A stretch of 64,000 bases of DNA. Source: Planctomycetota bacterium (GTDB lineage: Bacteria > Planctomycetota > Planctomycetia > Pirellulales > UBA1268). Every line of letters begins with the position of its first letter. Position 1 is the stretch's first letter. Made by a program: the position numbers and the translations under genes. This document shows, one piece after another, positions 1 to 64,000 of the stretch. The stretch is from assembly GCA_003669585.1 (NCBI GenBank), contig QWOQ01000014.1:21069-85068 (forward strand). The letters are read 5' to 3'. Under the pieces are notes generated by a model. That model ran no database searches. It saw only the letters and a program-made list of their open reading frames with translations, and had not been told where the DNA came from.

Positions 1-2113
1 AGAGATCGGCTCCATGCGATGCCGGATAGGTAAAGTCGCGCTCTTTTGTGATCGCAAGCGCCTCCCAGATCGCATCTGGCTGATAGGGATACGTTGGAGG
101 GCCTCCAATGGCAAAGTTCGATAAACCCGAGGCAGAAAGTACCCAGTCGCGCAGCAGCATCGACGGCATTCGAAAGCGACTCGCCCGTGCATGAAGCCTA
201 TTGTCTGGGTCGAGCGATTGCAGTTCGGGGCTCAGTCGACCGGATTGTCGGTACACGGCACTTGTGACAATAAGTCGATGCATCGCCTTCCTGCTCCACT
301 GACGTTCTTGAAACTCGACAGACAGCCAATCGAGAAGCTCCTTGTGAAGCGGGTATTCACTTTGAACTCCAAGATCTTCAGTCGTCTTGGCGAGCCCAAC
401 CCCAAAGAAGTGCTGCCACATTCGATTGACCTGCACCCGTGCGGTGAGCGGATGATTCGGCGCAAAAAGCCACTGTGCAAATCCGAGTCGATTGCGTGGT
501 GCATCGAGAGCCTGCGGCGGAAGAAACGCAGGAGTCGAAAACGACACGGTCTCCTTTGGTGAAAGGTAGTCGCCACGATCAAAACGTTTTGTCTCGCGAG
601 GTTGCGAGTCACTCATGATCATGACGCGAGGTAACTGGTCGCCTCGATAGTCGGCAAGCTGTTTCTTGAGTAATTCCACTTTTTCAAGAAGGGGTGTCTT
701 GCCGACCACCGCCGCCTTGACCTTTTCATCGAAGTGTTTTCGAAGTCCCTGAGCCACTGCGGTTTTTTCGGCATCGGTTCGATCCTGTTTGGGCTTCTTC
801 AAAAGTTCTGTCAGAGCATCGGGAAAACCCTTGCCTTCAAAGGGCTTTTCATCGATCGCGAGCCCTGCGATCCAGCCCGCAAATGCCGCGTCGATGATCG
901 GTATCGCTTCAGCTTCCGCCGACTTGAGTGAGGCTTCAAACTCAGCGATCTTCCGATTATTTTCCTCGGTTGGCATTTCAAGAATCGGTGGAGCGACTCG
1001 AATTCGCGACGAAAAAAACTGCGGCACTCCCGACTCAGGAACGCGGTTAAATGCATCGAGAAGCGAGTAATAATCGACCTGAGTGAGAGGATCGTACTTA
1101 TGATCATGACACTGCGCGCAGGCCATTGTCAGACCGAGCCACGTAGTTGCCGTTGTATCGATGCGATCGAAGAGAATGACGTTTCTCTGCTCTTCAGCAA
1201 TCGACCCTCCTTCACCATTGAGCAGATGGTTGCGGTTGAATCCACTTGCGATCTTCTGTTGGTTTGTCGCGTTTGGAAGTAAATCACCTGCTAGTTGTTC
1301 AATCGAAAATTGATCAAATGGCATATCTGCATTGAGTGCAGAAACCACCCAGTCACGCCAGATCCATTGCCAGGTATCACCATCTTGCTGAAAGCCATTG
1401 GAGTCGGCATATCGGGCCGCATCCAACCACGCTAGCGCCATGCGTTCCCCGTAATGCGGATTGGCAAGGAGTCGATCGACAAGGTTTTCGTACGCCTGCG
1501 GATCGGTGTCGGTAAGAAAATTATCGACCTCGGCAGGCGAAGGAGGCAATCCGATGAGATCGACATAAAGCCTTTTCATCAATGTTGAACGATCGGCTTC
1601 CGGAGAGGGTGTAAGGCTCTGAGATTCAAGTTGGGAAAGAATGAATCGATCAATCTCGGTTCGAGCCCAATCGGCACGCTGTAGTTCCGGCACAATCGGT
1701 CGTACAGGTGCAGAAAATGACCAATGGGGTTCATACGTTGCCCCCTCACGAATCCACTGTGTGAGAACTTCCTTTTGTCGGTCGGAGAGCCGACGTATTG
1801 AATCCGGCGGCGGCATCACAATCTCGGTGTCACTTGAATGAATTCGTTCGAGCAGCGTGCTGGCACCGGCATTGCCTGGAACGATTGCCCCTTTTTCAAT
1901 CGCAGACTCGCGATGATCAAGCCTTAGATCGGCCTGACGCTTGTTTCCGTCCTGACCGTGGCACGAAAAACAGTTTTCCGAAAGGATCGGACGAATGTCA
2001 CGATTATAAAAAAGTTCACCGCAGTGCCCTGAACGAAAGACACATACAAGCGTGATGCAAGTCACGATGCACGACGCCTTGAACGACGGCAGTACGCGGA
2101 TAAGAAATTGCAT
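1..2113 (-). CDS. PSCyt1/DUF1549/DUF1553 (PSD1-type) planctomycetal cytochrome-c-domain protein; C-terminus lies outside the window
   Basis: Minus-strand frame is open from ATG at 2113-2111 to the window edge, so it is missing from the supplied ORF track. My translation starts MQFLIRVLPSFKASCIVTCITLVCVFRSGHCGELFYNRDIRPILSENCFSCHG (signal anchor plus CxxCH). It continues with DUF1549-like LIGLPPSPAEVDNF...WLDAARYADSNGFQQD and DUF1553-like ACAQCHDHKYDP. Confidence 0.85.
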   Translation of the reverse strand, partial: MQFLIRVLPSFKASCIVTCITLVCVFRSGHCGELFYNRDIRPILSENCFSCHGQDGNKRQADLRLDHRESAIEKGAIVPGNAGASTLLERIHSSDTEIVMPPPDSIRRLSDRQKEVLTQWIREGATYEPHWSFSAPVRPIVPELQRADWARTEIDRFILSQLESQSLTPSPEADRSTLMKRLYVDLIGLPPSPAEVDNFLTDTDPQAYENLVDRLLANPHYGERMALAWLDAARYADSNGFQQDGDTWQWIWRDWVVSALNADMPFDQFSIEQLAGDLLPNATNQQKIASGFNRNHLLNGEGGSIAEEQRNVILFDRIDTTATTWLGLTMACAQCHDHKYDPLTQVDYYSLLDAFNRVPESGVPQFFSSRIRVAPPILEMPTEENNRKIAEFEASLKSAEAEAIPIIDAAFAGWIAGLAIDEKPFEGKGFPDALTELLKKPKQDRTDAEKTAVAQGLRKHFDEKVKAAVVGKTPLLEKVELLKKQLADYRGDQLPRVMIMSDSQPRETKRFDRGDYLSPKETVSFSTPAFLPPQALDAPRNRLGFAQWLFAPNHPLTARVQVNRMWQHFFGVGLAKTTEDLGVQSEYPLHKELLDWLSVEFQERQWSRKAMHRLIVTSAVYRQSGRLSPELQSLDPDNRLHARASRFRMPSMLLRDWVLSASGLSNFAIGGPPTYPYQPDAIWEALAITKERDFTYPASHGADL

Positions 2114-2588
2114 GCGAAAAAGGCCACTCGGGATAGATCAGAAACAACGAGCTTATTTTTACAATGCTTCCAACGGCCACCAAATAAGCCGCAATCTCAG
2201 TCAATAACTATAACCTCTGCACAGAGAAAAGCAGTTTGTCATGTTTTTCTGATTTTCACGAAGGCAGACAAATGCTTGTATCGGAGAAAACTTCCGCTCA
2301 GCAGCCTTACGATGGAAAAGGTCGATAGCACTCGGCTTTACGCTGCGCAGTCCAATGAACCCACGGTTCACTTTGTCGAACGCCGATCATTTCACGGCAA
2401 GTTCTTCATGTAATATTCCTGTTCTCATTCAACCCTACAACACGGTAGATTTTTCTGGTTGGATTCTCGTTCGACATTCTTGCTTGGGCCCTTGCCGCTT
2501 CTTGAGAGAAGGTAGGTGAGGTATCAAAAAGAGAGTGCTTTGAATCAAACGGGAACATCGTTGACGAATCCTGCCGAAATCATTTTTC

Positions 2589-3740
2589 ATGAATGTTCCA
2601 AAAAAAAATCCAGATGTTCGCATCAAGCTCGCAATACTGATCCACCATTTTTGTAGGAACGGCGGTGGAAGTCAAAGCTATGCGGTGCAGCTGGCGCATG
2701 CCATGCGAGGCGAATGTGACATCACGATCGTCGCTCAAATATTCGGCGAGAACACCGATATGTTTCGCCAGAGGAGAGTGCCTTCTCTCCCCTTTCATTC
2801 AAGCTGGATCAACCATCTTTGGTTCAATTGGTATTCAAGAAGAATTCTGCGAGATGGATTTGACATTATTCACTCGCACGAGAACCTCATATTTGGAAAT
2901 GTTCATACGATCCACACAAAAACTATGCATGCAGGCCTTCAAGAAAAAGGCTTTCGTTGGTTGAGAGCACTTCTCAGCCCGCGACTTTTTACCTATCTCT
3001 GGATTGAAAAAAAGCGGCTGTGCACTCGTGGACACCACAATGTATTTGTCTCGCAACCTCTCTTGGAACAGACGCAATCGGCCTTGCCTCGATTGAGTTC
3101 AGGAACGGTTATTCCACCCGGCGTGGAGATGCCTGACCGAGTCGCGACACCGAACGAAAAAACTCTCGCAAGGCAAGCCCTTGGATTCTCTCCGCACATA
3201 CTGACGATTGGATTTGTTGGGCATGATTTTAAGAAAAAAGGGCTTGATGTATTGCTTCGAGCAGTTGCTCTTTTGCCATTTGATGTGCAGGTGTTGATTG
3301 TTGGAAATCCATCGATGGCCGACCTCTACGCAGAACGTGCGAATGCCTTAGGAGATCGGAAAAAATGCCATTTTCTAGGGTTGGTTTCGGATATGCGTTT
3401 GGTCTATGACGCTGTGGATTGTTTAGCGCATCCTACACAGGAAGACACGTTTGCGATGGTGGTGTTAGAAGCACTTTCACACGGAGTGCCGGTGATCGTG
3501 AGCGGCGAAAAGTTCTGTGGAATATCGAGTTTTCTGACGAATGAGACAGACGCTCTTCTGCTCTCGGATCCCCACGATCAGAACGCTCTTGCGTCGTTGC
3601 TCGAACGAGTTGTAACGGATGGTGATTTGCGAAAAACGTTAGCTGAGAACGGCCGCCGATTCGCCGAAAAAAAGAGCTGGTCAGAAATAAAAAAAAGCTA
3701 TTACGATGTTTACCGCATCGCAATGGACACAATCTGCTGA
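2589..3740 (+). CDS. Glycosyltransferase family 4 (GT-B, Glycos_transf_1 type)
   Basis: 383-aa ORF with ATG at 2589. N-terminus IKLAILIHHFCRNGGGSQSY. C-terminal half FVGHDFKKKGLDVLLRAV...HPTQEDTFAMVVLEALSHGVPVIVS is the typical GT4 E-x7-E region. Confidence 0.85.
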   Translation: MNVPKKNPDVRIKLAILIHHFCRNGGGSQSYAVQLAHAMRGECDITIVAQIFGENTDMFRQRRVPSLPFHSSWINHLWFNWYSRRILRDGFDIIHSHENLIFGNVHTIHTKTMHAGLQEKGFRWLRALLSPRLFTYLWIEKKRLCTRGHHNVFVSQPLLEQTQSALPRLSSGTVIPPGVEMPDRVATPNEKTLARQALGFSPHILTIGFVGHDFKKKGLDVLLRAVALLPFDVQVLIVGNPSMADLYAERANALGDRKKCHFLGLVSDMRLVYDAVDCLAHPTQEDTFAMVVLEALSHGVPVIVSGEKFCGISSFLTNETDALLLSDPHDQNALASLLERVVTDGDLRKTLAENGRRFAEKKSWSEIKKSYYDVYRIAMDTIC

Positions 3741-3805
3741 GGGCCTTAGGGTCGACAGGTGAAGGAAACCTCGCAACGCGATCGGATGGGAAACATCGTC
3801 GGGTG

Positions 3806-4624
3806 TCACGCTCTCGGTGAATCCAATGGTGAGCCTCGAGCGTCGATGCCACGACGGTCTTCGTATCGGGTGAGACATTTGAGTAACAGTTGCATCCACG
3901 TGGTGGTCCGGCTGACTAAAACTCTGGGAAGCAGGAACATGTCTTCTCTGTGTGTTGGCGATATTGCTCGGCCGCGGACAGTTGTGGTGGCAGTGGCGTA
4001 TCCGGCAGCCTGAACATATCTGACAGACGACTGACAAAAACTTCCGTAGGGGTAACAGAAGTGCCGCACGCCTTGAGGCTGAGAGATTAATTTTTCGAGA
4101 AGCCGTTTTGATTGGAGAATTTCATGCTCCTGCCGGGACTCATCGAGTTCTTTGAAGTTGGGGTGTGTCAGAGTATGCGAGCCAATTTCCTGCCCCGCCT
4201 CCACCCAGGCTCTCAAGTCGTCGGCTGTCATCAGGGGAACCTGCGACATTCCTTTGTCAGAATCCCATCTATTCCAGTCCCCGACGTGATCCGCAACCAC
4301 ATAGCACGTCGACGTGAATCGATAGCGTTTGAGAATTGACAGAGCGAACTGCAGATTGTTTTTATAGCCGTCATCAAACGTGATCCCGAATACGTTCCCC
4401 CGCTTTTCTCCTCGGAGATAAGGTTCCAAGTCACTCATCGACATGCCCCGGTAACCGATTGCGTGGAGGGCTGCCATGTGTCTCGAAAAGGTAGCCGGTG
4501 ACACGACAAGACCACGCAGAAATGAACCTTTGGGCGGCTTCTTGTCGATCTGGTGATACATGAGTATCGAAATGTGCTTTTGATTCATGCGAGCGATATT
4601 TTCAAAAGAAAAATTCCGAACCAA
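3806..4624 (-). CDS. Polysaccharide deacetylase (NodB homology / CE4)
   Basis: 272-aa ORF. Motifs ILMYHQI, ITFDDGYKNN and GSHTLTHPNF match NodB motifs 1 and 2. An alternative start at 4588 (MNQKHISILMYH) is possible. Confidence 0.85.
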   Translation of the reverse strand: MVRNFSFENIARMNQKHISILMYHQIDKKPPKGSFLRGLVVSPATFSRHMAALHAIGYRGMSMSDLEPYLRGEKRGNVFGITFDDGYKNNLQFALSILKRYRFTSTCYVVADHVGDWNRWDSDKGMSQVPLMTADDLRAWVEAGQEIGSHTLTHPNFKELDESRQEHEILQSKRLLEKLISQPQGVRHFCYPYGSFCQSSVRYVQAAGYATATTTVRGRAISPTHREDMFLLPRVLVSRTTTWMQLLLKCLTRYEDRRGIDARGSPLDSPRA

Positions 4625-4699
4625 GCCGGGAATTGGAAGATTCGTAGCACTCTTTTTGAAACGCCGGTAACGAGTGTTTTTCGCAATGGTCTCTTGCGA

Positions 4700-7600
4700 C
4701 TACCTGGCGAAGCCAACAAAAAAGCTGAAGAGTTGCTGGCTGTCTGTTTGTGCGTAGGTCACAGGGAAAGCGAAATCCAGTGCAATCGGTGCTGGGCCCA
4801 TAGCCGGCAGCGAAATCCGAAGTCCAAATCCCGGTGCGACGCGGAAGTTGTTGATTGCGACGCTCGATTCGACCGTACCGAAGTCGGTGAAGACAACTCC
4901 TCGCAATGAATCGTCAGCAGTGATAGGAAACATATATTCGACGGTGTTGAGCCATTCAAATGGACCTCCGATAATCGCACCGTTTTGAGTGGGGCTTGCT
5001 CCACGAAACATAAATCCGCGAAGGGTTGAGTAACCGCCGGCAAAGAAGTTTTCGTAGGCGGGAGTATTGGGTCCGGTCATGCCGAGAACCGATCCAACGC
5101 CCAGCGTATGTCTTCCCGATCCATCTGGACGCTCACCGAGCAGAAAATACTGACGGGCTTCCATGATGCCACGCGGATAAATATATGTTCCGATCACCTG
5201 CTCAAATTCGAAGCTTGCCAGATGTCCCTGAGTTGGAAGAAAAGGACTGTCTCGAGTATCGTGAATCACGCCACCGCGGAAACCGTACAGGCTGCTCTTT
5301 CCAGACATGCTTTGAATCGCAGGAACCCCGGATCGTCCGTTATAAACCGAGACGGACTCGCCCCGAAAGCCACCGTTCACTGAAAGATTCGGGGCAAAGT
5401 TGAACTGATACCCGAGGCCTGCGCGACCACCGATTCGTTCCTCAGCCCAGTCACTAAAGTATCGTGTGTAGTACGACGCGCTGGTACTCAAACCGATTCG
5501 AGTATCGAAAAGATAAGGCTCTTGAAAGCTGGCAGAGTATCGCTGCAATTGAGTTCCAGGAGCCGCTTCCAGGCGAAATCGCTGACCCGCACCACGAAAT
5601 GCTGTGCCGTTGCGAACATCATCCCAGCTGCGAGGCAATCGAAAGAGATCGAAGTTTTGCTCATCGATCACGATATTGCCAACGAGACCGGCATTCGAAT
5701 TCACACCGGCCCCAAGCATGAGCCGGCCGGTTTGTGTTTCCTCGGCATCAACGTCGACGACAACGTACGGATCGTTGCCCGGAAAAATATTCAGTGGCGC
5801 TGCGGGCATTCCATCGGGCTGTGCTATCGGCGGAGCAACTCCGATGGCACCACCAAAGGCGGCAGCTGGTGCAGCGACTCCAGGAAACGGCGATCCCACA
5901 ACGGGGTTTACGATTCCTGGAGCAACAGGCTGCTGCGCAACATACACCGGAGCTTGTGGCGCGGGTGCCGCGGTACGTCGGTAGTCGAGTGCTTCGGGAC
6001 CAGTCGGCTGTAACGGCTTTCCCCCCCATCCTGGAGACGCTCCCGGATTTTGTCCCCGCCACACCGGTCGCTCTCCCGCAACGGGAAGAACCGTTTGAGA
6101 AGACTTTGATCGTTCCTGTGAATGCAACGATGGGATTGGGGGCGTCGAGCGTGGAAAACTGCTTGCCGCGGGAACGGTTGGTGGTGTTTCCATCGGAACA
6201 CCACCGGTCATTTGTTGTTGTGCGCCGGCATTGCTTTCGGGCGATTGGAACTGATTGATTGACACAGGCTCGGCATCTAAGACGAGATCGATGATCGCAT
6301 CACCATCATCTATCGAATCAGGGCTCTGCCCTCGAAAGCCTTTCGAACCGCTTTCGTCGGCGACCTGTTGACCGTCACCGGCGGAATTGTCCGGTTTTGT
6401 GAAAACGATTTTCGGCGCTTCTCCCTTGGAAGCATCGGCCAGAAACAATCCGCTGGCCTTGAGTCTTCGCTCGTCATCTCGAAGTTTTCGGATATCGAGA
6501 ATGTCACCCGGCTTGAGCGATAGTCGATTAAGAATTGTACTGTGTCGCGTATGAGGATGCTCGCCGCGGATGTGAACATTGATCCGTCCCACTCGATATC
6601 GTTGGCCCTCAGTAATTTTGTAGACCAGATCGATTTGACCGGGCTCCTCAAGAAATCGAGGGTCGGCTTGAATGTCGGCAAAAACGAATCCACGTCCGCC
6701 GTAAATGTCGCGGATCAATCCCAGATCAGCATCCATTTTTCCTTGATTGAAATTCTCACCGCTTTTGAGCTTGAGGTCGCGATCCAAGAACTCTCCTTTG
6801 AATCTCGTGTTTCCGATAAAGGAAACATTTCGTACGGCATACCGCGGTCCTTCACTGATCACGAAATTGAGCATCACCCAATCGCGTCCTCCTCCTTTGA
6901 CAACCTGCAATTCGCGCCCAACCTTGGCCTGAAAAAATCCGAGGCTGCGATAATAGGCTGTGATTGTGTCTACATCCTGATCGATTTTCTCACGATCAAC
7001 CTCTCCGCTCAGTAACCAAAAGACTCCTGGCTTTGTCTTGATCTGAGTCAGCAGTCTGGCATCACTTGCAATCGTGTTGCCAACAAAACTCGTCCAGAGT
7101 GATTTTTGAGAACGTCCTTCATCGATCAGAAAAACGGCCCCTCGATCTCCAGCCTTGTTGCCTTCTACGATTGTGACTTTTGCATGCATATAGCCTTTCT
7201 CTTGATAGAAAGACTCAATCCGCCGACGCGCCTCTTCGACGACGTAGGGATCCATTGAATCACCAATGTCGATCTCGGACTTTTTCTTTACCGTTCGACT
7301 CGACACGCGACTATTCCCGACAATCGTCACGTATCCCACCATCGGTCGTTCAACCACCTCGAAAATCACTACGATTCCTTCTGCAACGCGAACCTGTTTT
7401 GGGTGAATGTCGACAAATTTTTTGGATCGATGAAGCGAGCGAACGTCTTCCGAAACAACGTGAGGATCAAAAATCTGACCAGCGCGAGTCGCAAGTTTTG
7501 GAAGTTTCGAAACAGGCGTTACTTCATTACCCTCAATGCGCACTTCAACGATTCGGTTTCGTTCGTCAACAAGTTCCTCGACAACAACTTGCTGCGCGAC

Positions 7601-7771
7601 CTCAGTCAGTGGTGTTGCTGCCGGTGGCGAGAGCGGTTGTTGCGCCATTGCCTGTAACGGCAAAGAAACCAGCACTGCAACGGCAAGCACCAAGCAGTGT
7701 GACGCACAGAGCGGTCGTCGCACGAGAACGTCGAGGGCGACGTAGTCGCGAGTGCGTTCGTAAGTTTGCAT
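4700..7771 (-). CDS. bamA: Outer membrane protein assembly factor BamA (Omp85 family) with a long P/A/G-rich insert
   Basis: The ORF is open to 8020. I prefer the ATG at 7771 (MQTYERTRDY...LVLAVAVLVSLPLQAMAQQ, signal-like). POTRA-like repeats are present (VEVRIEGNEVTP, VTIVGNSRVSSRTVKK, VSFIGNTRF). The C-terminal Omp85 barrel ends ...LFSFFVGFAR with terminal aromatic residues. Confidence 0.8.
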   Translation of the reverse strand: MQTYERTRDYVALDVLVRRPLCASHCLVLAVAVLVSLPLQAMAQQPLSPPAATPLTEVAQQVVVEELVDERNRIVEVRIEGNEVTPVSKLPKLATRAGQIFDPHVVSEDVRSLHRSKKFVDIHPKQVRVAEGIVVIFEVVERPMVGYVTIVGNSRVSSRTVKKKSEIDIGDSMDPYVVEEARRRIESFYQEKGYMHAKVTIVEGNKAGDRGAVFLIDEGRSQKSLWTSFVGNTIASDARLLTQIKTKPGVFWLLSGEVDREKIDQDVDTITAYYRSLGFFQAKVGRELQVVKGGGRDWVMLNFVISEGPRYAVRNVSFIGNTRFKGEFLDRDLKLKSGENFNQGKMDADLGLIRDIYGGRGFVFADIQADPRFLEEPGQIDLVYKITEGQRYRVGRINVHIRGEHPHTRHSTILNRLSLKPGDILDIRKLRDDERRLKASGLFLADASKGEAPKIVFTKPDNSAGDGQQVADESGSKGFRGQSPDSIDDGDAIIDLVLDAEPVSINQFQSPESNAGAQQQMTGGVPMETPPTVPAASSFPRSTPPIPSLHSQERSKSSQTVLPVAGERPVWRGQNPGASPGWGGKPLQPTGPEALDYRRTAAPAPQAPVYVAQQPVAPGIVNPVVGSPFPGVAAPAAAFGGAIGVAPPIAQPDGMPAAPLNIFPGNDPYVVVDVDAEETQTGRLMLGAGVNSNAGLVGNIVIDEQNFDLFRLPRSWDDVRNGTAFRGAGQRFRLEAAPGTQLQRYSASFQEPYLFDTRIGLSTSASYYTRYFSDWAEERIGGRAGLGYQFNFAPNLSVNGGFRGESVSVYNGRSGVPAIQSMSGKSSLYGFRGGVIHDTRDSPFLPTQGHLASFEFEQVIGTYIYPRGIMEARQYFLLGERPDGSGRHTLGVGSVLGMTGPNTPAYENFFAGGYSTLRGFMFRGASPTQNGAIIGGPFEWLNTVEYMFPITADDSLRGVVFTDFGTVESSVAINNFRVAPGFGLRISLPAMGPAPIALDFAFPVTYAQTDSQQLFSFFVGFAR

Positions 7772-8373
7772 CAAACTTCTCAAGGCCTTCGCACGCGATC
7801 GCCTGCGCACGGAAGCGCGACGAGAACCGCTGGGTTCTTTCAGGTGGCACCCGTCAACAGGTGCCCTTTCGCGATATACGGTTACAGAAGAGATAAGAAT
7901 CGAAAAAGCTTTCGTGAGAAGTCGTTTCAATGCAGTGATGGCAAAGAAAAAACGAAGGATGCAACTACGACCTGCTTTGGGCGAGCACAGGTCACGGCGA
8001 GGAGAAATACCTGAGTCCATGGTTCAGCCACAAGATCGAGTTGCACGTTTGGTCGGTGAAAATTTTGAGAGTGATTTCTCAAAATCCCCTAATCCCCCAG
8101 TTGGTGTCGCTCGTGCACGTCACCGTTGTGCCCAGATCAAAAACGACGTTTTAAAAAGCGAAAATAGTTCACGCAGACCCTCAGAATCCCATAGTTCACA
8201 ACGCGCAAGCGGTTTCTGGAAGCACTGTCATGCGTGACTCAGGAGTATCATTCGGGAGTATTTCAAGACCGACGCCAGGTCATAGACTTGAGGTCTCTCG
8301 TGGAAAACATGGGTTCCTGTTTTGCGCAGTCTGTTTTGTCTCCCGGGTTTGCTCTGAAAGAGTTTGCCTTCCA

Positions 8374-9492
8374 ATGCCTCCTTTTGTCATCGATTTAAAA
8401 AAAGCCGAAGATCCTCGCGATGTTGTGTACCGCACGGTGCAGGCTCTTGCGGAAGGATGCGTCGTGGCTCTCCCTACCGAGACCGATTACGTTGTTGCGG
8501 CGAGTATTTTAAATCACAGAGCGGTTGCCATTCTCACGGAGCTTTCTTCCTGTGAAAAGGATCAGCCCAAGCTTTCACTCGTTGTAAAAAGTGCTGAGGA
8601 AGCTCTCGATTGGGCACCGGCAATGAGTTCTCTTGGACGGAGGCTCGCGAGGCGTTGCTGGCCCGGCCCGGTTGCGATGCTTGTGAACGACAATCATCCC
8701 GAGAGTCTTCTTCATCAGTTGCCTCATCAGACGCAAACCTCGATCGAGTTCATGGGGCGACTGCGTCTGCGGTCTCCAACACATCGCATGTTGAACGAAT
8801 CAATGCGAATGCTCGTTGGTCCTGTAGTTCTTGCCGAGCCATGCGGCGATGGCGTTGCTGTAACCATCGAAGATTTGCTCGCACGAGCTGGATCACAAAT
8901 ATCACTTGCCATAGATGATGGCCGAACGCGATACGCACAAGCGGAATCAACGATCAGCATTTCGGAAAAAGATTTTCAGGTTGTTCGAGCGGGCGTTGTA
9001 TCAGAGGACTCGCTGCGACGCCTTTCCAGCGTGATGGTACTTTTTGTCTGTACAGGCAACACCTGTCGCAGTCCTATGGCCGAGTCTCTTTTTCGGATGT
9101 TGGTTTCCGAGCGGCTGCACTGTCGTCCCGATGAACTGCATCAGCGTGGCATCATTACCTCAAGCGCCGGAATTTCGGCATGGGGCGGTGGCAAAGCCAG
9201 CAACGGTGCACTCGAAGCGATGCGAAATGCCGGTGCCGATCTCACCGGTCACGAAAGTCAGCCGTTGACGGAAAATCTTGTCCGGCAAGCAGATCTGATT
9301 TGGACAATGACAGCCTCGCATCGGGCTGCCATTATTGCGCAATTCCCTGAGGCGTCCGATCGGGTTTCAATGCTTTCTCCGGATCGTATCGATGTTGTCG
9401 ACCCGATTGGCGGTCCAGTCTCGGTCTATCGAAAATGCGCTGAACAAATTCGCGGACATTTGGAAGGCCGAATCGATACACTCGGCTTGTAA
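8374..9492 (+). CDS. Fusion protein: YrdC/Sua5/TsaC-like domain plus YwlE-type low-molecular-weight phosphatase domain
   Basis: The ORF is open from 8230. ATG at 8374 gives MPPFVIDLKKAEDPRDVVYRTVQALAEGCVVALPTETDYVV (YrdC-like N-terminus) and WPGPVAMLV. The C-terminal domain is VLFVCTGNTCRSPMAE (CX5R P-loop at 9049-9072) with VVDPIGG (Asp loop). Confidence 0.75.
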   Translation: MPPFVIDLKKAEDPRDVVYRTVQALAEGCVVALPTETDYVVAASILNHRAVAILTELSSCEKDQPKLSLVVKSAEEALDWAPAMSSLGRRLARRCWPGPVAMLVNDNHPESLLHQLPHQTQTSIEFMGRLRLRSPTHRMLNESMRMLVGPVVLAEPCGDGVAVTIEDLLARAGSQISLAIDDGRTRYAQAESTISISEKDFQVVRAGVVSEDSLRRLSSVMVLFVCTGNTCRSPMAESLFRMLVSERLHCRPDELHQRGIITSSAGISAWGGGKASNGALEAMRNAGADLTGHESQPLTENLVRQADLIWTMTASHRAAIIAQFPEASDRVSMLSPDRIDVVDPIGGPVSVYRKCAEQIRGHLEGRIDTLGL

Positions 9493-9561
9493 AAAGGAAC
9501 GACGCGGATTCATGCTGTAGGGTTAAAAGGAACAGTCGTACATCGAATTCGGGAGCAAACT

Positions 9562-10041
9562 ATGAAAATTGCAATTGGCAGCGATCATCGAGGTGTGGCA
9601 GCTCGACAGAGGTTGATTGGATTGCTCGAGCGGATGAGTCACGAGGTGTTCGATTGTGGAAGCCACGGCGAAGAGGCCGTTGACTATCCGGACATTGCTG
9701 CCGACGTGGCGGGCCGAGTCAGTCAGGGATCTGCTGATCGCGGAATTCTTCTTTGCTGCTCAGGAGTCGGAATGGCGATTGCTGCGAATAAGCTTGCTGG
9801 AGTACGAGCTGCTACCTGTCACGATGAACTCACCGCAGAAATGAGTCGCAGACACAATGATCTCAACGTGTTATGTCTTTCAGCGGAAATGATCGGTTCT
9901 GAATTGCAGGATAAAATTCTGAAAACTTGGCTTGTTACCGAGTTTGAAGGGGGGCGGCACGCTCGACGAGTAGCCAAAATTTTGGCACTGGACCATGCAT
10001 GTACAGAGCCTTCTGGCAAGCCCGCGACATCTTCCAAGTAA
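9562..10041 (+). CDS. rpiB: Ribose-5-phosphate isomerase B (RpiB/LacA/LacB family)
   Basis: 159 aa. MKIAIGSDHRG...GILLCCSGVGMAIAANKLAGVRAA...ARRVAKI is a canonical RpiB pattern. Confidence 0.9.
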   Translation: MKIAIGSDHRGVAARQRLIGLLERMSHEVFDCGSHGEEAVDYPDIAADVAGRVSQGSADRGILLCCSGVGMAIAANKLAGVRAATCHDELTAEMSRRHNDLNVLCLSAEMIGSELQDKILKTWLVTEFEGGRHARRVAKILALDHACTEPSGKPATSSK

Positions 10042-10244
10042 ATCGTCTCACGGCAAATTCATGACTACCGATGTCATTCAAGCCGTTTGGTGGTTCACGA
10101 GCGACGCTTTTTAACAAAAATATCGACTTTTACCTCGCACCTTCACCGAGCGGGTAAAATCGGTGGAACTCGGGGCAGATAGGGTGATTCGCGCAGTAAA
10201 GGGTAGCCACAACGGCCGCGAAGGCTTGACGCATCGTATCGATC

Positions 10245-10967
10245 ATGCGGCTCGTCGATTCCAAAAAGCTTCAAAAACAATGCTCCGAGCCGTTGAAGCG
10301 GGGTGTGTCGTTGTTACTCTCGATGTCGTTGACGTGCAAAATGTTTGGGACAATCCCGGACCGCGACAACGAACTTCCGGACTCAAAGACGATGTCGATT
10401 ACAAGACTGCCAGAGCCAGATGAGGTTGAGTGCCTGCTTCGCAATGCGGAACTGCGAGATCAGATCGAACCGTTTCTGGATGAGTCGATTTTTGAAATCG
10501 ACTTTCGTCTCCTGCCAACACCTATAGAAAATCGATTTTTGGAATCGATGATCGCTTGGGAGTGTGCTCCTTTAGAATCCATTTCCAAGTGGTTTGATCC
10601 ACCACTTGTTCTTCCGTCGGCCTGTGATCTCGACGACGACGATTTGCTCCATCGACTTACAGAGATCATCGAGTTACTTTTTGAAAAGCGAGTGATTCTC
10701 GATTTCACAGATCACCTTTCCGATCGCGAACTGTATCGGCTGATCCGCCGCGACATTCTTCCAGCAGCTGTGAAGCGTGTTGATATCCCTGACAATTTTA
10801 TCCATTGGAACTGCAGTTCTTCGGAGGTTTCCGATGATCCCACCATGTGGTTGATCTACTATGCGAGCGATTCTGAAAGACTCGAGTGGATGCACGAACA
10901 TGGACTGGAGCCGCCACCTCGTCGAGTTCCCCCGTATCCACGAATGTTGCCGACGTCGCCTGTCTGA
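10245..10967 (+). CDS. Hypothetical protein (acidic, no recognised domain)
   Basis: 240-aa ORF with coding-like composition and no competing ORF. The start is uncertain; ATG at 10392 (MSITRLPEPDEVE) is an alternative. I recognise no motif. Confidence 0.5.
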   Translation: MRLVDSKKLQKQCSEPLKRGVSLLLSMSLTCKMFGTIPDRDNELPDSKTMSITRLPEPDEVECLLRNAELRDQIEPFLDESIFEIDFRLLPTPIENRFLESMIAWECAPLESISKWFDPPLVLPSACDLDDDDLLHRLTEIIELLFEKRVILDFTDHLSDRELYRLIRRDILPAAVKRVDIPDNFIHWNCSSSEVSDDPTMWLIYYASDSERLEWMHEHGLEPPPRRVPPYPRMLPTSPV

Positions 10968-11147
10968 TTTCTCAGCGTCTGTGTGAAAAACGATTTCTTT
11001 CTGAGTGATCATCGAAAAAGGGTCTCTTTGTTCGGCTTTCGTTCTCGGCTCGTCGCGTATTGCGGTCACATGTCGGTATGATTTCATCTGTGTCGTGGGC
11101 GACGTAAGTCGCCACTGCCCGCACACTCTCCAGAAGGAAAGCTTGTA

Positions 11148-12299
11148 ATGAATTCATCGATACGCTTGAATCGCATATTGTGGAATCGTTTGACCGCCTG
11201 CCTGTTCCAATGTATTGCTCCTTGTATGCTCGCGACGATGCTGCTGTTTGCAGATCAATCGCTCTCAGCCAATACGAACGATTCGATCAACAGCGCCATT
11301 GCGAAAGCCACGGCATTTTTAGTCGAACAGGGGCAGGCCGATGACGGCAGTTTTTCGTCGCAGGTCGGTCCGGCGATTACGGCTCTTGCGGTAACGGCAC
11401 TGGTCGAAACAGGAACAGCGGCGGACTCACCGGAGATTGCAAAAGGGATCGACTATCTCCTGCGTTTTGCTCACAACGACGGCGGTATTCATCCTCCCGA
11501 CTCGGCAGTCGCCAATTATGAAACCGCGATTGCCATCATGGCACTCGCAGCCTGTAACAAAACAGGAACTCACGATGAAAGACTTTTAAAAGCAAAGGCG
11601 TTTGTCAAAGGATTGCAGTGGACGGAAGAAGAAGGGGAAACCCCATCGAGTCCGGCGTATGGTGGAGCGGGGTATGGAAGAAAAAAGCGGCCTGATCTTT
11701 CGAACACATCGTTTCTGATCGAAGCTCTGCGTGCCAGTGGCAGTGGCCCCGACGACCCGGCGATTCAGCGAGCGCTTTTGTTTGTGTCGCGTTCGCAAAA
11801 TCTGGAAGGTCCGGCCAACACCCTTCCCTTTCCTACAAAAAATCCTGACGGCGGATTTTATTACACGCCCGCTGCTGGCGGAGAGAGCCAGGCCGGCACC
11901 ACTCCCACAGGTGGACTTCGCAGCTACGCATCGATGACATACGCCGGTCTCAAAAGTATGATCTTTGCTGGAGTAACGAAGGATGATCCTCGCGTGAAGG
12001 CAGCAACCGAATGGCTCGCCAAACACTATTCCTTTACTGAAAATCCAGGCATGGGTGACTCCGGGCTCTTCTACTATTACCAGACTGCGGCAAAGTCGCT
12101 CAGCGCCCTCGGTGGGGACTCTTTTCGAGATGCCGATGGTATTGAACATGATTGGCGTGCAGAACTTGCTGCTGAAATTATTTCTCGACAGCAGCCAGAC
12201 GGTTCATGGGTGAACTCCAATGCCAGATGGATGGAAGGAGATCCCAATCTTGTAACGAGTTATGCACTGCTGGCGTTGGCTCTCTGTAAAGAAAAATGA
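11148..12299 (+). CDS. Secreted prenyltransferase/squalene-oxidase repeat (alpha-alpha toroid) protein
   Basis: 383 aa. N-terminal hydrophobic signal CIAPCMLATMLLFADQSLSA. Repeated QxxDGSF/W-type units (QGQADDGSFSSQVGP, AHNDGGIHP, RQQPDGSWVNSNARW..NLVTSYALLAL). Confidence 0.7.
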   Translation: MNSSIRLNRILWNRLTACLFQCIAPCMLATMLLFADQSLSANTNDSINSAIAKATAFLVEQGQADDGSFSSQVGPAITALAVTALVETGTAADSPEIAKGIDYLLRFAHNDGGIHPPDSAVANYETAIAIMALAACNKTGTHDERLLKAKAFVKGLQWTEEEGETPSSPAYGGAGYGRKKRPDLSNTSFLIEALRASGSGPDDPAIQRALLFVSRSQNLEGPANTLPFPTKNPDGGFYYTPAAGGESQAGTTPTGGLRSYASMTYAGLKSMIFAGVTKDDPRVKAATEWLAKHYSFTENPGMGDSGLFYYYQTAAKSLSALGGDSFRDADGIEHDWRAELAAEIISRQQPDGSWVNSNARWMEGDPNLVTSYALLALALCKEK

Positions 12300-12330
12300 C
12301 CAGATGCATGATCGACTTCTCGATCCAACA

Positions 12331-13605
12331 TCAGTCTTTCAAATCAAAAAGACGTTTGAGAGCATCCAGCAGACCGTGTGGCGGCCCTGCATGACTGGCT
12401 GATCGCAGTGATTCCATCGGTGGATGAAGAAGTTTGTTGGCATAACGTTCAAATGCTTGGCGGATTTCTGACTTTTCAGCGGGATCGAGTTTTGGAAGTC
12501 GATGAAAAAGTCGCTCCAATTCTGTATCACCGGTTTCGCTCCAATCGGCTCGCAGTCGTTCGATAACCGAACCGCTTGAACGATGATGCAAGTCGCCCAT
12601 GAAGCGGCGAGTCTCCTCATCAACGATTGCGATGGCTGCCGGAAGTTCGCGCTGTCGGCTCTTTCGATTGGCTTCACACGCCGCCCCCAAATCATCGATT
12701 GAATAGAGCCAAAGCCCCGGCCTTCGTCCGATTGAAGGATCAAAATCCCTCGGTACAGCAAGGTCTAGGACAACCAGAGGGCGACCGCAACGACGTGAAA
12801 ACGCACGAGAAAACATTGCTTCACTCACGATCGGCTTTGTTGCACCGGTTGTGCTCACCACCAGATCTGCCGACTGGAGTTGCTGTTCCAGATCCTCCCA
12901 GGCTCCGCTTGTCGCTCCAAGTCGATCCGCCAGATCAATCGCTCGAGAGCGACTGCGATTGAGGATGAGGATGTCACGAGCCCCAGCAGTCCGCAGATAG
13001 CGAAGCGTCTCACTCGCCATCTTGCCAGCACCTAAAAGCAACACTTGCTTATCATCGAAGCGTTCAAAAACTCCGCTGGCGAAATCGGCTACAGCAATGC
13101 TGGGGATCGACAATCGTTCCCGCCCAATCGACGTTTCGCTCGTTACTCGCTTGGCTGTTCGCAGCGCCGCGGAAAACATTTCTCCGGTGAGTGGACCGGC
13201 TGTTTCAGAATCTCTCGCAATCGCCCATGCCTGTTTGACCTGAGCAATAATCTGTGGCTCTCCGAGCACCATGCTATCGAGACCTGATGCAACGCTAAAA
13301 AGATGCCGCACAACCCCTTCGTCAAGTTGTCCGTCGAGTACTCCTGCCAATTCACTTTTTTCGATCCCGCGGCACTCTGCGAGAAATGAAACCATCTGAT
13401 CGGTTGGCGGCGGTCCTGCGGATTGTTCTCCTGCCGAATAGAGTTCCACCCGATTGCACGTCGAAAGAAGTACCACTTCACGCCCAGGAAAACGTTCGCG
13501 GAACCGCCGCATCGCGTCAATGGCCTGATCGGCAGAAAATACCAGTCGCTCTCGAAGCGCCAGCGGTACGGTGCGATGTGTTCCTCCAACAAGCGCAAGC
13601 ATCAT
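12331..13605 (-). CDS. hemA: Glutamyl-tRNA reductase
   Basis: The ORF is open to 13929, but the HemA-type N-terminus MMLALVGGTHRTVPLALRERLVF starts at ATG 13605-13603. This ATG overlaps the TGA (13604-13602) of the upstream gene as ATGA. Also LSTCNRVELY and the NAD motif VLLLGAGKMASE. Confidence 0.9.
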   Translation of the reverse strand: MMLALVGGTHRTVPLALRERLVFSADQAIDAMRRFRERFPGREVVLLSTCNRVELYSAGEQSAGPPPTDQMVSFLAECRGIEKSELAGVLDGQLDEGVVRHLFSVASGLDSMVLGEPQIIAQVKQAWAIARDSETAGPLTGEMFSAALRTAKRVTSETSIGRERLSIPSIAVADFASGVFERFDDKQVLLLGAGKMASETLRYLRTAGARDILILNRSRSRAIDLADRLGATSGAWEDLEQQLQSADLVVSTTGATKPIVSEAMFSRAFSRRCGRPLVVLDLAVPRDFDPSIGRRPGLWLYSIDDLGAACEANRKSRQRELPAAIAIVDEETRRFMGDLHHRSSGSVIERLRADWSETGDTELERLFHRLPKLDPAEKSEIRQAFERYANKLLHPPMESLRSASHAGPPHGLLDALKRLFDLKD

Positions 13606-14498
13606 GAGTGCACCACCCATCGCGATGCGCTGTGAACTCGAAAAACTTGTTGCGGCGGCATACCGTGACGCGTATTTCCCAAGAGTCCCCAAACAATGGA
13701 CATCACCAGCAAACCAAAACTTATCATCGAAAGAATTGCGACACGTCTCGATCCATGTGGGCTTCGCGCCATGACTCGCGCCACAATTGCAACTATCACC
13801 AGCCACACCACAAGTGCTCCCATTCGCACTACCACTGGATCGGTCCATGGAACGGTGTCCAGAAGTCCACGCTGCCGATTCACAGCATTGAGTACCAGTC
13901 CGGATGCAAACCCAGCGCCGGTCGCCCATGCTGCGATGATTGCAGTGCGACTGGTAATCTGCGCGAGTTTTTCAAGACTCGGCATTCGAAAGCCCCGAAT
14001 GGGAGGCTCTTTTTTTCCCAGTCGATCGGCTTGAATGAGCCACATCAGTGCCGACACCGCGCCGATCGCCACCGCCACAGATCCAAGAAGATTGAAAATT
14101 CCATGAATCGCACCCCAGACTTGCGTAGCAGGACTTTGAGAAAATGGTTCTCGACTGGCCCACTGCGCAGCGCAAATTAATCCGAGCACAACCGGAAGCA
14201 TAAAAAGCCCAACGGGGGTGCGCGGATTTGCAAGTGTGAGCCAGAGATATCCTGCCGCAAGCGACCACGCGGCCAAGAGATACCAGTCAAACGCACTTGA
14301 AAGGGGAACAGCCTGCTCGGTAGCTGCTCGCCAGCCGAGGAAAAGTGTGTGTGCCATAAATCCGGCTGCCGCAAACCCCACCATTGCCGCGCCACGCAGA
14401 CCACTGCGAAAGATCAGCCGCGAGATTTCAAAGAGAAACGCCACTCCGTAGCTAGCAGCAAAACAGACGATTGATATTCCAGAGACGAACGTCACCAT
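13602..14498 (-). CDS. Polytopic membrane protein, cytochrome c assembly (CcsA) family, HemX-like
   Basis: 298 aa with about 8 hydrophobic helices. No WGxxWxWD heme-handling motif is visible. Its stop overlaps the hemA start, an arrangement reminiscent of hemX in the Bacillus hemAXCDBL operon. Confidence 0.65.
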   Translation of the reverse strand: MVTFVSGISIVCFAASYGVAFLFEISRLIFRSGLRGAAMVGFAAAGFMAHTLFLGWRAATEQAVPLSSAFDWYLLAAWSLAAGYLWLTLANPRTPVGLFMLPVVLGLICAAQWASREPFSQSPATQVWGAIHGIFNLLGSVAVAIGAVSALMWLIQADRLGKKEPPIRGFRMPSLEKLAQITSRTAIIAAWATGAGFASGLVLNAVNRQRGLLDTVPWTDPVVVRMGALVVWLVIVAIVARVMARSPHGSRRVAILSMISFGLLVMSIVWGLLGNTRHGMPPQQVFRVHSASRWVVHS

Positions 14499-14680
14499 AG
14501 ATTCAACCTAAAGAGTGCCTGCGGACCAACCTTGGAACCCGCATACGATTCTAGTCCGATTTTTGTCCACGTCTGCGAGGGCCGTCCCGATACCACGCTT
14601 CACGATCAACCAACCTCGAAATCGTCCGGTCAAGACGCGTCGATCGATGGGGCCGCCTTTCGTGCCTATACTCGCTCCCT

Positions 14681-16627
14681 ATGATGCAGATACAAAACCA
14701 ATCAGTACAGCCACTTCATGGACTTGCCGGTGTTGTTCTTGAAGCCGGCAAAGAAGCGGAGCTTTCGAGCCTGCTTGTCACGCTCGGCCTCACGGTCATC
14801 GAAGCACCTGCGATACGAGAAGTTGCGAATCGAGAGCATTCACAAGCCATCGGCATGGCGAAAGAAATTCTCGCCGGAACAACCGATCTTGTCATCTTTA
14901 TGACCGGTTCGGGTGTGGTGCATCTTTTTGAACAATTGGCAGATCAAATCGATTTAGATTCTTTCATTGAATCACTTGCTCGCACGCGAATGATCGCGTG
15001 TGGTCCGAAATCAATGGAAGCGCTTCAGAAACTTGGAATCGCTATCACAGATCACACTTCCTGTTCGGATTCATGGCTTGAAGTGCTTTCGTTGGTCGAC
15101 ATCGATCATTCCATCGCAGGCAGGCGAGTGCTCATCGTTGAAGCGGTGCACCCTGCTGTCAATCTTGTTGCCGGGCTTGAGGCTCGCGGTGCAACGGTTC
15201 ATGTTCTCAGTCTGTACCGAAACGAATTGCCAATCGATGTCGGCCCACTCGATCTGGCAATTGCATCGATGATTCGTGGCGAAGTTGATGCCGTCGTATT
15301 TACATCAAGCGAACAGGTGACAAATCTTGTCGCGAGGGCACGCCAGACAGACCACCTCACGTCGCTCACTTCGGCAATGCGCTCGCGCATTGTTACTTGT
15401 TCCATCGGTCCGGTTCCATCTCGGGCGATTGTCGCTGAGGGTTGGCCTGTCGATCTCACACCAAGCGTGCCGCGATTGGCAGATCTGATTGATGTGATCA
15501 AATTAAAATTGCAATCTTGCACGACCGAAAAGCGAGAGAGTGTCACTGGAACGATCTCAGCAGTGCATCGGTTGTCGCCGACAAACGACGGGCTTCATCC
15601 ATCCCACAACTCACGGCTCTTGCGTGCTTGTCGTCTTGAAAAAGTTGACCGTACACCAATCTGGCTCATGCGTCAGGCAGGACGGTATCTCCCAGAATAT
15701 CGCAGGATTCGCGAAAAAGTGGGGTTCATGGAGCTCTGCAAAAATCCGGCACTTTCGGCAGAAGTGATGATTGCCACTGTTGAGCGACTCGGTGTCGATG
15801 CCGCGATCATATTTTCCGATTTGCTGCCGATCCTAGAACCGATGGGCATGGACCTTGAATTTTCGGTGGGCGAGGGCCCTGTTATTCACAATCCGATCCG
15901 CGAAGCAAGTGACATCAATCGATTCCTTGAACTGGAACAACTCGATGCACTGGGATTTGTCATGGAGACTGTTTCCAAAACGCGTGCCGGACTGGATGAA
16001 TTGATTCCACTGATTGGTTTTGCAGGAGCTCCTTTCACGCTCGCCAGCTATTGCATTGAAGGCGGAACCAGTCGCTCGTGGCTGCACACCAAAACATTGA
16101 TGTATCAAAATGAATCGGCGTGGCATGACCTCATGGCTCGTCTGGCAAGAGCGGTCAGCCGATATTTAATTGCGCAGCTCGATAGCGGAGCACAAGTAGT
16201 ACAACTTTTTGACAGTTGGGTTGGATGCCTGAGTTCTGAGGATTACCGTCGTTATGTTTTGCCACACAGTCGCAATGCCATGGCCGCAGCCCTTTGTCGC
16301 GCTCCGGTGATTCACTTTGCCACAGGCAATCCATCTCTCCTGCCACTTTTGGCAGAGGCAGGCGGAACTGTGATCGGCGTCGACTGGCGCATCGGTCTTT
16401 CACAGGCTTGGCGAATGATTGGTCATGACCGTGCCATTCAGGGAAATCTTGATCCCGCAGTCTTGCTTTCAAGTCGCGAAACGATTGCTTCAAATGCAAA
16501 AAATGTACTTGCTCAAGCTGCCGGAAGACCCGGTCATATTTTTAATTTGGGACATGGAGTGCTGCCCCAGACCCCAGTCGACAATGTGCTTGAATTGCTG
16601 GCTATCGTTCGAGATCACTCTCTTTGA
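14681..16627 (+). CDS. hemE: Bifunctional uroporphyrinogen-III synthase (HemD-like N-terminal half) / uroporphyrinogen decarboxylase (HemE)
   Basis: 648 aa. Residues ~309-648 carry the HemE signature RLLRACRLEKVDRTPIWLMRQAGRYLPEYR and ...IFNLGHGVLPQTP. Residues ~14-275 look like HEM4/HemD (LVIFMTGSGV, AVVFTSSEQV, two alpha/beta halves). Confidence 0.8.
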   Translation: MMQIQNQSVQPLHGLAGVVLEAGKEAELSSLLVTLGLTVIEAPAIREVANREHSQAIGMAKEILAGTTDLVIFMTGSGVVHLFEQLADQIDLDSFIESLARTRMIACGPKSMEALQKLGIAITDHTSCSDSWLEVLSLVDIDHSIAGRRVLIVEAVHPAVNLVAGLEARGATVHVLSLYRNELPIDVGPLDLAIASMIRGEVDAVVFTSSEQVTNLVARARQTDHLTSLTSAMRSRIVTCSIGPVPSRAIVAEGWPVDLTPSVPRLADLIDVIKLKLQSCTTEKRESVTGTISAVHRLSPTNDGLHPSHNSRLLRACRLEKVDRTPIWLMRQAGRYLPEYRRIREKVGFMELCKNPALSAEVMIATVERLGVDAAIIFSDLLPILEPMGMDLEFSVGEGPVIHNPIREASDINRFLELEQLDALGFVMETVSKTRAGLDELIPLIGFAGAPFTLASYCIEGGTSRSWLHTKTLMYQNESAWHDLMARLARAVSRYLIAQLDSGAQVVQLFDSWVGCLSSEDYRRYVLPHSRNAMAAALCRAPVIHFATGNPSLLPLLAEAGGTVIGVDWRIGLSQAWRMIGHDRAIQGNLDPAVLLSSRETIASNAKNVLAQAAGRPGHIFNLGHGVLPQTPVDNVLELLAIVRDHSL

Positions 16628-16633
16628 TTCATC

Positions 16634-19600
16634 TTGGATTTCGTACGAATTCATCACGCGGCCTGCTTGAGCCACGGCGTTACTTTACTCTCCGAATGTC
16701 TTCCAAACACCAGCTTTGTTGGAATCAACGGGGAAAATGAGCGTGTGACTCGCCCAAAACAGACTCCAGACGGTAGGATGTCACGCTGCGCCCGAGGTCG
16801 GTTTGCTGAAGCTGTAATTGTACGGCTTCACGACTGTGCGCATCTCCGGCGACACCGCAGCATGCTTCTGGTCAATCGACTTCTTTCTCGCATTACTTCG
16901 CAAGAACTCACAGCTGCTCGCAAGGCCGCTGAAGGACTTCGCGTACAAGCTCCACGCGTGGGCCTTGTGAGAGCGACTCTTGATGATGCAAAAGGCGAAC
17001 GTCTGACCCTTTCATTTGAGCTTTCGGCAAACCGCACCGGCGGCATGGTGATCGAAAGTCGATGCAGTTGTTCGGTTGGTCAGCAGGGCCGTCCTTGCGA
17101 ACACCTCGTGGTCGTTCTGCTTGAAATCGAAAACCGCGGACTGTTTTCGAGCATTCGCGAGCAGACCCCGGTGATTCTCAAGTCCATCCCCGCAGAGACC
17201 GTCGACGATGATGCGGCAGAAGAAAGCAATCCGTCGGGGATTTCTCCAACTCGCGCGGCTGTTGTGCGGCAACCCCCGTGGGCAAATGAACTCGAGGAAC
17301 GACGGCGATTGGTTGAGCCGGCAGTGCGTATCAATCACATGCGTGTTACAGACGCTAGGCGTGGCGCTGGAATGCTGGTTTTTCTCATCGACCTCGTGGG
17401 ATCGACAGAATCGAACTGCGCGATTGTGAAACCGTGTCGCATGCAACTCGATGTTGTGGGAAACGTCTGCGGACGACCTCGCCCAATTACGCTTGGTGAA
17501 ATCGATGGTGAACCACTCGATTCAACGGAACGAATATTGATCTCGCGATTACTCGGCGCGTTGGGTTGCGGTGATGATGGTGCCGTAAGAAGAGGCGATG
17601 CGGGTCGAATCACGCGCATTGCCATCACACCAGCATCGGCGGGAATCCATTTGTCGCACCTATGCGAAACGGGACGGCTGTTTTTACAGCCCGATCCCAG
17701 ACGTTCGCCGGAAGTGGTGATGCCACTGGCATGGGACAACGGCCGCGCGTGGAGGTTTGCGTTGGTGCTTGACCCGGATGATGTTCCGTCGGCCTCCGAT
17801 GATGACGAGGATGTTTTACCTCCACGTCCAGCCAAGGCCCGGCTTCGAGGCATGCTTGTGCGAGGCAGCCAACGCATGGGCTTGGATCAACCCAAGGCCG
17901 TTCTTCGCTCCGGACTTGTGATTTTTGCAGACCGCATTGCATTGCTTGAATCGGATGAATCAAGTGCCTGGCTCGATCAATTTGAACGACGAGGTCCCAT
18001 TGAACTTGCCTCATCGCACGTAGATGGATTGATTGAGCGATTGGCCGGTATGTGCGATATGCCGCGTATCGAACTCCCGGCATGGACGGGTTGGAAAATT
18101 GAATCAGCAGCACCTATCCCCAGACTCGTTCTGGATGATGGATTGCCCGTCAATTCTGAGGAACTCGATGACGAACTACCGTCGCGCACAGGACGGCGGC
18201 GAAAAAAAGCGACAAAAACGCAACTCGCTGGACACGTGTGGTTTGATTACGGCGGCCTACGAATCGCCGCGCATGATCCATCGGGAGGCGCAGTCGATCA
18301 AGTTCGCCATCTTCTTGTGAGACGAAATCGAATCGCAGAACGCTCCGCGTTGAGCGTGCTTGCTGCCTGCGGGGCAGTAACTCCGAAAGAAGATGGTGAA
18401 CCGTCAACGCATCATGTTGAATTTGCTCGCAATCGGCTCGACAGTGCTGCCCCCCAGATGGCCTCCGAAGGGTGGGAAGTAGAGGTGTCTGGAAAACGAT
18501 ATCGGCCAGCGGGAACGTTCTCCTGGCATGTCGCCAGTGGCATCGACTGGTTTGAGCTTTCAGGTTCATTCAATTTCGATGGCATCGAGGTCGGAATGCC
18601 GTCACTCTTGGAAGCTATTGAACGTGGAGATTCGTCGGTGCAACTGCCCGATGGATCTCTCGGCATTCTCCCGGCTGACTGGGCGAGACAAATGGCTCCG
18701 ATGATCGAGCTTGCGCAGCGTTCTGACGGCAAGTTGCGATACGGTCGCATCCAAGTCGCGCTCTTAGATGCACTTCTCGCCGGTCAACCGCGAACAGAGG
18801 TTGACGAGGCATTTGAAAAGATTCGCGAAGAGCTTTCTCGTGGCGAGCAGCCAGATGCGATCGAGGAGCCCGAGGGTTTTAAGGGAACGCTTCGACACTA
18901 TCAGCGAGAGGGTCTCGGTTGGCTGGCGTTTCTCGAGTCGTTGGGCGTCGGCGGATGCTTGGCAGATGACATGGGTCTCGGCAAGACTGTGCAAGTGCTT
19001 GCGCTGCTTGTGCGACGCCAAACGGTGATGCGCGAGCAAGGGGTGCCGCATCGTCCATCGATGGTTGTGGTACCAAAGAGCCTCATCTTTAACTGGATGC
19101 AAGAGGCCGCAAAATTCACTCCAAGCCTTCGTGTTCATAATCACACAGGGCAAACCCGAGCAGAAGGTACACAATCGCTAGCAGACACGGACCTCATTCT
19201 CACAACCTACGGAACGCTGCGTCGTGACGCGCTTCAGCATCGCGAATTTGAGTTTGATTATGTGGTTCTCGATGAGGCACAGGCTATTAAGAACGCCACA
19301 AGCCAAGCCGCGAAGGCATGTCGACTTTTGCGTGCACGCCATCGACTTGCCGTCACGGGAACTCCAGTCGAAAATCACATTGGTGAACTGTGGAGTATTT
19401 TTGAATTTCTGAACCCCGGTCAGCTCGGAAGTTCTGGGCGGCTCAAACGATTCCTCATGGGCGGTCGCGGAGGATCGGCATCGGGCGTTGTGGCTCGGGC
19501 AGTTCGTCCGTATCTGTTGCGTCGAACCAAGTCGCAGGTTCTTACAGATCTTCCAGAGAAGACAGAACAAACGCTCTTCTGTGAACTGACCGGGCCGCAG

Positions 19601-20275
19601 CGTATCGCCTACGATGAATTAAAAGAACACTATCGTCGTGAACTTTCGGGGCGAATTGGAAAACTCGGCATCGGTCGGTCGAAGATCGCGGTGCTCGAGG
19701 CACTCTTGCGATTGCGACAAACAGCATGCCATCAAGGACTTGTCGATCCTGCCCGACTCGATGAGCCTTGTGCCAAGCTCGAAACGTTAATCGAACAACT
19801 CGATGAAGTTATTCTCGAAGGTCATAAGGTTTTAGTGTTTAGTCAGTTCACGAGTTTTCTTGCAATTTTGCGCAGGCTTCTCGAAGCCCGAGGCATGCCT
19901 TATGAATATCTCGACGGAAAAACAACCGATCGACAATCCCGCGTCGAACACTTTCAGGACGACCCTGAGTGCAAACTCTTTTTAGTGAGCTTGAAGGCGG
20001 GCGGACAAGGGCTCAATCTCACCGCGGCTGACTATATTTACATTCTCGACCCGTGGTGGAATCCTGCTGTAGAAGCCCAGGCCGTTGATCGCGCACACCG
20101 CATTGGACAGACGCGAAAAGTCTTTGCGTACCGATTGATCGCACGCGATACGGTGGAAGAAAAAATTCTCGCATTGCAGGATCGTAAGCGGGATCTTGCC
20201 GATTCGATTGTAAGAGCCGACGAAAGTGTGATTTCAAGCCTCACGGCGGAAGACGTTGAACTACTCTTTTCATAG
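16634..20275 (+). CDS. SNF2-family helicase with N-terminal SWIM zinc finger
   Basis: 1213-aa ORF. The start is uncertain; the next in-frame Met is at 16862. SWIM motif CSCSVGQQGRPCEH at 17063-17104. SNF2 motifs LADDMGLGKTVQ, VLDEAQAIKN, TGTPVENH; helicase C motifs SLKAGGQGLNLT..DPWWNPAVEAQAVDRAHRIGQ. Confidence 0.85.
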   Translation: MDFVRIHHAACLSHGVTLLSECLPNTSFVGINGENERVTRPKQTPDGRMSRCARGRFAEAVIVRLHDCAHLRRHRSMLLVNRLLSRITSQELTAARKAAEGLRVQAPRVGLVRATLDDAKGERLTLSFELSANRTGGMVIESRCSCSVGQQGRPCEHLVVVLLEIENRGLFSSIREQTPVILKSIPAETVDDDAAEESNPSGISPTRAAVVRQPPWANELEERRRLVEPAVRINHMRVTDARRGAGMLVFLIDLVGSTESNCAIVKPCRMQLDVVGNVCGRPRPITLGEIDGEPLDSTERILISRLLGALGCGDDGAVRRGDAGRITRIAITPASAGIHLSHLCETGRLFLQPDPRRSPEVVMPLAWDNGRAWRFALVLDPDDVPSASDDDEDVLPPRPAKARLRGMLVRGSQRMGLDQPKAVLRSGLVIFADRIALLESDESSAWLDQFERRGPIELASSHVDGLIERLAGMCDMPRIELPAWTGWKIESAAPIPRLVLDDGLPVNSEELDDELPSRTGRRRKKATKTQLAGHVWFDYGGLRIAAHDPSGGAVDQVRHLLVRRNRIAERSALSVLAACGAVTPKEDGEPSTHHVEFARNRLDSAAPQMASEGWEVEVSGKRYRPAGTFSWHVASGIDWFELSGSFNFDGIEVGMPSLLEAIERGDSSVQLPDGSLGILPADWARQMAPMIELAQRSDGKLRYGRIQVALLDALLAGQPRTEVDEAFEKIREELSRGEQPDAIEEPEGFKGTLRHYQREGLGWLAFLESLGVGGCLADDMGLGKTVQVLALLVRRQTVMREQGVPHRPSMVVVPKSLIFNWMQEAAKFTPSLRVHNHTGQTRAEGTQSLADTDLILTTYGTLRRDALQHREFEFDYVVLDEAQAIKNATSQAAKACRLLRARHRLAVTGTPVENHIGELWSIFEFLNPGQLGSSGRLKRFLMGGRGGSASGVVARAVRPYLLRRTKSQVLTDLPEKTEQTLFCELTGPQRIAYDELKEHYRRELSGRIGKLGIGRSKIAVLEALLRLRQTACHQGLVDPARLDEPCAKLETLIEQLDEVILEGHKVLVFSQFTSFLAILRRLLEARGMPYEYLDGKTTDRQSRVEHFQDDPECKLFLVSLKAGGQGLNLTAADYIYILDPWWNPAVEAQAVDRAHRIGQTRKVFAYRLIARDTVEEKILALQDRKRDLADSIVRADESVISSLTAEDVELLFS

Positions 20276-20649
20276 ATGGCACCGCTTTTGAAGGTTCCGC
20301 AGGATTGAATTCGAGGGTGAACGCCCTTGACTCCCTCGTGTTCCTCACGAAATCCTCACACTTCCTGCGATACGTCATTCATCGAGTAGGATTCTAGGAA
20401 GCTGGAATCGAAAACTTTATTTGTATGAGGTGACTCATGGCCGTTGTGCTGTCGCGACCCCATCCGCTCGATACCTCGCCGCTTCTGACGATCGTTCATG
20501 CCGCATCGTCTTTGGCGTCGACTTCTTTTCCTGTCACTGCGACTTCCCACGTCAAACATACTTTCAAAAATAAGATCGATTCGAACTTGTCTGCTGCGAA
20601 TACCACTGAACAGTTCAGAAATTTGAAGAGCTCTCACGAAGGAAAACAG

Positions 20650-21357
20650 ATGACGGATCCTTCCATCGGATTGAATACCCACATTCTCGTCGTTGATGAC
20701 GAAGAAGATCTGCTCGAACTGGTTCGCTACAACCTCGTCAAGGATGGCTATCGCGTATCCTGCGTTGCCACGGGTGAGGAGGCTCTCGCATTTGTTCGTC
20801 GGCAGCCACCAGATCTGCTTGTTCTCGATTTGCTTCTTCCGAGCGTCGACGGACTCGAAGTCTGTAGACGATTGAAAGGGGATTCAAAAACTCGCGACAT
20901 CCCAATTGTCATGCTCACAGCAAAAAGCGAGGAGAGCGACATGGTGGCAGGGCTTGAACGTGGCGCAGACGATTACATAGCAAAACCATTTAGTCCCAGA
21001 GTTTTGTCGGCCCGTATTCGGGCACTTTTGCGACGCAAACAGTCTCAACGGACAAGTGAACAAGAAACCACGATCGACATTCATGAATTATCGATTCATC
21101 CTGGGCGGCACGAAGCGACACTCGCTGGAAATCAAATCGAACTGACCTATACCGAGTTTGCGCTCCTGCATTTTCTCGCAAAACGTCCCGGATGGGCGTT
21201 TACTCGGACCCAGATTGTCGACGCCGTGAAGGGAGAAGATTATCCTGTTACAGATCGTTCAGTTGACGTACAGGTCGCTGGCCTGCGTAAAAAATTGGGC
21301 GATTGTGGCTCGTATATAGAAACCGTCCGGGGACTGGGATATCGGTTCCGGGCTTAA
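20650..21357 (+). CDS. Response regulator, OmpR/PhoB family (receiver plus winged helix)
   Basis: The ORF is open from 20437. ATG at 20650 follows AAGGAAAAC and gives MTDPSIGLNTHILVVDDEEDLL. Also LLVLDLLLP, and the C-terminal end VRGLGYRF. Confidence 0.9.
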   Translation: MTDPSIGLNTHILVVDDEEDLLELVRYNLVKDGYRVSCVATGEEALAFVRRQPPDLLVLDLLLPSVDGLEVCRRLKGDSKTRDIPIVMLTAKSEESDMVAGLERGADDYIAKPFSPRVLSARIRALLRRKQSQRTSEQETTIDIHELSIHPGRHEATLAGNQIELTYTEFALLHFLAKRPGWAFTRTQIVDAVKGEDYPVTDRSVDVQVAGLRKKLGDCGSYIETVRGLGYRFRA

Positions 21358-21372
21358 CGGGATCGTCCATCC

Positions 21373-23178
21373 ATGCCCAGAACGCGACTCGTGTGGCATC
21401 TCTTTGCTGGCTGGTGTGCCCTTGTGCTTGCTGTGTGTGCAGCGTGTTACTGGCTCGCCAGTGTTGAAGTGGCGAAGATCGCCAGCCAATCTGAGTTTCT
21501 CAGACTGCGAGAAGTGGCTCGCTCTCTTGAGCGCGTGGGCACAGCCGAAGGAAAGCCATTGGACCGTAAAAGGCTCGTGGAGCACGCGAGCGAACTCGAA
21601 GCATCGACCGTCGGTCTTCGCGTCGAACTGTTTGAACCAGACCGACAAGTGATGACTGCCGATGGCCCCTCTTCTGCCATAGACCCCGCGTTCTCTGAGG
21701 CCGATGAAACTCTTTTGGAAGAGTCCTTGCAAGGAGAGGTTTTCACATCAAGTCGGTACGACGCAGGAACAGGGCAACGAACGCAGGTTGTTGCGGTTCC
21801 GTTTGGAACACATCCAAACGTGCGGGGACTCATACGTCTCACAAGCGATTCACGCCAGATCGATCAATCGCTCAGCCAGTCTCATCGAAGAATGCTACTA
21901 GGATTCTTTGTTGTCTCGATCGCAGCAATTATTGGGGGCTATGTGCTTTCGCGTCGCGCAAGTCGACCGGTTGAGGAGTTGGCCTCTGCGGTGCAACGTC
22001 TGGCTGCAGGATCTCCGGATGAACTGATTCCGTCGGCAGAAATTTTGGAACTTTCTGAATTGTCTGACGCCATCGAAGTCATCCAAGGACAACTCAAGGA
22101 ACGCGGATTGGTGATTGGCCGACAAGGCACTCAGCAAGAGGCTGTTCTTGCAAGCATGATTGAAGGCGTGCTTGCGGTTGATTCACACCAGCGAATTCTT
22201 TTTTTGAATCGTGCAGCTGCGGAACTTCTTTTACTTGAACCACTTTTTGTCCTTCGAAAGCCGATGCAGGAGGCAGTTCGAAATCCCGATTTACGCCGTT
22301 TTGTGTTGCGTTCTATCGACTGCAAAGATCCTATTGAGGACGACATGATTCTACGAGGTGATCATGATCGAACGATTCGTTTGCGTGGAACGGCGTTGCG
22401 AGATTCGCGAGGAGGTGCCACAGGTGCCGTTATTGTGCTCAATGATGTCACGCACTTCCGACGCCTTGAAAACATGCGCAGCGACTTTGTCTCCAACGTG
22501 TCGCACGAACTGAAAACACCGGTTGCTTCGATCAAAGGATTCGTGGAGACGCTTCAAGATGGGGCGATAAACAACCCCGAAGATGCCCAACGATTTCTCA
22601 CGATTGTTGCCAAGCAGGCAGATCGCCTCGAATCCATTATTGAAGACTTGCTTGCGCTTTCGCGTATCGAACAGACCGAAGGCGCTCGTGACTTGCCACT
22701 TGAAACGACACGCTTGGTTGATCTGTTTGAAGCGGTTCAAGCCGATTGTGACCCTCGGGCAATCGATCGTTCGATTGTGCTTGAGTTTCGGTGTGAGAGT
22801 GAGATGACCGCGAACATCAATCCACCACTTCTCGAACAGGCGGTCATTAATCTCGTAGACAATGCTATTAAGTACAGTGACACCGGACGAAAAGTATTTG
22901 TCTCAGCAGACCGAGTCGGACATGACGTTGTCATTCGGGTTCAGGATGAGGGTTGCGGTATTGAACAGAGTCATCTCCCGCGTCTTTTTGAACGTTTTTA
23001 TCGGGTTGATAAGGCGCGTAGTCGAACGCTCGGAGGAACCGGGTTGGGCTTGTCGATTGTGAAGCACATCGTGCAGGCCCACGGAGGACGCGTGGGTGTC
23101 GAAAGCCAATCTCGCATCGGGAGTACCTTCAGCATCTATCTTCCCTCGGCGCGTCGGTTCTCACCGAAGATGGACTGA
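21373..23178 (+). CDS. Sensor histidine kinase (TM-HAMP-PAS-HisKA-HATPase), PhoR-like architecture
   Basis: 601 aa. H-box DFVSNVSHELKTP, N-box VDNAIKYS, G-boxes QDEGCGI and GGTGLGLSIV. Two TM segments flank a ~150-aa periplasmic region. Confidence 0.9.
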   Translation: MPRTRLVWHLFAGWCALVLAVCAACYWLASVEVAKIASQSEFLRLREVARSLERVGTAEGKPLDRKRLVEHASELEASTVGLRVELFEPDRQVMTADGPSSAIDPAFSEADETLLEESLQGEVFTSSRYDAGTGQRTQVVAVPFGTHPNVRGLIRLTSDSRQIDQSLSQSHRRMLLGFFVVSIAAIIGGYVLSRRASRPVEELASAVQRLAAGSPDELIPSAEILELSELSDAIEVIQGQLKERGLVIGRQGTQQEAVLASMIEGVLAVDSHQRILFLNRAAAELLLLEPLFVLRKPMQEAVRNPDLRRFVLRSIDCKDPIEDDMILRGDHDRTIRLRGTALRDSRGGATGAVIVLNDVTHFRRLENMRSDFVSNVSHELKTPVASIKGFVETLQDGAINNPEDAQRFLTIVAKQADRLESIIEDLLALSRIEQTEGARDLPLETTRLVDLFEAVQADCDPRAIDRSIVLEFRCESEMTANINPPLLEQAVINLVDNAIKYSDTGRKVFVSADRVGHDVVIRVQDEGCGIEQSHLPRLFERFYRVDKARSRTLGGTGLGLSIVKHIVQAHGGRVGVESQSRIGSTFSIYLPSARRFSPKMD

Positions 23179-23960
23179 CCTCCGTCCACAGGTAGGCATG
23201 CACCGGTGATAAAAGTATTTTCCAAAAAGAAAAGTACTGCATGGGCTACACACTCTCGACGGTCTTCCTGGTTGGCAGGCGTTTTTGAAATCAATTCCTC
23301 TTGTGATTCTTTGGAGAGATCGTCAGAGGGCATAAACCCTCCAGGAAGAATACAATTGACCCGTACTCGCGGATTGCGAGCGGCGAATTCAACGGCGAGG
23401 GATCTGGTCATCGCGGGAATCGCGCCTTTGCTCGAAAAGTAGGCGACATGGTTCTGAGCAGGATGTTCATCTGCCGAGTCGCCAAAAGTCACGATTGAAC
23501 CGCCCGTTTCTTGTCGCACCATCACCGCTCCAGCCTCTTGGGCGACAAGAAATGTCCCAACGGTGTTGACATCAAAATGCTGCCGAAGGTCATCGGCAGT
23601 GACAGATTCAATGGCACAGGGAATCCTGATACGCGCACAGTTGACGACCGCATCGATTCTGCCAAAGTGATCTTCAACTCGATGTACCATTGCCCGTACC
23701 GGGCCTTCGTCCCGCATGCTTGCGGTAACGGCAAGACTTTTGACGCCCACGGATTCGAGTCTCGCCGCCAAAGTACGTGCTTCGGGAAGTGAATTGTTGG
23801 CGTGAATGGCAATCGAGTATCCCTTTGATGCCAGTGCCTGCACGACAACTGCCCCCATGCGACTCGCTCCGCCGGTGACGAGGGCAACGCGATCAGTGGG
23901 CATCGTATTATTCAGATGGAAGCTCAGTGGATCGAACGGTTCTGGTTGGATCGGGTTCAT
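23136..23960 (-). CDS. Short-chain dehydrogenase/reductase (SDR)
   Basis: 274 aa. ALVTGGASRMG (TGxxxxxG), NCAR, and the YFSSK catalytic YxxxK. An alternative start at 23903 is possible. The 3' end overlaps the convergent kinase gene by 43 nt. Confidence 0.85.
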   Translation of the reverse strand: MNPIQPEPFDPLSFHLNNTMPTDRVALVTGGASRMGAVVVQALASKGYSIAIHANNSLPEARTLAARLESVGVKSLAVTASMRDEGPVRAMVHRVEDHFGRIDAVVNCARIRIPCAIESVTADDLRQHFDVNTVGTFLVAQEAGAVMVRQETGGSIVTFGDSADEHPAQNHVAYFSSKGAIPAMTRSLAVEFAARNPRVRVNCILPGGFMPSDDLSKESQEELISKTPANQEDRRECVAHAVLFFLENTFITGACLPVDGGQSIFGENRRAEGR

Positions 23961-24002
23961 AAACGAGCCGGCTCGTTGACGTTGTCGTAAACGGTCATTC
24001 TC

Positions 24003-24968
24003 TTAGCACGAGCCGGCGTCATGATAATCGATGATGTGCTGCCACGCTTCTTGGGGAGAGTCGGCCCACGAAAAAAGATCGAGGTGCTCATCATCGACGA
24101 TACCTTGGTCGGCAAGTTTTTGAAAATTAATGACCGAATTCCAATACTCGCGTCCATAAAGCACAATTGGCACCGACTGCATTCGATGGGTCTGTCTCAG
24201 CGTAAGGGTTTCAAACATCTCGTCGAGAGTCCCATACCCACCTGGAAAAAGAACTACTCCAGCGGCTCGCAGAATAAAATGAAATTTTCTTATCGCAAAA
24301 TAGCGAAACTGAAAGCAGAGCTCCGGCGTAATGAAAGGATTTGGATTTTGCTCGTTCGGCAGCTTGATATTTAATCCGATGGACTTGCATCCCACGTCGA
24401 AGGCACCACGGTTTGCAGCCTCCATGATCCCCGGTCCGCCTCCTGTCACAATCACAAAAGAACGCTTTGTCTCACACTGATGATCGATCGAAACGAGCCG
24501 CGCAAACTCGCGGGCCTCGTCATAGTAATGACTGAGATGCACTAGTTGATTGCTTCGCGCCAATTCGCGATTCCGCTTTTTGTCCTCGGGTGCTTCCGCA
24601 AGAGATCGTTTTGCTGCAGCGAGCCTTCGCTCAGCAGCCATTGGTTCAACAATCTGTGTACTGCCAAAAACAATCACCGTGGAAGCAATCGAATTGGCCT
24701 GGAAAGCTACTTCCGGTTTCTCGAGTTCCAGAAGCATTCTCACGCCGCGAACATCATCGCTTTCGAGAAAAGCTTTGTCCTCTTGAGCAAGAATGGAACT
24801 GGAAGAATTTAAAATAGCGTCCATGTTGGATGCCACCAGTGCTGCATCATTGCCGAGAACCGTGTCAGGAAGAATGCTGCATTGCTTTGAAAGTGATAGT
24901 TTCAAACGTTGAGCGTCTTGAAGCGAGTCAGCATTTGAGGTGTCCTTAGACTTTGAATCTTTTGTCAT
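24003..24968 (-). CDS. LOG/TIGR00730-family nucleotide 5'-monophosphate nucleosidase-like protein (PpnN-like core)
   Basis: The ORF is open to 25097. ATG at 24968-24966 (MTKDSKSKD) overlaps the upstream TGA (24967-24965) as ATGA. Motifs IVTGGGPGIMEAANRGA and FPGGYGTLDEMFE. Confidence 0.8.
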   Translation of the reverse strand: MTKDSKSKDTSNADSLQDAQRLKLSLSKQCSILPDTVLGNDAALVASNMDAILNSSSSILAQEDKAFLESDDVRGVRMLLELEKPEVAFQANSIASTVIVFGSTQIVEPMAAERRLAAAKRSLAEAPEDKKRNRELARSNQLVHLSHYYDEAREFARLVSIDHQCETKRSFVIVTGGGPGIMEAANRGAFDVGCKSIGLNIKLPNEQNPNPFITPELCFQFRYFAIRKFHFILRAAGVVLFPGGYGTLDEMFETLTLRQTHRMQSVPIVLYGREYWNSVINFQKLADQGIVDDEHLDLFSWADSPQEAWQHIIDYHDAGSC

Positions 24969-26365
24969 CGCTCTGCTCTCTCCAAATGCACGGTTTGGCC
25001 AATCGTTGGAATCATAGTTTTCCATCCAAATGAGCTGCGGATCTGCTCCGCCATTCCAGACGCAGCCTGCGGTTCTCCATGCACGAGAAACGTACACTCA
25101 GGGGCCGGAAGACCGGAAAGCCATCGTACAAGTTCTCGTCGATCGGCATGGCCGGAAAGTGCTTCGATTCTTCGCACTGCTGCCTTTACCGGAATATCAC
25201 GTCCGTGAATTCTCAGAAATTCGGCGCCATCGAGCAGGGCCCGACCGCGAGTGCCAGCGGCCTGAAACCCGGCGACGAGAACTGTGGTTCGACTGTCTGG
25301 AAGACGTCTTTTCAAGTGATGCAAAATACGACCACCATTCATCATACCGCTCGATGCAATGATAATTCCAGGACCGTTGGCATCGTTGATAGCCTTTGAT
25401 TCTTCAGAGGTTTTCGCCAAATGCACGCTCAGTGTTGCAAGGCTTTCGTCCACTCCAGCGAGCTTGGCTTCGGAAAGATCTTGTTCTGCCAGATGTTTGT
25501 GAAAGATATTCGTTGCCACAACAGCCATTGGACTGTCGACCCAGATCGGAATCTGTGGAAGTCGTCCAGATGCCATGAGAATGCGCAGCAGATACACCAA
25601 CTGCTGACAGCGACCCACTGCAAACGATGCCACAAGCATCATGCCGCCCCGTTCGATCGCTTCGCGAGTCGCAGTTTCTAGTTCATGGAGCGGATCGATA
25701 TCTGAATGATCTCGGTCGCCGTAAGTGCTTTCACACACCAGCCAGTCGCACGCAAAAGCCTTGACGGGATCGTTATACAGTGGTGCATTGTAACGACCGA
25801 CATCGGCTGAAAATAGAATCTTGGTTGGTGTTCCATGATGTGTCGCGGCTTCCACCTCAACAAATGAACTGCCAAGCATGTGCCCGGCATCATGAAATCG
25901 GCATCGGACTCCAAGCGCTGGCTCAAACCATGTTTCTCGATCAACGACTCTGACAAGTCGCAGTGTGTGTTCAACATCCTGCTCTTCGTAGAGCGGTTGC
26001 GCTGGATGATGCTTCGAATAGCCTTTTCGATTTGCGTAGAGAGCATCCTCAGCCTGGCACTTGGCCGAGTCGAAAAGCATCAATCCCAAAAGGTCGGCGG
26101 TGGCTCGAGAAGTATGAATAGGACCTGTAAAACCCTGTTTGACAAGACGCGGCAACCAGCCGGAGTGATCGATATGAGCATGTGTGAGAACGACGGATTG
26201 AAGAGAATCTGGAGGAACTTGGAGCGACTTCCAGTTTCGTTCGCGCAATGATTTTGTACCTTGAAAAAGTCCACAGTCGAAGAGGACGCGTTTGTCGTCT
26301 ACGTCCAAAAGATGACGCGATCCGGAGACCATGCCCGCAGCACCCAGAAATGTAAGCGTGATCAT
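24965..26365 (-). CDS. MBL-fold beta-CASP hydrolase (RNA-metabolising metallo-beta-lactamase family)
   Basis: 466 aa. LTHAHIDHSG (HxHxDH), a beta-CASP-like middle region, and C-terminal LSGHADRREL and FLVHGEP. Confidence 0.85.
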   Translation of the reverse strand: MITLTFLGAAGMVSGSRHLLDVDDKRVLFDCGLFQGTKSLRERNWKSLQVPPDSLQSVVLTHAHIDHSGWLPRLVKQGFTGPIHTSRATADLLGLMLFDSAKCQAEDALYANRKGYSKHHPAQPLYEEQDVEHTLRLVRVVDRETWFEPALGVRCRFHDAGHMLGSSFVEVEAATHHGTPTKILFSADVGRYNAPLYNDPVKAFACDWLVCESTYGDRDHSDIDPLHELETATREAIERGGMMLVASFAVGRCQQLVYLLRILMASGRLPQIPIWVDSPMAVVATNIFHKHLAEQDLSEAKLAGVDESLATLSVHLAKTSEESKAINDANGPGIIIASSGMMNGGRILHHLKRRLPDSRTTVLVAGFQAAGTRGRALLDGAEFLRIHGRDIPVKAAVRRIEALSGHADRRELVRWLSGLPAPECTFLVHGEPQAASGMAEQIRSSFGWKTMIPTIGQTVHLERAER

Positions 26366-26423
26366 GGCCTGTCCTTGGAACCAGTGTTGTGCGTCTTTGA
26401 ATAAAGTGATGGATCATCGGAGA

Positions 26424-27140
26424 TCATGTCGTATTCCCTTCAAAAAGAATCTCTCCAGTATCAATGTGCAGAGATTCCACATGAATCACCAAATCTTTTC
26501 CGGTCCGGCCCGACGGCAGACGAACGAAAAGCACAATCGTCCCATCCATATTTCGAGCCTCGCAGACCATGCCGACTTTTGTGAGACTTTCCTCAATCCA
26601 CTTCGAAGCCGCACCTCGCGGCATGGGGAACGCGCCGATTCGTGCCGATTCAACCTGAATTCGCATCTGATCAACCTGAATGAGTTCAACGCGCACATTC
26701 ATGCTGACCACACTCGAGAACGGACCAGCTCCTACGGTACACCCAAGGGCGATATGTCTCTTTTCAAATTTCACACGCGGACGCGAGAGGCCTTTCGGCA
26801 AGAGCAACCGATGATTTTTTTCAAGGTCGATCGCCAGCCAGGCGTTAGCCTCATCGTCAAGAATCACTGCTTCCCATGTGCCTGTACGTTCGACGGCAGC
26901 TCGCAGCCCAGCTACTTTTGTGAGAAACCGTCTACTCTGCTCATCGGTAAATCCGCTTTTTTCTGACACTCGCTCCCGATAAAAGTCGGGTTTCTGCAGA
27001 AGAAAGACCATCATGAGCCCCAGCAGACACATTGCCCCCACACAAAAAATCAGGAGCCTTGCGAATATGCCAGACGAAGCACTTGGTGGCCCGACTTGCT
27101 GATCATTGAGTGGGCTTGTCACCGAAGGAATCATGAACAC
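26424..27140 (-). CDS. Hypothetical membrane-anchored protein
   Basis: 238 aa. A single N-terminal TM (LLIFCVGAMCLLGLMMVFLL) is followed by a soluble domain with no recognised motif. It sits 35 nt downstream of csrA and 58 nt upstream of the MBL gene. Confidence 0.55.
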   Translation of the reverse strand: MFMIPSVTSPLNDQQVGPPSASSGIFARLLIFCVGAMCLLGLMMVFLLQKPDFYRERVSEKSGFTDEQSRRFLTKVAGLRAAVERTGTWEAVILDDEANAWLAIDLEKNHRLLLPKGLSRPRVKFEKRHIALGCTVGAGPFSSVVSMNVRVELIQVDQMRIQVESARIGAFPMPRGAASKWIEESLTKVGMVCEARNMDGTIVLFVRLPSGRTGKDLVIHVESLHIDTGEILFEGNTT

Positions 27141-27175
27141 GGGAGCAATTCCTCTTGAAAGACCTACACAGATGT

Positions 27176-27373
27176 CTAGCCGACAAATCGACCATACTGC
27201 GGCAGGGGTAGATCAATCGAGTTCTCTTCGTTCAATTCATCTCGCAGAACTCTTATATGTGGGGGTGCTTCAATCCCAATGCGTACTTTATCTCCGCTCA
27301 CTCGTACAATCGTGACCACCACAGAATCGCCGACGCGAATTCGTTCGCTCTGTTTCCGAGAAAGGACGAGCAT
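27176..27373 (-). CDS. csrA: Carbon storage regulator CsrA
   Basis: The ORF is open to 27613, but the CsrA sequence MLVLSRKQSERIRVGDSVVVTIVRVSGDKVRIGIEAPPHIRVLRDEL starts at ATG 27373. It is preceded on the minus strand by GGGAGACCCTCT (Shine-Dalgarno-like). Confidence 0.85.
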   Translation of the reverse strand: MLVLSRKQSERIRVGDSVVVTIVRVSGDKVRIGIEAPPHIRVLRDELNEENSIDLPLPQYGRFVG

Positions 27374-27869
27374 AGAGGGTCTCCCTAGAAAAAAATGGAT
27401 TTGAAGGAATGTAGAAGCTACCTGAACATATGTCAACCTGTCTTGAAAACAGGAGTTGGCTGTATTCAAGAAATGTTTTGCAAGCTCGCTTGTCATCCGA
27501 TCGATCCTTGGCGAGAATGAGTGTCTCACTGGAGTCGATCGACATGCACGATTAGGGAACTTGCACGCTCCAGGGTAGATCGTCGTATCAGGGAGACTTT
27601 CTTGCCTATGCATTTGAGAAGGAGAGCCGCACGTGTTATTCCGAACGCTCTACTCATGCCGATTTCAACTGAATCGACAGTCAAGGGGCATCTGCACATT
27701 GAAATTCATGAACACCACCCGCATGCGTCGGGGGGATCTTCTTGGCGTGCAATGGATTGTTTTCCGACAATCCTTATCTGAAAAATCTCTGCATACGATC
27801 AGCGCATCGGTTTCAGAAAAAAAAAGACTTATCCCTGTCGGACTGCAGAGAGCTTTCACGCAAGGAGTG

Positions 27870-28814
27870 CTATTCGTCCAAGTCGTTCGCTTCGTCGCTA
27901 TGAGAAGAACCGCGACTTGAATCTGCCGTGATGGCCTTTTTGTATGAAGCTGTTTCAGATGGTGCAACTTTTTCTGCGGGGTCCGTATTTGTTTCAGAGG
28001 ACTCTGGCGGCGTTGCAAATTCTGCGAGATCAACACTCTTCGCCACACCGATTCGAGTCTCCGCATTTTTGATTCGCTTGTAATCGGATTCGAGCAGACG
28101 CGGATGAATTTTGTGAACGCTGCGCATGACATCCGGGCGCCCAAGGAGCATTGCCACTTTTGGATCGACTTCAAGAGTGACTTCGGATGGAATTCCTCCA
28201 GCGGTCGCCACGCGACGATTAATTGCTAATCGTGGAAAAGGAGGAAGTCCACCGGGATGCACCAAGGCTCTGACGAGAAGAGCCGTGTCTGCAAAGCGTC
28301 GATACGCGCCGGCTGATTCGGCAGATGGAGCTTGTTCAAAGGCAACCAGATACCGCGCCCGAGGTCCACTGAGCTCAATGGTTTCGTTGGTTTCTTGAAT
28401 ATCGTTTCCAAAATCAGGACCGCCAGCCCATCGCACCAGTCGATCATCAGCCTTGCGAGCCCAAGAAGCCAGCGACACGCTTAATCGTTCCAGTCGCAGC
28501 GTCGTAATTTCTGTTTTTACGTTTCGTTCGGGATCAATTAACACCACTCGCTCGCGCGCCGGATCGTGAAGCGCAATCTCATCGGGATGTGCCAAAAAAT
28601 CCCACGCGACGCCATTTGCAAAGAGCGTCAGACTATGGGCTACCGGCTCCTTCTGCGAGCCGACAAACACTTCGGTCTCAATGCGAAGAACTCCGTCCGT
28701 GGTCTCTGCGACAGCACACAGTGCCATGCACACGTTGAGGAGGACTGCCGCGAACCCCGAATGGAATACGCCATAACAATCTCTTGTATGTTGACCACTG
28801 TGTCGAGTCTTCAT
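27870..28814 (-). CDS. Hypothetical secreted protein
   Basis: 314 aa. N-terminal signal-like segment FAAVLLNVCMALCAVAETT. Acidic, low-complexity C-terminal tail. No recognised domain. Confidence 0.55.
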   Translation of the reverse strand: MKTRHSGQHTRDCYGVFHSGFAAVLLNVCMALCAVAETTDGVLRIETEVFVGSQKEPVAHSLTLFANGVAWDFLAHPDEIALHDPARERVVLIDPERNVKTEITTLRLERLSVSLASWARKADDRLVRWAGGPDFGNDIQETNETIELSGPRARYLVAFEQAPSAESAGAYRRFADTALLVRALVHPGGLPPFPRLAINRRVATAGGIPSEVTLEVDPKVAMLLGRPDVMRSVHKIHPRLLESDYKRIKNAETRIGVAKSVDLAEFATPPESSETNTDPAEKVAPSETASYKKAITADSSRGSSHSDEANDLDE

Positions 28815-29295
28815 GCCGATGCTCCGAAACAGATTTGTCTACTCGTAGGTCATTTCATCCACGCTGCGTGCGGAGGATAGCAGAATGAGACCGGAGCCCC
28901 AACGCGAAAAGAGGCCATTTTTAAGTATTCAGGAGCTCGAAAGTGTGAACGGCACCTTCGGACAATGTTCGTCAGCGATGCTTTGGCCAGATCGCCTTGA
29001 AATACCACTGCGCGGAGATACGTTGTCAGTTGACAGACCACATCTTGAAAATGACATGGCATTGAATGGTTCTCTTGTCGCAAATCATCAACGTCCAAAT
29101 TCTGAAAACTCGAACGGGCGATTACCGCATTTAATCCTTGCCATTGCGGAATGGTACTTGGATTCAAATAAAACGCATTCGTCTATCAGCATCGGTGTCG
29201 CTTTTCAATGAAGAGAGCCGCGACTTCTATTTGTGGCGTAAGCATTCGTGTTATTGAATGGCTCACTCGACAGCTGTTCAAAAACAGGCTGAGTT

Positions 29296-30105
29296 TTAGA
29301 AATGTCCAAAGAGTTTGAAGCTCGCTATTCCAAGCACCACGGCGAGTAGTCTTCGAATTGCCATTGCAGACAATCGTGTCGCGCCCAAAGAGGATCCGAT
29401 TGCGCCGCCAAGTATCGCTGCAATCATGAATGTTGGGGCGAGCGGTGGAACACGCTGATCGCCAAGAATGCTTCCGGCGAGTCCCGCCAGAGAGTTTACA
29501 AGAATAAAAGGAGCTGTTACAGCCGCGATCGTTTTGATTGGCGCCTTTCGTAGTGCAATGAGAATCGGCGTGAGAAAGACCCCTCCTCCCACACCGGTAC
29601 AGCCCGAGAGAAGACCGATTCCTGCTGCAACAAGCGTCATTTTCCAGGAACTGAAAATCTGAAAAAAGCCCTTGTGGAAGCTCTTGAGATCTGAATCTGA
29701 GTTTGGTTCTGGTTCTCTAGGTAGTTTTTGCGGAATCAAAAGCTGTACGGCTACTCCAAACAGGACCAGAGCAACCACGAGTTCAATCGTTCGTGGTTGT
29801 AATGGAAGAGATCCGCCGAGCATCGCACATGGGATACTTCCTGCGGCCAAGGGGGCAAAGAGCGACCAGCGAAAATGTCCTGCTCTGAAAAACTGTACGG
29901 AGCCAATTGCTGCAACGATCACATTCAACACCAGTGCTGTTGGGCGCACCTCGATCGGCGCCATCCCAGCAAGAGTGAGCACAGCGATGTAGCCCGTTGC
30001 TCCAGCGTGTCCGACTGAAGCATAGAGCATTGCCACGACTGCAACGGCGCACACAATCCCATATTCCGGGGCACTCAAGGCATCCAGCGCAAAGAGCAGT
30101 TCCAT
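29296..30105 (-). CDS. TauE/SafE-family anion (sulfite/sulfonate) exporter-like membrane protein
   Basis: 269 aa with ~8 TM helices and an internal duplication. It contains the GxGGG-type segments typical of TauE/SafE (GCTGVGGGVFLTPIL). Confidence 0.75.
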   Translation of the reverse strand: MELLFALDALSAPEYGIVCAVAVVAMLYASVGHAGATGYIAVLTLAGMAPIEVRPTALVLNVIVAAIGSVQFFRAGHFRWSLFAPLAAGSIPCAMLGGSLPLQPRTIELVVALVLFGVAVQLLIPQKLPREPEPNSDSDLKSFHKGFFQIFSSWKMTLVAAGIGLLSGCTGVGGGVFLTPILIALRKAPIKTIAAVTAPFILVNSLAGLAGSILGDQRVPPLAPTFMIAAILGGAIGSSLGATRLSAMAIRRLLAVVLGIASFKLFGHF

Positions 30106-30163
30106 AACACCTCTACGCGCTTCGGCCTACGAGATCTGTTCGGTCACAATTCCGCGCGTGCGA

Positions 30164-30574
30164 TCAAGAGGGATCTGCCGCGTGCTGCTTCAGCATTTCA
30201 AGTGGTATAATATCGAGTGATTTTTCATGCGTGGCTTCAAGCACTGCGGGAGGGGCATGGCCGGCTTCGGCTGCTTCAAGCCATCGTGCGGCACATAAAC
30301 ACCATCGATCTCCGACGACCAAACCAGGGAACTCCCATTCGGGATGTGGTGTGACCAGATCGTTTCCTGCTTCGACGGTGAATATCAGGAAATCCTCAGT
30401 CATCACACAGCAGACGGTGTGCACGCCCACATCCTCACGGTTCGTGCGGCAGCATCCATCGCGAAAAAAACCAGTCACTGGATCGCGAGAACACTCAACC
30501 AGTTCTCCTCCGAGCACGTTGCGATCGGGTTTGGTACTTCGAGCGGAAACAAGCGGTTTATTAATAGCAATCAT
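30164..30574 (-). CDS. DUF2237-family cysteine-rich protein
   Basis: The ORF is open to 30667. ATG at 30574 gives ~136 aa. NVLGGELVECSRDPVTGFFRDGCC...GVHTVCCVMTEDFL...GDRWCLCAARW matches my memory of DUF2237. Confidence 0.65.
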   Translation of the reverse strand: MIAINKPLVSARSTKPDRNVLGGELVECSRDPVTGFFRDGCCRTNREDVGVHTVCCVMTEDFLIFTVEAGNDLVTPHPEWEFPGLVVGDRWCLCAARWLEAAEAGHAPPAVLEATHEKSLDIIPLEMLKQHAADPS

Positions 30575-30779
30575 GTTGATACATCCATAGAAGGCATTGG
30601 CGATGTTTACAATCAGACGCGTTTCGGGAGTCCTCTTGGACAATCCATCAGCTGATCCGGAAGACATCCTTATTTTGTACGACCTTGTAAAGAGCGTATC
30701 CTACTCTCCTGCGTGCGTCACCAACCGACATCCATGCTGGTGCAAAAGCGCAACTTTCTGAGATGTACAAAGGAGTTGG

Positions 30780-31607
30780 ATGATGAATGTTCGTGTCTTT
30801 TTTCTTCAAGGCCGTGCGCTCAGGATGGCATTTGTCATGGTGAGTCTGGCGACGATCACTCATTCGAGCTATTCCCAAGACATCACGAGCACATGGAACG
30901 GATTCAACCGTATCGATTGCATGGTTGCTTCAAGAAAATGCATTCTGGTTATTCCGGTGACACGAGCGGCAGGAAGTCCTTGGATTTGGCGAACAGAATT
31001 TTTTGGACACGAACCGCAGGCCGATATGGCGCTTGTTGCAAAAGGTTTTCACATCGCCTTTATTGACATGCAAAATATGTACGGCGGTCCAGAAGCGATG
31101 GCGTTGATGGATCGCATGTATGAACATGCCATTACGGATCGTGGACTGTCAAAAAAAGTCGTACTCGAAGGGTTTAGTCGGGGCGGACTATTCTCTCTCA
31201 ATTGGGGAATTCTTCACCCTGATCGTGTCGCATGCATCTACAACGATGCTCCGGTCTGCGATTTTAAGAGTTGGCCGGGAGGAAAAGGAAAAGGTCCTGG
31301 ATCCGCTCTCGACTGGCAGCGATGCCTTGAAGCCTATCGACTGTCGGAAGAGGAGGCTCTCGCGTTTCGCGGAAACCCCATCGACAATCTCGCATCGTTG
31401 GCTGCTGCGAAAGTGCCGCTCCTCCATGTTTGCGGCGATGCCGACGAGGTTGTTCCGTTCGAGGAGAACTCCGCGCTCTTGGCAACCCGTTATCGCGAAC
31501 TGGGTGGCCCGATTACGGTCATCGCGAAGCCTGGCGTAAAACACCACCCACACAGTCTTCAAGATCCTGAGGTCATCGTGTCTTTCATTCTGAAGCACAC
31601 GCACTAA
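30780..31607 (+). CDS. Secreted alpha/beta hydrolase (esterase/dienelactone-hydrolase-like)
   Basis: 275 aa. Signal-like N-terminus, nucleophile elbow GFSRGG, and later CGDADEVVP and KHHPHS (Asp/His candidates). Confidence 0.65.
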   Translation: MMNVRVFFLQGRALRMAFVMVSLATITHSSYSQDITSTWNGFNRIDCMVASRKCILVIPVTRAAGSPWIWRTEFFGHEPQADMALVAKGFHIAFIDMQNMYGGPEAMALMDRMYEHAITDRGLSKKVVLEGFSRGGLFSLNWGILHPDRVACIYNDAPVCDFKSWPGGKGKGPGSALDWQRCLEAYRLSEEEALAFRGNPIDNLASLAAAKVPLLHVCGDADEVVPFEENSALLATRYRELGGPITVIAKPGVKHHPHSLQDPEVIVSFILKHTH

Positions 31608-31743
31608 ACAGGTGCTTTGTTCGCGACTGTTTGCCAGCCGTAGGCAGTTATTCTCATACGTCCTCGAAGAGAGGTTAAAAGAGTTCGTGTGAAAGAACCC
31701 GAGTGACAAGAATTGTGCGCAGCGCTTTTGAATCGCAATCGCA

Positions 31744-33702
31744 ATGCCATCTGGAGGATATTCGAAAATGCGTCAGTCGCTGCGAACTCCCGAACCGATT
31801 TCATCGATTCCAGACACGCTGATTGCAGCCGGAGCCATCTTGTCGATGGCTCTCTCCGGTGCGCTTTTACTGGTGGCGGTTGGTCATGAAAAAGTGCCAA
31901 CACCCTCGTGGTGGATAACCCCTGTTCGCGTGTTCGACCTGCCGCTGATCGCAATGCTTTTCCTGGGAGGTGGAATTTTAGTGGGAGGCCTGCTGCGCAA
32001 GCTTGCCAGAGGAAAAATTGGCTCTGATCTGCTTGCCGGAGTGTCAATTGTTACTGCTGTGTTGCTCGGAGAGTATCTTGCCGGCGTACTGGTTGTGCTC
32101 ATGCTCTCGGGAGGCGAAGCACTCGAAAAATATGCGGTCCGTCGCGCCGGTGATGTGCTTGCTGCACTCGCGCGACGCATGCCAACGAAGGCTCATCGAA
32201 AGACCGAAAACGGGCTTGTGGACGTTGCCCTCTCAGCGGTTCACATCACAGATACGATTGTCGTACTGCCACACGAAATCTGTCCGGTTGATGGAACAGT
32301 CGTTGCCGGACGAGGTTCAATGGATGAGAGCTATCTCACAGGCGAACCGTATCGAATGGCAAAGGCTCCTGGATCGACAGTGCTTTCGGGAGCGATCAAC
32401 GGCCAGGCAGCTCTTGAGATCCGAACCGAACGAGTTGCTTCAGATAGTCGCTACGCAAAAATTATGGACACGCTACGCGCAAGCGAGGATCGTCGCCCAC
32501 AACTGCGCAGGCTTGCCGACACTCTTGGAGCTCTCTATACGCCGCTGGCCATCGTGCTTGCTCTTGCTGCGTGGAGTGTCAGCGGCGATGCAACTCGCTT
32601 TTTAGCGGTGCTTGTTGTGGCCACTCCCTGTCCGCTGTTGATTGCCATTCCAGTGGCGATTCTTGGGGCCGTGTCACTGGCTGCCAAACGCGGAATTGTT
32701 ATTCGAGACCCAGCCATTCTCGAACGGATTGCGACCTGTCGCACGGTGATCTTCGACAAGACAGGTACTCTCACCTACGGTATGCCGCAGCTGAACGATG
32801 TGGTGCTCATGGGTTCATTCGATCGCCATACAATCTTGTCAATTGCCGCGAGTCTTGAGGAATATTCCAAGCATCCGCTGGCTGCTGCGGTCGTCAACGC
32901 TGCAAAAAGTGAAGGTATTCCACTTCTTGAAGTTGCGGAAATATCAGAGCATCCAGGGCAGGGATTGCGAGGGATCGTTGCAGGCGAAGAGGTGGCCATT
33001 ACCAGCCGCATGAAACTTACTTTGATCAATTCAATCGCGGCAGCGAATCTTCCAGCAGTGAGCGGCGGGCTTGAATGTATTCTTCTGATTAAAGAAATCC
33101 CTGCGGCCTTGTTGCGATTTCGCGATTCACCTCGCGCTGATGGTGCGATGTTCATTCATCACTTGGCCCCACGACACGGGCTTTCACGGGTAATGATTGT
33201 CTCGGGCGACCGTGAAAGTGAGGTGCGATGGCTGGCTGATCTCGTCGGCATCAAAGAAATACATGCAGGCATTTCACCAGAAGGTAAGTTGGCACTCATC
33301 GAACGCGAGACAAGTCGTGCGCCAACCATTTTCGTGGGAGACGGCATCAATGATGCTCCTGCACTCGCTGCCGCAACGGTTGGTATTGCCATGGGCGCAT
33401 CCAACGATGTCACCAGCGAAGCCTCTGGTGCTGTCGTGATGGATTCGGAACTTGAACGCGTAGACGAACTCTTTCATATTGGACAGCGACTGCGACGCAT
33501 TGCTTTGCAGAGTGCCGTTGGAGGCATGGCTGCAAGCGTTGTGGGCATGGGCTTTGCGTCTTTCGGCTACCTGCCGCCAGCGGCAGGCGCACTGGTACAG
33601 GAAATCATTGATATTGTTGCCGTTGTCAACGCGCTGCGAGTGGGATGGCACTCAGGGACGTTGACCGATTACGGATCCTCGCCATCGTCTGCAGAACAGT
33701 AA
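31744..33702 (+). CDS. Heavy-metal P1B-type ATPase with TPCP transmembrane motif (P1B-5-like)
   Basis: 652 aa. TGEP (YLTGEPY), [11 protein letters not shown] (TPCP at 32623-32634), [13 protein letters not shown] and [11 protein letters not shown]. No CxxC metal-binding domain at the N-terminus. Confidence 0.9.
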
Positions 33703-33758
33703 AAAATATCTTTTCCAAATTAAGTTGATTTTGTGACACAGGAAAGAGGCTCTTCTTT

Positions 33759-35783
33759 ATGGATGGAGATTCCTTTGTCACAAGAATTCTGAGAATGAAT
33801 TATGCCGCCGGTCTATTTTTATTTCTGGATTGTCTCGTTACAACGTCTCTGACTGCAGCCGAAAACGAATCTCCGGTAGCACAGCCCAATATTCTCTGGA
33901 TTTCAGCAGAGGACATCTCGGCCGGCACTCTTGGCTGTTACGGTGGCGACTCTTATACACCGACAATCGACGCGCTGGCGGCCGTCGGGATACGGTACGA
34001 CGCTGCCTTCGCCGCCGCGCCGGTCTGCGCTCCTTCACGTAGCGCCATCATTACCGGCTGTATGCCGACGACGCTCGGAAGTCTGCCTATGCGTTGCAAG
34101 GCATCGCCACCATCGTTTCTCATCGGTTTTCCAAAGCTCCTGCGCGATGCCGGCTACTGGTGCTCGAACAATGCAAAAACAGACTACAACTTAAATCCTT
34201 CATTTGATGCGGGATGGAATGCATCTGGAAACGCTGCGCATTGGCGAAAACGTGATCGGCCTACCCGGCCATTTTTTTCTGTGTTCAACCTTGCCCAGAC
34301 TCACGAAAGCGGTCTTTTTAGAAGTCCTTCCGAGTGGAAAAAACTTCAAAAGCAACTGCCGAAGAAGGCTCTTCGCGATCCAGAGACCCTGGCGGTCCCT
34401 GCCTATTATCCAGACACGCTCGCTGTTCGGGCTGACCTTGCGCACAGAATGGAACTCGCATCGCTTTTAGACATTGAATGCTCCCGCATTCTCAGCGAAC
34501 TCACAGAGGACGGCTTGCGGGATAACACCATCATTTTTTTCTGGGGCGACCACGGCGAGGGACTGCCGCACGGAAAACGCTCACTCACTGAACACGGACT
34601 GCGGGTGCCGTTGATCGTTCATCTCCCGAAAGCGATTCAAAAAGCGATTCATGCACAGTCGCCAGAAATCAACAGCAGGCTTGTCAGTCTTTTGGATCTT
34701 GGGCCAACGGCTCTGGATCTCGCCGGCGTACCAATTCCGTTATGGATGGAAGGGAAAAGTTTTTTGGGCTCCCATACAATTCTCCAAAGCGAGATTATTT
34801 CGGCACGCGATCGAATGGATGAGCGAGAAGGATTTTCAAGATCGGTTCGCACTGACCGCTACCGTTACGTCAGGCATTTTCTGCCCTGGGTATCAGGCGA
34901 TGATCTGCCGAACTATGCCTCCGGCGTGGCGATCACTCGCGAACTTCGAACGTGTTTGCGGGAGGGAACTTTGCCTGCAGGTGCCAGTTGGTTTTCGAGA
35001 TCTCGCCGACCTCCGGAGGAACTTTTTGACATCGACAATGATCCAGAGGAACTCAACGACGTGCATGCGAGGAGAGATCATTCTTTATACGCCACAGCAC
35101 TCAGTCACCATCGCGCCCAGCTCGTTTCGTTCATGCGTTCTTCTCGCGATACAGGCATTCTTCCCGAAGCAATGTTGCGACGCGAGGCTCTTCTGGCGGG
35201 AAGTGAGTGGGGAGTGTTTCATCCTGCGACACAAGGCTCATCCGAGAACCTCGCCGACCGGCAGGCACTCGCTCGATACGACGAGATTCTGAAAGTGGCA
35301 ATGGCGGTGGCGGAAGACCATCCCCCCGATTATTTTGCGAGCGAATTAAAAGCCACCGATCCGGCGGTGCGTTACTGGGCTGCCTGCGGTGTAGGATGGT
35401 CCGGAATCCGTATTGGAGCCGATTCACAAAAAGCCGCGGCACTGTTTTTGGAACCGCTTTTAATCGATTCCGATGCTGTTGTTCGAATTGCAGCAGCGAG
35501 ATGGTTTTCTTCATGCACGCACACCGATCAAGGGCTCGATGTTCTTCTGGCAATCATCGGTTCTGATGATCCATCCACTCGCATGGCTGCGCTCATTGCA
35601 GTCGAGAGCCTCGGCGAGCGTGCCGCTCGTTTGCGACCGAACGTCGCATCACTCTCACTGTCAAAAAACGAGGAATATTCAGATCGGCTCAAAGCTCGTA
35701 TTACTGGAAAGAGTGAGCTGCCTTCTCACGTGAACCCCGATGCGACTCATGGAAAAAACACCAAGCCGAACGCACAACAATGA
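33759..35783 (+). CDS. Sulfatase (Cys-type, formylglycine-dependent) fused to C-terminal HEAT/PBS-lyase-like repeats
   Basis: 674 aa. ATG at 33759 lies 9 nt after AAGAGG. Signal peptide, then ILWISAEDIS and the sulfatase motif PVCAPSRSAIITG (Cys codon at 34026). The C-terminus has DPAVRYWAACGVG, DAVVRIAAARW and DPSTRMAALIAVESLG repeats. Confidence 0.85.
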   Translation: MDGDSFVTRILRMNYAAGLFLFLDCLVTTSLTAAENESPVAQPNILWISAEDISAGTLGCYGGDSYTPTIDALAAVGIRYDAAFAAAPVCAPSRSAIITGCMPTTLGSLPMRCKASPPSFLIGFPKLLRDAGYWCSNNAKTDYNLNPSFDAGWNASGNAAHWRKRDRPTRPFFSVFNLAQTHESGLFRSPSEWKKLQKQLPKKALRDPETLAVPAYYPDTLAVRADLAHRMELASLLDIECSRILSELTEDGLRDNTIIFFWGDHGEGLPHGKRSLTEHGLRVPLIVHLPKAIQKAIHAQSPEINSRLVSLLDLGPTALDLAGVPIPLWMEGKSFLGSHTILQSEIISARDRMDEREGFSRSVRTDRYRYVRHFLPWVSGDDLPNYASGVAITRELRTCLREGTLPAGASWFSRSRRPPEELFDIDNDPEELNDVHARRDHSLYATALSHHRAQLVSFMRSSRDTGILPEAMLRREALLAGSEWGVFHPATQGSSENLADRQALARYDEILKVAMAVAEDHPPDYFASELKATDPAVRYWAACGVGWSGIRIGADSQKAAALFLEPLLIDSDAVVRIAAARWFSSCTHTDQGLDVLLAIIGSDDPSTRMAALIAVESLGERAARLRPNVASLSLSKNEEYSDRLKARITGKSELPSHVNPDATHGKNTKPNAQQ

Positions 35784-35792
35784 ATTGGTAAT

Positions 35793-37166
35793 CTACTGTG
35801 TTGTGACCGTCGGCATGTTTTTGTTTGCAAACTCCAAAAACTTTTCCCAGTCGTATGGCAAAAGGTCATGACTTCCGGTTCTGATGTGATAGCCCATTGC
35901 CCTGCCCCAGAGTGGTTGATCGACCGGCGGCATGCTCGAGGCCGGGAGTCCACCGAGACCGCTTCGTTGCCAGACCGGCGAAGCCGCCAGCAGCGATAAA
36001 AACTCTCCCTCCGGATCCGCCCACGAATCTTCCTGAGCGCTTGCAACATAAATCAACCGAGGTGCAGTCAGTGCGAGGAGCATGTGCTGATCAAATGGCA
36101 TCTCCTGCTCTCGTCCGGCCCAGCGAGCGAGTTGTGGCGCAAACCAGTGTGGAAAGTTTTTCGTGATTGCTGCCACATCTTCGCCAACAGGCCGCTTTGA
36201 AAGCGCTGCTCCCATGGAACCGGAATTATTAGACACGACCATCGCCAACCGCTCGTCACGGGCTCCTGCCAAAAGGGCCGTCTTTCCAAGTCGCGAATGT
36301 CCCACCACCGCCAGCCGTTTGAGATCGACATCCTTGCGAGTAAACAGCCAGTCCACCAGATGCGACACGCCCCAAGCCCACGCGGTAATCGCGCCTGGTT
36401 CATCCGATTCAAGTTCACCCCCTGCTGGTCGACCCAGGGCAACCAGAACGCTTTCGGCTCTCCCGTCAGGCCGGTCCGGGTGCACATCCCCATAACAAAA
36501 TGTCACCAGACCAAAACCCGACTTGAGAATCGTATCGACTGGCCAGCGATTCGTTTTTGCTCCACGAGATGCTTCGGTCGCGCGATGATCAACGACAAGA
36601 CCATCTTTTGTGTTATTGAGCCATGCGCGGGTAATCAAAATCTCCGGATCAGGATCGACAGATTGATTTCCAAGAAAATTGATTCCTATAAATACTCCGG
36701 GCGGAGTACTCGGTGCATGAGGCATATATTCAAGCACGTCGATCTCGCGAAGTGTGGCTCCTTGCCCAACACTCATCCGATATTGTCGCCGAATGGCTCC
36801 ACCACCGCGAGCCACCTGAGATTCTTCAACCAACACAGCAAGCACTGGAGCCGCAGGCAGTGGCCGACCGTATGCCTCTCGGGAAAAAAGTTCGAGCAGA
36901 GAGGGCCGCACTGTTTTGTTCCATTGTTGAATGTCATCAACGCGATTGCCTTGTGCGTTACAAAGCACATCCGGTAGTAGCGCTGCCAGAGTTTCCGGTA
37001 TTTGCGCACTCTCATCGCTGAAGCCGCTGTGCGCAAGAAGGGTCGTGGCCAAAATGACCGCGACGGCTCCAAGAAAAAGCCATGACCGATTCAGCCTGAC
37101 CCATTGACATCGATTGCTCACAAAAGTTCTTTCAGTATGTGGATGCACGTGTGATTCTATTCCCAT
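35793..37166 (-). CDS. Alpha/beta hydrolase, CE15 glucuronoyl-esterase-like
   Basis: 457 aa. Signal-like N-terminus. VVGHSRLGKTALLAGARDERLAMVVSNNSG and DQHMLLALTAPRLIYVASAQEDSWADPEGEF resemble bacterial CE15 esterases. Confidence 0.6.
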   Translation of the reverse strand: MGIESHVHPHTERTFVSNRCQWVRLNRSWLFLGAVAVILATTLLAHSGFSDESAQIPETLAALLPDVLCNAQGNRVDDIQQWNKTVRPSLLELFSREAYGRPLPAAPVLAVLVEESQVARGGGAIRRQYRMSVGQGATLREIDVLEYMPHAPSTPPGVFIGINFLGNQSVDPDPEILITRAWLNNTKDGLVVDHRATEASRGAKTNRWPVDTILKSGFGLVTFCYGDVHPDRPDGRAESVLVALGRPAGGELESDEPGAITAWAWGVSHLVDWLFTRKDVDLKRLAVVGHSRLGKTALLAGARDERLAMVVSNNSGSMGAALSKRPVGEDVAAITKNFPHWFAPQLARWAGREQEMPFDQHMLLALTAPRLIYVASAQEDSWADPEGEFLSLLAASPVWQRSGLGGLPASSMPPVDQPLWGRAMGYHIRTGSHDLLPYDWEKFLEFANKNMPTVTTQ

Positions 37167-37409
37167 CGAACCACTCTATGAGCGTTTGGCAAGAAATACC
37201 ACTGTTTTGTAAACAGAAAATATTCATCCGAATTGAACGAGTGATCGCTTCAGCCCTGACATCGACTGACGCTCAGCCAGATACTTGTGAGCAGAATCAC
37301 CTATGGATTCGCTCGGTGTTCAATGCATCAGGCCGAAACAACAATCGGTCGAAGGTGCAAATGAAGCGGTGCGTGAATCGCACAGAGACGAAGCTCGGAC
37401 GCCTTCAAT

Positions 37410-38534
37410 TCAAGGGCCAACGTTTTGACTCGTGCCTTCTCTTGGATGAGCAGGCTTTTCATTTTCCGCCTGAAGCTCGAGCGTGTTCCTGATGATGTGC
37501 TTTGCAAGTGCTTTGTAGGTATGGTGAGCGAGCGAGTGCTTCCGAGCGGCTTGTGCCATTTTTTCTAATTGTGGCCTGTTCTCAATCGCCGAAACAATGG
37601 TTTCAGCGAGATGTTCTCCTTCGACTCCGTAGTACAGACAGTGTTCTCCATGCCGAAGCGGTTGATGCATCTCGATCGATGGATAATTCATTACCACCAC
37701 CGAACCAGCCATGGCGGCTTCGTAATGCCGAACGCAATCCCACCCAAAACCACCTGGCGACCAGACCAACCATGCGGCCGCGCAGCGTTTATGAAATTCT
37801 TCCCACGGCAGGCGTCTGTCAGGAATATCGACGCGGATTCCACGTTCTCGTAGAGCCAACACGTGTGCAAGTCCTTTCTCGCGAGCAGAGCTGCTGCCAA
37901 TGGTTCCAGAAAAAAAGAGGTCTGACGTCTTCTCGGGCAAAGGGGTGTCGCTCTGTTCAAAAAGACTCGATGCTCCAATAGAAATGGGCCGGAGTTTTTT
38001 TAGATATCGCTGGAATCGAGAAAATGTTCGAAAACTTCGGCCGGGAAGATTTCTGTGGCCAGTGCCATAAAATACTAACCAGTTGTCCGACGGAAGTTCT
38101 CGTTTGTAGTAGGTTCGACAAAGGTCAAAGAGAAAAAAGTTGTGTTTTGGAATACCGAATGAATCGAGCATGTCTGTCACAACGATCGGTGTGCGACGGA
38201 CCAACCGTAAGAAGTGAAATGCCAGCGTGCTAAATAGACCGACTGGAAACGTCAGCGGACGATATCGGATGACATGGAGAATCGTTCGCAGGTGCCACGC
38301 TGGATAGAGTGGAGGATGCACGACAATCAGATCGTATTCTCCACGTCGCAATCGACCCATAATTTTCCAGAGTGCCACGGGCGACAGCACCTGGGATCCT
38401 GGTCCGAAATGACTGTGATGGCGGGTGCCAGTATAAAAAAAATCGGTCTGCTCAGGATACGCAATTTTGAATCGACGATCGACGCCGATTTCAAGAAATC
38501 GCAGACTTCCCAAGGGATCGAATTGAGATTCCAT
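37410..38534 (-). CDS. Putative glycosyltransferase (GT1-like C-terminal domain, CgeB/Glyco_trans_1_2-like)
   Basis: 374 aa. The C-terminal part LFFSGTIGSSSAREKG...WLVWSPGGFGWDCVRHYEAAMAGSVVVMN resembles the GT-B C-terminal domain of CgeB-like proteins. It sits in a glycosyltransferase neighbourhood. Confidence 0.45.
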   Translation of the reverse strand: MESQFDPLGSLRFLEIGVDRRFKIAYPEQTDFFYTGTRHHSHFGPGSQVLSPVALWKIMGRLRRGEYDLIVVHPPLYPAWHLRTILHVIRYRPLTFPVGLFSTLAFHFLRLVRRTPIVVTDMLDSFGIPKHNFFLFDLCRTYYKRELPSDNWLVFYGTGHRNLPGRSFRTFSRFQRYLKKLRPISIGASSLFEQSDTPLPEKTSDLFFSGTIGSSSAREKGLAHVLALRERGIRVDIPDRRLPWEEFHKRCAAAWLVWSPGGFGWDCVRHYEAAMAGSVVVMNYPSIEMHQPLRHGEHCLYYGVEGEHLAETIVSAIENRPQLEKMAQAARKHSLAHHTYKALAKHIIRNTLELQAENEKPAHPREGTSQNVGP

Positions 38535-38626
38535 GGTGTCAATGCGAAGCGGGTTTCAGCGGACAGTCTTTCAACACTGAAAAACACCGACGCAGGCGAG
38601 AGGGCGCAGTGGGGGAATCAAAAAAC

Positions 38627-39616
38627 TTAAGCGGCTTTTGTGAGCTGCGGCACAGGATCATTCCCGGTGTGGAAAGAGTCTCTTTGTTCTGCATTCTTCC
38701 GAAACCCATCGGCATTCAAAATCGAGTGGTGTTGAGACTGCGAGTCCTGCTCGTCGTGAAGAATATCACAGGCTCTGTGAATCATGCTGCGAGAAAGTCG
38801 TTTGGCGATCCATTGATTGACATCCACAAATGGCCGTCGACGATCGTAATCTTCGCTCGAAGCCTGCACAATCGCCTTTTGAATGTCGGCTTGTGTTTCA
38901 CACACCACCATTCCGCGAGGATCAAAATACGAACCGATCGAAGGATCTCCCCAGTAAATTGGAACGTTCGAGCAAAGCATGGAATCGATTAGTTTTTCGG
39001 TGAAGTAACCCTTGGAGCGCGAATTTTCGACGATGACTGAATATCGAAAAGGGGCGTGCGCTTCTGTCTTGTCGGAAAGAGCGAGGTAGCCGGGGCCATA
39101 CAGTTGGGTAGTCTTGCACGCGGTTCGCGACCATGCAGCAACGCGATGGCACAGTCGATGACCCGGAAGATGATGTGTGGTTGAATCGACCAGTGACACC
39201 ATCGCCGTTTTTACAGAGGGCGTTTTCGGCAATGCTTGAAGCGTCGTGCCGCCATGCTCCACCAGTCGTGCATTCGGCAAAGCATGGCACAAGCTTATTT
39301 GATGTGTGAATACACGGTGGTACGAACGGCCGCGCCATCGCAACAAAGTATAAAAATGTCCTTGAGTGGAAAATGGTTGTTCTGTGAGTATTGATACTCG
39401 GCAACGGATATTGCGACGACTGGCCCACAACGATCGTGAATCTGCGGTGAGAATGAGATCGTCGTCGGCTTTCAGGTCACCGACGAGAGCATCCGCCTCT
39501 CTTGTTCCGCAATCATCGTGTTCGCCCGTCGGCCACTGCAAATGACGAAGCGGTATCCGTGAAAGATCCTCTCCGTAAGATCGAAGTACACCGGATGGAA
39601 GAAGTGAAATTGACAT
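38627..39616 (-). CDS. GT10-like alpha-1,3/4-fucosyltransferase family protein
   Basis: The ORF is open to 39769. ATG at 39616 follows GTGGAGGCATCC (strong Shine-Dalgarno). RYSVIVENSRSKGYFTEKLIDSMLCSNVPIYWG matches the GT10 FucT signature (FENS...GYvTEK...iPiYwG). Confidence 0.7.
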   Translation of the reverse strand: MSISLLPSGVLRSYGEDLSRIPLRHLQWPTGEHDDCGTREADALVGDLKADDDLILTADSRSLWASRRNIRCRVSILTEQPFSTQGHFYTLLRWRGRSYHRVFTHQISLCHALPNARLVEHGGTTLQALPKTPSVKTAMVSLVDSTTHHLPGHRLCHRVAAWSRTACKTTQLYGPGYLALSDKTEAHAPFRYSVIVENSRSKGYFTEKLIDSMLCSNVPIYWGDPSIGSYFDPRGMVVCETQADIQKAIVQASSEDYDRRRPFVDVNQWIAKRLSRSMIHRACDILHDEQDSQSQHHSILNADGFRKNAEQRDSFHTGNDPVPQLTKAA

Positions 39617-39941
39617 GGATGCCTCCACGAATTCACACCGGGAATAATCTTTCAAATCATTTTCAGGGTTCCACGGACTACGAGCCCGTGAAAAGTTGGT
39701 CAAGATCTCCCGATCGCGACGTTTGTATCGACTTGAAGGACCACGCTTCTCAAGAAAATAAACGAGCATTCACGGAATCGTCTCACAGTGGGAAGACTGG
39801 GAGTCTTGAGAAAAGGCTTTTTGAACCGCGATCCCAAAAAGACAATTTCTTTTCGCGAGGAGGGGTTCGCTACGATACCGACGTCTTGCAAAGCAAGTAT
39901 CTGTCGTTCAGCCACTCGTTCCGTAAAGCACTCTCAAGAGT

Positions 39942-40802
39942 ATGACGCTTCAATCAGATGTTGTCGTCAAGCGACCGGTGTGGTCGATCGGCCTGCTACA
40001 AGGGCCGTCACTGTCGCAGTTGAGTCCGCCTGAAGGAGTCGTCAATCCGATCATCACTGCGCAGGACATCATAGGCCCCAAAGGAGCGATTGCGGCTGAT
40101 CCATTCGCCTTGCAAGTCGATGGTCGTTGGTTCGTCTTCTTTGAATTAATGACAACGGGTTCACCGCATGCCGTGATCGCAGCAGCATCAAGTGTGGATC
40201 TTGTGAACTGGACATCTTTGGGTGTTGTGCTCGAACAGTCCCATCATCTTTCCTATCCATTCGTGTTTGAACATGAAGGAGAGATTTTTATGATGCCCGA
40301 ATCAAAAAAAGCTAGGCAGGTGACCATCTACCGAGCGGAAGCATTTCCGTACCGATGGAAAAAAGTAAAAACTCTTCTTCATGGCCGATACTGCGATGCA
40401 TCAATGGTCTGCTTTGAGAAAAGATATTGGTTATTTGTCGGTTGGCAGAGTTACTCTCTATGCGTCTTTTATGCCTCGCACCCACTCGGGCCATGGAAAC
40501 GACATGCTTGGCCATTTGTTCGGCTCTATTCAAAAGGATCTGCTCGGCCAGGAGGGCGACCACTGCTCATTGACGGAAAACTCATTCGCTTTGGACAAGA
40601 TAATCGCCAGAATTACGGGCATTCCCTGAGAGCATGGGAAGTGACCACACTGACTCCCACGTGGTTTTCTGAAAAACTTCTGTGTGAAGAGAAGATTCTT
40701 TCTGCCTCCGGCCAGGGTTGGAATGCACTCGGCATGCACCACATCGACATCCATCAGAGAGGCCCTCAAGATTTCCTTGCCTTTGTCGACGGCATTGGAT
40801 GA
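39942..40802 (+). CDS. Hypothetical protein, possibly beta-propeller (GH43-like / GINT1 N-terminal-like) glycan-related
   Basis: 286 aa. AADPFALQVDGRWFVFFE...HHLSYPFVFEHEGEIFMMPES...YCDASMVCFEKRYWLFVG resembles repeated beta-propeller blades. Assigned mostly by context. Confidence 0.45.
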   Translation: MTLQSDVVVKRPVWSIGLLQGPSLSQLSPPEGVVNPIITAQDIIGPKGAIAADPFALQVDGRWFVFFELMTTGSPHAVIAAASSVDLVNWTSLGVVLEQSHHLSYPFVFEHEGEIFMMPESKKARQVTIYRAEAFPYRWKKVKTLLHGRYCDASMVCFEKRYWLFVGWQSYSLCVFYASHPLGPWKRHAWPFVRLYSKGSARPGGRPLLIDGKLIRFGQDNRQNYGHSLRAWEVTTLTPTWFSEKLLCEEKILSASGQGWNALGMHHIDIHQRGPQDFLAFVDGIG

Positions 40803-40978
40803 GTTTGAGATTCCTCTTTTTCGAACGGTCCGACGCTGCTCAAGAAGTGTGTGGTGAAGATCCTTGACTTCGCCACCGAGGTTCTCTCGTCATGTGGCAC
40901 TCTGTGCTACGATCGTTTTGGGGTTATTTTCAATTGCATGTTGAAGCGTGTCAGGCACGCACCGCGGAGAAAAGTTGA

Positions 40979-42043
40979 GTGAAACTGTTGCTGATAAATC
41001 CGATGCCCGATTTTGTTGATGCTGTGAGCAAGCGTGTTGAAGACCTCACCATTTTGACCCATCCGACACTTGTCTCGCGACATGAATCGCTTGCGTCACG
41101 CGGTCAGGTCATCCCATTTTGGCCAAAATCAAAAGTAGATCCAATTGCAATTCGCTCTCTGTTTCGTGTTCTTCGCGATAATAAGCCCGATATTCTTCAT
41201 GCATTTTCTCCTCGATCGCTGGCCACAAGCGTTTTTGCAACGATGGGCCTGAGGCAATCTCCGAAGATAGTGAGCTATAGGAGAATTGCCCACGCACTCT
41301 CGTGGTTCGATCCTGGAAATTACATCACTTTTTTGCATCCGAGGATTGATCTTCACTGCTGCGAATCTGATGCGTGCGCCGAATATCTCGTCGAAGCAGG
41401 CGTGCCGAGAGATAAATGCAAAACCATCTACAACTGTATCCGTTACCAGCCACCCCCTTTTTCAAAACAACAACTTTGTGAACGATTCAACATTCCATCC
41501 GATGCGTTCGTTGTCGGCACGACCGCATGCATTCGACCTATTAAAGGTATAGACATTCTTCTCGAAGCAGCTGCTCACTGCGTGGATCTCCCAAACGTCT
41601 ACTGGCTTCTCATCGGACCGGTGGAAGACGCGCGGGTTGCGAAACTCATCCGAAAACCACTTTTTGGAAACCGTCTTCGAATGGTCGGATTGATTGACAA
41701 TGCTGGGGCGTTAGCGAATGTCTTTGACATTTTTGTAATGCCTTCCCGCGAGGAGGCTCTCTGTCAGGCTCTCTTAGAAGCGATGTCACAGGGAGCGTGT
41801 CCCGTTGTCAGTGATGCTGGCGGAATGAAGGAACTTGTGCGCAGTGGTATTGATGGAATTGTTGTACCCCGAGAAAATAGTGTGTCCCTTGCTGATGCAA
41901 TTCGTCTGTTATATGCCGACAGAAGCTTGGTGAATCGCTATGCGTGCTCGGCCCAAAAACGAGTTGAGGCGATCTGTTCACCGGAAAACATGGCCAACCG
42001 CGTACTCCAGATGTATTCGTCCCTGATTGCGACTGAATCCTGA
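40979..42043 (+). CDS. Glycosyltransferase family 4
   Basis: 354 aa with a GTG start. C-terminal half IRPIKGIDILLEAA...MPSREEALCQALLEAMSQGACPVVSDAGGMKELV is a typical GT4 domain. Confidence 0.85.
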   Translation: MKLLLINPMPDFVDAVSKRVEDLTILTHPTLVSRHESLASRGQVIPFWPKSKVDPIAIRSLFRVLRDNKPDILHAFSPRSLATSVFATMGLRQSPKIVSYRRIAHALSWFDPGNYITFLHPRIDLHCCESDACAEYLVEAGVPRDKCKTIYNCIRYQPPPFSKQQLCERFNIPSDAFVVGTTACIRPIKGIDILLEAAAHCVDLPNVYWLLIGPVEDARVAKLIRKPLFGNRLRMVGLIDNAGALANVFDIFVMPSREEALCQALLEAMSQGACPVVSDAGGMKELVRSGIDGIVVPRENSVSLADAIRLLYADRSLVNRYACSAQKRVEAICSPENMANRVLQMYSSLIATES

Positions 42044-42102
42044 CAACGCGGTTACACCGTTGGCCCAGTTGCTTTTGTCACAGTTTCGCGCGACGTGCAG
42101 GC

Positions 42103-43899
42103 TCACTCGATTCGACCTCGCTGCCGCCAATATTTGAGTCCCGGTACGAAGAAGCAGCCGGCGCTCACAACTCCGAAAACGACATGCGAAAAATCGGTCG
42201 CGACGCACATCACAAGCGCTGTCGCGAAGAGCATGAATGCCTGAATATAAAACGTACCTGACAAAATTCCCGCTTTGGCAAAAAAGACAAGACCGGCCAA
42301 GAGCGCAAGCACCGGTGACAGTGTGAGCACTGGAACGCCTAAGAGTCCTTCGACCCAGAAGAGCATCACGGTGGCGATCACGCTGCCTCCCCAGAGATGG
42401 GCAATTTGACGTTCGACAAATGTCACCGGACCAGCTCGACTGCGCAGCGCCCACAAAATGGGTGCCCAAAGCGCAAGACCCCCGGCCCAGAGGACAAAAA
42501 AAGGCCATCGTGTCGTCACGCCCTGCCACGCAAGCAGATTAGTTGTGACGGAAATCGCCAACAGCACCACCGAGTGCCACATCCATAAAAGACCCCAGTT
42601 TTCAAGAATGACTGCATGGTGAGTTTCACGAAAAATCCTCGTCCACAACTGTCCAAAACTATCGCTTCTTGCCGCAAGCGGTTCGCCGGCAAGAAATGCC
42701 CTGAGATCAGCGGCGAACGCAGCAGCCGATTCGTATCGAAGTTCCTGAGGTTTCTGTAATGTTTTGAGCGCAATCATTTCAAGGTCGCGATTGACACGGC
42801 TATCGATCATTCGCGGAGGAGGCGGATCGGCCTCGAGCACTGCAAGCAGGGTGTCCATCGGGCTCGATGCTTGGAATGGCGGACGTCCTGTGAGCATTTG
42901 ATAAAGAATAGCGCCCAAGCTCCAAACATCGCTTGTTGGACCAACGTCCCCTCGACTCCCGGCAGCTTGTTCCGGAGACATGTAGCAAGGAGTACCGAGA
43001 ATTGCTCCAGTGTGGGTTACAAAACCATCCGATTCGATTCGTTTGGCCAGACCGAAATCAGAAATATGTGGAGATCCGGTCGAGTCGATCAGAATATTTG
43101 AAGGTTTTAAATCACGATGCAGGACACCCCGTAGATGCGCTGCATGAATAGCCTCGGCTACCTCCGCTAAAATTCTAGCCGCTTCTCGCGGCTTAATGAC
43201 CCCGGAAGAAAGTTGCTTTGAGAGCGTCGTGCCTTCAATGTATTGCATAGAAAAGAATGGATGTCCGTCACATTCAGCAACTTCGTAGACCGAAACAATC
43301 GCTGGATGATCTAACTGCGCGGCAGCCGCGGCCTCGGTTTGAAATCGCGCAAGATCTGCCCCGGTAGCCAGATCACGTCGCAGCAGCATTTTGATTGCAA
43401 CGATTCTTCCAAGGCTTTTTTGTTCTGCTCGATAGACCACGCCCATACCGCCACGACCAATCTCCTCAAGCAGTTCGTAGTCTCCGAGCGTTGCAGGCAA
43501 TGAGGAAACACTCGGAACAAATCCGGCCAATGGAGAGAAAGGTACATGTGGATCGAAAGCCATTGTTGAAGAAGAAGTAGATGCGTTGCCACCATCAGCG
43601 GAAAAACTGCGTTCAAAAATCGTAGAATGTTCTGCCATGGCATCGGCAAGCATCATGGCGGCCCAAAGTTCGCGAAGCGGGACCGCCAGATCAGGATGGT
43701 TTGCTACCACTGCTTCAAAATCACTTGTGGTTGCACTCTTTGAGCTCGAAAGTTTATCGAGGAGATTTGCAAGCCGTTCCTCTTGTTCATTTGAAAGCGA
43801 TAGAACGACGGCTTGCGAGGTGACCATGGAAAAATTCTCAACAAGACGAGAGTGGGTTTCAAAGTATCGTTTGACAGGATCGTGCGGACGACGAATCAA
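42103..43899 (-). CDS. Ser/Thr protein kinase with C-terminal polytopic membrane domain
   Basis: 598 aa. GRGGMGVVYRA, VAIKML, HRDLKPSNILI, DFGLAK, MSPEQ. The C-terminal ~200 aa contain ~6 hydrophobic helices. Confidence 0.9.
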   Translation of the reverse strand: MIRRPHDPVKRYFETHSRLVENFSMVTSQAVVLSLSNEQEERLANLLDKLSSSKSATTSDFEAVVANHPDLAVPLRELWAAMMLADAMAEHSTIFERSFSADGGNASTSSSTMAFDPHVPFSPLAGFVPSVSSLPATLGDYELLEEIGRGGMGVVYRAEQKSLGRIVAIKMLLRRDLATGADLARFQTEAAAAAQLDHPAIVSVYEVAECDGHPFFSMQYIEGTTLSKQLSSGVIKPREAARILAEVAEAIHAAHLRGVLHRDLKPSNILIDSTGSPHISDFGLAKRIESDGFVTHTGAILGTPCYMSPEQAAGSRGDVGPTSDVWSLGAILYQMLTGRPPFQASSPMDTLLAVLEADPPPPRMIDSRVNRDLEMIALKTLQKPQELRYESAAAFAADLRAFLAGEPLAARSDSFGQLWTRIFRETHHAVILENWGLLWMWHSVVLLAISVTTNLLAWQGVTTRWPFFVLWAGGLALWAPILWALRSRAGPVTFVERQIAHLWGGSVIATVMLFWVEGLLGVPVLTLSPVLALLAGLVFFAKAGILSGTFYIQAFMLFATALVMCVATDFSHVVFGVVSAGCFFVPGLKYWRQRGRIE

Positions 43900-44012
43900 C
43901 TTGCTCCAAGTACCTTAGGAGTCAGCGTGTGCGTTGGCCTTATTTCTAGGGTTACAGAGACCCGCCATATTTTTTAAAAACCGCTCGATTCGTCTGATTG
44001 ACAGGGAATTAT

Positions 44013-44693
44013 TCAATTTTCAACGCTTTCATATTCACCACTTAAAAGCGTTCGAAGCCGCCGCATGGCCCTCAGGTACCGCATTCCTGCTGCTGCGTTT
44101 GAAAGCCCCAAGACCTCAGCTGTATCGGCTGTTGAAAGATGCTCGAAGTGTCGAAGGAGTACAATCTGTCTATCTCCTTCTTCGAGCAGTTCCACGGCTA
44201 AACCAAACCGTCGTTCGAGTTCATGCCACGTCGCTGCAGCTGCAGGAGTAAGTTCACGGTCTGCCAGCTGCCCCATTATGTCGGCCTGCGAATGGTCGGC
44301 ACCCTCGAAGATCACAATTGGCACTTCCCGATCGATGCTCCGACTCGCAGCAACTCGGTGTCGACGGTGAGCATCAATCAACCGATCCTTTGCCATGTGG
44401 CGCAGCCAGATATGAAACGGCATTGATGGGCTTGCCAGATAATCTTTCAGCCGACGATTAGCTTCAAGCATGACATCCTGAACAATGTCGCTGGCATCCA
44501 CTCGTCGTTGAACGACCTTGTCCATTCGCATCTGAATCATCCGACGCAGCGATGAACGATGCCGATCGAGAAGGCTGTTGATTGCACCAAGATCACCGCG
44601 ACGCACCTGTTCAAGCAGCACAAGCGTTGGATTGGCTTCAGGTTTGAAGGAATCGATTCCTCCGTTTGTATCGGCGTTGTCAAAGGTGTTCAT
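44013..44693 (-). CDS. ECF-type RNA polymerase sigma factor (kinase-associated type)
   Basis: The ORF is open to 44771; ATG at 44693 is preferred. Region 2 DASDIVQDVMLEA...F.IWLRHMAKDRLIDAHRRH. Region 4 VLLRHFEHLSTADTAEVLGLSNAAAGMRYLRAMRRLR. Located 113 nt upstream of the kinase. Confidence 0.85.
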   Translation of the reverse strand: MNTFDNADTNGGIDSFKPEANPTLVLLEQVRRGDLGAINSLLDRHRSSLRRMIQMRMDKVVQRRVDASDIVQDVMLEANRRLKDYLASPSMPFHIWLRHMAKDRLIDAHRRHRVAASRSIDREVPIVIFEGADHSQADIMGQLADRELTPAAAATWHELERRFGLAVELLEEGDRQIVLLRHFEHLSTADTAEVLGLSNAAAGMRYLRAMRRLRTLLSGEYESVEN

Positions 44694-45012
44694 TGGCAAA
44701 TAACCTGCCGAGTATTGGAGAGAGCCACCATCATACCCCTTTCGACGCCTCTTCCGGTACGATTGTCGCAATCGGTTCTCTAACGTTTCAAAAATGGGCT
44801 GGGGGACAAGGGCTCAAAGTGTCCTTTACACAATAAAAAAAGCGAAAAATGACTCTTAGACGCTTGATGGTGGTGCGAAGCCATGTGAGGAAAATGGATC
44901 GATAAAATGGTCAGCCAGCATTGTAAATCCATGTAAATTGAATAGCTGGAGCAGATTTTGTACGGGTGCTAAAAGTTTCCGATGAAAAGTATTTTTTGAC
45001 CATCCTGAAAAC

Positions 45013-46890
45013 GTGTTCCATAATCGCGTGCGGTCAACGGAAAGACCGCTTGCCTGCCGCACCAGACTGGTTGTGCGGCCCCGCGAATGGATCGCACCTG
45101 TGCACGCTGCTTTTGAAACAGCTCGAACTCTCACCGTCAAGAGGCTCTCTGCCCTTGTACAGACAAGCCTCGATATCGGACGTTCTCTTTCAGTAATGGG
45201 ATTGCTGCTCCTGCTCTCGCTCTTGGGAACGTTCTCGCTCCCATCGGTCGTGGCTGAGGACCCGGCGCTGAATTGGCAATCGGCCGCTCCGGGAACGTCG
45301 GCATCGTTCGCCACCATGAGCAACGACTTGGTAGTTCGTGCCTCAGCCTTAGAGCAGGGGAAGCGATGGTCGGACGCGGTTGCACTCTATGAATCGGCAT
45401 CTCGTTCGGCTCCGCTGTCGCCAGAGTATCAAAGGCGTCTCGATGTGGCGAGGATCCACTGCGACATTCAACGTCGGTATAACGAAAGCGCATTTCGTTC
45501 CCAGCTTGCACATCTTCCAGAAGCAGATGCGAGAAGACTCTACGGTGATGTTTTAGCTCGAATCGGAACACATCACGTTGATGTCCCTGACTTTCAGCGG
45601 CTTTTTTCCCGTGGATGCTTGGCGATGGAGACTGCCGTTCAAGATCCTGCCTTTGCGGCAACGTTTGTCACCTCTCGCGAGCAGTCACGCTATGATCTTT
45701 TTGCAGAACAGCTTGAACAGATTCGATCCGCTCGCCCTGTTGCAACTTTTTCTGAGGCGCAGGCGGCTGCTTCGTGGGTCGCGCGGTGTGCCAATACGTC
45801 GCTTGGAATTCCGCCAAGCGTGACGCTGATGGAAATGACTGCGGCGGCCGTCGGAGGCCTCGATGAATATTCCGCGTTCCTCACTGGCGGACAACTCAAC
45901 GACCTCTATTCTCAGATTGAGGGCAACTTTGTTGGACTTGGCGTTGAACTCAAAAAGGCCACCGATGGACTGCTGGTGCAACATGTCATCACCGGTAGCC
46001 CGGCGGAACGTTCGGGTGTTCATTCCGGTGATCATCTTGTTGGTATTGGGGGTCGATCGATTGGTGGCATGAGTGTCGACGAAGCGGCCGAATTGCTTCA
46101 GGGGCCAGAAGGATCGCTCGTCACGCTGGCCATTGTGCGAGGCGTTGGGCCTGCAAGAGCTCTTTCAGTTCGTCGCGAACATGTTGAAGTGCCAAGCGTT
46201 GAAAATATTCAAATACTGGACGCAACCAGCGGGGCCGGTTATCTGCGCATCTCTTCGTTTCAGAAAACGACTGTCCGTGATCTTGAAAACGCATTGCGCA
46301 AACTCGACGCTGCAGGCATGCGTGCGATGGTCGTCGATCTTCGCGGGAATCCAGGTGGACTCCTCACTTCCGGTGTTGATGTTGCAGATCTTTTTATTGA
46401 ACGTGGATTGGTCGTAGCAACGCGTGGTCGCAGCCCGGATGAAGATTTTAATTACACGGCGAGCCGTCCCGGAACTTGGAAAATGCCTTTGGTGGTCGTG
46501 ATTGATGGAGAGAGTGCAAGTGCCAGCGAAATCTTTGCCGGTGCCATTCGCGATCACGGTCGTGGTACGATCGTCGGCACGCGATCGTACGGCAAGGGAT
46601 CCGTTCAAGGTATCTTTCCGCTGGAATTTGCCGGGGTCGGTATTCGACTCACCACCGCCAAATTCTTTTCTCCGCTGGGTCATCCTTATAGTCGGGTCGG
46701 TGTTGAGCCCGATCTGGCAATCACAACCACTGCAAAACCGATCGACGGATCGCTTCCGGATGTTGGTCTTCACAGGCTCGATCCAAGACAAGACCCGTTC
46801 GTCAGTGCGGCGCTTGAGGTCGCAAAACGGAACGTCGTACAATCAACGTCGGCTTCAACTCCAGAAAAACACACCACGGCTGGGCGTTGA
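45013..46890 (+). CDS. S41-family C-terminal processing peptidase with PDZ domain
   Basis: 625-aa ORF with a GTG start. ATG at 45196 (MGLLLLLSLLGTFSLPSVVA) is an alternative. PDZ domain VITGSPAERSGVHSGDHLVGIGG. S41 motifs VVDLRGNPGGLL and IDGESASASEIFAGAIRD..GTRSYGKGSVQ. Confidence 0.85.
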   Translation: MFHNRVRSTERPLACRTRLVVRPREWIAPVHAAFETARTLTVKRLSALVQTSLDIGRSLSVMGLLLLLSLLGTFSLPSVVAEDPALNWQSAAPGTSASFATMSNDLVVRASALEQGKRWSDAVALYESASRSAPLSPEYQRRLDVARIHCDIQRRYNESAFRSQLAHLPEADARRLYGDVLARIGTHHVDVPDFQRLFSRGCLAMETAVQDPAFAATFVTSREQSRYDLFAEQLEQIRSARPVATFSEAQAAASWVARCANTSLGIPPSVTLMEMTAAAVGGLDEYSAFLTGGQLNDLYSQIEGNFVGLGVELKKATDGLLVQHVITGSPAERSGVHSGDHLVGIGGRSIGGMSVDEAAELLQGPEGSLVTLAIVRGVGPARALSVRREHVEVPSVENIQILDATSGAGYLRISSFQKTTVRDLENALRKLDAAGMRAMVVDLRGNPGGLLTSGVDVADLFIERGLVVATRGRSPDEDFNYTASRPGTWKMPLVVVIDGESASASEIFAGAIRDHGRGTIVGTRSYGKGSVQGIFPLEFAGVGIRLTTAKFFSPLGHPYSRVGVEPDLAITTTAKPIDGSLPDVGLHRLDPRQDPFVSAALEVAKRNVVQSTSASTPEKHTTAGR

Positions 46891-46910
46891 CTACGTAGCT
46901 CAACCACGTT

Positions 46911-46937
46911 GTGTTGCCCCGTGTTGCCCCGTGTTGG
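46911..46937. repeat. Direct tandem repeat of a 10-nt unit GTGTTGCCCC, about 2.7 copies
   Basis: Read directly: gtgttgcccc gtgttgcccc gtgttgg, starting 21 nt after the S41 peptidase stop. Confidence 0.9.
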
Positions 46938-47278
46938 ACAAAAGTACTGTGAAAACGGCATCGGAAATTCCTCGAAAAAAGTGATGCGAGTGCTTTCGGG
47001 CGAGTCTGCGAGCTACTTGAAGTCGCGAGTGGTCAGAGATAATCTTGGAAAGCTCTGTCACTTTGATCTGCCTGCAGGAAATTCTTCTGGCTGCGAGGCA
47101 AAGGATCACTGGACAGAACACATGTGTTTTGTTCCCTAGAGTTTTTCCTGTTGCCAAAAACTTCGTTCTGGCGAGTGAGTGCTCGCTGACGAGGGCTTTG
47201 GTAATTTTCACTGCGATCTCTCTCCCAATTGGCTCGCCTCTTTGGTCGTTTTATCGCGCAGAAGAAAAAGGTTTTTCT

Positions 47279-49453
47279 ATGTCCAGTGCTCGCTCTAGTG
47301 CCATTGCCGCCATTAACAACTACCAGTCTCAGGGAAAAGCGTGGAGCTTTCGAGAAACGCCAACGAGCGAGATTTTCGGTTCCAACGTGTTCAATGCATC
47401 GGTGATGAAAGACCGATTACCGAAGAGTGTCTATAAAGCCCTTCAGGCTACGATCAAACAGGGCAAGCAGATTGACTCAGGTATTGCCGATGCGGTTGCT
47501 CTGGCAATGAAGGACTGGGCGATCGAAAAAGGCGCGACGCACTACGCACACGTGTTCTATCCACTGACCGGCCTGACCGCTGAAAAGCACGACAGTTTTT
47601 TGATGCCCACCGGCGATGGTGACGCGATCGCTGAGTTTTCCGGGAATGAACTCATTCAGGGTGAACCGGATGCATCAAGCTTTCCATCGGGCGGACTCCG
47701 TGCAACGTTTGAAGCCCGCGGCTATACCGCGTGGGATCCGACAAGTCCCGCATATATTCTTGATAATCCCAACGGTACGACGCTCTGCATCCCCACGGCT
47801 TTTTGTTCCTGGACCGGCGAAGCTCTCGATAAAAAAACGCCACTGTTGCGATCGATGCAAGCCATTGACAAGCAGGCTCGGCGGGTGCTTGAACTCTTTG
47901 GCCATAAAGATGTTGGTCAAGTTTCAGCATCGGCTGGGCCTGAACAGGAATATTTCCTCATCGATCGAAACTTTTATTTTGCCCGGCCAGACTTGGTTGT
48001 TACGGGCCGCACGCTCTTTGGCGCTCGGCCCCCCAAAGGCCAGGAATTCGAAGATCAGTACTTTGGGGCCATTCCCGAACGCGTGCTGGCGTGCATGCTC
48101 GATGCCGAACGCGAGCTTTACAAACTGGGCGTTCCTGTAAAAACCCGTCACAACGAAGTTGCTCCGGGACAATATGAAATTGCGCCGGTCTACGAAAATG
48201 CGAATATTGCAACCGATCATCAGCACATGATCATGCAAACTCTGACAAGGGTGGCACAAAAATACGGCATGGCGTGCCTGTTGCATGAAAAACCGTTTGC
48301 TGGAATTAACGGTTCAGGAAAACATGTGAACTGGTCGGTTGGTTGGAAGCTTGGAAACCTGCTCGAACCGGGCGAGAGCCCGCATGCAAACGCACAGTTT
48401 TTAGTTTTCTGTGCCGCAGTCATTCGTGCAGTTCATCTTCACAGTGACGTTCTTCGCGCAGTTGTTGCTGCCAGCGGCAATGATCACCGCCTGGGTGCCA
48501 ATGAGGCGCCTCCGGCAATCATTTCAATTTTTCTCGGCGAACAACTCTCCGACGTGTTCGAGCAAATTGAGAATGGAAAAGCAACCAGCAGCAAGGCCTC
48601 CGGTACGCTCACTGTTGGAGTCGATACCCTGCCGCCGCTTCCCAAGCACGCTGGGGATCGCAATCGCACGAGCCCATTTGCTTTCACTGGAAACAAGTTT
48701 GAGTTTCGAGCCGTTGGCGCAAGCCAGTCGATCGCAGGGCCGCTGGTGGCCCTCAACACAATCGTGGCAGAAAGTCTTGACCACATTGCGAACGAACTTG
48801 AAAAGGCTACTGGCGGAGATTTGGAAAAACTCAATGCCGCACTCGAAAAACTTCTTCAGAAAACGATTTCTGAACACAAGGCGGTGATCTTCAACGGCAA
48901 CGGTTATTCGAAGGAGTGGCACGACGAGGCAGCGTCTCGCGGTCTGCCCAATTTGCGAGCAACTCCCGAAGCACTTCAGGTGCTCATCAGCCAGAAAAAT
49001 CTCAAACTTTTTGAGAAGTACGGCGTTTTGTCAGAGCGTGAGATGCGAAGCCGCTATGAAATTTATATGGAACGATATTGCAAGGACATCAATGCCGAGG
49101 GGCAAGCTGCCTTGTCAATTGCGAGAACCATGATTCTCCCGGCCGGCTACCGCTATCAGGGTGAACTTGTGGATATTGCCGTAAAGCTCACAAGCATTGG
49201 AAAGACTGTTCACATCGGCACGCTCGACAAGTTGACGGTGCTAGTGGGGTCGATTGAAGAAAAAATTGCATCACTTGAAAAAGTACTCGAGCACAGTGGT
49301 TCAACAGATGTTGCCGCGGAAGCCAAGCACTTTCACGACCGCGTTCTTCCAGCCATGAGCGCACTGCGAGAAGTGGCAGATCAACTTGAAACTATTGTGC
49401 CAGATGATCTCTGGCCGCTTCCGTCGTATCGCGAGATGCTCTTTATTAAGTAG
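47279..49453 (+). CDS. glnN: Glutamine synthetase type III
   Basis: The ORF is open from 47045. ATG at 47279 gives a 724-aa protein. [15 protein letters not shown]...[23 protein letters not shown]...[21 protein letters not shown]...[10 protein letters not shown]...[18 protein letters not shown] is a typical GSIII pattern. Confidence 0.9.
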
Positions 49454-49498
49454 GGATGCGAGTGTTTCTAGCCACTGACGATATTCGAAAGATTTTTA

Positions 49499-49540
49499 CG
49501 GGACCGTAGGGCATTTTGTTCTACGGTCCCGGTTTATTTC
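49499..49540 (+). terminator. Rho-independent terminator downstream of glnN
   Basis: Perfect 11-bp stem cgggaccgtag (49499-49509) pairs with ctacggtcccg (49521-49531) around an 11-nt loop. It is followed by gtttatttc. Confidence 0.65.
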
Positions 49541-49592
49541 GAGGCACCACCCCAGACAAAACCTCTTCAAAAACAATAATGGAACCGATACT

Positions 49593-50273
49593 GTGACGCT
49601 CGAGGCAATAGTTTCAGCTGAAAAAATTTCTGCAATGGCGAACCAGTTAGGCCTTTCTATTCGGGAAGAGTCGTTGGCGGGCCTGGCAGAATATGCCGCC
49701 AAACTCTGGGAATGGAATACAAAGCTCAATCTCACCCGCCACACGGATGTCGAAAAATTTGTATCCCGCGATGTGGCCGATTCACTTTCGATGATTCCTT
49801 TTCTTGAACAGGGCAGTCGCGTGCTCGATGTGGGAACAGGAGGGGGCGTTCCTGGCGTGATTCTGGCTCTTCTTCGTCCAGATCTTCGTGTGGAACTGTG
49901 CGACAGCGTTGCCAAACGGGCAAAAGCTGTGAGTGCCATTGTTGACGAGATTGGGCTAGGCATTGCGGTGCATGCCATGCCGGCGCAATTGGTCGTTCAA
50001 GCCCATGAATTTGATGTACTCGTCGTTCGAGCAGTGGCGCCGTTGATAAAACTTCTCACGTGGTTTGAGCCTTTGGCAGACCGGTTTGAAAAGATGCTGG
50101 TCATCAAAGGGCCGCGTTGGGAGGAAGAACGCAAAGAAGCCAGACACTACGGATACAGTAAGAAAGTGACCGTGCGACGGATTGCCGCATGGCCCATTCA
50201 AGGCAGTGACAATCAGAGCGTGCTCCTCGATATCCGCCGGCGTGTTATCCAACCACCAGCGACTCGCGAATAA
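49593..50273 (+). CDS. rsmG: 16S rRNA (guanine527-N7)-methyltransferase RsmG (GidB)
   Basis: 226 aa with a GTG start. WNTKLNLTR...HVADSL...VLDVGTGGGVPGVILA...VVRAVAPL. Confidence 0.85.
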   Translation: MTLEAIVSAEKISAMANQLGLSIREESLAGLAEYAAKLWEWNTKLNLTRHTDVEKFVSRDVADSLSMIPFLEQGSRVLDVGTGGGVPGVILALLRPDLRVELCDSVAKRAKAVSAIVDEIGLGIAVHAMPAQLVVQAHEFDVLVVRAVAPLIKLLTWFEPLADRFEKMLVIKGPRWEEERKEARHYGYSKKVTVRRIAAWPIQGSDNQSVLLDIRRRVIQPPATRE

Positions 50274-50309
50274 AAGACGAGTCGGCTCGAAATTTCTTAC
50301 ATCGAGATA

Positions 50310-50807
50310 TTAGAGATTCATTCCTAAATAACCGCCAGCGGCGTCGCTCACTGCTTGCTCGCGCGCGAGCCTTTCGAGAGCTCTGGAAAGGTCCCCGGCA
50401 GCAATGTATCGGTCAAATTCGACCTCGACGGCGCGTTTTGCTGAAAGAGTCAGCCATTGCACTGCCGGCTGCGTAAGCCAGTCGCATGTCTCTTTGTCGA
50501 GCAGAATCGTCAGATCACTCCCAACTGTTTTTGAGTCTTTTTCATCGGTGAGGAGCGTTCCCTCAAAGACAAACTGAATCATTCCATCACTGGCATGATT
50601 GGTAAGCCGAAACGTACAGATCCCACTCCGCAGGTAATATGCATGTCGAGTTCCATGTCGGGAAACGGCTTGCTGCAAGCTCATCAATCGCTTTTGAAAA
50701 ACGGGTGATGCATCAAGTGGAATATCGAGTCGCGCAACTCCTCGAAGTGGAATGCATTCAAAAGAGACAATCACAGATGGATTTATTTCAGTCGTATTCA
50801 TATTCAT
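50310..50807 (-). CDS. Hypothetical protein
   Basis: 165-aa ORF between rsmG and apbE. No recognised motif. It overlaps only the implausible 5' extension of the apbE ORF. Confidence 0.45.
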   Translation of the reverse strand: MNMNTTEINPSVIVSFECIPLRGVARLDIPLDASPVFQKRLMSLQQAVSRHGTRHAYYLRSGICTFRLTNHASDGMIQFVFEGTLLTDEKDSKTVGSDLTILLDKETCDWLTQPAVQWLTLSAKRAVEVEFDRYIAAGDLSRALERLAREQAVSDAAGGYLGMNL

Positions 50808-50956
50808 GGTCTCACAGTCTAGCCAACCTCGATAGGCGAAGACACACCATCGCGCGGGCGTTTTTTTTAGTTCCTGCCGCCCGATCCGAAAATCGACCCG
50901 TTCCCTGTGAATTGTGTCATGCAGAGGCAGAGCCGTCGCAAGGAGTTCATCGATTA

Positions 50957-52084
50957 TTGGCAGGGGAAACTCTTTTCAGATGCCGGCTTCAAAAGCTCCT
51001 CTTCTCAATAGTTCTTGCGATTGCAGGAGTTTCTGGTTGCTCTCATCACGATAAAGATCGCCTCGATCACAGCAGGCCTGCGACAGTTGTTCGATCAGAT
51101 CTCCAGGCAGTCGAAACAGATCTCGTCAAAGAGTCTATGTCGCAGAGGCATATGGGTCTTCCATGGTTGATTACTGTTTTTGCAACTGATTCGGCAACCG
51201 GACAGTCTGCTGCCATGGCAGCCTTTCGTGAAGTTGCCAGACTCAATAAAGTTCTTTCTGATTACGATTCCGAAGCTGAACTGTTTCAGTTGTCAGACAA
51301 AACGAATCTCCCGCACTACGTTCCATCGCATGTGTTCGTCAGCGAGGATCTCTTCCAGGTTCTTCGGTTGTCAATCGATTTTCACTCGAAGACTCGGGCC
51401 GCGTTTGATCCAACAGTCGGCCCGCTTACCACACTCTGGAGGCAATCTCGTCGATCGGGACGAATGCCTGTTCCTGAAAAACTCTCCGCTGCACTCGAAT
51501 CGGTTGGAGTTGATGCCATTGTGCTCGACGCTCATCAAAAATCCGTACTGCTGACCAAGCCAAAGATGCGATTAGATTTTGGAGGAATTGGTGTTGGATA
51601 TGCGATCGATCGAGCGATGGATGTACTTCGTCATCATGGAATTCGCTCGGCAATGATTGAGGCTTCAGGCGACATTGCCGTTTCGCTACCGCCACCGGGC
51701 CAGAATGCTTGGCGAATTGCAATTGCTCCGCTGAATCCCAAAGAGCCTTCCCAGGAGGCCATTTTGCTTGTCAATGCGGCCATTACAACTTCAGGCGATG
51801 CCTTTCAGGCAGCCGAGATCGACGGCATTCGATACAGCCATATCGTCGATCCTCGCACCGGTCTGGGAACGCGTGGGCCTACTGCGGTCACAGTGATTGC
51901 CAAAGACTGCACAACCGCCGATGCGCTGGCTACTGCACTGACAGTCTTGGGCCATACTGAAGCCGTCGAGGTCCTGCCTGACTTTGAGGACGTTTCAGCG
52001 AGATTTGTCTGGATGGATGGTGGCAATGTGAATCACTTTGAATCGTTGCATTGGCCCCAGAGCGTTCCCTTCAACCAACCCTAA
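50957..52084 (+). CDS. apbE: FAD:protein FMN transferase (ApbE family), probable lipoprotein
   Basis: The ORF is open from 50639. I prefer the in-frame TTG at 50957, 11 nt after AAGGAG, giving MAGETLFRCRLQKLLFSIVLAIAGVSGC (lipobox). ApbE motifs FDPTVGPL, DFGGIGVGYAID, AITTSGD and HIVDPRTG. Confidence 0.75.
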   Translation: MAGETLFRCRLQKLLFSIVLAIAGVSGCSHHDKDRLDHSRPATVVRSDLQAVETDLVKESMSQRHMGLPWLITVFATDSATGQSAAMAAFREVARLNKVLSDYDSEAELFQLSDKTNLPHYVPSHVFVSEDLFQVLRLSIDFHSKTRAAFDPTVGPLTTLWRQSRRSGRMPVPEKLSAALESVGVDAIVLDAHQKSVLLTKPKMRLDFGGIGVGYAIDRAMDVLRHHGIRSAMIEASGDIAVSLPPPGQNAWRIAIAPLNPKEPSQEAILLVNAAITTSGDAFQAAEIDGIRYSHIVDPRTGLGTRGPTAVTVIAKDCTTADALATALTVLGHTEAVEVLPDFEDVSARFVWMDGGNVNHFESLHWPQSVPFNQP

Positions 52085-52487
52085 GATTGCACCAGAGCGA
52101 CACATGCACCGATCGACTCTCGCCGTTGGTATCGCATGACAATGCATCCGGAAGCCAAGTTGTTTCACCCATCAACAGTTCGAGTTGCTGCAAGTTTGTT
52201 TTCCCATTTTGCCCTGCTTTTCCAGACCTAGACAGAGTGCCTGGCATTTTGTGAAACAGGGAAGACTTTTCTGATTAGACCCAAGTCTAACGATGAGGCA
52301 GTCGATACCAGTTGTGCTGTCGCTGCGCCTTGGGTGCGCTCATGAAAACTGACGATTGCGGAGTCGGGGGGCCCCGCAGTCGAGCACCACTTAATCCTAG
52401 GCAGTGCGCCACCCTAGGCGTAGCGGCAGTCCTTTTTTGAATGTTTCTCACACTCACCGATTCACGCGATTGAGCGAGCCCCTAATA

Positions 52488-54770
52488 ATGTCTCGAACAC
52501 TCAAAGTTCTTTGGGTTCTATTGACGAGTCTTTCGCTCGTTGGGAGCGGATGCGCACCGAGGCAACCATTTTATTTTTTCGAAGATGGCGATCTTTCGCA
52601 CTACGTAGGAGTCGTTCAAAAACTCGAATACCCAGATCTCGACGCTCAACCACTCGATGAAGCTGCTGGCACGCTTGAGCCGTTGACACTTTCCAATCCA
52701 AATTTTGACAAGGTATGGGAACTGTCGCTTGAAGAGGCCACTCGAACCGCGCTCGAAAATGGGAAAATCCTTCGAAACCTCGGTGGCCGCTTTGCAAGCT
52801 TTGGTGGACCAAGGCCACAGACCGGTGAACCAGCGGTGTCGCTGCTGACCAATCCCGAAGCGACTCCCTCGATCTACGATCCGGGCATTGCTGAAAGCGA
52901 TCCGTTTCGAGGCGTTGAAAGTGCTCTGTCAGCGTTTGACGCGCAGCTCTCGAGCAGCACCACATGGGAATACGGAAATCGACCTCAAAACGTAGATCCA
53001 TTCTTTCAAACATTTCTATTCGTACCAGTGCTCAGAACCACGACAGGCACCACGACCACTGGAATTTCAAAACGCACGGCCACTGGTGCACAGTTCGGCA
53101 TGTCCAACAGCATTATCTCGAATAACACCAATAATGCGTTTCGAGATGTCGACACCACATGGACGACTTCGTATGACTTTACATTCAATCAACCGCTCTT
53201 GCAGGGAGCTGGCTTGAACTACAACCGCATCGCCGGGCCAGATTCATTCGATAATCTTTTGGGAAGACCAAACTTTCGCGGCGTGCTCTTGGCCCGAATC
53301 AATGCCGATATTTCACTGGCTGATTTTGAGGCGGGTGTTCGAAATCTTGTGAGTGACGTTGAGCAATCGTACTGGGAACTCTACTTTTCGTACCGTAATC
53401 TCGAAGCGACCAAGGCGGGTCGCGATAGCTCACTTGAATCGTGGCGCAAAGTGCATGCGCTCTATGTGGAACAATCACGAGGCGGCGAGGCCGATAAAGA
53501 AGCGCAGGCTCGCGAGCAGTATTTTTCTTTTCGTGGTGAGGTTGAGCAGTCGCTCACCGATGTCTATCGAGCCGAAAATCGACTCCGTTATATGATGGGA
53601 ATTAGTTCGAGCGATGGTCGACTCATTCGTCCATCAGACGAACCCACCACTGCACGAATCTCATTTGATTGGCAGCAATCGCTCGTTGAGGCACTCTCTC
53701 GCTCGGCGGAATTGCGCAAACAAAAGTGGCGTGTGAAACAACGTGAACTCGAACTCACCGCCGCCAAGAATCTGCTTCTGCCGAGGCTCGATGTCGGCGG
53801 CAGGTGGCGGTTTTTGGGTGTCGGTGAACAACTCGTCAACCAAGACTACCAACCCTACCCACAGTCTGGCGCGACTCCCGCAATTCCAGCGGCAGTAACA
53901 TTTAATGGAACGGATGCGTATTCTTCGATGCTCAGCGGTCGCTTTCAGGAATGGCAGGCCCAGGCCCAGTTTTTAATGCCGATCGGCTTCAGGCGCGAGC
54001 TTTCAACGGTGCGAAACTTTCAGTTGCAGGTCGCCCGTGAAAAGGCCCGACTGCAGGACGAAGAACTCGAGGTATCTCACGCACTGGTCGAATCAGTACG
54101 CAACGTCGACACAAATTTTGCCTTGTCTCAAACCAATTTCAATCGTCGCGTCGCCGCAGAGAAACAGGTGGATGCCGTACAGGCAGCCTACGATGCAGGC
54201 ACGATCACACTCGACCAGCTTCTCGATGCACAGCGTCGCCGGGCTGTTGCGGAGAGTTCTTATTACCGTTCACTCGTCGACTACAATCGGTCCATATCAC
54301 AGCTCCACTATCGCAAGGGATCGCTGCTGGAATACAACGGCGTCTATCTCTCGGAAGGTCCGTGGCCAGGCAAAGCCTATTTTGATGCCCATCGTCGGGC
54401 ACGCCAGAGAGATGCCAGCTTGTATCTCGACTACCGACATTCCAAACCCGGAGTCTTCAGCCGCGGTCCGATTACACAGGATTTCGGTTCGATCGGTGCC
54501 GATCCCAAGGCAGTCCAACTGCCGCCGCGCGATCCAGCGACAAAGGATGACGAGTATCAATCTCCTGTAAAAAGCGACATGTCTTCACCAGAGGTCTTAC
54601 CGACGCCGGCCGAACGACCCGATCAGACATCTCAACACACGCCGCCATCAAACACCAATCGGGACGATGCAGTTCGCGTAACTGCCGATTGGAAAAGCCC
54701 GGGTCTTTCAGCTGGCCGACTTTTGAGTGATCCAGATGCTGCAGTGGCTACTGAAATCGTCACTCGGTAG
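52488..54770 (+). CDS. TolC-like outer membrane efflux protein (OEP family) with extended C-terminal tail
   Basis: The ORF is open from 52404. ATG at 52488 gives MSRTLKVLWVLLTSLSLVGSGC (lipobox). Two OEP-like repeats (LSLEEATRTALENG...; ...AAKNLLLPRLDVGG...AYDAGTITLDQLLDAQRRRAVAESSYYRSLVDYNRSISQLHYRKG). The last ~130 aa are a Pro/Asp-rich tail. Confidence 0.75.
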   Translation: MSRTLKVLWVLLTSLSLVGSGCAPRQPFYFFEDGDLSHYVGVVQKLEYPDLDAQPLDEAAGTLEPLTLSNPNFDKVWELSLEEATRTALENGKILRNLGGRFASFGGPRPQTGEPAVSLLTNPEATPSIYDPGIAESDPFRGVESALSAFDAQLSSSTTWEYGNRPQNVDPFFQTFLFVPVLRTTTGTTTTGISKRTATGAQFGMSNSIISNNTNNAFRDVDTTWTTSYDFTFNQPLLQGAGLNYNRIAGPDSFDNLLGRPNFRGVLLARINADISLADFEAGVRNLVSDVEQSYWELYFSYRNLEATKAGRDSSLESWRKVHALYVEQSRGGEADKEAQAREQYFSFRGEVEQSLTDVYRAENRLRYMMGISSSDGRLIRPSDEPTTARISFDWQQSLVEALSRSAELRKQKWRVKQRELELTAAKNLLLPRLDVGGRWRFLGVGEQLVNQDYQPYPQSGATPAIPAAVTFNGTDAYSSMLSGRFQEWQAQAQFLMPIGFRRELSTVRNFQLQVAREKARLQDEELEVSHALVESVRNVDTNFALSQTNFNRRVAAEKQVDAVQAAYDAGTITLDQLLDAQRRRAVAESSYYRSLVDYNRSISQLHYRKGSLLEYNGVYLSEGPWPGKAYFDAHRRARQRDASLYLDYRHSKPGVFSRGPITQDFGSIGADPKAVQLPPRDPATKDDEYQSPVKSDMSSPEVLPTPAERPDQTSQHTPPSNTNRDDAVRVTADWKSPGLSAGRLLSDPDAAVATEIVTR

Positions 54771-54789
54771 CCGCGTGGCAATACCGACA

Positions 54790-55998
54790 CTATGAAGCCC
54801 GGGGCAGGGCTGCCGCAGCAATCGCTTGCTGGAGTTTAACCGAATCGATTTTTCGAATAGCTTCCAAGTGTTCACTGGCTGCTGGAAGTGGACAGGCCGA
54901 TAGATATCCGGCAACCGCGCGGCGGATCATGACATCGTCGCTGCCTAGCGATTGCCAAAGCAAAGCCACCTCATCGATTGATTTCCAGTATTGCATTCGT
55001 GCAAGATCCACCACGGTATCGGCCGAAACAGCAGGAGCATGAATCAGGCGGGCGGTTGCTTCCGCGATCTGATCCTGCGCGATCCAAGCACCAAGATACT
55101 CGTGCCCAAATCGCAAAGCAGAGAGGAGGTGACGTTGATCGGTTGCTCGAGCGCGTTTATTGAAAAGCCCCAATTCAACAAATTCCTGAAGACCTTTCTC
55201 GCCTTCACCGACAAGCAATCCTGCAAGCAAGCCGTCGAATCCTGCGCGAAAATCATCGGCCGGTTTTCGAATTTCCGTACGAAGCGTTTCCAGACACGCT
55301 TCCTTCAGGTTTATGTCGGTCGTTTTGTGAGCCACACAGCCAAGAGCCAAACCGTAAAAACCCCGTCGACGCTGACGAACACCGACTTCTCCAACCCATT
55401 GCTGAAGTTTGATTGGATCAAATGAATCGAATGCTTCTAGAACTGCTTCAAACGGTGCCTGACCAAATTCCGCAAACGCATCGTCTGCAATTACTTGATC
55501 GAAGTGCTCCAGTCGGCTTGAAAACCATCGCAGTCGCTCGACAGCAGGCAGTGAAGTGTCTGGCGCGAGGGCCACGTAAGCCAGAAGGCCTTCATCGGCC
55601 GGCATCGCCTGCCAATCGAGTTCAGCGGGAAAGTCGGCACGCGTCTGCGTTCCAAAAAGCAGTGCAGTGCCATGGATCGGAGATCGAACCCGTGCAACGA
55701 CGTCGCCGGTGGGTGAGGAAAATTTTCCACGAAGCACCTGTAGTACGAGCAATCGTTGCAGGTTATCGACGGGGGGAAGAATCGAATCTCCGACCGCGGT
55801 GACATCTACGTGGTCTCGAACTTCCGCGAGTGGCTGGCCAACCACTCCACAAAATGGACAGGCTTCCAAAAGAAATACGTTTGTACTGCCATGCATTACA
55901 AGCATCAGGTACAAAATGCTTTGGGGCGCGCCTGCTCGGAGGATTCGACACCATTCAAAAATTCGACGATGCTTCATCCGCGTTGGAAAATATTTCAT
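54790..55998 (-). CDS. Uncharacterised CPFC/ACPLP-motif protein, paralog 2 (helical-repeat-like)
   Basis: 402 aa. ATG 55998-55996 overlaps the upstream TGA as ATGA. N-terminal hydrophobic segment, then EACPFC (55849-55860). C-terminal YLSACPLPAASEHLEAIRKID. Clearly paralogous to the 57445-59046 product. Confidence 0.6.
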   Translation of the reverse strand: MKYFPTRMKHRRIFEWCRILRAGAPQSILYLMLVMHGSTNVFLLEACPFCGVVGQPLAEVRDHVDVTAVGDSILPPVDNLQRLLVLQVLRGKFSSPTGDVVARVRSPIHGTALLFGTQTRADFPAELDWQAMPADEGLLAYVALAPDTSLPAVERLRWFSSRLEHFDQVIADDAFAEFGQAPFEAVLEAFDSFDPIKLQQWVGEVGVRQRRRGFYGLALGCVAHKTTDINLKEACLETLRTEIRKPADDFRAGFDGLLAGLLVGEGEKGLQEFVELGLFNKRARATDQRHLLSALRFGHEYLGAWIAQDQIAEATARLIHAPAVSADTVVDLARMQYWKSIDEVALLWQSLGSDDVMIRRAVAGYLSACPLPAASEHLEAIRKIDSVKLQQAIAAAALPRAS

Positions 55999-56597
55999 CG
56001 AACGGCCTCACCGTCCATTGAATAAATGGCCAAGTGATTGCCATCGGGACCTTTGAGTTCTGTGATTCTAAAAATACCGGTCACAGCCACGGGTCGAATT
56101 GAAAAACTGGTCGAAGTTCCAACATTCATACGCACAACAATGCAGTCATAGAGCGCCGCACCCGGTCCAAAGCAGCATTCCATATTGTCACGCACAAGCA
56201 CAAACTGCGTGAGTCCGTTTTGCTGAAAACTCGGGAGAATATAACCGCGAATTCTGACTCTTCGACCCTCAAACGCCTCGATTGTGGGTGGTATAAGTTC
56301 GCGATGAAACGGCGAACCTTTCTCAAGATCAAACTTGACATCATCAAACGATAGTTCGATTGGTCGGCCAGCGTCTGACTGTCGAGGTATCACCGCAGGC
56401 TTTTCCGAAACATCTGCCGTGGGTAATTGTGAAACTGTTTCGGACTGCGATGGCAGGAGACGCGAGGCGGCAGGTTCTTGCGTTGAAAGAGAAGAATGTC
56501 CCGAAGGATTGCCGCAGCCATTGAGCACAACAACGACTGAGAGAAACAGTGGCAGAAGCAATGGTCTGCGTGAGCCGAATAAAGAGCGAAAATCCAT
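55995..56597 (-). CDS. DUF3299-like (CCFG motif) lipoprotein, paralog 2
   Basis: The ORF is open to 56780. ATG 56597-56595 overlaps the upstream TAA as TAATG and gives MDFRSLFGSRRPLLLPLFLSVVVVLNGC (lipobox). C-terminal domain GRRVRIRGYILP...QFVLVRDNMECCFGPG. Confidence 0.65.
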   Translation of the reverse strand: MDFRSLFGSRRPLLLPLFLSVVVVLNGCGNPSGHSSLSTQEPAASRLLPSQSETVSQLPTADVSEKPAVIPRQSDAGRPIELSFDDVKFDLEKGSPFHRELIPPTIEAFEGRRVRIRGYILPSFQQNGLTQFVLVRDNMECCFGPGAALYDCIVVRMNVGTSTSFSIRPVAVTGIFRITELKGPDGNHLAIYSMDGEAVR

Positions 56598-57286
56598 TAT
56601 CGCACGACAGCATTTTCGATGTGGTAATAGACGCCGCCCTCCATCGCTGAAAGACCTGTGTCGCGAACTGAAAATCGGCCTGCAACTTTTGTCATTCCAG
56701 CAGAAAACGAGATCCCATTCGGGTCCTGAAGTTGCACAAGAACTCGATCGGTAATTTTCGGATTGCCGCCAAAGCAACAATCTCCCTGATCCCGAACCAG
56801 CAGGAATTGCACGATGCCACGAGTCTGATCTCCCGGATACATATAGCCCTTGAGAAGCACTTCTTTTCCATGAAACGCGAGGGCAGCATCTGGAATGGCA
56901 TAGTCTGGATCGCCTTCAAGCGGCTGAAGATCGGAGTAGCTGAGTCGCTCGAAACCTTCCGGAAGTTCGGCAACGTAGATCATGGTTTGATAGGAAAGAC
57001 CTCCTAGCAAGAACACTGCCGACAGGCTTGCTCCGCCGATGGCAAGCGGAATTCCTGCGAGTTGTTGTGGGCGATCGAGAATATGCAGCCACGCAAGAAG
57101 CCCGAAGACAAATCCGAGTATTGGCACGATTGCAAACCACCAGCCGGCAAAACAGAGCGGTGAAAGTATCGCGAGCACAACACTTGCAATCGCAAGTCTG
57201 CTGTAGGCGAGATATTCAGGCGTTTCGTCGAACGCGGAATCTGGCAGCGTGCGGCGATCGACGAAAGAAGTTGCCATGGCGTTCAT
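56597..57286 (-). CDS. DUF3299-like (CCFG motif) protein with N-terminal polytopic membrane anchor, paralog 1
   Basis: 229 aa. About 3 TM helices (residues ~30-105), then GKEVLLKGYMYP...QFLLVRDQGDCCFGGN, which aligns with the downstream paralog. Confidence 0.65.
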   Translation of the reverse strand: MNAMATSFVDRRTLPDSAFDETPEYLAYSRLAIASVVLAILSPLCFAGWWFAIVPILGFVFGLLAWLHILDRPQQLAGIPLAIGGASLSAVFLLGGLSYQTMIYVAELPEGFERLSYSDLQPLEGDPDYAIPDAALAFHGKEVLLKGYMYPGDQTRGIVQFLLVRDQGDCCFGGNPKITDRVLVQLQDPNGISFSAGMTKVAGRFSVRDTGLSAMEGGVYYHIENAVVR

Positions 57287-57444
57287 GTGAAAAGAGCGAG
57301 CTGAAAACAGTGGCGGTCGACGGTGTCGTCTTTCAGAAGTCTACCGCCACAAACGCTAAAAATCTTTCGGTCTATTTGTTCACGATCGCTTTTGATGTCG
57401 AGAAGCTGGCGAACGGACGCTTCTCCCGCAAAAAATACGGCTTG

Positions 57445-59046
57445 TCAGCCGGGCTTTCCGGTAGGTCGCATCACAATTCGTGCCATGGCTGCCACAATCA
57501 AGACAATGACCGCCCAAGCACCCCATCGCACGATTCGAGTGCGATCAAAAATTTCATCGCGACCGGCAGGCGGTGCTCTGGAATGAGACGTTGCTTGCGC
57601 ATCTGGAGAACCTTCTGACGATTCGGAATCCGTTGGAATCTGATCATCCGTCGCGTCTTCATCGGCCAGAACAGGAGCGATTTTTTTTGCGATCGCGAGG
57701 TCCTCGTGCTCCATGACGGCTTCATCCTCTGTCAAAACCGTGTCAACAGAATCAGTGACGCTGGGTTTTGTTGCACCGTCATCTTCGTCGCCGGATTCTC
57801 GAAGTGCCGTGCCGTCGACAGCTGCCGACTGAGAAAGAGCAAAACCCGCAAGGGTTGCCGCGCGACGAACTGCTTCCGGATCGATCGTTCTTAATCGTTC
57901 CAAGGCGTCGACAGCTTCAGGCAACGGGCATGCTTTCATATAGTTAGCAATTGGTTCTCGCACAAAAATGTTGTCGGCGTTGGCTTCTGCGAAAAGCTTT
58001 TCGAGTTTTGCCAGAGCCGACCAATCTTCCCAGCGAGCAAGATCGGCAATTACGAGGTCGGCGAGTTTGGGTTGATCGAGTAGACGCTCAAGAGATTCAA
58101 GCACTCTGGCTCTTGGTACGATCTCGGTTTCCTCGCCGAGAAATCGCAACGCCATCACCGCCGCATACGTTTCCGTAAAGGGAATTTCCTTGTCGCTTTT
58201 TGTTAAAAATAGTTCGTCGATCTGATCAAGCCCACGAGAACCGCGAAGCGTGACAAAACAGGCAATCAAGGCATCGAGCCCCACTCGCAATTCGGAGTCT
58301 TTTCCACGTAGAATTGCCTCGATTCGATCGGCATCCTGATTCGATCCACAGACCCCGAGCATTGTGGCATAGAGTCGACGACGACTCGATTGAACCTTTG
58401 GATTTTCAATCCACGCAAGAAGTTTTTCCGGGTGCATTTGATCGCGGAGCCCACGCACATCCGCATAGGGTGCTACTGCAAATTCGTCGTATGCATCACG
58501 GGCCATTGTCTCGTCAGAATATTCCAAATAATCCTGAAAAAACGCTAGCCGACCGGCCCCGGCTTTTGGAAGGTCTTGCAGTTTTCGTAAATACGCGGCC
58601 GATTCTGGGCCAAGCGTAATTGGACTCGACCAGAAAAGTTTTGGCGGTTCGATGGCCAGCAGTAAAAACATCCCGCCAAGCGGCTTGTCTTCAAGCAGAA
58701 TTGCTTCAATTGTTTCGGCATCCGGTCCAAGGAGCCCAGCCGCTTCGGCCAAGTCTCCCCCTTTGAGTATTTCAACGATTTTGAATCGTCCCTTGGGAAG
58801 TGGACCTTGGGAGGTTGGCTTGAGCGATTCTGCATCTGGTCCTTCGACCAATTGCGCCACAACAGCAACCTCGCTCTGATCGATCTCCTGCGTAAAGGTG
58901 AGGGAGACTGCTGAGCAAAATGGACAGGCAGGTAGATTCATCGTAGTCACGAGATGAATCCCGGTCATAACAAGCACCACAAAGGCGCGCAGTCGTGTCG
59001 ATCGCGTGATCGTTTGAAAAAAGTGGTTCCGTTGTTGAGTGTGCAT
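57445..59046 (-). CDS. Uncharacterised CPFC/ACPLP-motif protein, paralog 1, with acidic linker and C-terminal TM anchor
   Basis: 533 aa. N-terminal hydrophobic segment, then PACPFC (58915-58926), YMKACPLPEAVDALERLRTID, an acidic region, and C-terminal WGAWAVIVLIVAAMARIVM. Confidence 0.6.
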   Translation of the reverse strand: MHTQQRNHFFQTITRSTRLRAFVVLVMTGIHLVTTMNLPACPFCSAVSLTFTQEIDQSEVAVVAQLVEGPDAESLKPTSQGPLPKGRFKIVEILKGGDLAEAAGLLGPDAETIEAILLEDKPLGGMFLLLAIEPPKLFWSSPITLGPESAAYLRKLQDLPKAGAGRLAFFQDYLEYSDETMARDAYDEFAVAPYADVRGLRDQMHPEKLLAWIENPKVQSSRRRLYATMLGVCGSNQDADRIEAILRGKDSELRVGLDALIACFVTLRGSRGLDQIDELFLTKSDKEIPFTETYAAVMALRFLGEETEIVPRARVLESLERLLDQPKLADLVIADLARWEDWSALAKLEKLFAEANADNIFVREPIANYMKACPLPEAVDALERLRTIDPEAVRRAATLAGFALSQSAAVDGTALRESGDEDDGATKPSVTDSVDTVLTEDEAVMEHEDLAIAKKIAPVLADEDATDDQIPTDSESSEGSPDAQATSHSRAPPAGRDEIFDRTRIVRWGAWAVIVLIVAAMARIVMRPTGKPG

Positions 59047-59216
59047 TAGGTTTCATTTCTCCAGATTGGTGTACGAGCCCCACCACAAAGTGCGATCGCA
59101 CCGTTTGAGTCTACGATGAGCCAGTCATCAAATGCTGCCTCAAATATGTTGATTGTCAGAACAAGCATTCTTTCAGTTCCATGTTCTCTTGGCTGACAAA
59201 GGCTTTAGTATGCGAA

Positions 59217-60551
59217 TTAGCCCGAACTTTGCAGCCACTTGGAGACATCGGTGCGATAGGCCAACAGTGCCGGAACAAGCCCGGCTGCAATCGCCAGAAG
59301 AACAAGCATCGGCACGAGCAGCAGTTCTGCACCCGGAGCTGCTGAAAGAGCGCTTGCTGAAACTCCAGCATAAGAGGTGATCCAAGGTCCGGCCGCTCCA
59401 ACAAGCACGTGGCCCAAAATCCATCCGACAGCTCCACCGCCAACTGCAAGCAGCACCGCTTCAAGGAATACAACAATCATCACGTGGGATCGTCTCGCTC
59501 CAAGGGCACGCATGATGGCAACATCTCGTTTGCGTTCCATCATGGATCCAATCATGCTCACCAGCATGCCAACTGCCGAAACGATGACCACCATCGTCGT
59601 AACCAAAAGCAACAGCAATTCGATCGGCCGAACAAAGAGTCCCAGAAGCTGACTAATTTCTGCAATCGGAAGAGCAGATTGCACATCGAGCCCTTCATTG
59701 AGCAGCGTGCGTAGTCCGATGGCCGTAAGCTCAGCCGGCTGCCCAGGCGCTGACGCCGTTCGCAGCAGCACCGCCGTGACCTCTCGCTGTTCTTTCGGTA
59801 ATGCAAGAGGTCGTGTGCCATCGTCTTTATTGTGTTCGGAACTTTGGCTCGCAGGCGTTGGGTGTCCATCGATAGGCTTGGCATGTCCCTCCTGAAGATA
59901 AAATCCTTCCATATTGACAAAGGCACCACGGTCAATCGGACTTCCAGTGCGTTCAAGAATCCCTACTACCGTAAAGGGATCGTGCTTTGCGCCATCGTCG
60001 GCACCATGCGTTGGAGAAAACGTGTCGCCAATCTTCAGGCCAATACTCGCAGCGACCGATGCACCGAGTACTCCTTCAAAAAAGGCCTCGTCGGTGAAAT
60101 TTCTCCCCTGCGAAAAACGATACGGATCGACATTGCCACTCTTAAGCTTTCCAAAGGCGGCGCTATTGGTGCCGATGACTCGGAAGCCTCGAAAATAATC
60201 CCCCATACAAATGGGCACCGCCGTTGCCACAAATTGTGCGTAGGTACCATCAATTCCATCGGCACGCGAAGCAGCGGGCAGGAAATCTTCGTACCGGGCA
60301 AACGGAATATTTTCAATTGGCCTGCTGATGTAATAGACGGTATTGAGTACCAACTGCAGCGGACTCCCCTTCGCGCCGACAATCATGTTGTAACCAAGCC
60401 CTGAACCGGAATCGAATGCCTGCCGCACAACTCCACCGGTCACCAGCGTTGCTACAACCAGCGCCACCCCAAGAGCCAGCGAAAACGCCGTCAGCAGCGA
60501 TGTCGCCATGCGCTGACGAAGACTTCGCAATGCAATCCCAAACAGACTCAT
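59217..60551 (-). CDS. ABC transporter permease, FtsX/MacB type (4 TM plus large periplasmic domain)
   Basis: The ORF is open to 60674, which would overlap the ATPase gene. ATG at 60551 gives MSLFGIALRSLRQRMATSLLTAFSLALGVALVV, the typical MacB/LolC N-terminus. The FtsX C-terminal region contains RKRDVAIMRALGARRSHV. Confidence 0.85.
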   Translation of the reverse strand: MSLFGIALRSLRQRMATSLLTAFSLALGVALVVATLVTGGVVRQAFDSGSGLGYNMIVGAKGSPLQLVLNTVYYISRPIENIPFARYEDFLPAASRADGIDGTYAQFVATAVPICMGDYFRGFRVIGTNSAAFGKLKSGNVDPYRFSQGRNFTDEAFFEGVLGASVAASIGLKIGDTFSPTHGADDGAKHDPFTVVGILERTGSPIDRGAFVNMEGFYLQEGHAKPIDGHPTPASQSSEHNKDDGTRPLALPKEQREVTAVLLRTASAPGQPAELTAIGLRTLLNEGLDVQSALPIAEISQLLGLFVRPIELLLLLVTTMVVIVSAVGMLVSMIGSMMERKRDVAIMRALGARRSHVMIVVFLEAVLLAVGGGAVGWILGHVLVGAAGPWITSYAGVSASALSAAPGAELLLVPMLVLLAIAAGLVPALLAYRTDVSKWLQSSG

Positions 60552-60579
60552 TGTCAGATTCTCCAAACGTTCAAGTATC

Positions 60580-61293
60580 TCATTCGATGTTGGTCGCAAT
60601 CGACGCAGCCATTGATCGAGCAAAAACACGATTAAAATCCTCGATCCGCACTCGAACTTCAAACTGCGATGCAACCTCGGGTGAATGCGTGACGATCAAA
60701 AGAGCTGATCCATGATCACGACAGGTCTTTTTGAGTAGCTCAACAACCGTTCTCTGATTTGAGGGATCAACACTCGCGGTTGGTTCATCCGCCAGAACGA
60801 CACGAGGACGATTGGCAATTGCGCGGGCTACCGCAACTCGCTGTTGTTCCCCCATCGACAAAGCTGCCGGACGATGGGATAGACGGTGTTCAAGGCCAAC
60901 CGCCGATAACAGATCGATTGCCCGGCGACGATCGGCTTTGCCAGAGCCAAAGGACATGGCGACTAAAACATTCTCAAGCGCCGTAAATCCAGGAAGAAGA
61001 TTGAATGACTGAAATACCATGCCAAGCTTGTCGGCACGCACTCGATCGCGATGAGCTTCCGAAAGCTTTCCAAGTTCTATTCCGTCGAGAATGACGCGTC
61101 CGGAATCGGGGCTTGTAATGCCTGAGAGGACATGCAGAAGTGTTGACTTTCCCGACCCGCTACGCCCTTCAAGAGCGATCTGCTCTCCACATGCGAGGGA
61201 AAAGTGTTCTATGTCGAGTACCTCAAGTCGGCGTCCCGGAGACTCGGGATAGCTTTTTTTCACCTGCTCAAGTTCGAGAACGCCAAGCACCAT
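60580..61293 (-). CDS. ABC transporter ATP-binding protein (MacB/LolD-like)
   Basis: 237 aa. Walker A GRSGSGKST, Q-loop VFQSFNL, signature LSMGEQQRVAVARA, Walker B VVLADEPTAS, H-loop VTHS. Confidence 0.9.
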   Translation of the reverse strand: MVLGVLELEQVKKSYPESPGRRLEVLDIEHFSLACGEQIALEGRSGSGKSTLLHVLSGITSPDSGRVILDGIELGKLSEAHRDRVRADKLGMVFQSFNLLPGFTALENVLVAMSFGSGKADRRRAIDLLSAVGLEHRLSHRPAALSMGEQQRVAVARAIANRPRVVLADEPTASVDPSNQRTVVELLKKTCRDHGSALLIVTHSPEVASQFEVRVRIEDFNRVFARSMAASIATNIE

Positions 61294-61464
61294 GGTTGAT
61301 TGTTTCCGTATGTTTGTGTGAACGCAAAAAACTCTGCGATCAAAAAGGGTACTTGCGATGTTCGCCGATGAACGTGAGGCACACGCTCAAGAGAGAGTGT
61401 TCTCAAGAGGGTTGCATGTGATCATGATGGGAAAATCGTGGTGAGGATTCAACCGTAGAATTTT

Positions 61465-62262
61465 TTACTTGAGATCCTTGAAAAAGTCACCGAGCTTTTC
61501 ATTGTCTGCGGACGGCTTTTGTTTCGTCTGGTTTGCGAGGTCCCACTGCATTGCTTCAGCGTTTTGAGACTCGTTGGAATCTATATTTTCAGCACCTAGA
61601 AAACTAAAGGAAGGCCCGTCCCGAACTGGGGCATCATCATCAATCGCAAGAGCGTCGAGCCCAGCAGGAGTCTCAACAGATTCAGAATCGACGACGACAT
61701 GTTCCAAGTTTTGAATCTCATCGATGTCTTGAACGTCTTGCGCTACGGATTCGCGAGGTTCTTCTTTTGCCAGTTCGATAACCGGCACATTCTTCTTGTG
61801 CGTGTCGCATTCGTCAGGTGAATGGAACTGATCCGCCACATGATGAATCTCAATGGATTCCGCTGGATCGTGTTCGAGTTGATTATAGGCAACTGTTTCA
61901 TCGCTTTGATCGTGAGCAGACGTTGTTTCAGAAATGCCATATTCAATTCGAATGAGGACGCTGCCGACGCGTACGAGCGAACCGCTCTTCACGGGCATCT
62001 TGACCTTCGATGGCAGCGTCTCTCCATTCATCTGGGTGCCGTTGGTCGATCCCAAGTCACGAATAAAAAGATGGCCGTCGTCATCGAAAAACTCGCAGTG
62101 CTTTCGACTGATGCGAACGTGCTCGATTCGAAACTTTACATGCTCACCGCGGCCGATGAGAAGCGGCACGGTGACCTGATGGCTACCCTGCTTTGATTCC
62201 GGCTCCAGCACTACAAACCGAACTTTCATGGACATAAAAATACGCTTACGTGTTGAATCCAA
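61465..62262 (-). CDS. FHA-domain protein with acidic C-terminal region
   Basis: 265 aa. LLIGRGEHVKFRIEHVRISRKHCEFFDDDGHLFIRDLGSTNGTQMNG is a canonical FHA core. The remainder is D/E-rich and low complexity. Confidence 0.85.
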   Translation of the reverse strand: MDSTRKRIFMSMKVRFVVLEPESKQGSHQVTVPLLIGRGEHVKFRIEHVRISRKHCEFFDDDGHLFIRDLGSTNGTQMNGETLPSKVKMPVKSGSLVRVGSVLIRIEYGISETTSAHDQSDETVAYNQLEHDPAESIEIHHVADQFHSPDECDTHKKNVPVIELAKEEPRESVAQDVQDIDEIQNLEHVVVDSESVETPAGLDALAIDDDAPVRDGPSFSFLGAENIDSNESQNAEAMQWDLANQTKQKPSADNEKLGDFFKDLK

Positions 62263-62614
62263 AATGACTCGTCATCACCACTCAGCCGAACGTTTCTAAA
62301 AAGAACGGAATATTAAAAGCGGCACTCGATGTGGGATACAGTTTTTTCAAAAGTTCGCCGATTTTTGTTAAAAGCCTCCCAAAGTCTATTCTTCTTTTTG
62401 AGAAGATGCTGGCAAAGTGCCAATGAATGCTCTGAAGCTGGTGAAATGGGGAGGGACAGGGAAAGGCTATTGCGTACTCCCATGCGACATTCGCTGACCT
62501 TGCGGCCCCCCCGATTGTCCCTATACTCGCGGGGTTTACGTCGTTTCTCTTTTCACAATGTTTTTTTGCGGTCCTTCTGCTGCGATGACATGACGAGAGG
62601 TTGAATCGGAAAAT

Positions 62615-62687
62615 GCGGGTGTAGCTCAGTTGGTAGAGCACCACGTTGCCAACGTGGTTGTCGTGGGTTCGAATCCCATCACCCGCT
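62615..62687 (+). tRNA. tRNA-Gly (anticodon GCC)
   Basis: gcgggtg tagctcagttggtagagca ccacg ttGCCaa cgtgg ttgtc gtgggttcgaatcccat cacccgc t. The 7-bp acceptor stem, D-loop, anticodon loop (GCC at 62648-62650) and T-arm GGTTCGAATCC were all read directly. CCA is not encoded. Confidence 0.9.
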
Positions 62688-62750
62688 TCTCGAGGAGTTT
62701 TTGAGTCGTTCACATTTTTCTGTTTTTTCTAGAGATCCCCAGAGAGTTTC

Positions 62751-64000
62751 ATGACCACTTCCGAGTCCGCCATTGCACAAGCATCCTCAGACCTTCCTGA
62801 GGCCCCCCAGTCTCTCAAGATCGATGTATCGATCTCGAAGGTCTCGACCTGCCAGCGACGTATCAAAGTAACGATTCCCAGAGAAGACATTGATCGCTAC
62901 TACGACGAAGCCGTCCGCGATCTTATGCCCACAGCTTTAATGCCGGGGTTTCGTCCTGGACGCGCGCCGAGATCACTTGTTGGTCATCGGTTTAAAGCTG
63001 AACTCGGCGATCAAATTCGCTCAAAGCTTCTGAACGACGCGATGGCCCAGGTGGGAGAGCAAGAAAAACTCGCCCCGATCAGCGAGCCCGATCTCGATGT
63101 GAATGCCGTAGTGCTCCCAGATACTGGACCGATGATGTTCGAGTTTGGAATCGAAGTGCGTCCCGAGTTTGACATTCCCAACTGGAAGGGACTTTCGATT
63201 CGACGTCCCACTCGTGAGATCTCGGCGGACGATGTAGATCAAGCCGTGACTCGGTTGCTCCGCGAACGCGGTCGTCTTGTGCCCTACGATGGTTCTCCGT
63301 CCAAGGGCGATTTGATCGTAGTAAATGTGCGATTTCTTGACGGAGATCGGCTTGTATCGGAAGCATCCGAACTTGAAATCATCGTGCGTCCAACGCTTTC
63401 GTTTGCCGATGGACTGCTCGATGGCTTTGACGTGTTGGTCCATCAATCTAAAGCTGGATCAAAAGTCTCTGCAGAGGTCAACGTATCGAACGAGGCTGCT
63501 GACGAAAAACTTCGTGGCGGCAAAGTGACGATGGAAATGGAAGTTGTCGAGGTGAAAAAACTCGAACTCCCAACACTCAGTTCTGAACTTTTAAGTGAGC
63601 TTGGCGATTTTTCCTCTTTCGAACAGCTTCGGGTTGCGGTGCAAAAGCAACTGGAAAACCAACTGGAATGGCATCGGCGACGTCAGGTTCGTCAGCAGGT
63701 TGCAAGTGCACTCACCGCCTCGGCAACGTGGGATCTTCCTCCCGATCTTTTAAAGCGTCAAAGCCAGCGGGAATTAGAGCGATCGGTGCTCGAACTGCGA
63801 CGCAGTGGATTTGACGATGACTCCATTCGACGACACGTTAACGAGCTGAGGCAGACCGTCATGGCCAGCACGGCCAGATCGCTCAAAGAGCATTTTATTC
63901 TTGAACGCATTGCAGAAGATGAATCGATCACAGATGCGTCCGCCGATTACGACGAAGAGATTCGCGCCATTGCAGCACAGTCGGGCGAATCGCCTCGCCG
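62751..64000 (+). CDS. tig: Trigger factor (partial; continues beyond the window end)
   Basis: ATG at 62751, and the frame is open to the window end, so it is absent from the ORF track. My translation is MTTSESAIAQASSDLPEAPQSLKIDVSISKVSTCQRRIKVTIPREDIDRYYDEAVRDLMPTALMPGFRPGRAPRSLV. This is the trigger-factor N-terminal ribosome-binding domain pattern (GFRPGkaP). Confidence 0.85.
   Translation, partial: MTTSESAIAQASSDLPEAPQSLKIDVSISKVSTCQRRIKVTIPREDIDRYYDEAVRDLMPTALMPGFRPGRAPRSLVGHRFKAELGDQIRSKLLNDAMAQVGEQEKLAPISEPDLDVNAVVLPDTGPMMFEFGIEVRPEFDIPNWKGLSIRRPTREISADDVDQAVTRLLRERGRLVPYDGSPSKGDLIVVNVRFLDGDRLVSEASELEIIVRPTLSFADGLLDGFDVLVHQSKAGSKVSAEVNVSNEAADEKLRGGKVTMEMEVVEVKKLELPTLSSELLSELGDFSSFEQLRVAVQKQLENQLEWHRRRQVRQQVASALTASATWDLPPDLLKRQSQRELERSVLELRRSGFDDDSIRRHVNELRQTVMASTARSLKEHFILERIAEDESITDASADYDEEIRAIAAQSGESPR

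Follow-up and report, generated by a model that had tools for sequence, protein, structure and literature searches.

A candidate planctomycete variant of the DUF3299-associated MacB-type ABC machine with cysteine-motif partner proteins

This analysis identified, in a 64,000 nucleotide stretch of planctomycete DNA (hereafter the window), a six-gene cluster that is plausibly, if tentatively, read as the planctomycete form of a DUF3299-associated MacB-type (type VII) ABC machine, a class to which Vibrio ZrgBC+ZrgE and Pseudomonas PA4064-PA4066 also belong, with a thiophilic metal or metal complex proposed as its cargo. An ABC ATPase and a permease are encoded together with two pairs of accessory proteins, the CPFC-bearing P1 and P2 and the CCFG-bearing D1 and D2. 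P1 and P2 fill the accessory slot that is held elsewhere by a histidine-rich DUF2796 protein (ZrgA/PA4063) or by a HlyD-type adaptor. The assembled machine would span the periplasm and may handle metal.

Organization of the gene cluster

The ORF listing of the window confirms six co-directional ORFs, all on the minus strand: the ABC ATPase (60580-61293, 237 aa), the MacB/FtsX-type permease (59217-60551, 444 aa), P1 (57445-59046, 533 aa), D1 (56597-57286, 229 aa), D2 (55995-56597, 200 aa), and P2 (54790-55998, 402 aa). These genes, and two start/stop overlaps, had been described from the sequence alone and are present as claimed; read directly, the D1 stop and D2 start overlap as TAATG (56595-56599) and the D2 stop and P2 start as ATGA (55995-55998). 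The gaps are 28 nt between the ATPase and the permease, 170 nt between the permease and P1, and 158 nt between P1 and D1. The last three junctions had been called tight, which is correct for D1-D2 and D2-P2 but not for P1-D1. Likewise, the "mirrored duplication" P1-D1-D2-P2 stands as a gene order only, both paralogue pairs being ancient.

The automatic ORF listing stretches the permease to an upstream TTG at 60674 and D2 to a TTG at 56780. In both cases the ATG start is favoured, for the permease because ortholog conservation begins at M1 and for D2 because of the invariant lipobox Cys28 in the ortholog alignment. In the P1-D1 spacer there is a 12 bp inverted repeat followed by UGUUUUC (57310-57350, minus strand), and a weak terminator-like hairpin is located at the spacer (57438-57451); these may conceivably act in attenuation or transcript processing within the cluster. 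The fold of the whole spacer is no different from that of shuffled sequence (z = -0.75).

Conservation of gene order

Conservation of the gene neighbourhood, put forward as a check in the sequence-only reading, was found in 80 species-level genomes, and the order is also kept in more distant lineages. In contigs taken from one genome per species, up to 437 places were confirmed to carry P1 relatives, and the cluster occurs commonly in the planctomycete genomes that were sampled. D1 and D2 follow P1 in every related locus (64/64), and the ABC pair is directly upstream of P1-D1-D2 in 51 of 59. The distant loci L086, L087, and L088 retain the cluster order with different flanking genes, and L087 has 4 nt overlaps between cluster genes; in distant lineages with this order, P identity is only 33-40 % and the flanks are unrelated. 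The gene order is more than chance, and functional linkage is supported by the constancy of P1-D1-D2, the frequency of the ABC pair upstream, and the recurrence of the order amid different flanks.

It is hardly credible that common descent alone keeps the genes side by side, without joint work. Such an explanation would accommodate the three relatives in which the ABC pair is inverted, the four in which it is ~7 kb away, locus L085, where P-D-D has no adjacent ABC pair, and the 158-170 nt gaps and hairpin between some genes of the window, but it is countered by the recurrence of the order at such low P identity with unrelated flanks, by the start/stop overlaps in both the window and L087, by the P-D-D trio that is whole at all 64 loci, and by the tie between DUF3299 and the permease subfamily across three phyla.

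As previously noted, a TolC-like OEP outer-membrane factor gene (52404-54770, plus strand, 788 aa; OEP 76.7 bits, lipobox LVGSGC) converges on P2, the stop codons being 19 nt apart. Of the 28 loci with enough sequence, 22 have a convergent TolC gene after P2; P2 itself is not universal among the loci. No TolC gene adjoins the cluster in L086-L088. Adjacency of the TolC-like gene is conserved in the Pirellulales-like clade, and the gene counts as no more than a possible partner. The FHA gene (61465-62262, minus strand) does lie 171 nt upstream of the ATPase, as reported, but is not a conserved partner, since it is 6-8 kb away and on the other strand in relatives. The cluster lies amid housekeeping genes, among them gapA, tig, and clpP in relatives.

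The ABC ATPase and permease

The ATPase, which matches PF00005 in Pfam at 113.7 bits, is classed as LolD/MacB-NBD-like. Its motifs are intact (Walker A GRSGSGKST, signature-like LSMGEQQR, Walker B VVLADEPT, and H-loop VTHS), and its top NCBIfam matches, LolD, YbbA, DevA, FtsE, and MacB, are every one under cut-off. The permease exceeds the Pfam cut-offs for both MacB_PCD (49.4 bits) and FtsX (55.1 bits). Four TM segments are predicted from hydropathy (19-37, 313-331, 352-370, and 410-428), with a periplasmic domain of ~275 aa between TM1 and TM2. In agreement with the earlier reading, the cluster encodes neither a substrate-binding protein nor a HlyD-type adaptor, and neither turned up in the scan of window ORFs of at least 200 aa.

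When the permease was searched among 72,556 plasmids, its best matches were in Fur/DUF2796/ABC/permease/DUF3299 operons of the Zrg/PA4063-66 type, bearing out the link to those systems drawn in the sequence-only reading. The Phaeobacter operon of this type, in which a Fur-family gene is adjacent, encodes a permease that is 31 % identical over the full length (E 3e-51) and an ATPase that is 38 % identical (E 7e-49), whereas the permease matches the PDB sequences of MacB, YtrF, and LolF far less strongly, at E 4e-7 or worse. The ABC pair is far less similar to MacB, LolC/E, FtsX, and DevC than to the Phaeobacter-type operon. The permease is placed, by sequence, in the DUF3299-associated (ZrgB/PA4065-like) subfamily, to which DUF3299 is tied in three phyla.

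In an alignment of seven permeases (four planctomycete-type, two from Pseudomonadota, and one from Deinococcota), the invariant columns are P113, G117, D118, H182, G183, H190, G203, D207, and E215. The PTHGADDGxxHDPF motif (59973-60014, minus strand), kept in 68 orthologues and containing the invariant H182, G183, and H190, is a candidate metal-ligand site. In the Ruegeria permease, one periplasmic loop is long and rich in His, Asp, and Glu.

D1 and D2, DUF3299 OB proteins

The suggestion that D2 is a DUF3299 protein is supported by PF11736 (26.9 bits, cut-off 22) and by its AF2 model, for which the top Foldseek match is 4hsp (PA4066; E 1.9e-7); the sequence matches 4hsp_A at E 0.0097 alone and at 5.5e-4 with a profile. 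Some D2 orthologues are labelled 'DUF3299 domain-containing protein' by NCBI. Taken by itself, D1 does not reach the Pfam cut-off (E 0.049); the same suggestion holds for it as a paralogue of D2, with 35 % identity across the C-terminal 100 aa (E 4e-16). D1 is best described as a membrane-anchored DUF3299-like OB protein. Its N-terminal hydrophobic region of ~70 residues (2-3 predicted TM helices, DUF4190-like at E 1.6e-4, under the Pfam cut-off) precedes the OB domain, and the block FLLVRDQGDCCFGGNPKITDRVLV shows conservation of 90 % or more across 79 orthologues. In D2, a predicted lipoprotein, the lipobox LNGC (Cys28) is followed by a disordered linker of ~55 aa and then the DUF3299 OB domain.

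The OB-domain loop is DCCFGGNPKITD in D1 and ECCFGPGA in D2. The CCFG of D1 (56768-56779, minus strand; residues 170-173, read from the sequence) is kept in orthologues and in the distant loci L085-L088, and in D2 (56166-56177, minus strand; residues 141-144) the invariant residues among orthologues are C28, C141, and C142. The CCFG of D2 aligns with GACIH(V/T)PPPP in canonical DUF3299 proteins and with TCPFC in a relative from Deinococcus, such that one DUF3299 loop occurs in three forms: C-x-H in canonical proteins, CC in planctomycetes, and CPFC in Deinococcus. CPFC-bearing P and CCFG-bearing D were found together in every locus examined.

P1 and P2, CPFC solenoid proteins

P1 and P2 are 28 % identical across ~384 aa (E 2e-33). 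P1 consists of a predicted signal peptide, CPFC at residues 41-44 (58915-58926, minus strand), a small beta domain (~58-145), and an ARM/HEAT solenoid (~149-409), followed, judging by hydropathy and composition, by an acidic disordered tether (~406-500) and a TM anchor (508-526). The tether contains 25 D+E against 6 K+R and bears the conserved IAPVLADEDATD motif. P2 has a signal peptide, CPFC (residues 47-50; 55849-55860, minus strand), beta domain, and solenoid, without the acidic tether or C-terminal anchor, and no TM segment was found in it by hydropathy. The AF2 model of P1 has a pLDDT of ~90 over residues 50-400, with generic ARM/HEAT matches only in Foldseek (E 1.2e-3 or worse), and a PDB sequence search with P1 returned no match.

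The homologues of P1 (more than 2,130) and of P2 (621) are every one named 'hypothetical', and the family comprises 1,040 clusters at E<=1e-30, unannotated. The sequence-only reading had no knowledge of such partners in Zrg-type systems, and this is upheld: for P1 and P2, Pfam gives only sub-threshold HEAT_2 and NCBIfam nothing, and there is no relation to DUF2796, with an hhalign probability of 0.1 %. In P1 orthologues ACPFCSAVSLTF is invariant, CPFCG is kept in 41 P2 orthologues, and C41 and C44 of P1 are invariant in the diverse P alignment A4. Of 150 P-family representatives, 131 have CPFC, at a median position of 28 and mostly after one of the tripeptides AAA, ARA, AQA, AVA, AEA, and ASA. 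As A-x-A, a signal-peptidase-I-type site, precedes CPFC in most family members, mature P1 probably begins Cys-Pro-Phe-Cys.

CPFC is also a glutaredoxin/DsbE-type active-site sequence, and the cluster might instead be a thiol-disulfide redox module, in which P1 and P2 would be periplasmic, CPxC oxidoreductase-like proteins able to oxidise, reduce, or isomerise cysteines, for instance those in the CC loops of D1 and D2 or in a client, and the ABC motor would power client release or quality control. Conserved cysteines in all four accessory proteins, a helix and then a strand after CxxC in the P1 model, as in thioredoxin folds, and the sole local match that a PDB profile search gave for the P N-terminus, to the active-site segment of M. 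tuberculosis DsbE/MPT53 ('WCPFCNAEAPSLSQV', E 0.16), are in keeping with such a module. It is nevertheless improbable: the MPT53 match is not significant, there is no thioredoxin-family match in Pfam or NCBIfam and no thioredoxin-fold match to P1 in Foldseek, the signal peptide stands where thioredoxin folds have the strand before CxxC, a DsbD/CcdA-type electron source is missing from the surrounding genes, and the related systems of other phyla are tied to metals rather than redox.

Comparison with known systems

The cluster resembles ZrgABCDE/PA4063-PA4066 in its split ATPase and 4-TM MacB-like permease with a large periplasmic domain, in having a DUF3299 OB-fold protein alongside and no classical substrate-binding protein, in the identities to the Phaeobacter operon given above, and in the PA4066 fold that D2 is predicted to share. 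This homology of ATPase, permease, and DUF3299 components, with the Zn-limitation phenotypes reported for Zrg (PMC9817125, PMC9820375), would suit an orthodox Zur-regulated zinc importer, a true ZrgABCDE/PA4063-66 orthologue with the same role. This is very unlikely, however, in view of the differences. DUF2796 (ZrgA/PA4063) and DUF2607 (ZrgD) are absent, and in their place are one or two CPFC-solenoid proteins, unrelated to DUF2796; the DUF3299 gene is duplicated and both products are predicted to be membrane-attached, by TM helices or a lipid anchor; and CCFG replaces the canonical ACIHxPPPP loop. No Zur/Fur-type operator and no riboswitch were found in or near the cluster, and no metal-responsive regulator gene, including any of the Fur family, among the scanned window ORFs.

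With MacAB-TolC the cluster has in common the MacB_PCD and FtsX architecture, a LolD/MacB-like ATPase, and a TolC-family neighbour, and the mechanotransmission model is applicable. Unlike MacAB-TolC, it has no HlyD/MacA-type adaptor, its ATPase is a separate polypeptide, its similarity to MacB is confined to the FtsX region (E 4e-7), and its TolC neighbour is lineage-specific. A Ruegeria conchae plasmid variant (HlyD-type adaptor, ABC, permease, and DUF3299) shares the permease subfamily and the DUF3299 partner, and differs in its membrane fusion protein, His-rich permease loop, canonical ACIHTPAPP loop, and lack of a P-type protein.

A further possibility, unlikely but to be taken seriously, is that a MacB-type motor expels or extracts a non-metal organic cargo, whether secreted or from the envelope, such as a lipoprotein, lipid or glycolipid, peptide, or siderophore-like compound, with D1/D2 and the P solenoids as adaptors that replace the HlyD-type protein and are possibly TolC-docked. 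MacB-family exporters and extractors are known (MacAB-TolC, LolCDE, and PvdRT; PMC11481552 and established knowledge), pyochelin-cobalt export has been proposed for PA4064-65 (PMC11481552), and the Ruegeria relative of the permease is encoded with both a HlyD-type adaptor and DUF3299. The convergent TolC-like gene, the ~90-residue P1 tether, which would let the solenoid extend far into the periplasm, and the widespread occurrence of the cluster amid housekeeping genes also agree with a pump of this kind. It would leave the invariant CxxC and CC motifs and the conserved His pair unexplained, however, and distant lineages have no TolC adjacency, no biosynthetic gene cluster adjoins the system, and both ATPase and permease are far under the NCBIfam cut-offs for LolD and LolC/E.

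Proposed mechanism

In the preferred, metal-handling reading, the motor would be the cytoplasmic ATPase with the 4-TM permease. D1, through its TM helices, and D2, through its lipid anchor, would both be held at the inner membrane, together with one or two secreted P proteins, of which P1 would be membrane-tethered by its acidic linker and C-terminal anchor. ATP hydrolysis would cause a conformational change in the permease periplasmic domain (mechanotransmission), which retains the invariant His-His-Asp/Glu set, and this movement would force a thiophilic metal ion or complex between the CxxC of P, the vicinal CC loop of D, and the permease. Cargo movement might be outward, possibly by way of the TolC-like channel encoded next to the cluster, or in the direction of an uptake route.

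The CxxC-to-vicinal-CC pattern resembles the Hg(II) hand-off from MerP to MerT, where a periplasmic CxxC site meets vicinal cysteines close to the membrane. A second parallel is CusF, a periplasmic metallochaperone with an OB fold that supplies metal to an envelope transporter. Both likenesses are functional analogies only, no homology in sequence or fold having been shown; the cluster has no HMA domain, and its energy source is an ABC ATPase.

A metal link for the subfamily is supported by the Vibrio and Pseudomonas systems, which are under Zur control and influence how Zn or Co is handled (PMC9817125, PMC9820375, PMC11481552), by the Phaeobacter Fur-family gene, by the His/Asp/Glu-rich loop of the Ruegeria permease, and by the His/Asp/Glu conservation across the seven permeases. 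The cysteine sites of P and D also speak for the metal-handling reading. Against a metal cargo, PA4066 has no evident zinc binding (PMC11481552) and deletion of zrgE in V. cholerae gave no phenotype (PMC9820375). The lack of a regulator gene, operator, or riboswitch and the lineage-specific TolC neighbour also count against it, and the periplasmic cysteines might be mere structural disulfides. In addition, import versus export is disputed even for the known Zrg/PA4063-66 systems, which weighs on the same side. As the cluster is highly conserved amid housekeeping genes, a constitutive envelope function fits at least as well as a conditional metal system does.

The Ruegeria conchae variant indicates that the third, periplasmic component of the module is interchangeable. 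In planctomycetes, the large and unannotated P family stands in for the histidine-rich metal-binding partner that such systems usually have.

Gene organization and conservation

All six minus-strand genes proposed in the sequence-only reading are present in the ORF listing of the window: an ABC ATPase (60580-61293), a permease (59217-60551), the secreted CPFC helical-repeat protein P1 (57445-59046), the CCFG proteins D1 (56597-57286) and D2 (55995-56597), and a second CPFC protein, P2 (54790-55998). On the minus strand itself, TAATG at 56595-56599 contains both the stop codon of D1 and the start codon of D2, and ATGA at 55995-55998 does so for D2 and P2. The last three junctions had all been described as tight, which holds for D1/D2 and D2/P2 but not for P1-D1, where the gap is 158 nt; the other gaps are 28 nt (ATPase-permease) and 170 nt (permease-P1). 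In the ORF listing the permease and D2 ORFs are prolonged upstream to TTG codons. The previously assigned ATG starts are preferred, since conservation between orthologues begins there and the lipobox Cys28 of D2 is invariant.

As previously described, a TolC-like gene (52404-54770, plus strand) converges on P2 and an FHA gene (61465-62262, minus strand) is situated upstream of the cluster. In relatives the FHA gene is 6-8 kb distant and on the opposite strand, therefore it was dropped as a partner. A tRNA gene (62615-62687, plus strand; Rfam RF00005, 74 bits) is just past it. Elsewhere the window holds the genes of an ordinary planctomycete chromosome, among them a BamA-like gene, hemA, a hemD-hemE fusion, GSIII, rsmG, ApbE, and an ECF sigma factor paired with a Ser/Thr kinase. 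Uroporphyrinogen-III synthase (HEM4) is fused to uroporphyrinogen decarboxylase (URO-D) at 14681-16627 (plus strand), and Sua5/YciO/YrdC to a low-molecular-weight phosphotyrosine phosphatase at 8230-9492 (plus strand). ORFs of 165-380 aa without a Pfam family are at 50310-50807, 38627-39769, and 27870-28814 (minus strand) and at 10245-10967 (plus strand).

Synteny was assessed across 80 loci from one-genome-per-species contigs, with P1 identities of 50-65 %; denominators are the loci with enough sequence. D1-D2 immediately follow P1 in every case (64/64), and the ABC pair is immediately upstream on the same strand in 51 of 59 loci, being inverted in three, approximately 7 kb away in four, and absent from one. 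P2 is no more than 6 kb downstream in 32 of 37 loci, and a TolC-like gene is convergent after P2 in 22 of 28. P2 is either adjacent to D2, as in the window, or parted from it by three genes. This insertion, encoding a Bestrophin-like channel, a Peripla_BP_6 binding protein, and AIM24, is found in most related Pirellulales-like genomes (for example, compared loci L001:10857-13629 and L003:11126-13969, and many GTDB loci); the window and the distant locus L087 are uninterrupted.

Conservation of the neighbourhood extends to distant lineages (P identity of about 33-40 %), in which the cluster order recurs amid unrelated flanking genes. Locus L087 has ABC, permease, P1, D1, D2, and P2, with 4-nt overlaps; loci L086 and L088 have ABC, permease, P, D, and D; and locus L085 keeps P-D-D with no adjacent ABC pair. 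CCFG is present in every D and CPFC in every P of these four loci. The recurrence of the order and the retention of the motifs in distant loci support functional linkage of the five-gene core. That the genes are unrelated neighbours, a reading to which the missing ABC pair of L085 could be fitted, is scarcely credible beside this recurrence. The TolC-like gene, which has an OEP domain, is not beside the cluster in the distant lineages, and both it and P2 are frequent but dispensable neighbours.

Other genes were seen around these loci. In L085 (2193-9306; Pirellulaceae MAG JAWKTS010000011.1) a prokaryotic ubiquitin-like conjugation set is directly upstream of the P homologue, consisting of a YukD-like Ubl, a UQ_con E2, two JAB proteins, a ThiF E1, and Prok-RING_1. 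After the cluster in L086 (14071-15825) and L088 (10225-12048) comes a ~600-aa protein whose weak matches are squalene-hopene-cyclase/prenyltransferase-like (alpha/alpha toroid); a 383-aa protein of this kind is encoded in the window at 11148-12299, far from the cluster. In the window, an ECF sigma factor and Ser/Thr kinase pair (42103-44771, minus strand) is approximately 10 kb from the cluster; in L087 (2436-4838) a pair of this kind is immediately upstream of the ABC genes. Such pairs are abundant in planctomycetes and their recurrence here may be coincidence.

The ABC motor

The permease matches PF12704 (49.4 bits) and PF02687 (55.1 bits), each above cut-off, identifying it as a MacB/FtsX-type (type VII) protein. 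Its hydrophobic segments are at residues 19-37, 313-331, 352-370, and 410-428, with approximately 275 periplasmic residues between the first and second. In the PDB sequence search against the solved MacB, YtrF, and LolF proteins, the FtsX region alone is covered, with E-values of 4e-7 or worse. The ATPase, of the LolD/MacB/FtsE class, is a standard ABC_tran protein (PF00005, 113.7 bits), and 64 orthologues retain its Walker A, Walker B, and H-loop motifs. The nearest NCBIfam families are LolD, YbbA, DevA, FtsE, and MacB, every one scoring below its family cut-off. Identity as LolCDE was rejected, the scores being well under the equivalog cut-offs (LolD, 201.9 bits vs a cut-off of 307.75; lolCE, 26 bits vs 362.45).

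When 72,556 plasmids were searched by tblastn with the permease, the best matches were in Phaeobacter, in a neighbourhood annotated as Fur-family regulator, DUF2796, ABC ATPase, permease, and DUF3299. This is the layout of zrgE/B/C/A/D in V. parahaemolyticus and of PA4063-66 in P. aeruginosa (PMC9817125, PMC11481552). The window and Phaeobacter permeases can be aligned over their full length (31 % identity, E 3e-51), and the ATPases share 38 % identity (E 7e-49). The suggested relationship to the permease and ATPase subfamily of Zrg and PA4063-66 is thus upheld by proxy, through the homologues in the Phaeobacter operon. Related permeases are also found in Ruegeria, alongside an HlyD-type adaptor and DUF3299, and in Deinococcus radiodurans, alongside a 152-aa 'hypothetical' D-like protein.

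In an alignment of seven permeases, four planctomycete-type, two from Pseudomonadota, and one from Deinococcota, the periplasmic residues P113, G117-D118, H182-G183, H190, G203, D207, and E215 are invariant. Where the Ruegeria permease has a long His/Asp/Glu-rich loop, the window permease has a short loop with several histidines. The Ruegeria locus (L092:2044-5944; R. conchae plasmid NZ_CP081104.1) holds a variant of this module in the order HlyD-type membrane fusion protein, ABC ATPase, permease, DUF3299; the His/Asp/Glu-rich loop of its permease is very long and periplasmic, and a second DUF3299 gene in the vicinity adjoins a carbohydrate porin gene.

DUF3299 proteins D1 and D2

The suggestion that D1 and D2 are DUF3299 proteins is supported for D2 by PF11736 (26.9 bits, cut-off 22). 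For D1 it fails by Pfam alone (14.2 bits vs 22) and stands through paralogy with D2 (E 4e-16). D2 was matched by sequence to 4hsp, the structure of PA4066, which is also the top Foldseek match to its AF2 model (E 1.9e-7), with generic OB folds next. D2 carries a lipobox (LNGC) and its linker is disordered; the N-terminal region of D1 is hydrophobic and DUF4190-like, with two to three TM helices. The two OB domains share 35 % identity.

The block F-x-LVRD-x-x-[DE]-CCFG is nearly invariant in both proteins. The canonical DUF3299 loop, G-A-C-I-H-x-P-P-P-P, was not found in either, the aligned sequences being ECCFGPGAA in D2 and DCCFGGNPK in D1. This CC loop aligns with canonical GACIH(V/T)PPPP and with TCPFC in the Deinococcus protein, so that one DUF3299 loop is C-x-H, CC, or CxxC in three lineages. 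Based on this alignment, the variable loop is a candidate for the functional site at which the family binds a ligand or carries out redox chemistry. The Deinococcus protein, annotated as 'hypothetical', is encoded upstream of the related ATPase/permease pair (L091:2743-3198; D. radiodurans R1 plasmid pMPI, NZ_CP038977.1, 55477-55935). Profile comparison with hhalign (probability 96 %, E 2.5e-9) makes it a DUF3299/D-like OB protein; it has no Pfam match, and CPFC occupies the loop equivalent to CCFG of D1/D2 and ACIHxPPPP of canonical DUF3299.

The P family

P1 is a paralogue of P2 (28 % identity, E 2e-33), and for neither is there a curated family in Pfam or NCBIfam, the sole match being a sub-threshold HEAT_2. 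There are more than 2,130 homologues of P1 and 621 of P2, all called 'hypothetical'; where a source is named, it is always a Planctomycetota MAG. In the one-genome-per-species collection, the genome scan placed P1 relatives at up to 437 confirmed sites, and the names borne by a few of the bins are probably mislabelled. When 1.84 billion representatives were searched with a P profile, 2,658 clusters (at 50 % identity) reached E<=1e-3 and 1,040 reached E<=1e-30. CPFC is present near residue 28 in 131 of the 150 best representatives, mostly after A-x-A; this is a signal-peptidase-I-type site, therefore mature P would begin Cys-Pro-Phe-Cys. The same 150 form two size classes, P2-like (about 380-400 aa) and P1-like (500-630 aa), and a C-terminal hydrophobic anchor is present in 89 of the 94 P1-like representatives.

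In the AF2 model of P1 (pLDDT ~90 for residues 50-400), a small beta domain is followed by an ARM/HEAT solenoid and then by an acidic linker, disordered and approximately 90 residues long, which contains the conserved motif IAPVLADEDATD; the last element is a terminal TM helix. In the model the solenoid has 18 helices over residues 149-409 (pLDDT ~90), and Foldseek matches are to designed armadillo proteins, importin-alpha, DOHH, and CpcE/F (probability ~1, E 1e-3 or worse). By its model P1 belongs with ARM/HEAT proteins, at the level of fold only; Pfam HEAT_2 is below cut-off. A relationship of P to ZrgA/DUF2796 was rejected (hhalign probability 0.1 %, P profile vs the Phaeobacter DUF2796 protein).

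No solved homologue of P was found by phmmer against the PDB, and Foldseek gave generic ARM/HEAT repeats only. Apart from low-complexity matches, the profile search gave a single local match at the P N-terminus, the CPFC active-site segment of M. tuberculosis DsbE/MPT53, with a non-significant E of 0.16. CPFC would suit a thiol-disulfide redox module. Set against this, P has no thioredoxin match in Pfam or NCBIfam and no thioredoxin fold (DsbE/TlpA/Grx) in Foldseek, and a redox module is distinctly unlikely.

Regulation and comparison with zinc systems

DUF3299-associated MacB-type systems help Vibrio and Pseudomonas to grow when zinc is limiting, and contribute to virulence in V. cholerae; whether they import zinc or export a metallophore is disputed. 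In the Zrg and PA4063-66 systems, which are under Zur control and affect the handling of Zn or Co, the direction of transport is contested and DUF3299 has been given no role (PMC9820375, PMC11481552).

A search for Zur/Fur-type palindromes had been proposed for the two promoter-side gaps; no inverted repeat is present in 61280-61480 or 59030-59230. There is likewise no Fur-box-like site near the cluster; as planctomycete Zur sites are not known, these absences do not prove that Zur control is lacking. No Fur-family regulator gene was found among the scanned window ORFs and no sigma-70 consensus match in the window. An Rfam scan of 54000-63000 found no riboswitch or other known RNA, the tRNA at 62615-62687 being the only match. 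These searches gave no evidence of metal-responsive regulation of the cluster. Conserved sequence upstream of the ATPase in relatives was considered as a regulatory element, and is explained by the start and promoter of divergent gapA; the rest is an ordinary TTGACA-N17-TAnnnT promoter for the ABC operon. The P1-D1 spacer has a 12-bp inverted repeat followed by UGUUUUC (57310-57350, minus strand), and a short, weak terminator-like stem overlaps the P1 stop codon (57438-57451, minus strand). Despite the local 12-bp stem, the spacer was rejected as a structured RNA, its whole fold being no better than shuffled sequence (z = -0.75). The 158-nt spacer is missing in relatives, where the gaps are 4-60 nt. 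Its hairpin may be an internal terminator or attenuator.

Like Zrg and PA4063-66, the window cluster has a DUF3299 protein, D2 being the counterpart of ZrgE/PA4066. Unlike them, it has no DUF2796 His-rich zinc-binding protein (ZrgA/PA4063) by Pfam scan and no detectable Zur box or adjacent Fur-family gene, and its DUF3299 is doubled, membrane-attached, and has a CC loop. An orthodox zinc importer, which the shared motor and DUF3299 might suggest, is highly improbable alongside these differences. The ABC and DUF3299 core is the known, if poorly understood, part. Based on the accessory proteins, the doubled CC-loop DUF3299, the absent DUF2796, and the lack of a detectable Zur/Fur-type element, the cluster is a departure from the known kind. 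Neither Pfam nor NCBIfam describes the P family, and in the literature searched DUF3299 is named by four papers, none of which concerns planctomycetes.

Proposed function

In the MacB family, ATP-driven movements are relayed to the periplasmic domain and no transmembrane channel is formed. The conserved His/Asp set of the permease, the Cys/His loop of DUF3299, and the invariant CPFC of P favour a role in metal handling. The cluster may use ATP to pass a thiophilic metal, or a metal complex, between P, D, and the permease within the periplasm. This reading has slightly less than an even chance of being correct, and in it the TolC-like channel would be a possible exit for the cargo. At 788 aa the TolC-like protein is unusually long; it carries a lipobox (LVGSGC), its C-terminal extension is rich in Pro and Ser, and its conservation among relatives is very high (1,150-1,350 bits).

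As the sequence-only reading had claimed, there is no HlyD-type membrane fusion protein: neither HlyD nor Biotin_lipoyl domains, as expected of MacAB-TolC, are present in the six products or the other scanned window ORFs. P and D might stand in for the fusion protein in a pump for non-metal cargo; beside the conserved His pair and Cys motifs, this is fairly unlikely.

In a further reading, P1 and P2 would be a new periplasmic partner class for MacB-type motors, secreted proteins with a CPFC metal or redox hook at the mature N-terminus on an ARM/HEAT solenoid, and P1 would be tethered by its long acidic linker. Together with the CC-loop, membrane-attached DUF3299 proteins they would form an ATP-driven cysteine relay, or a fusion-protein-free adaptor, across the unusually wide planctomycete periplasm to the TolC-like channel. 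This reading is rather unlikely. If it is true, the variable DUF3299 Cys/His loop (CIH, CC, or CPFC) would be the long-sought functional site of the family across phyla.

The core module of ATPase, permease, and DUF3299 is common to at least three phyla, with a third periplasmic component that swaps between DUF2796, an HlyD-type adaptor, and the CPFC solenoid. The switching of the DUF3299 loop between C-x-H, CC, and CPFC is a concrete target for mutagenesis. This analysis defines P as a large, previously unannotated protein family, and the cluster is relevant to planctomycete envelope transport, which is barely characterized.
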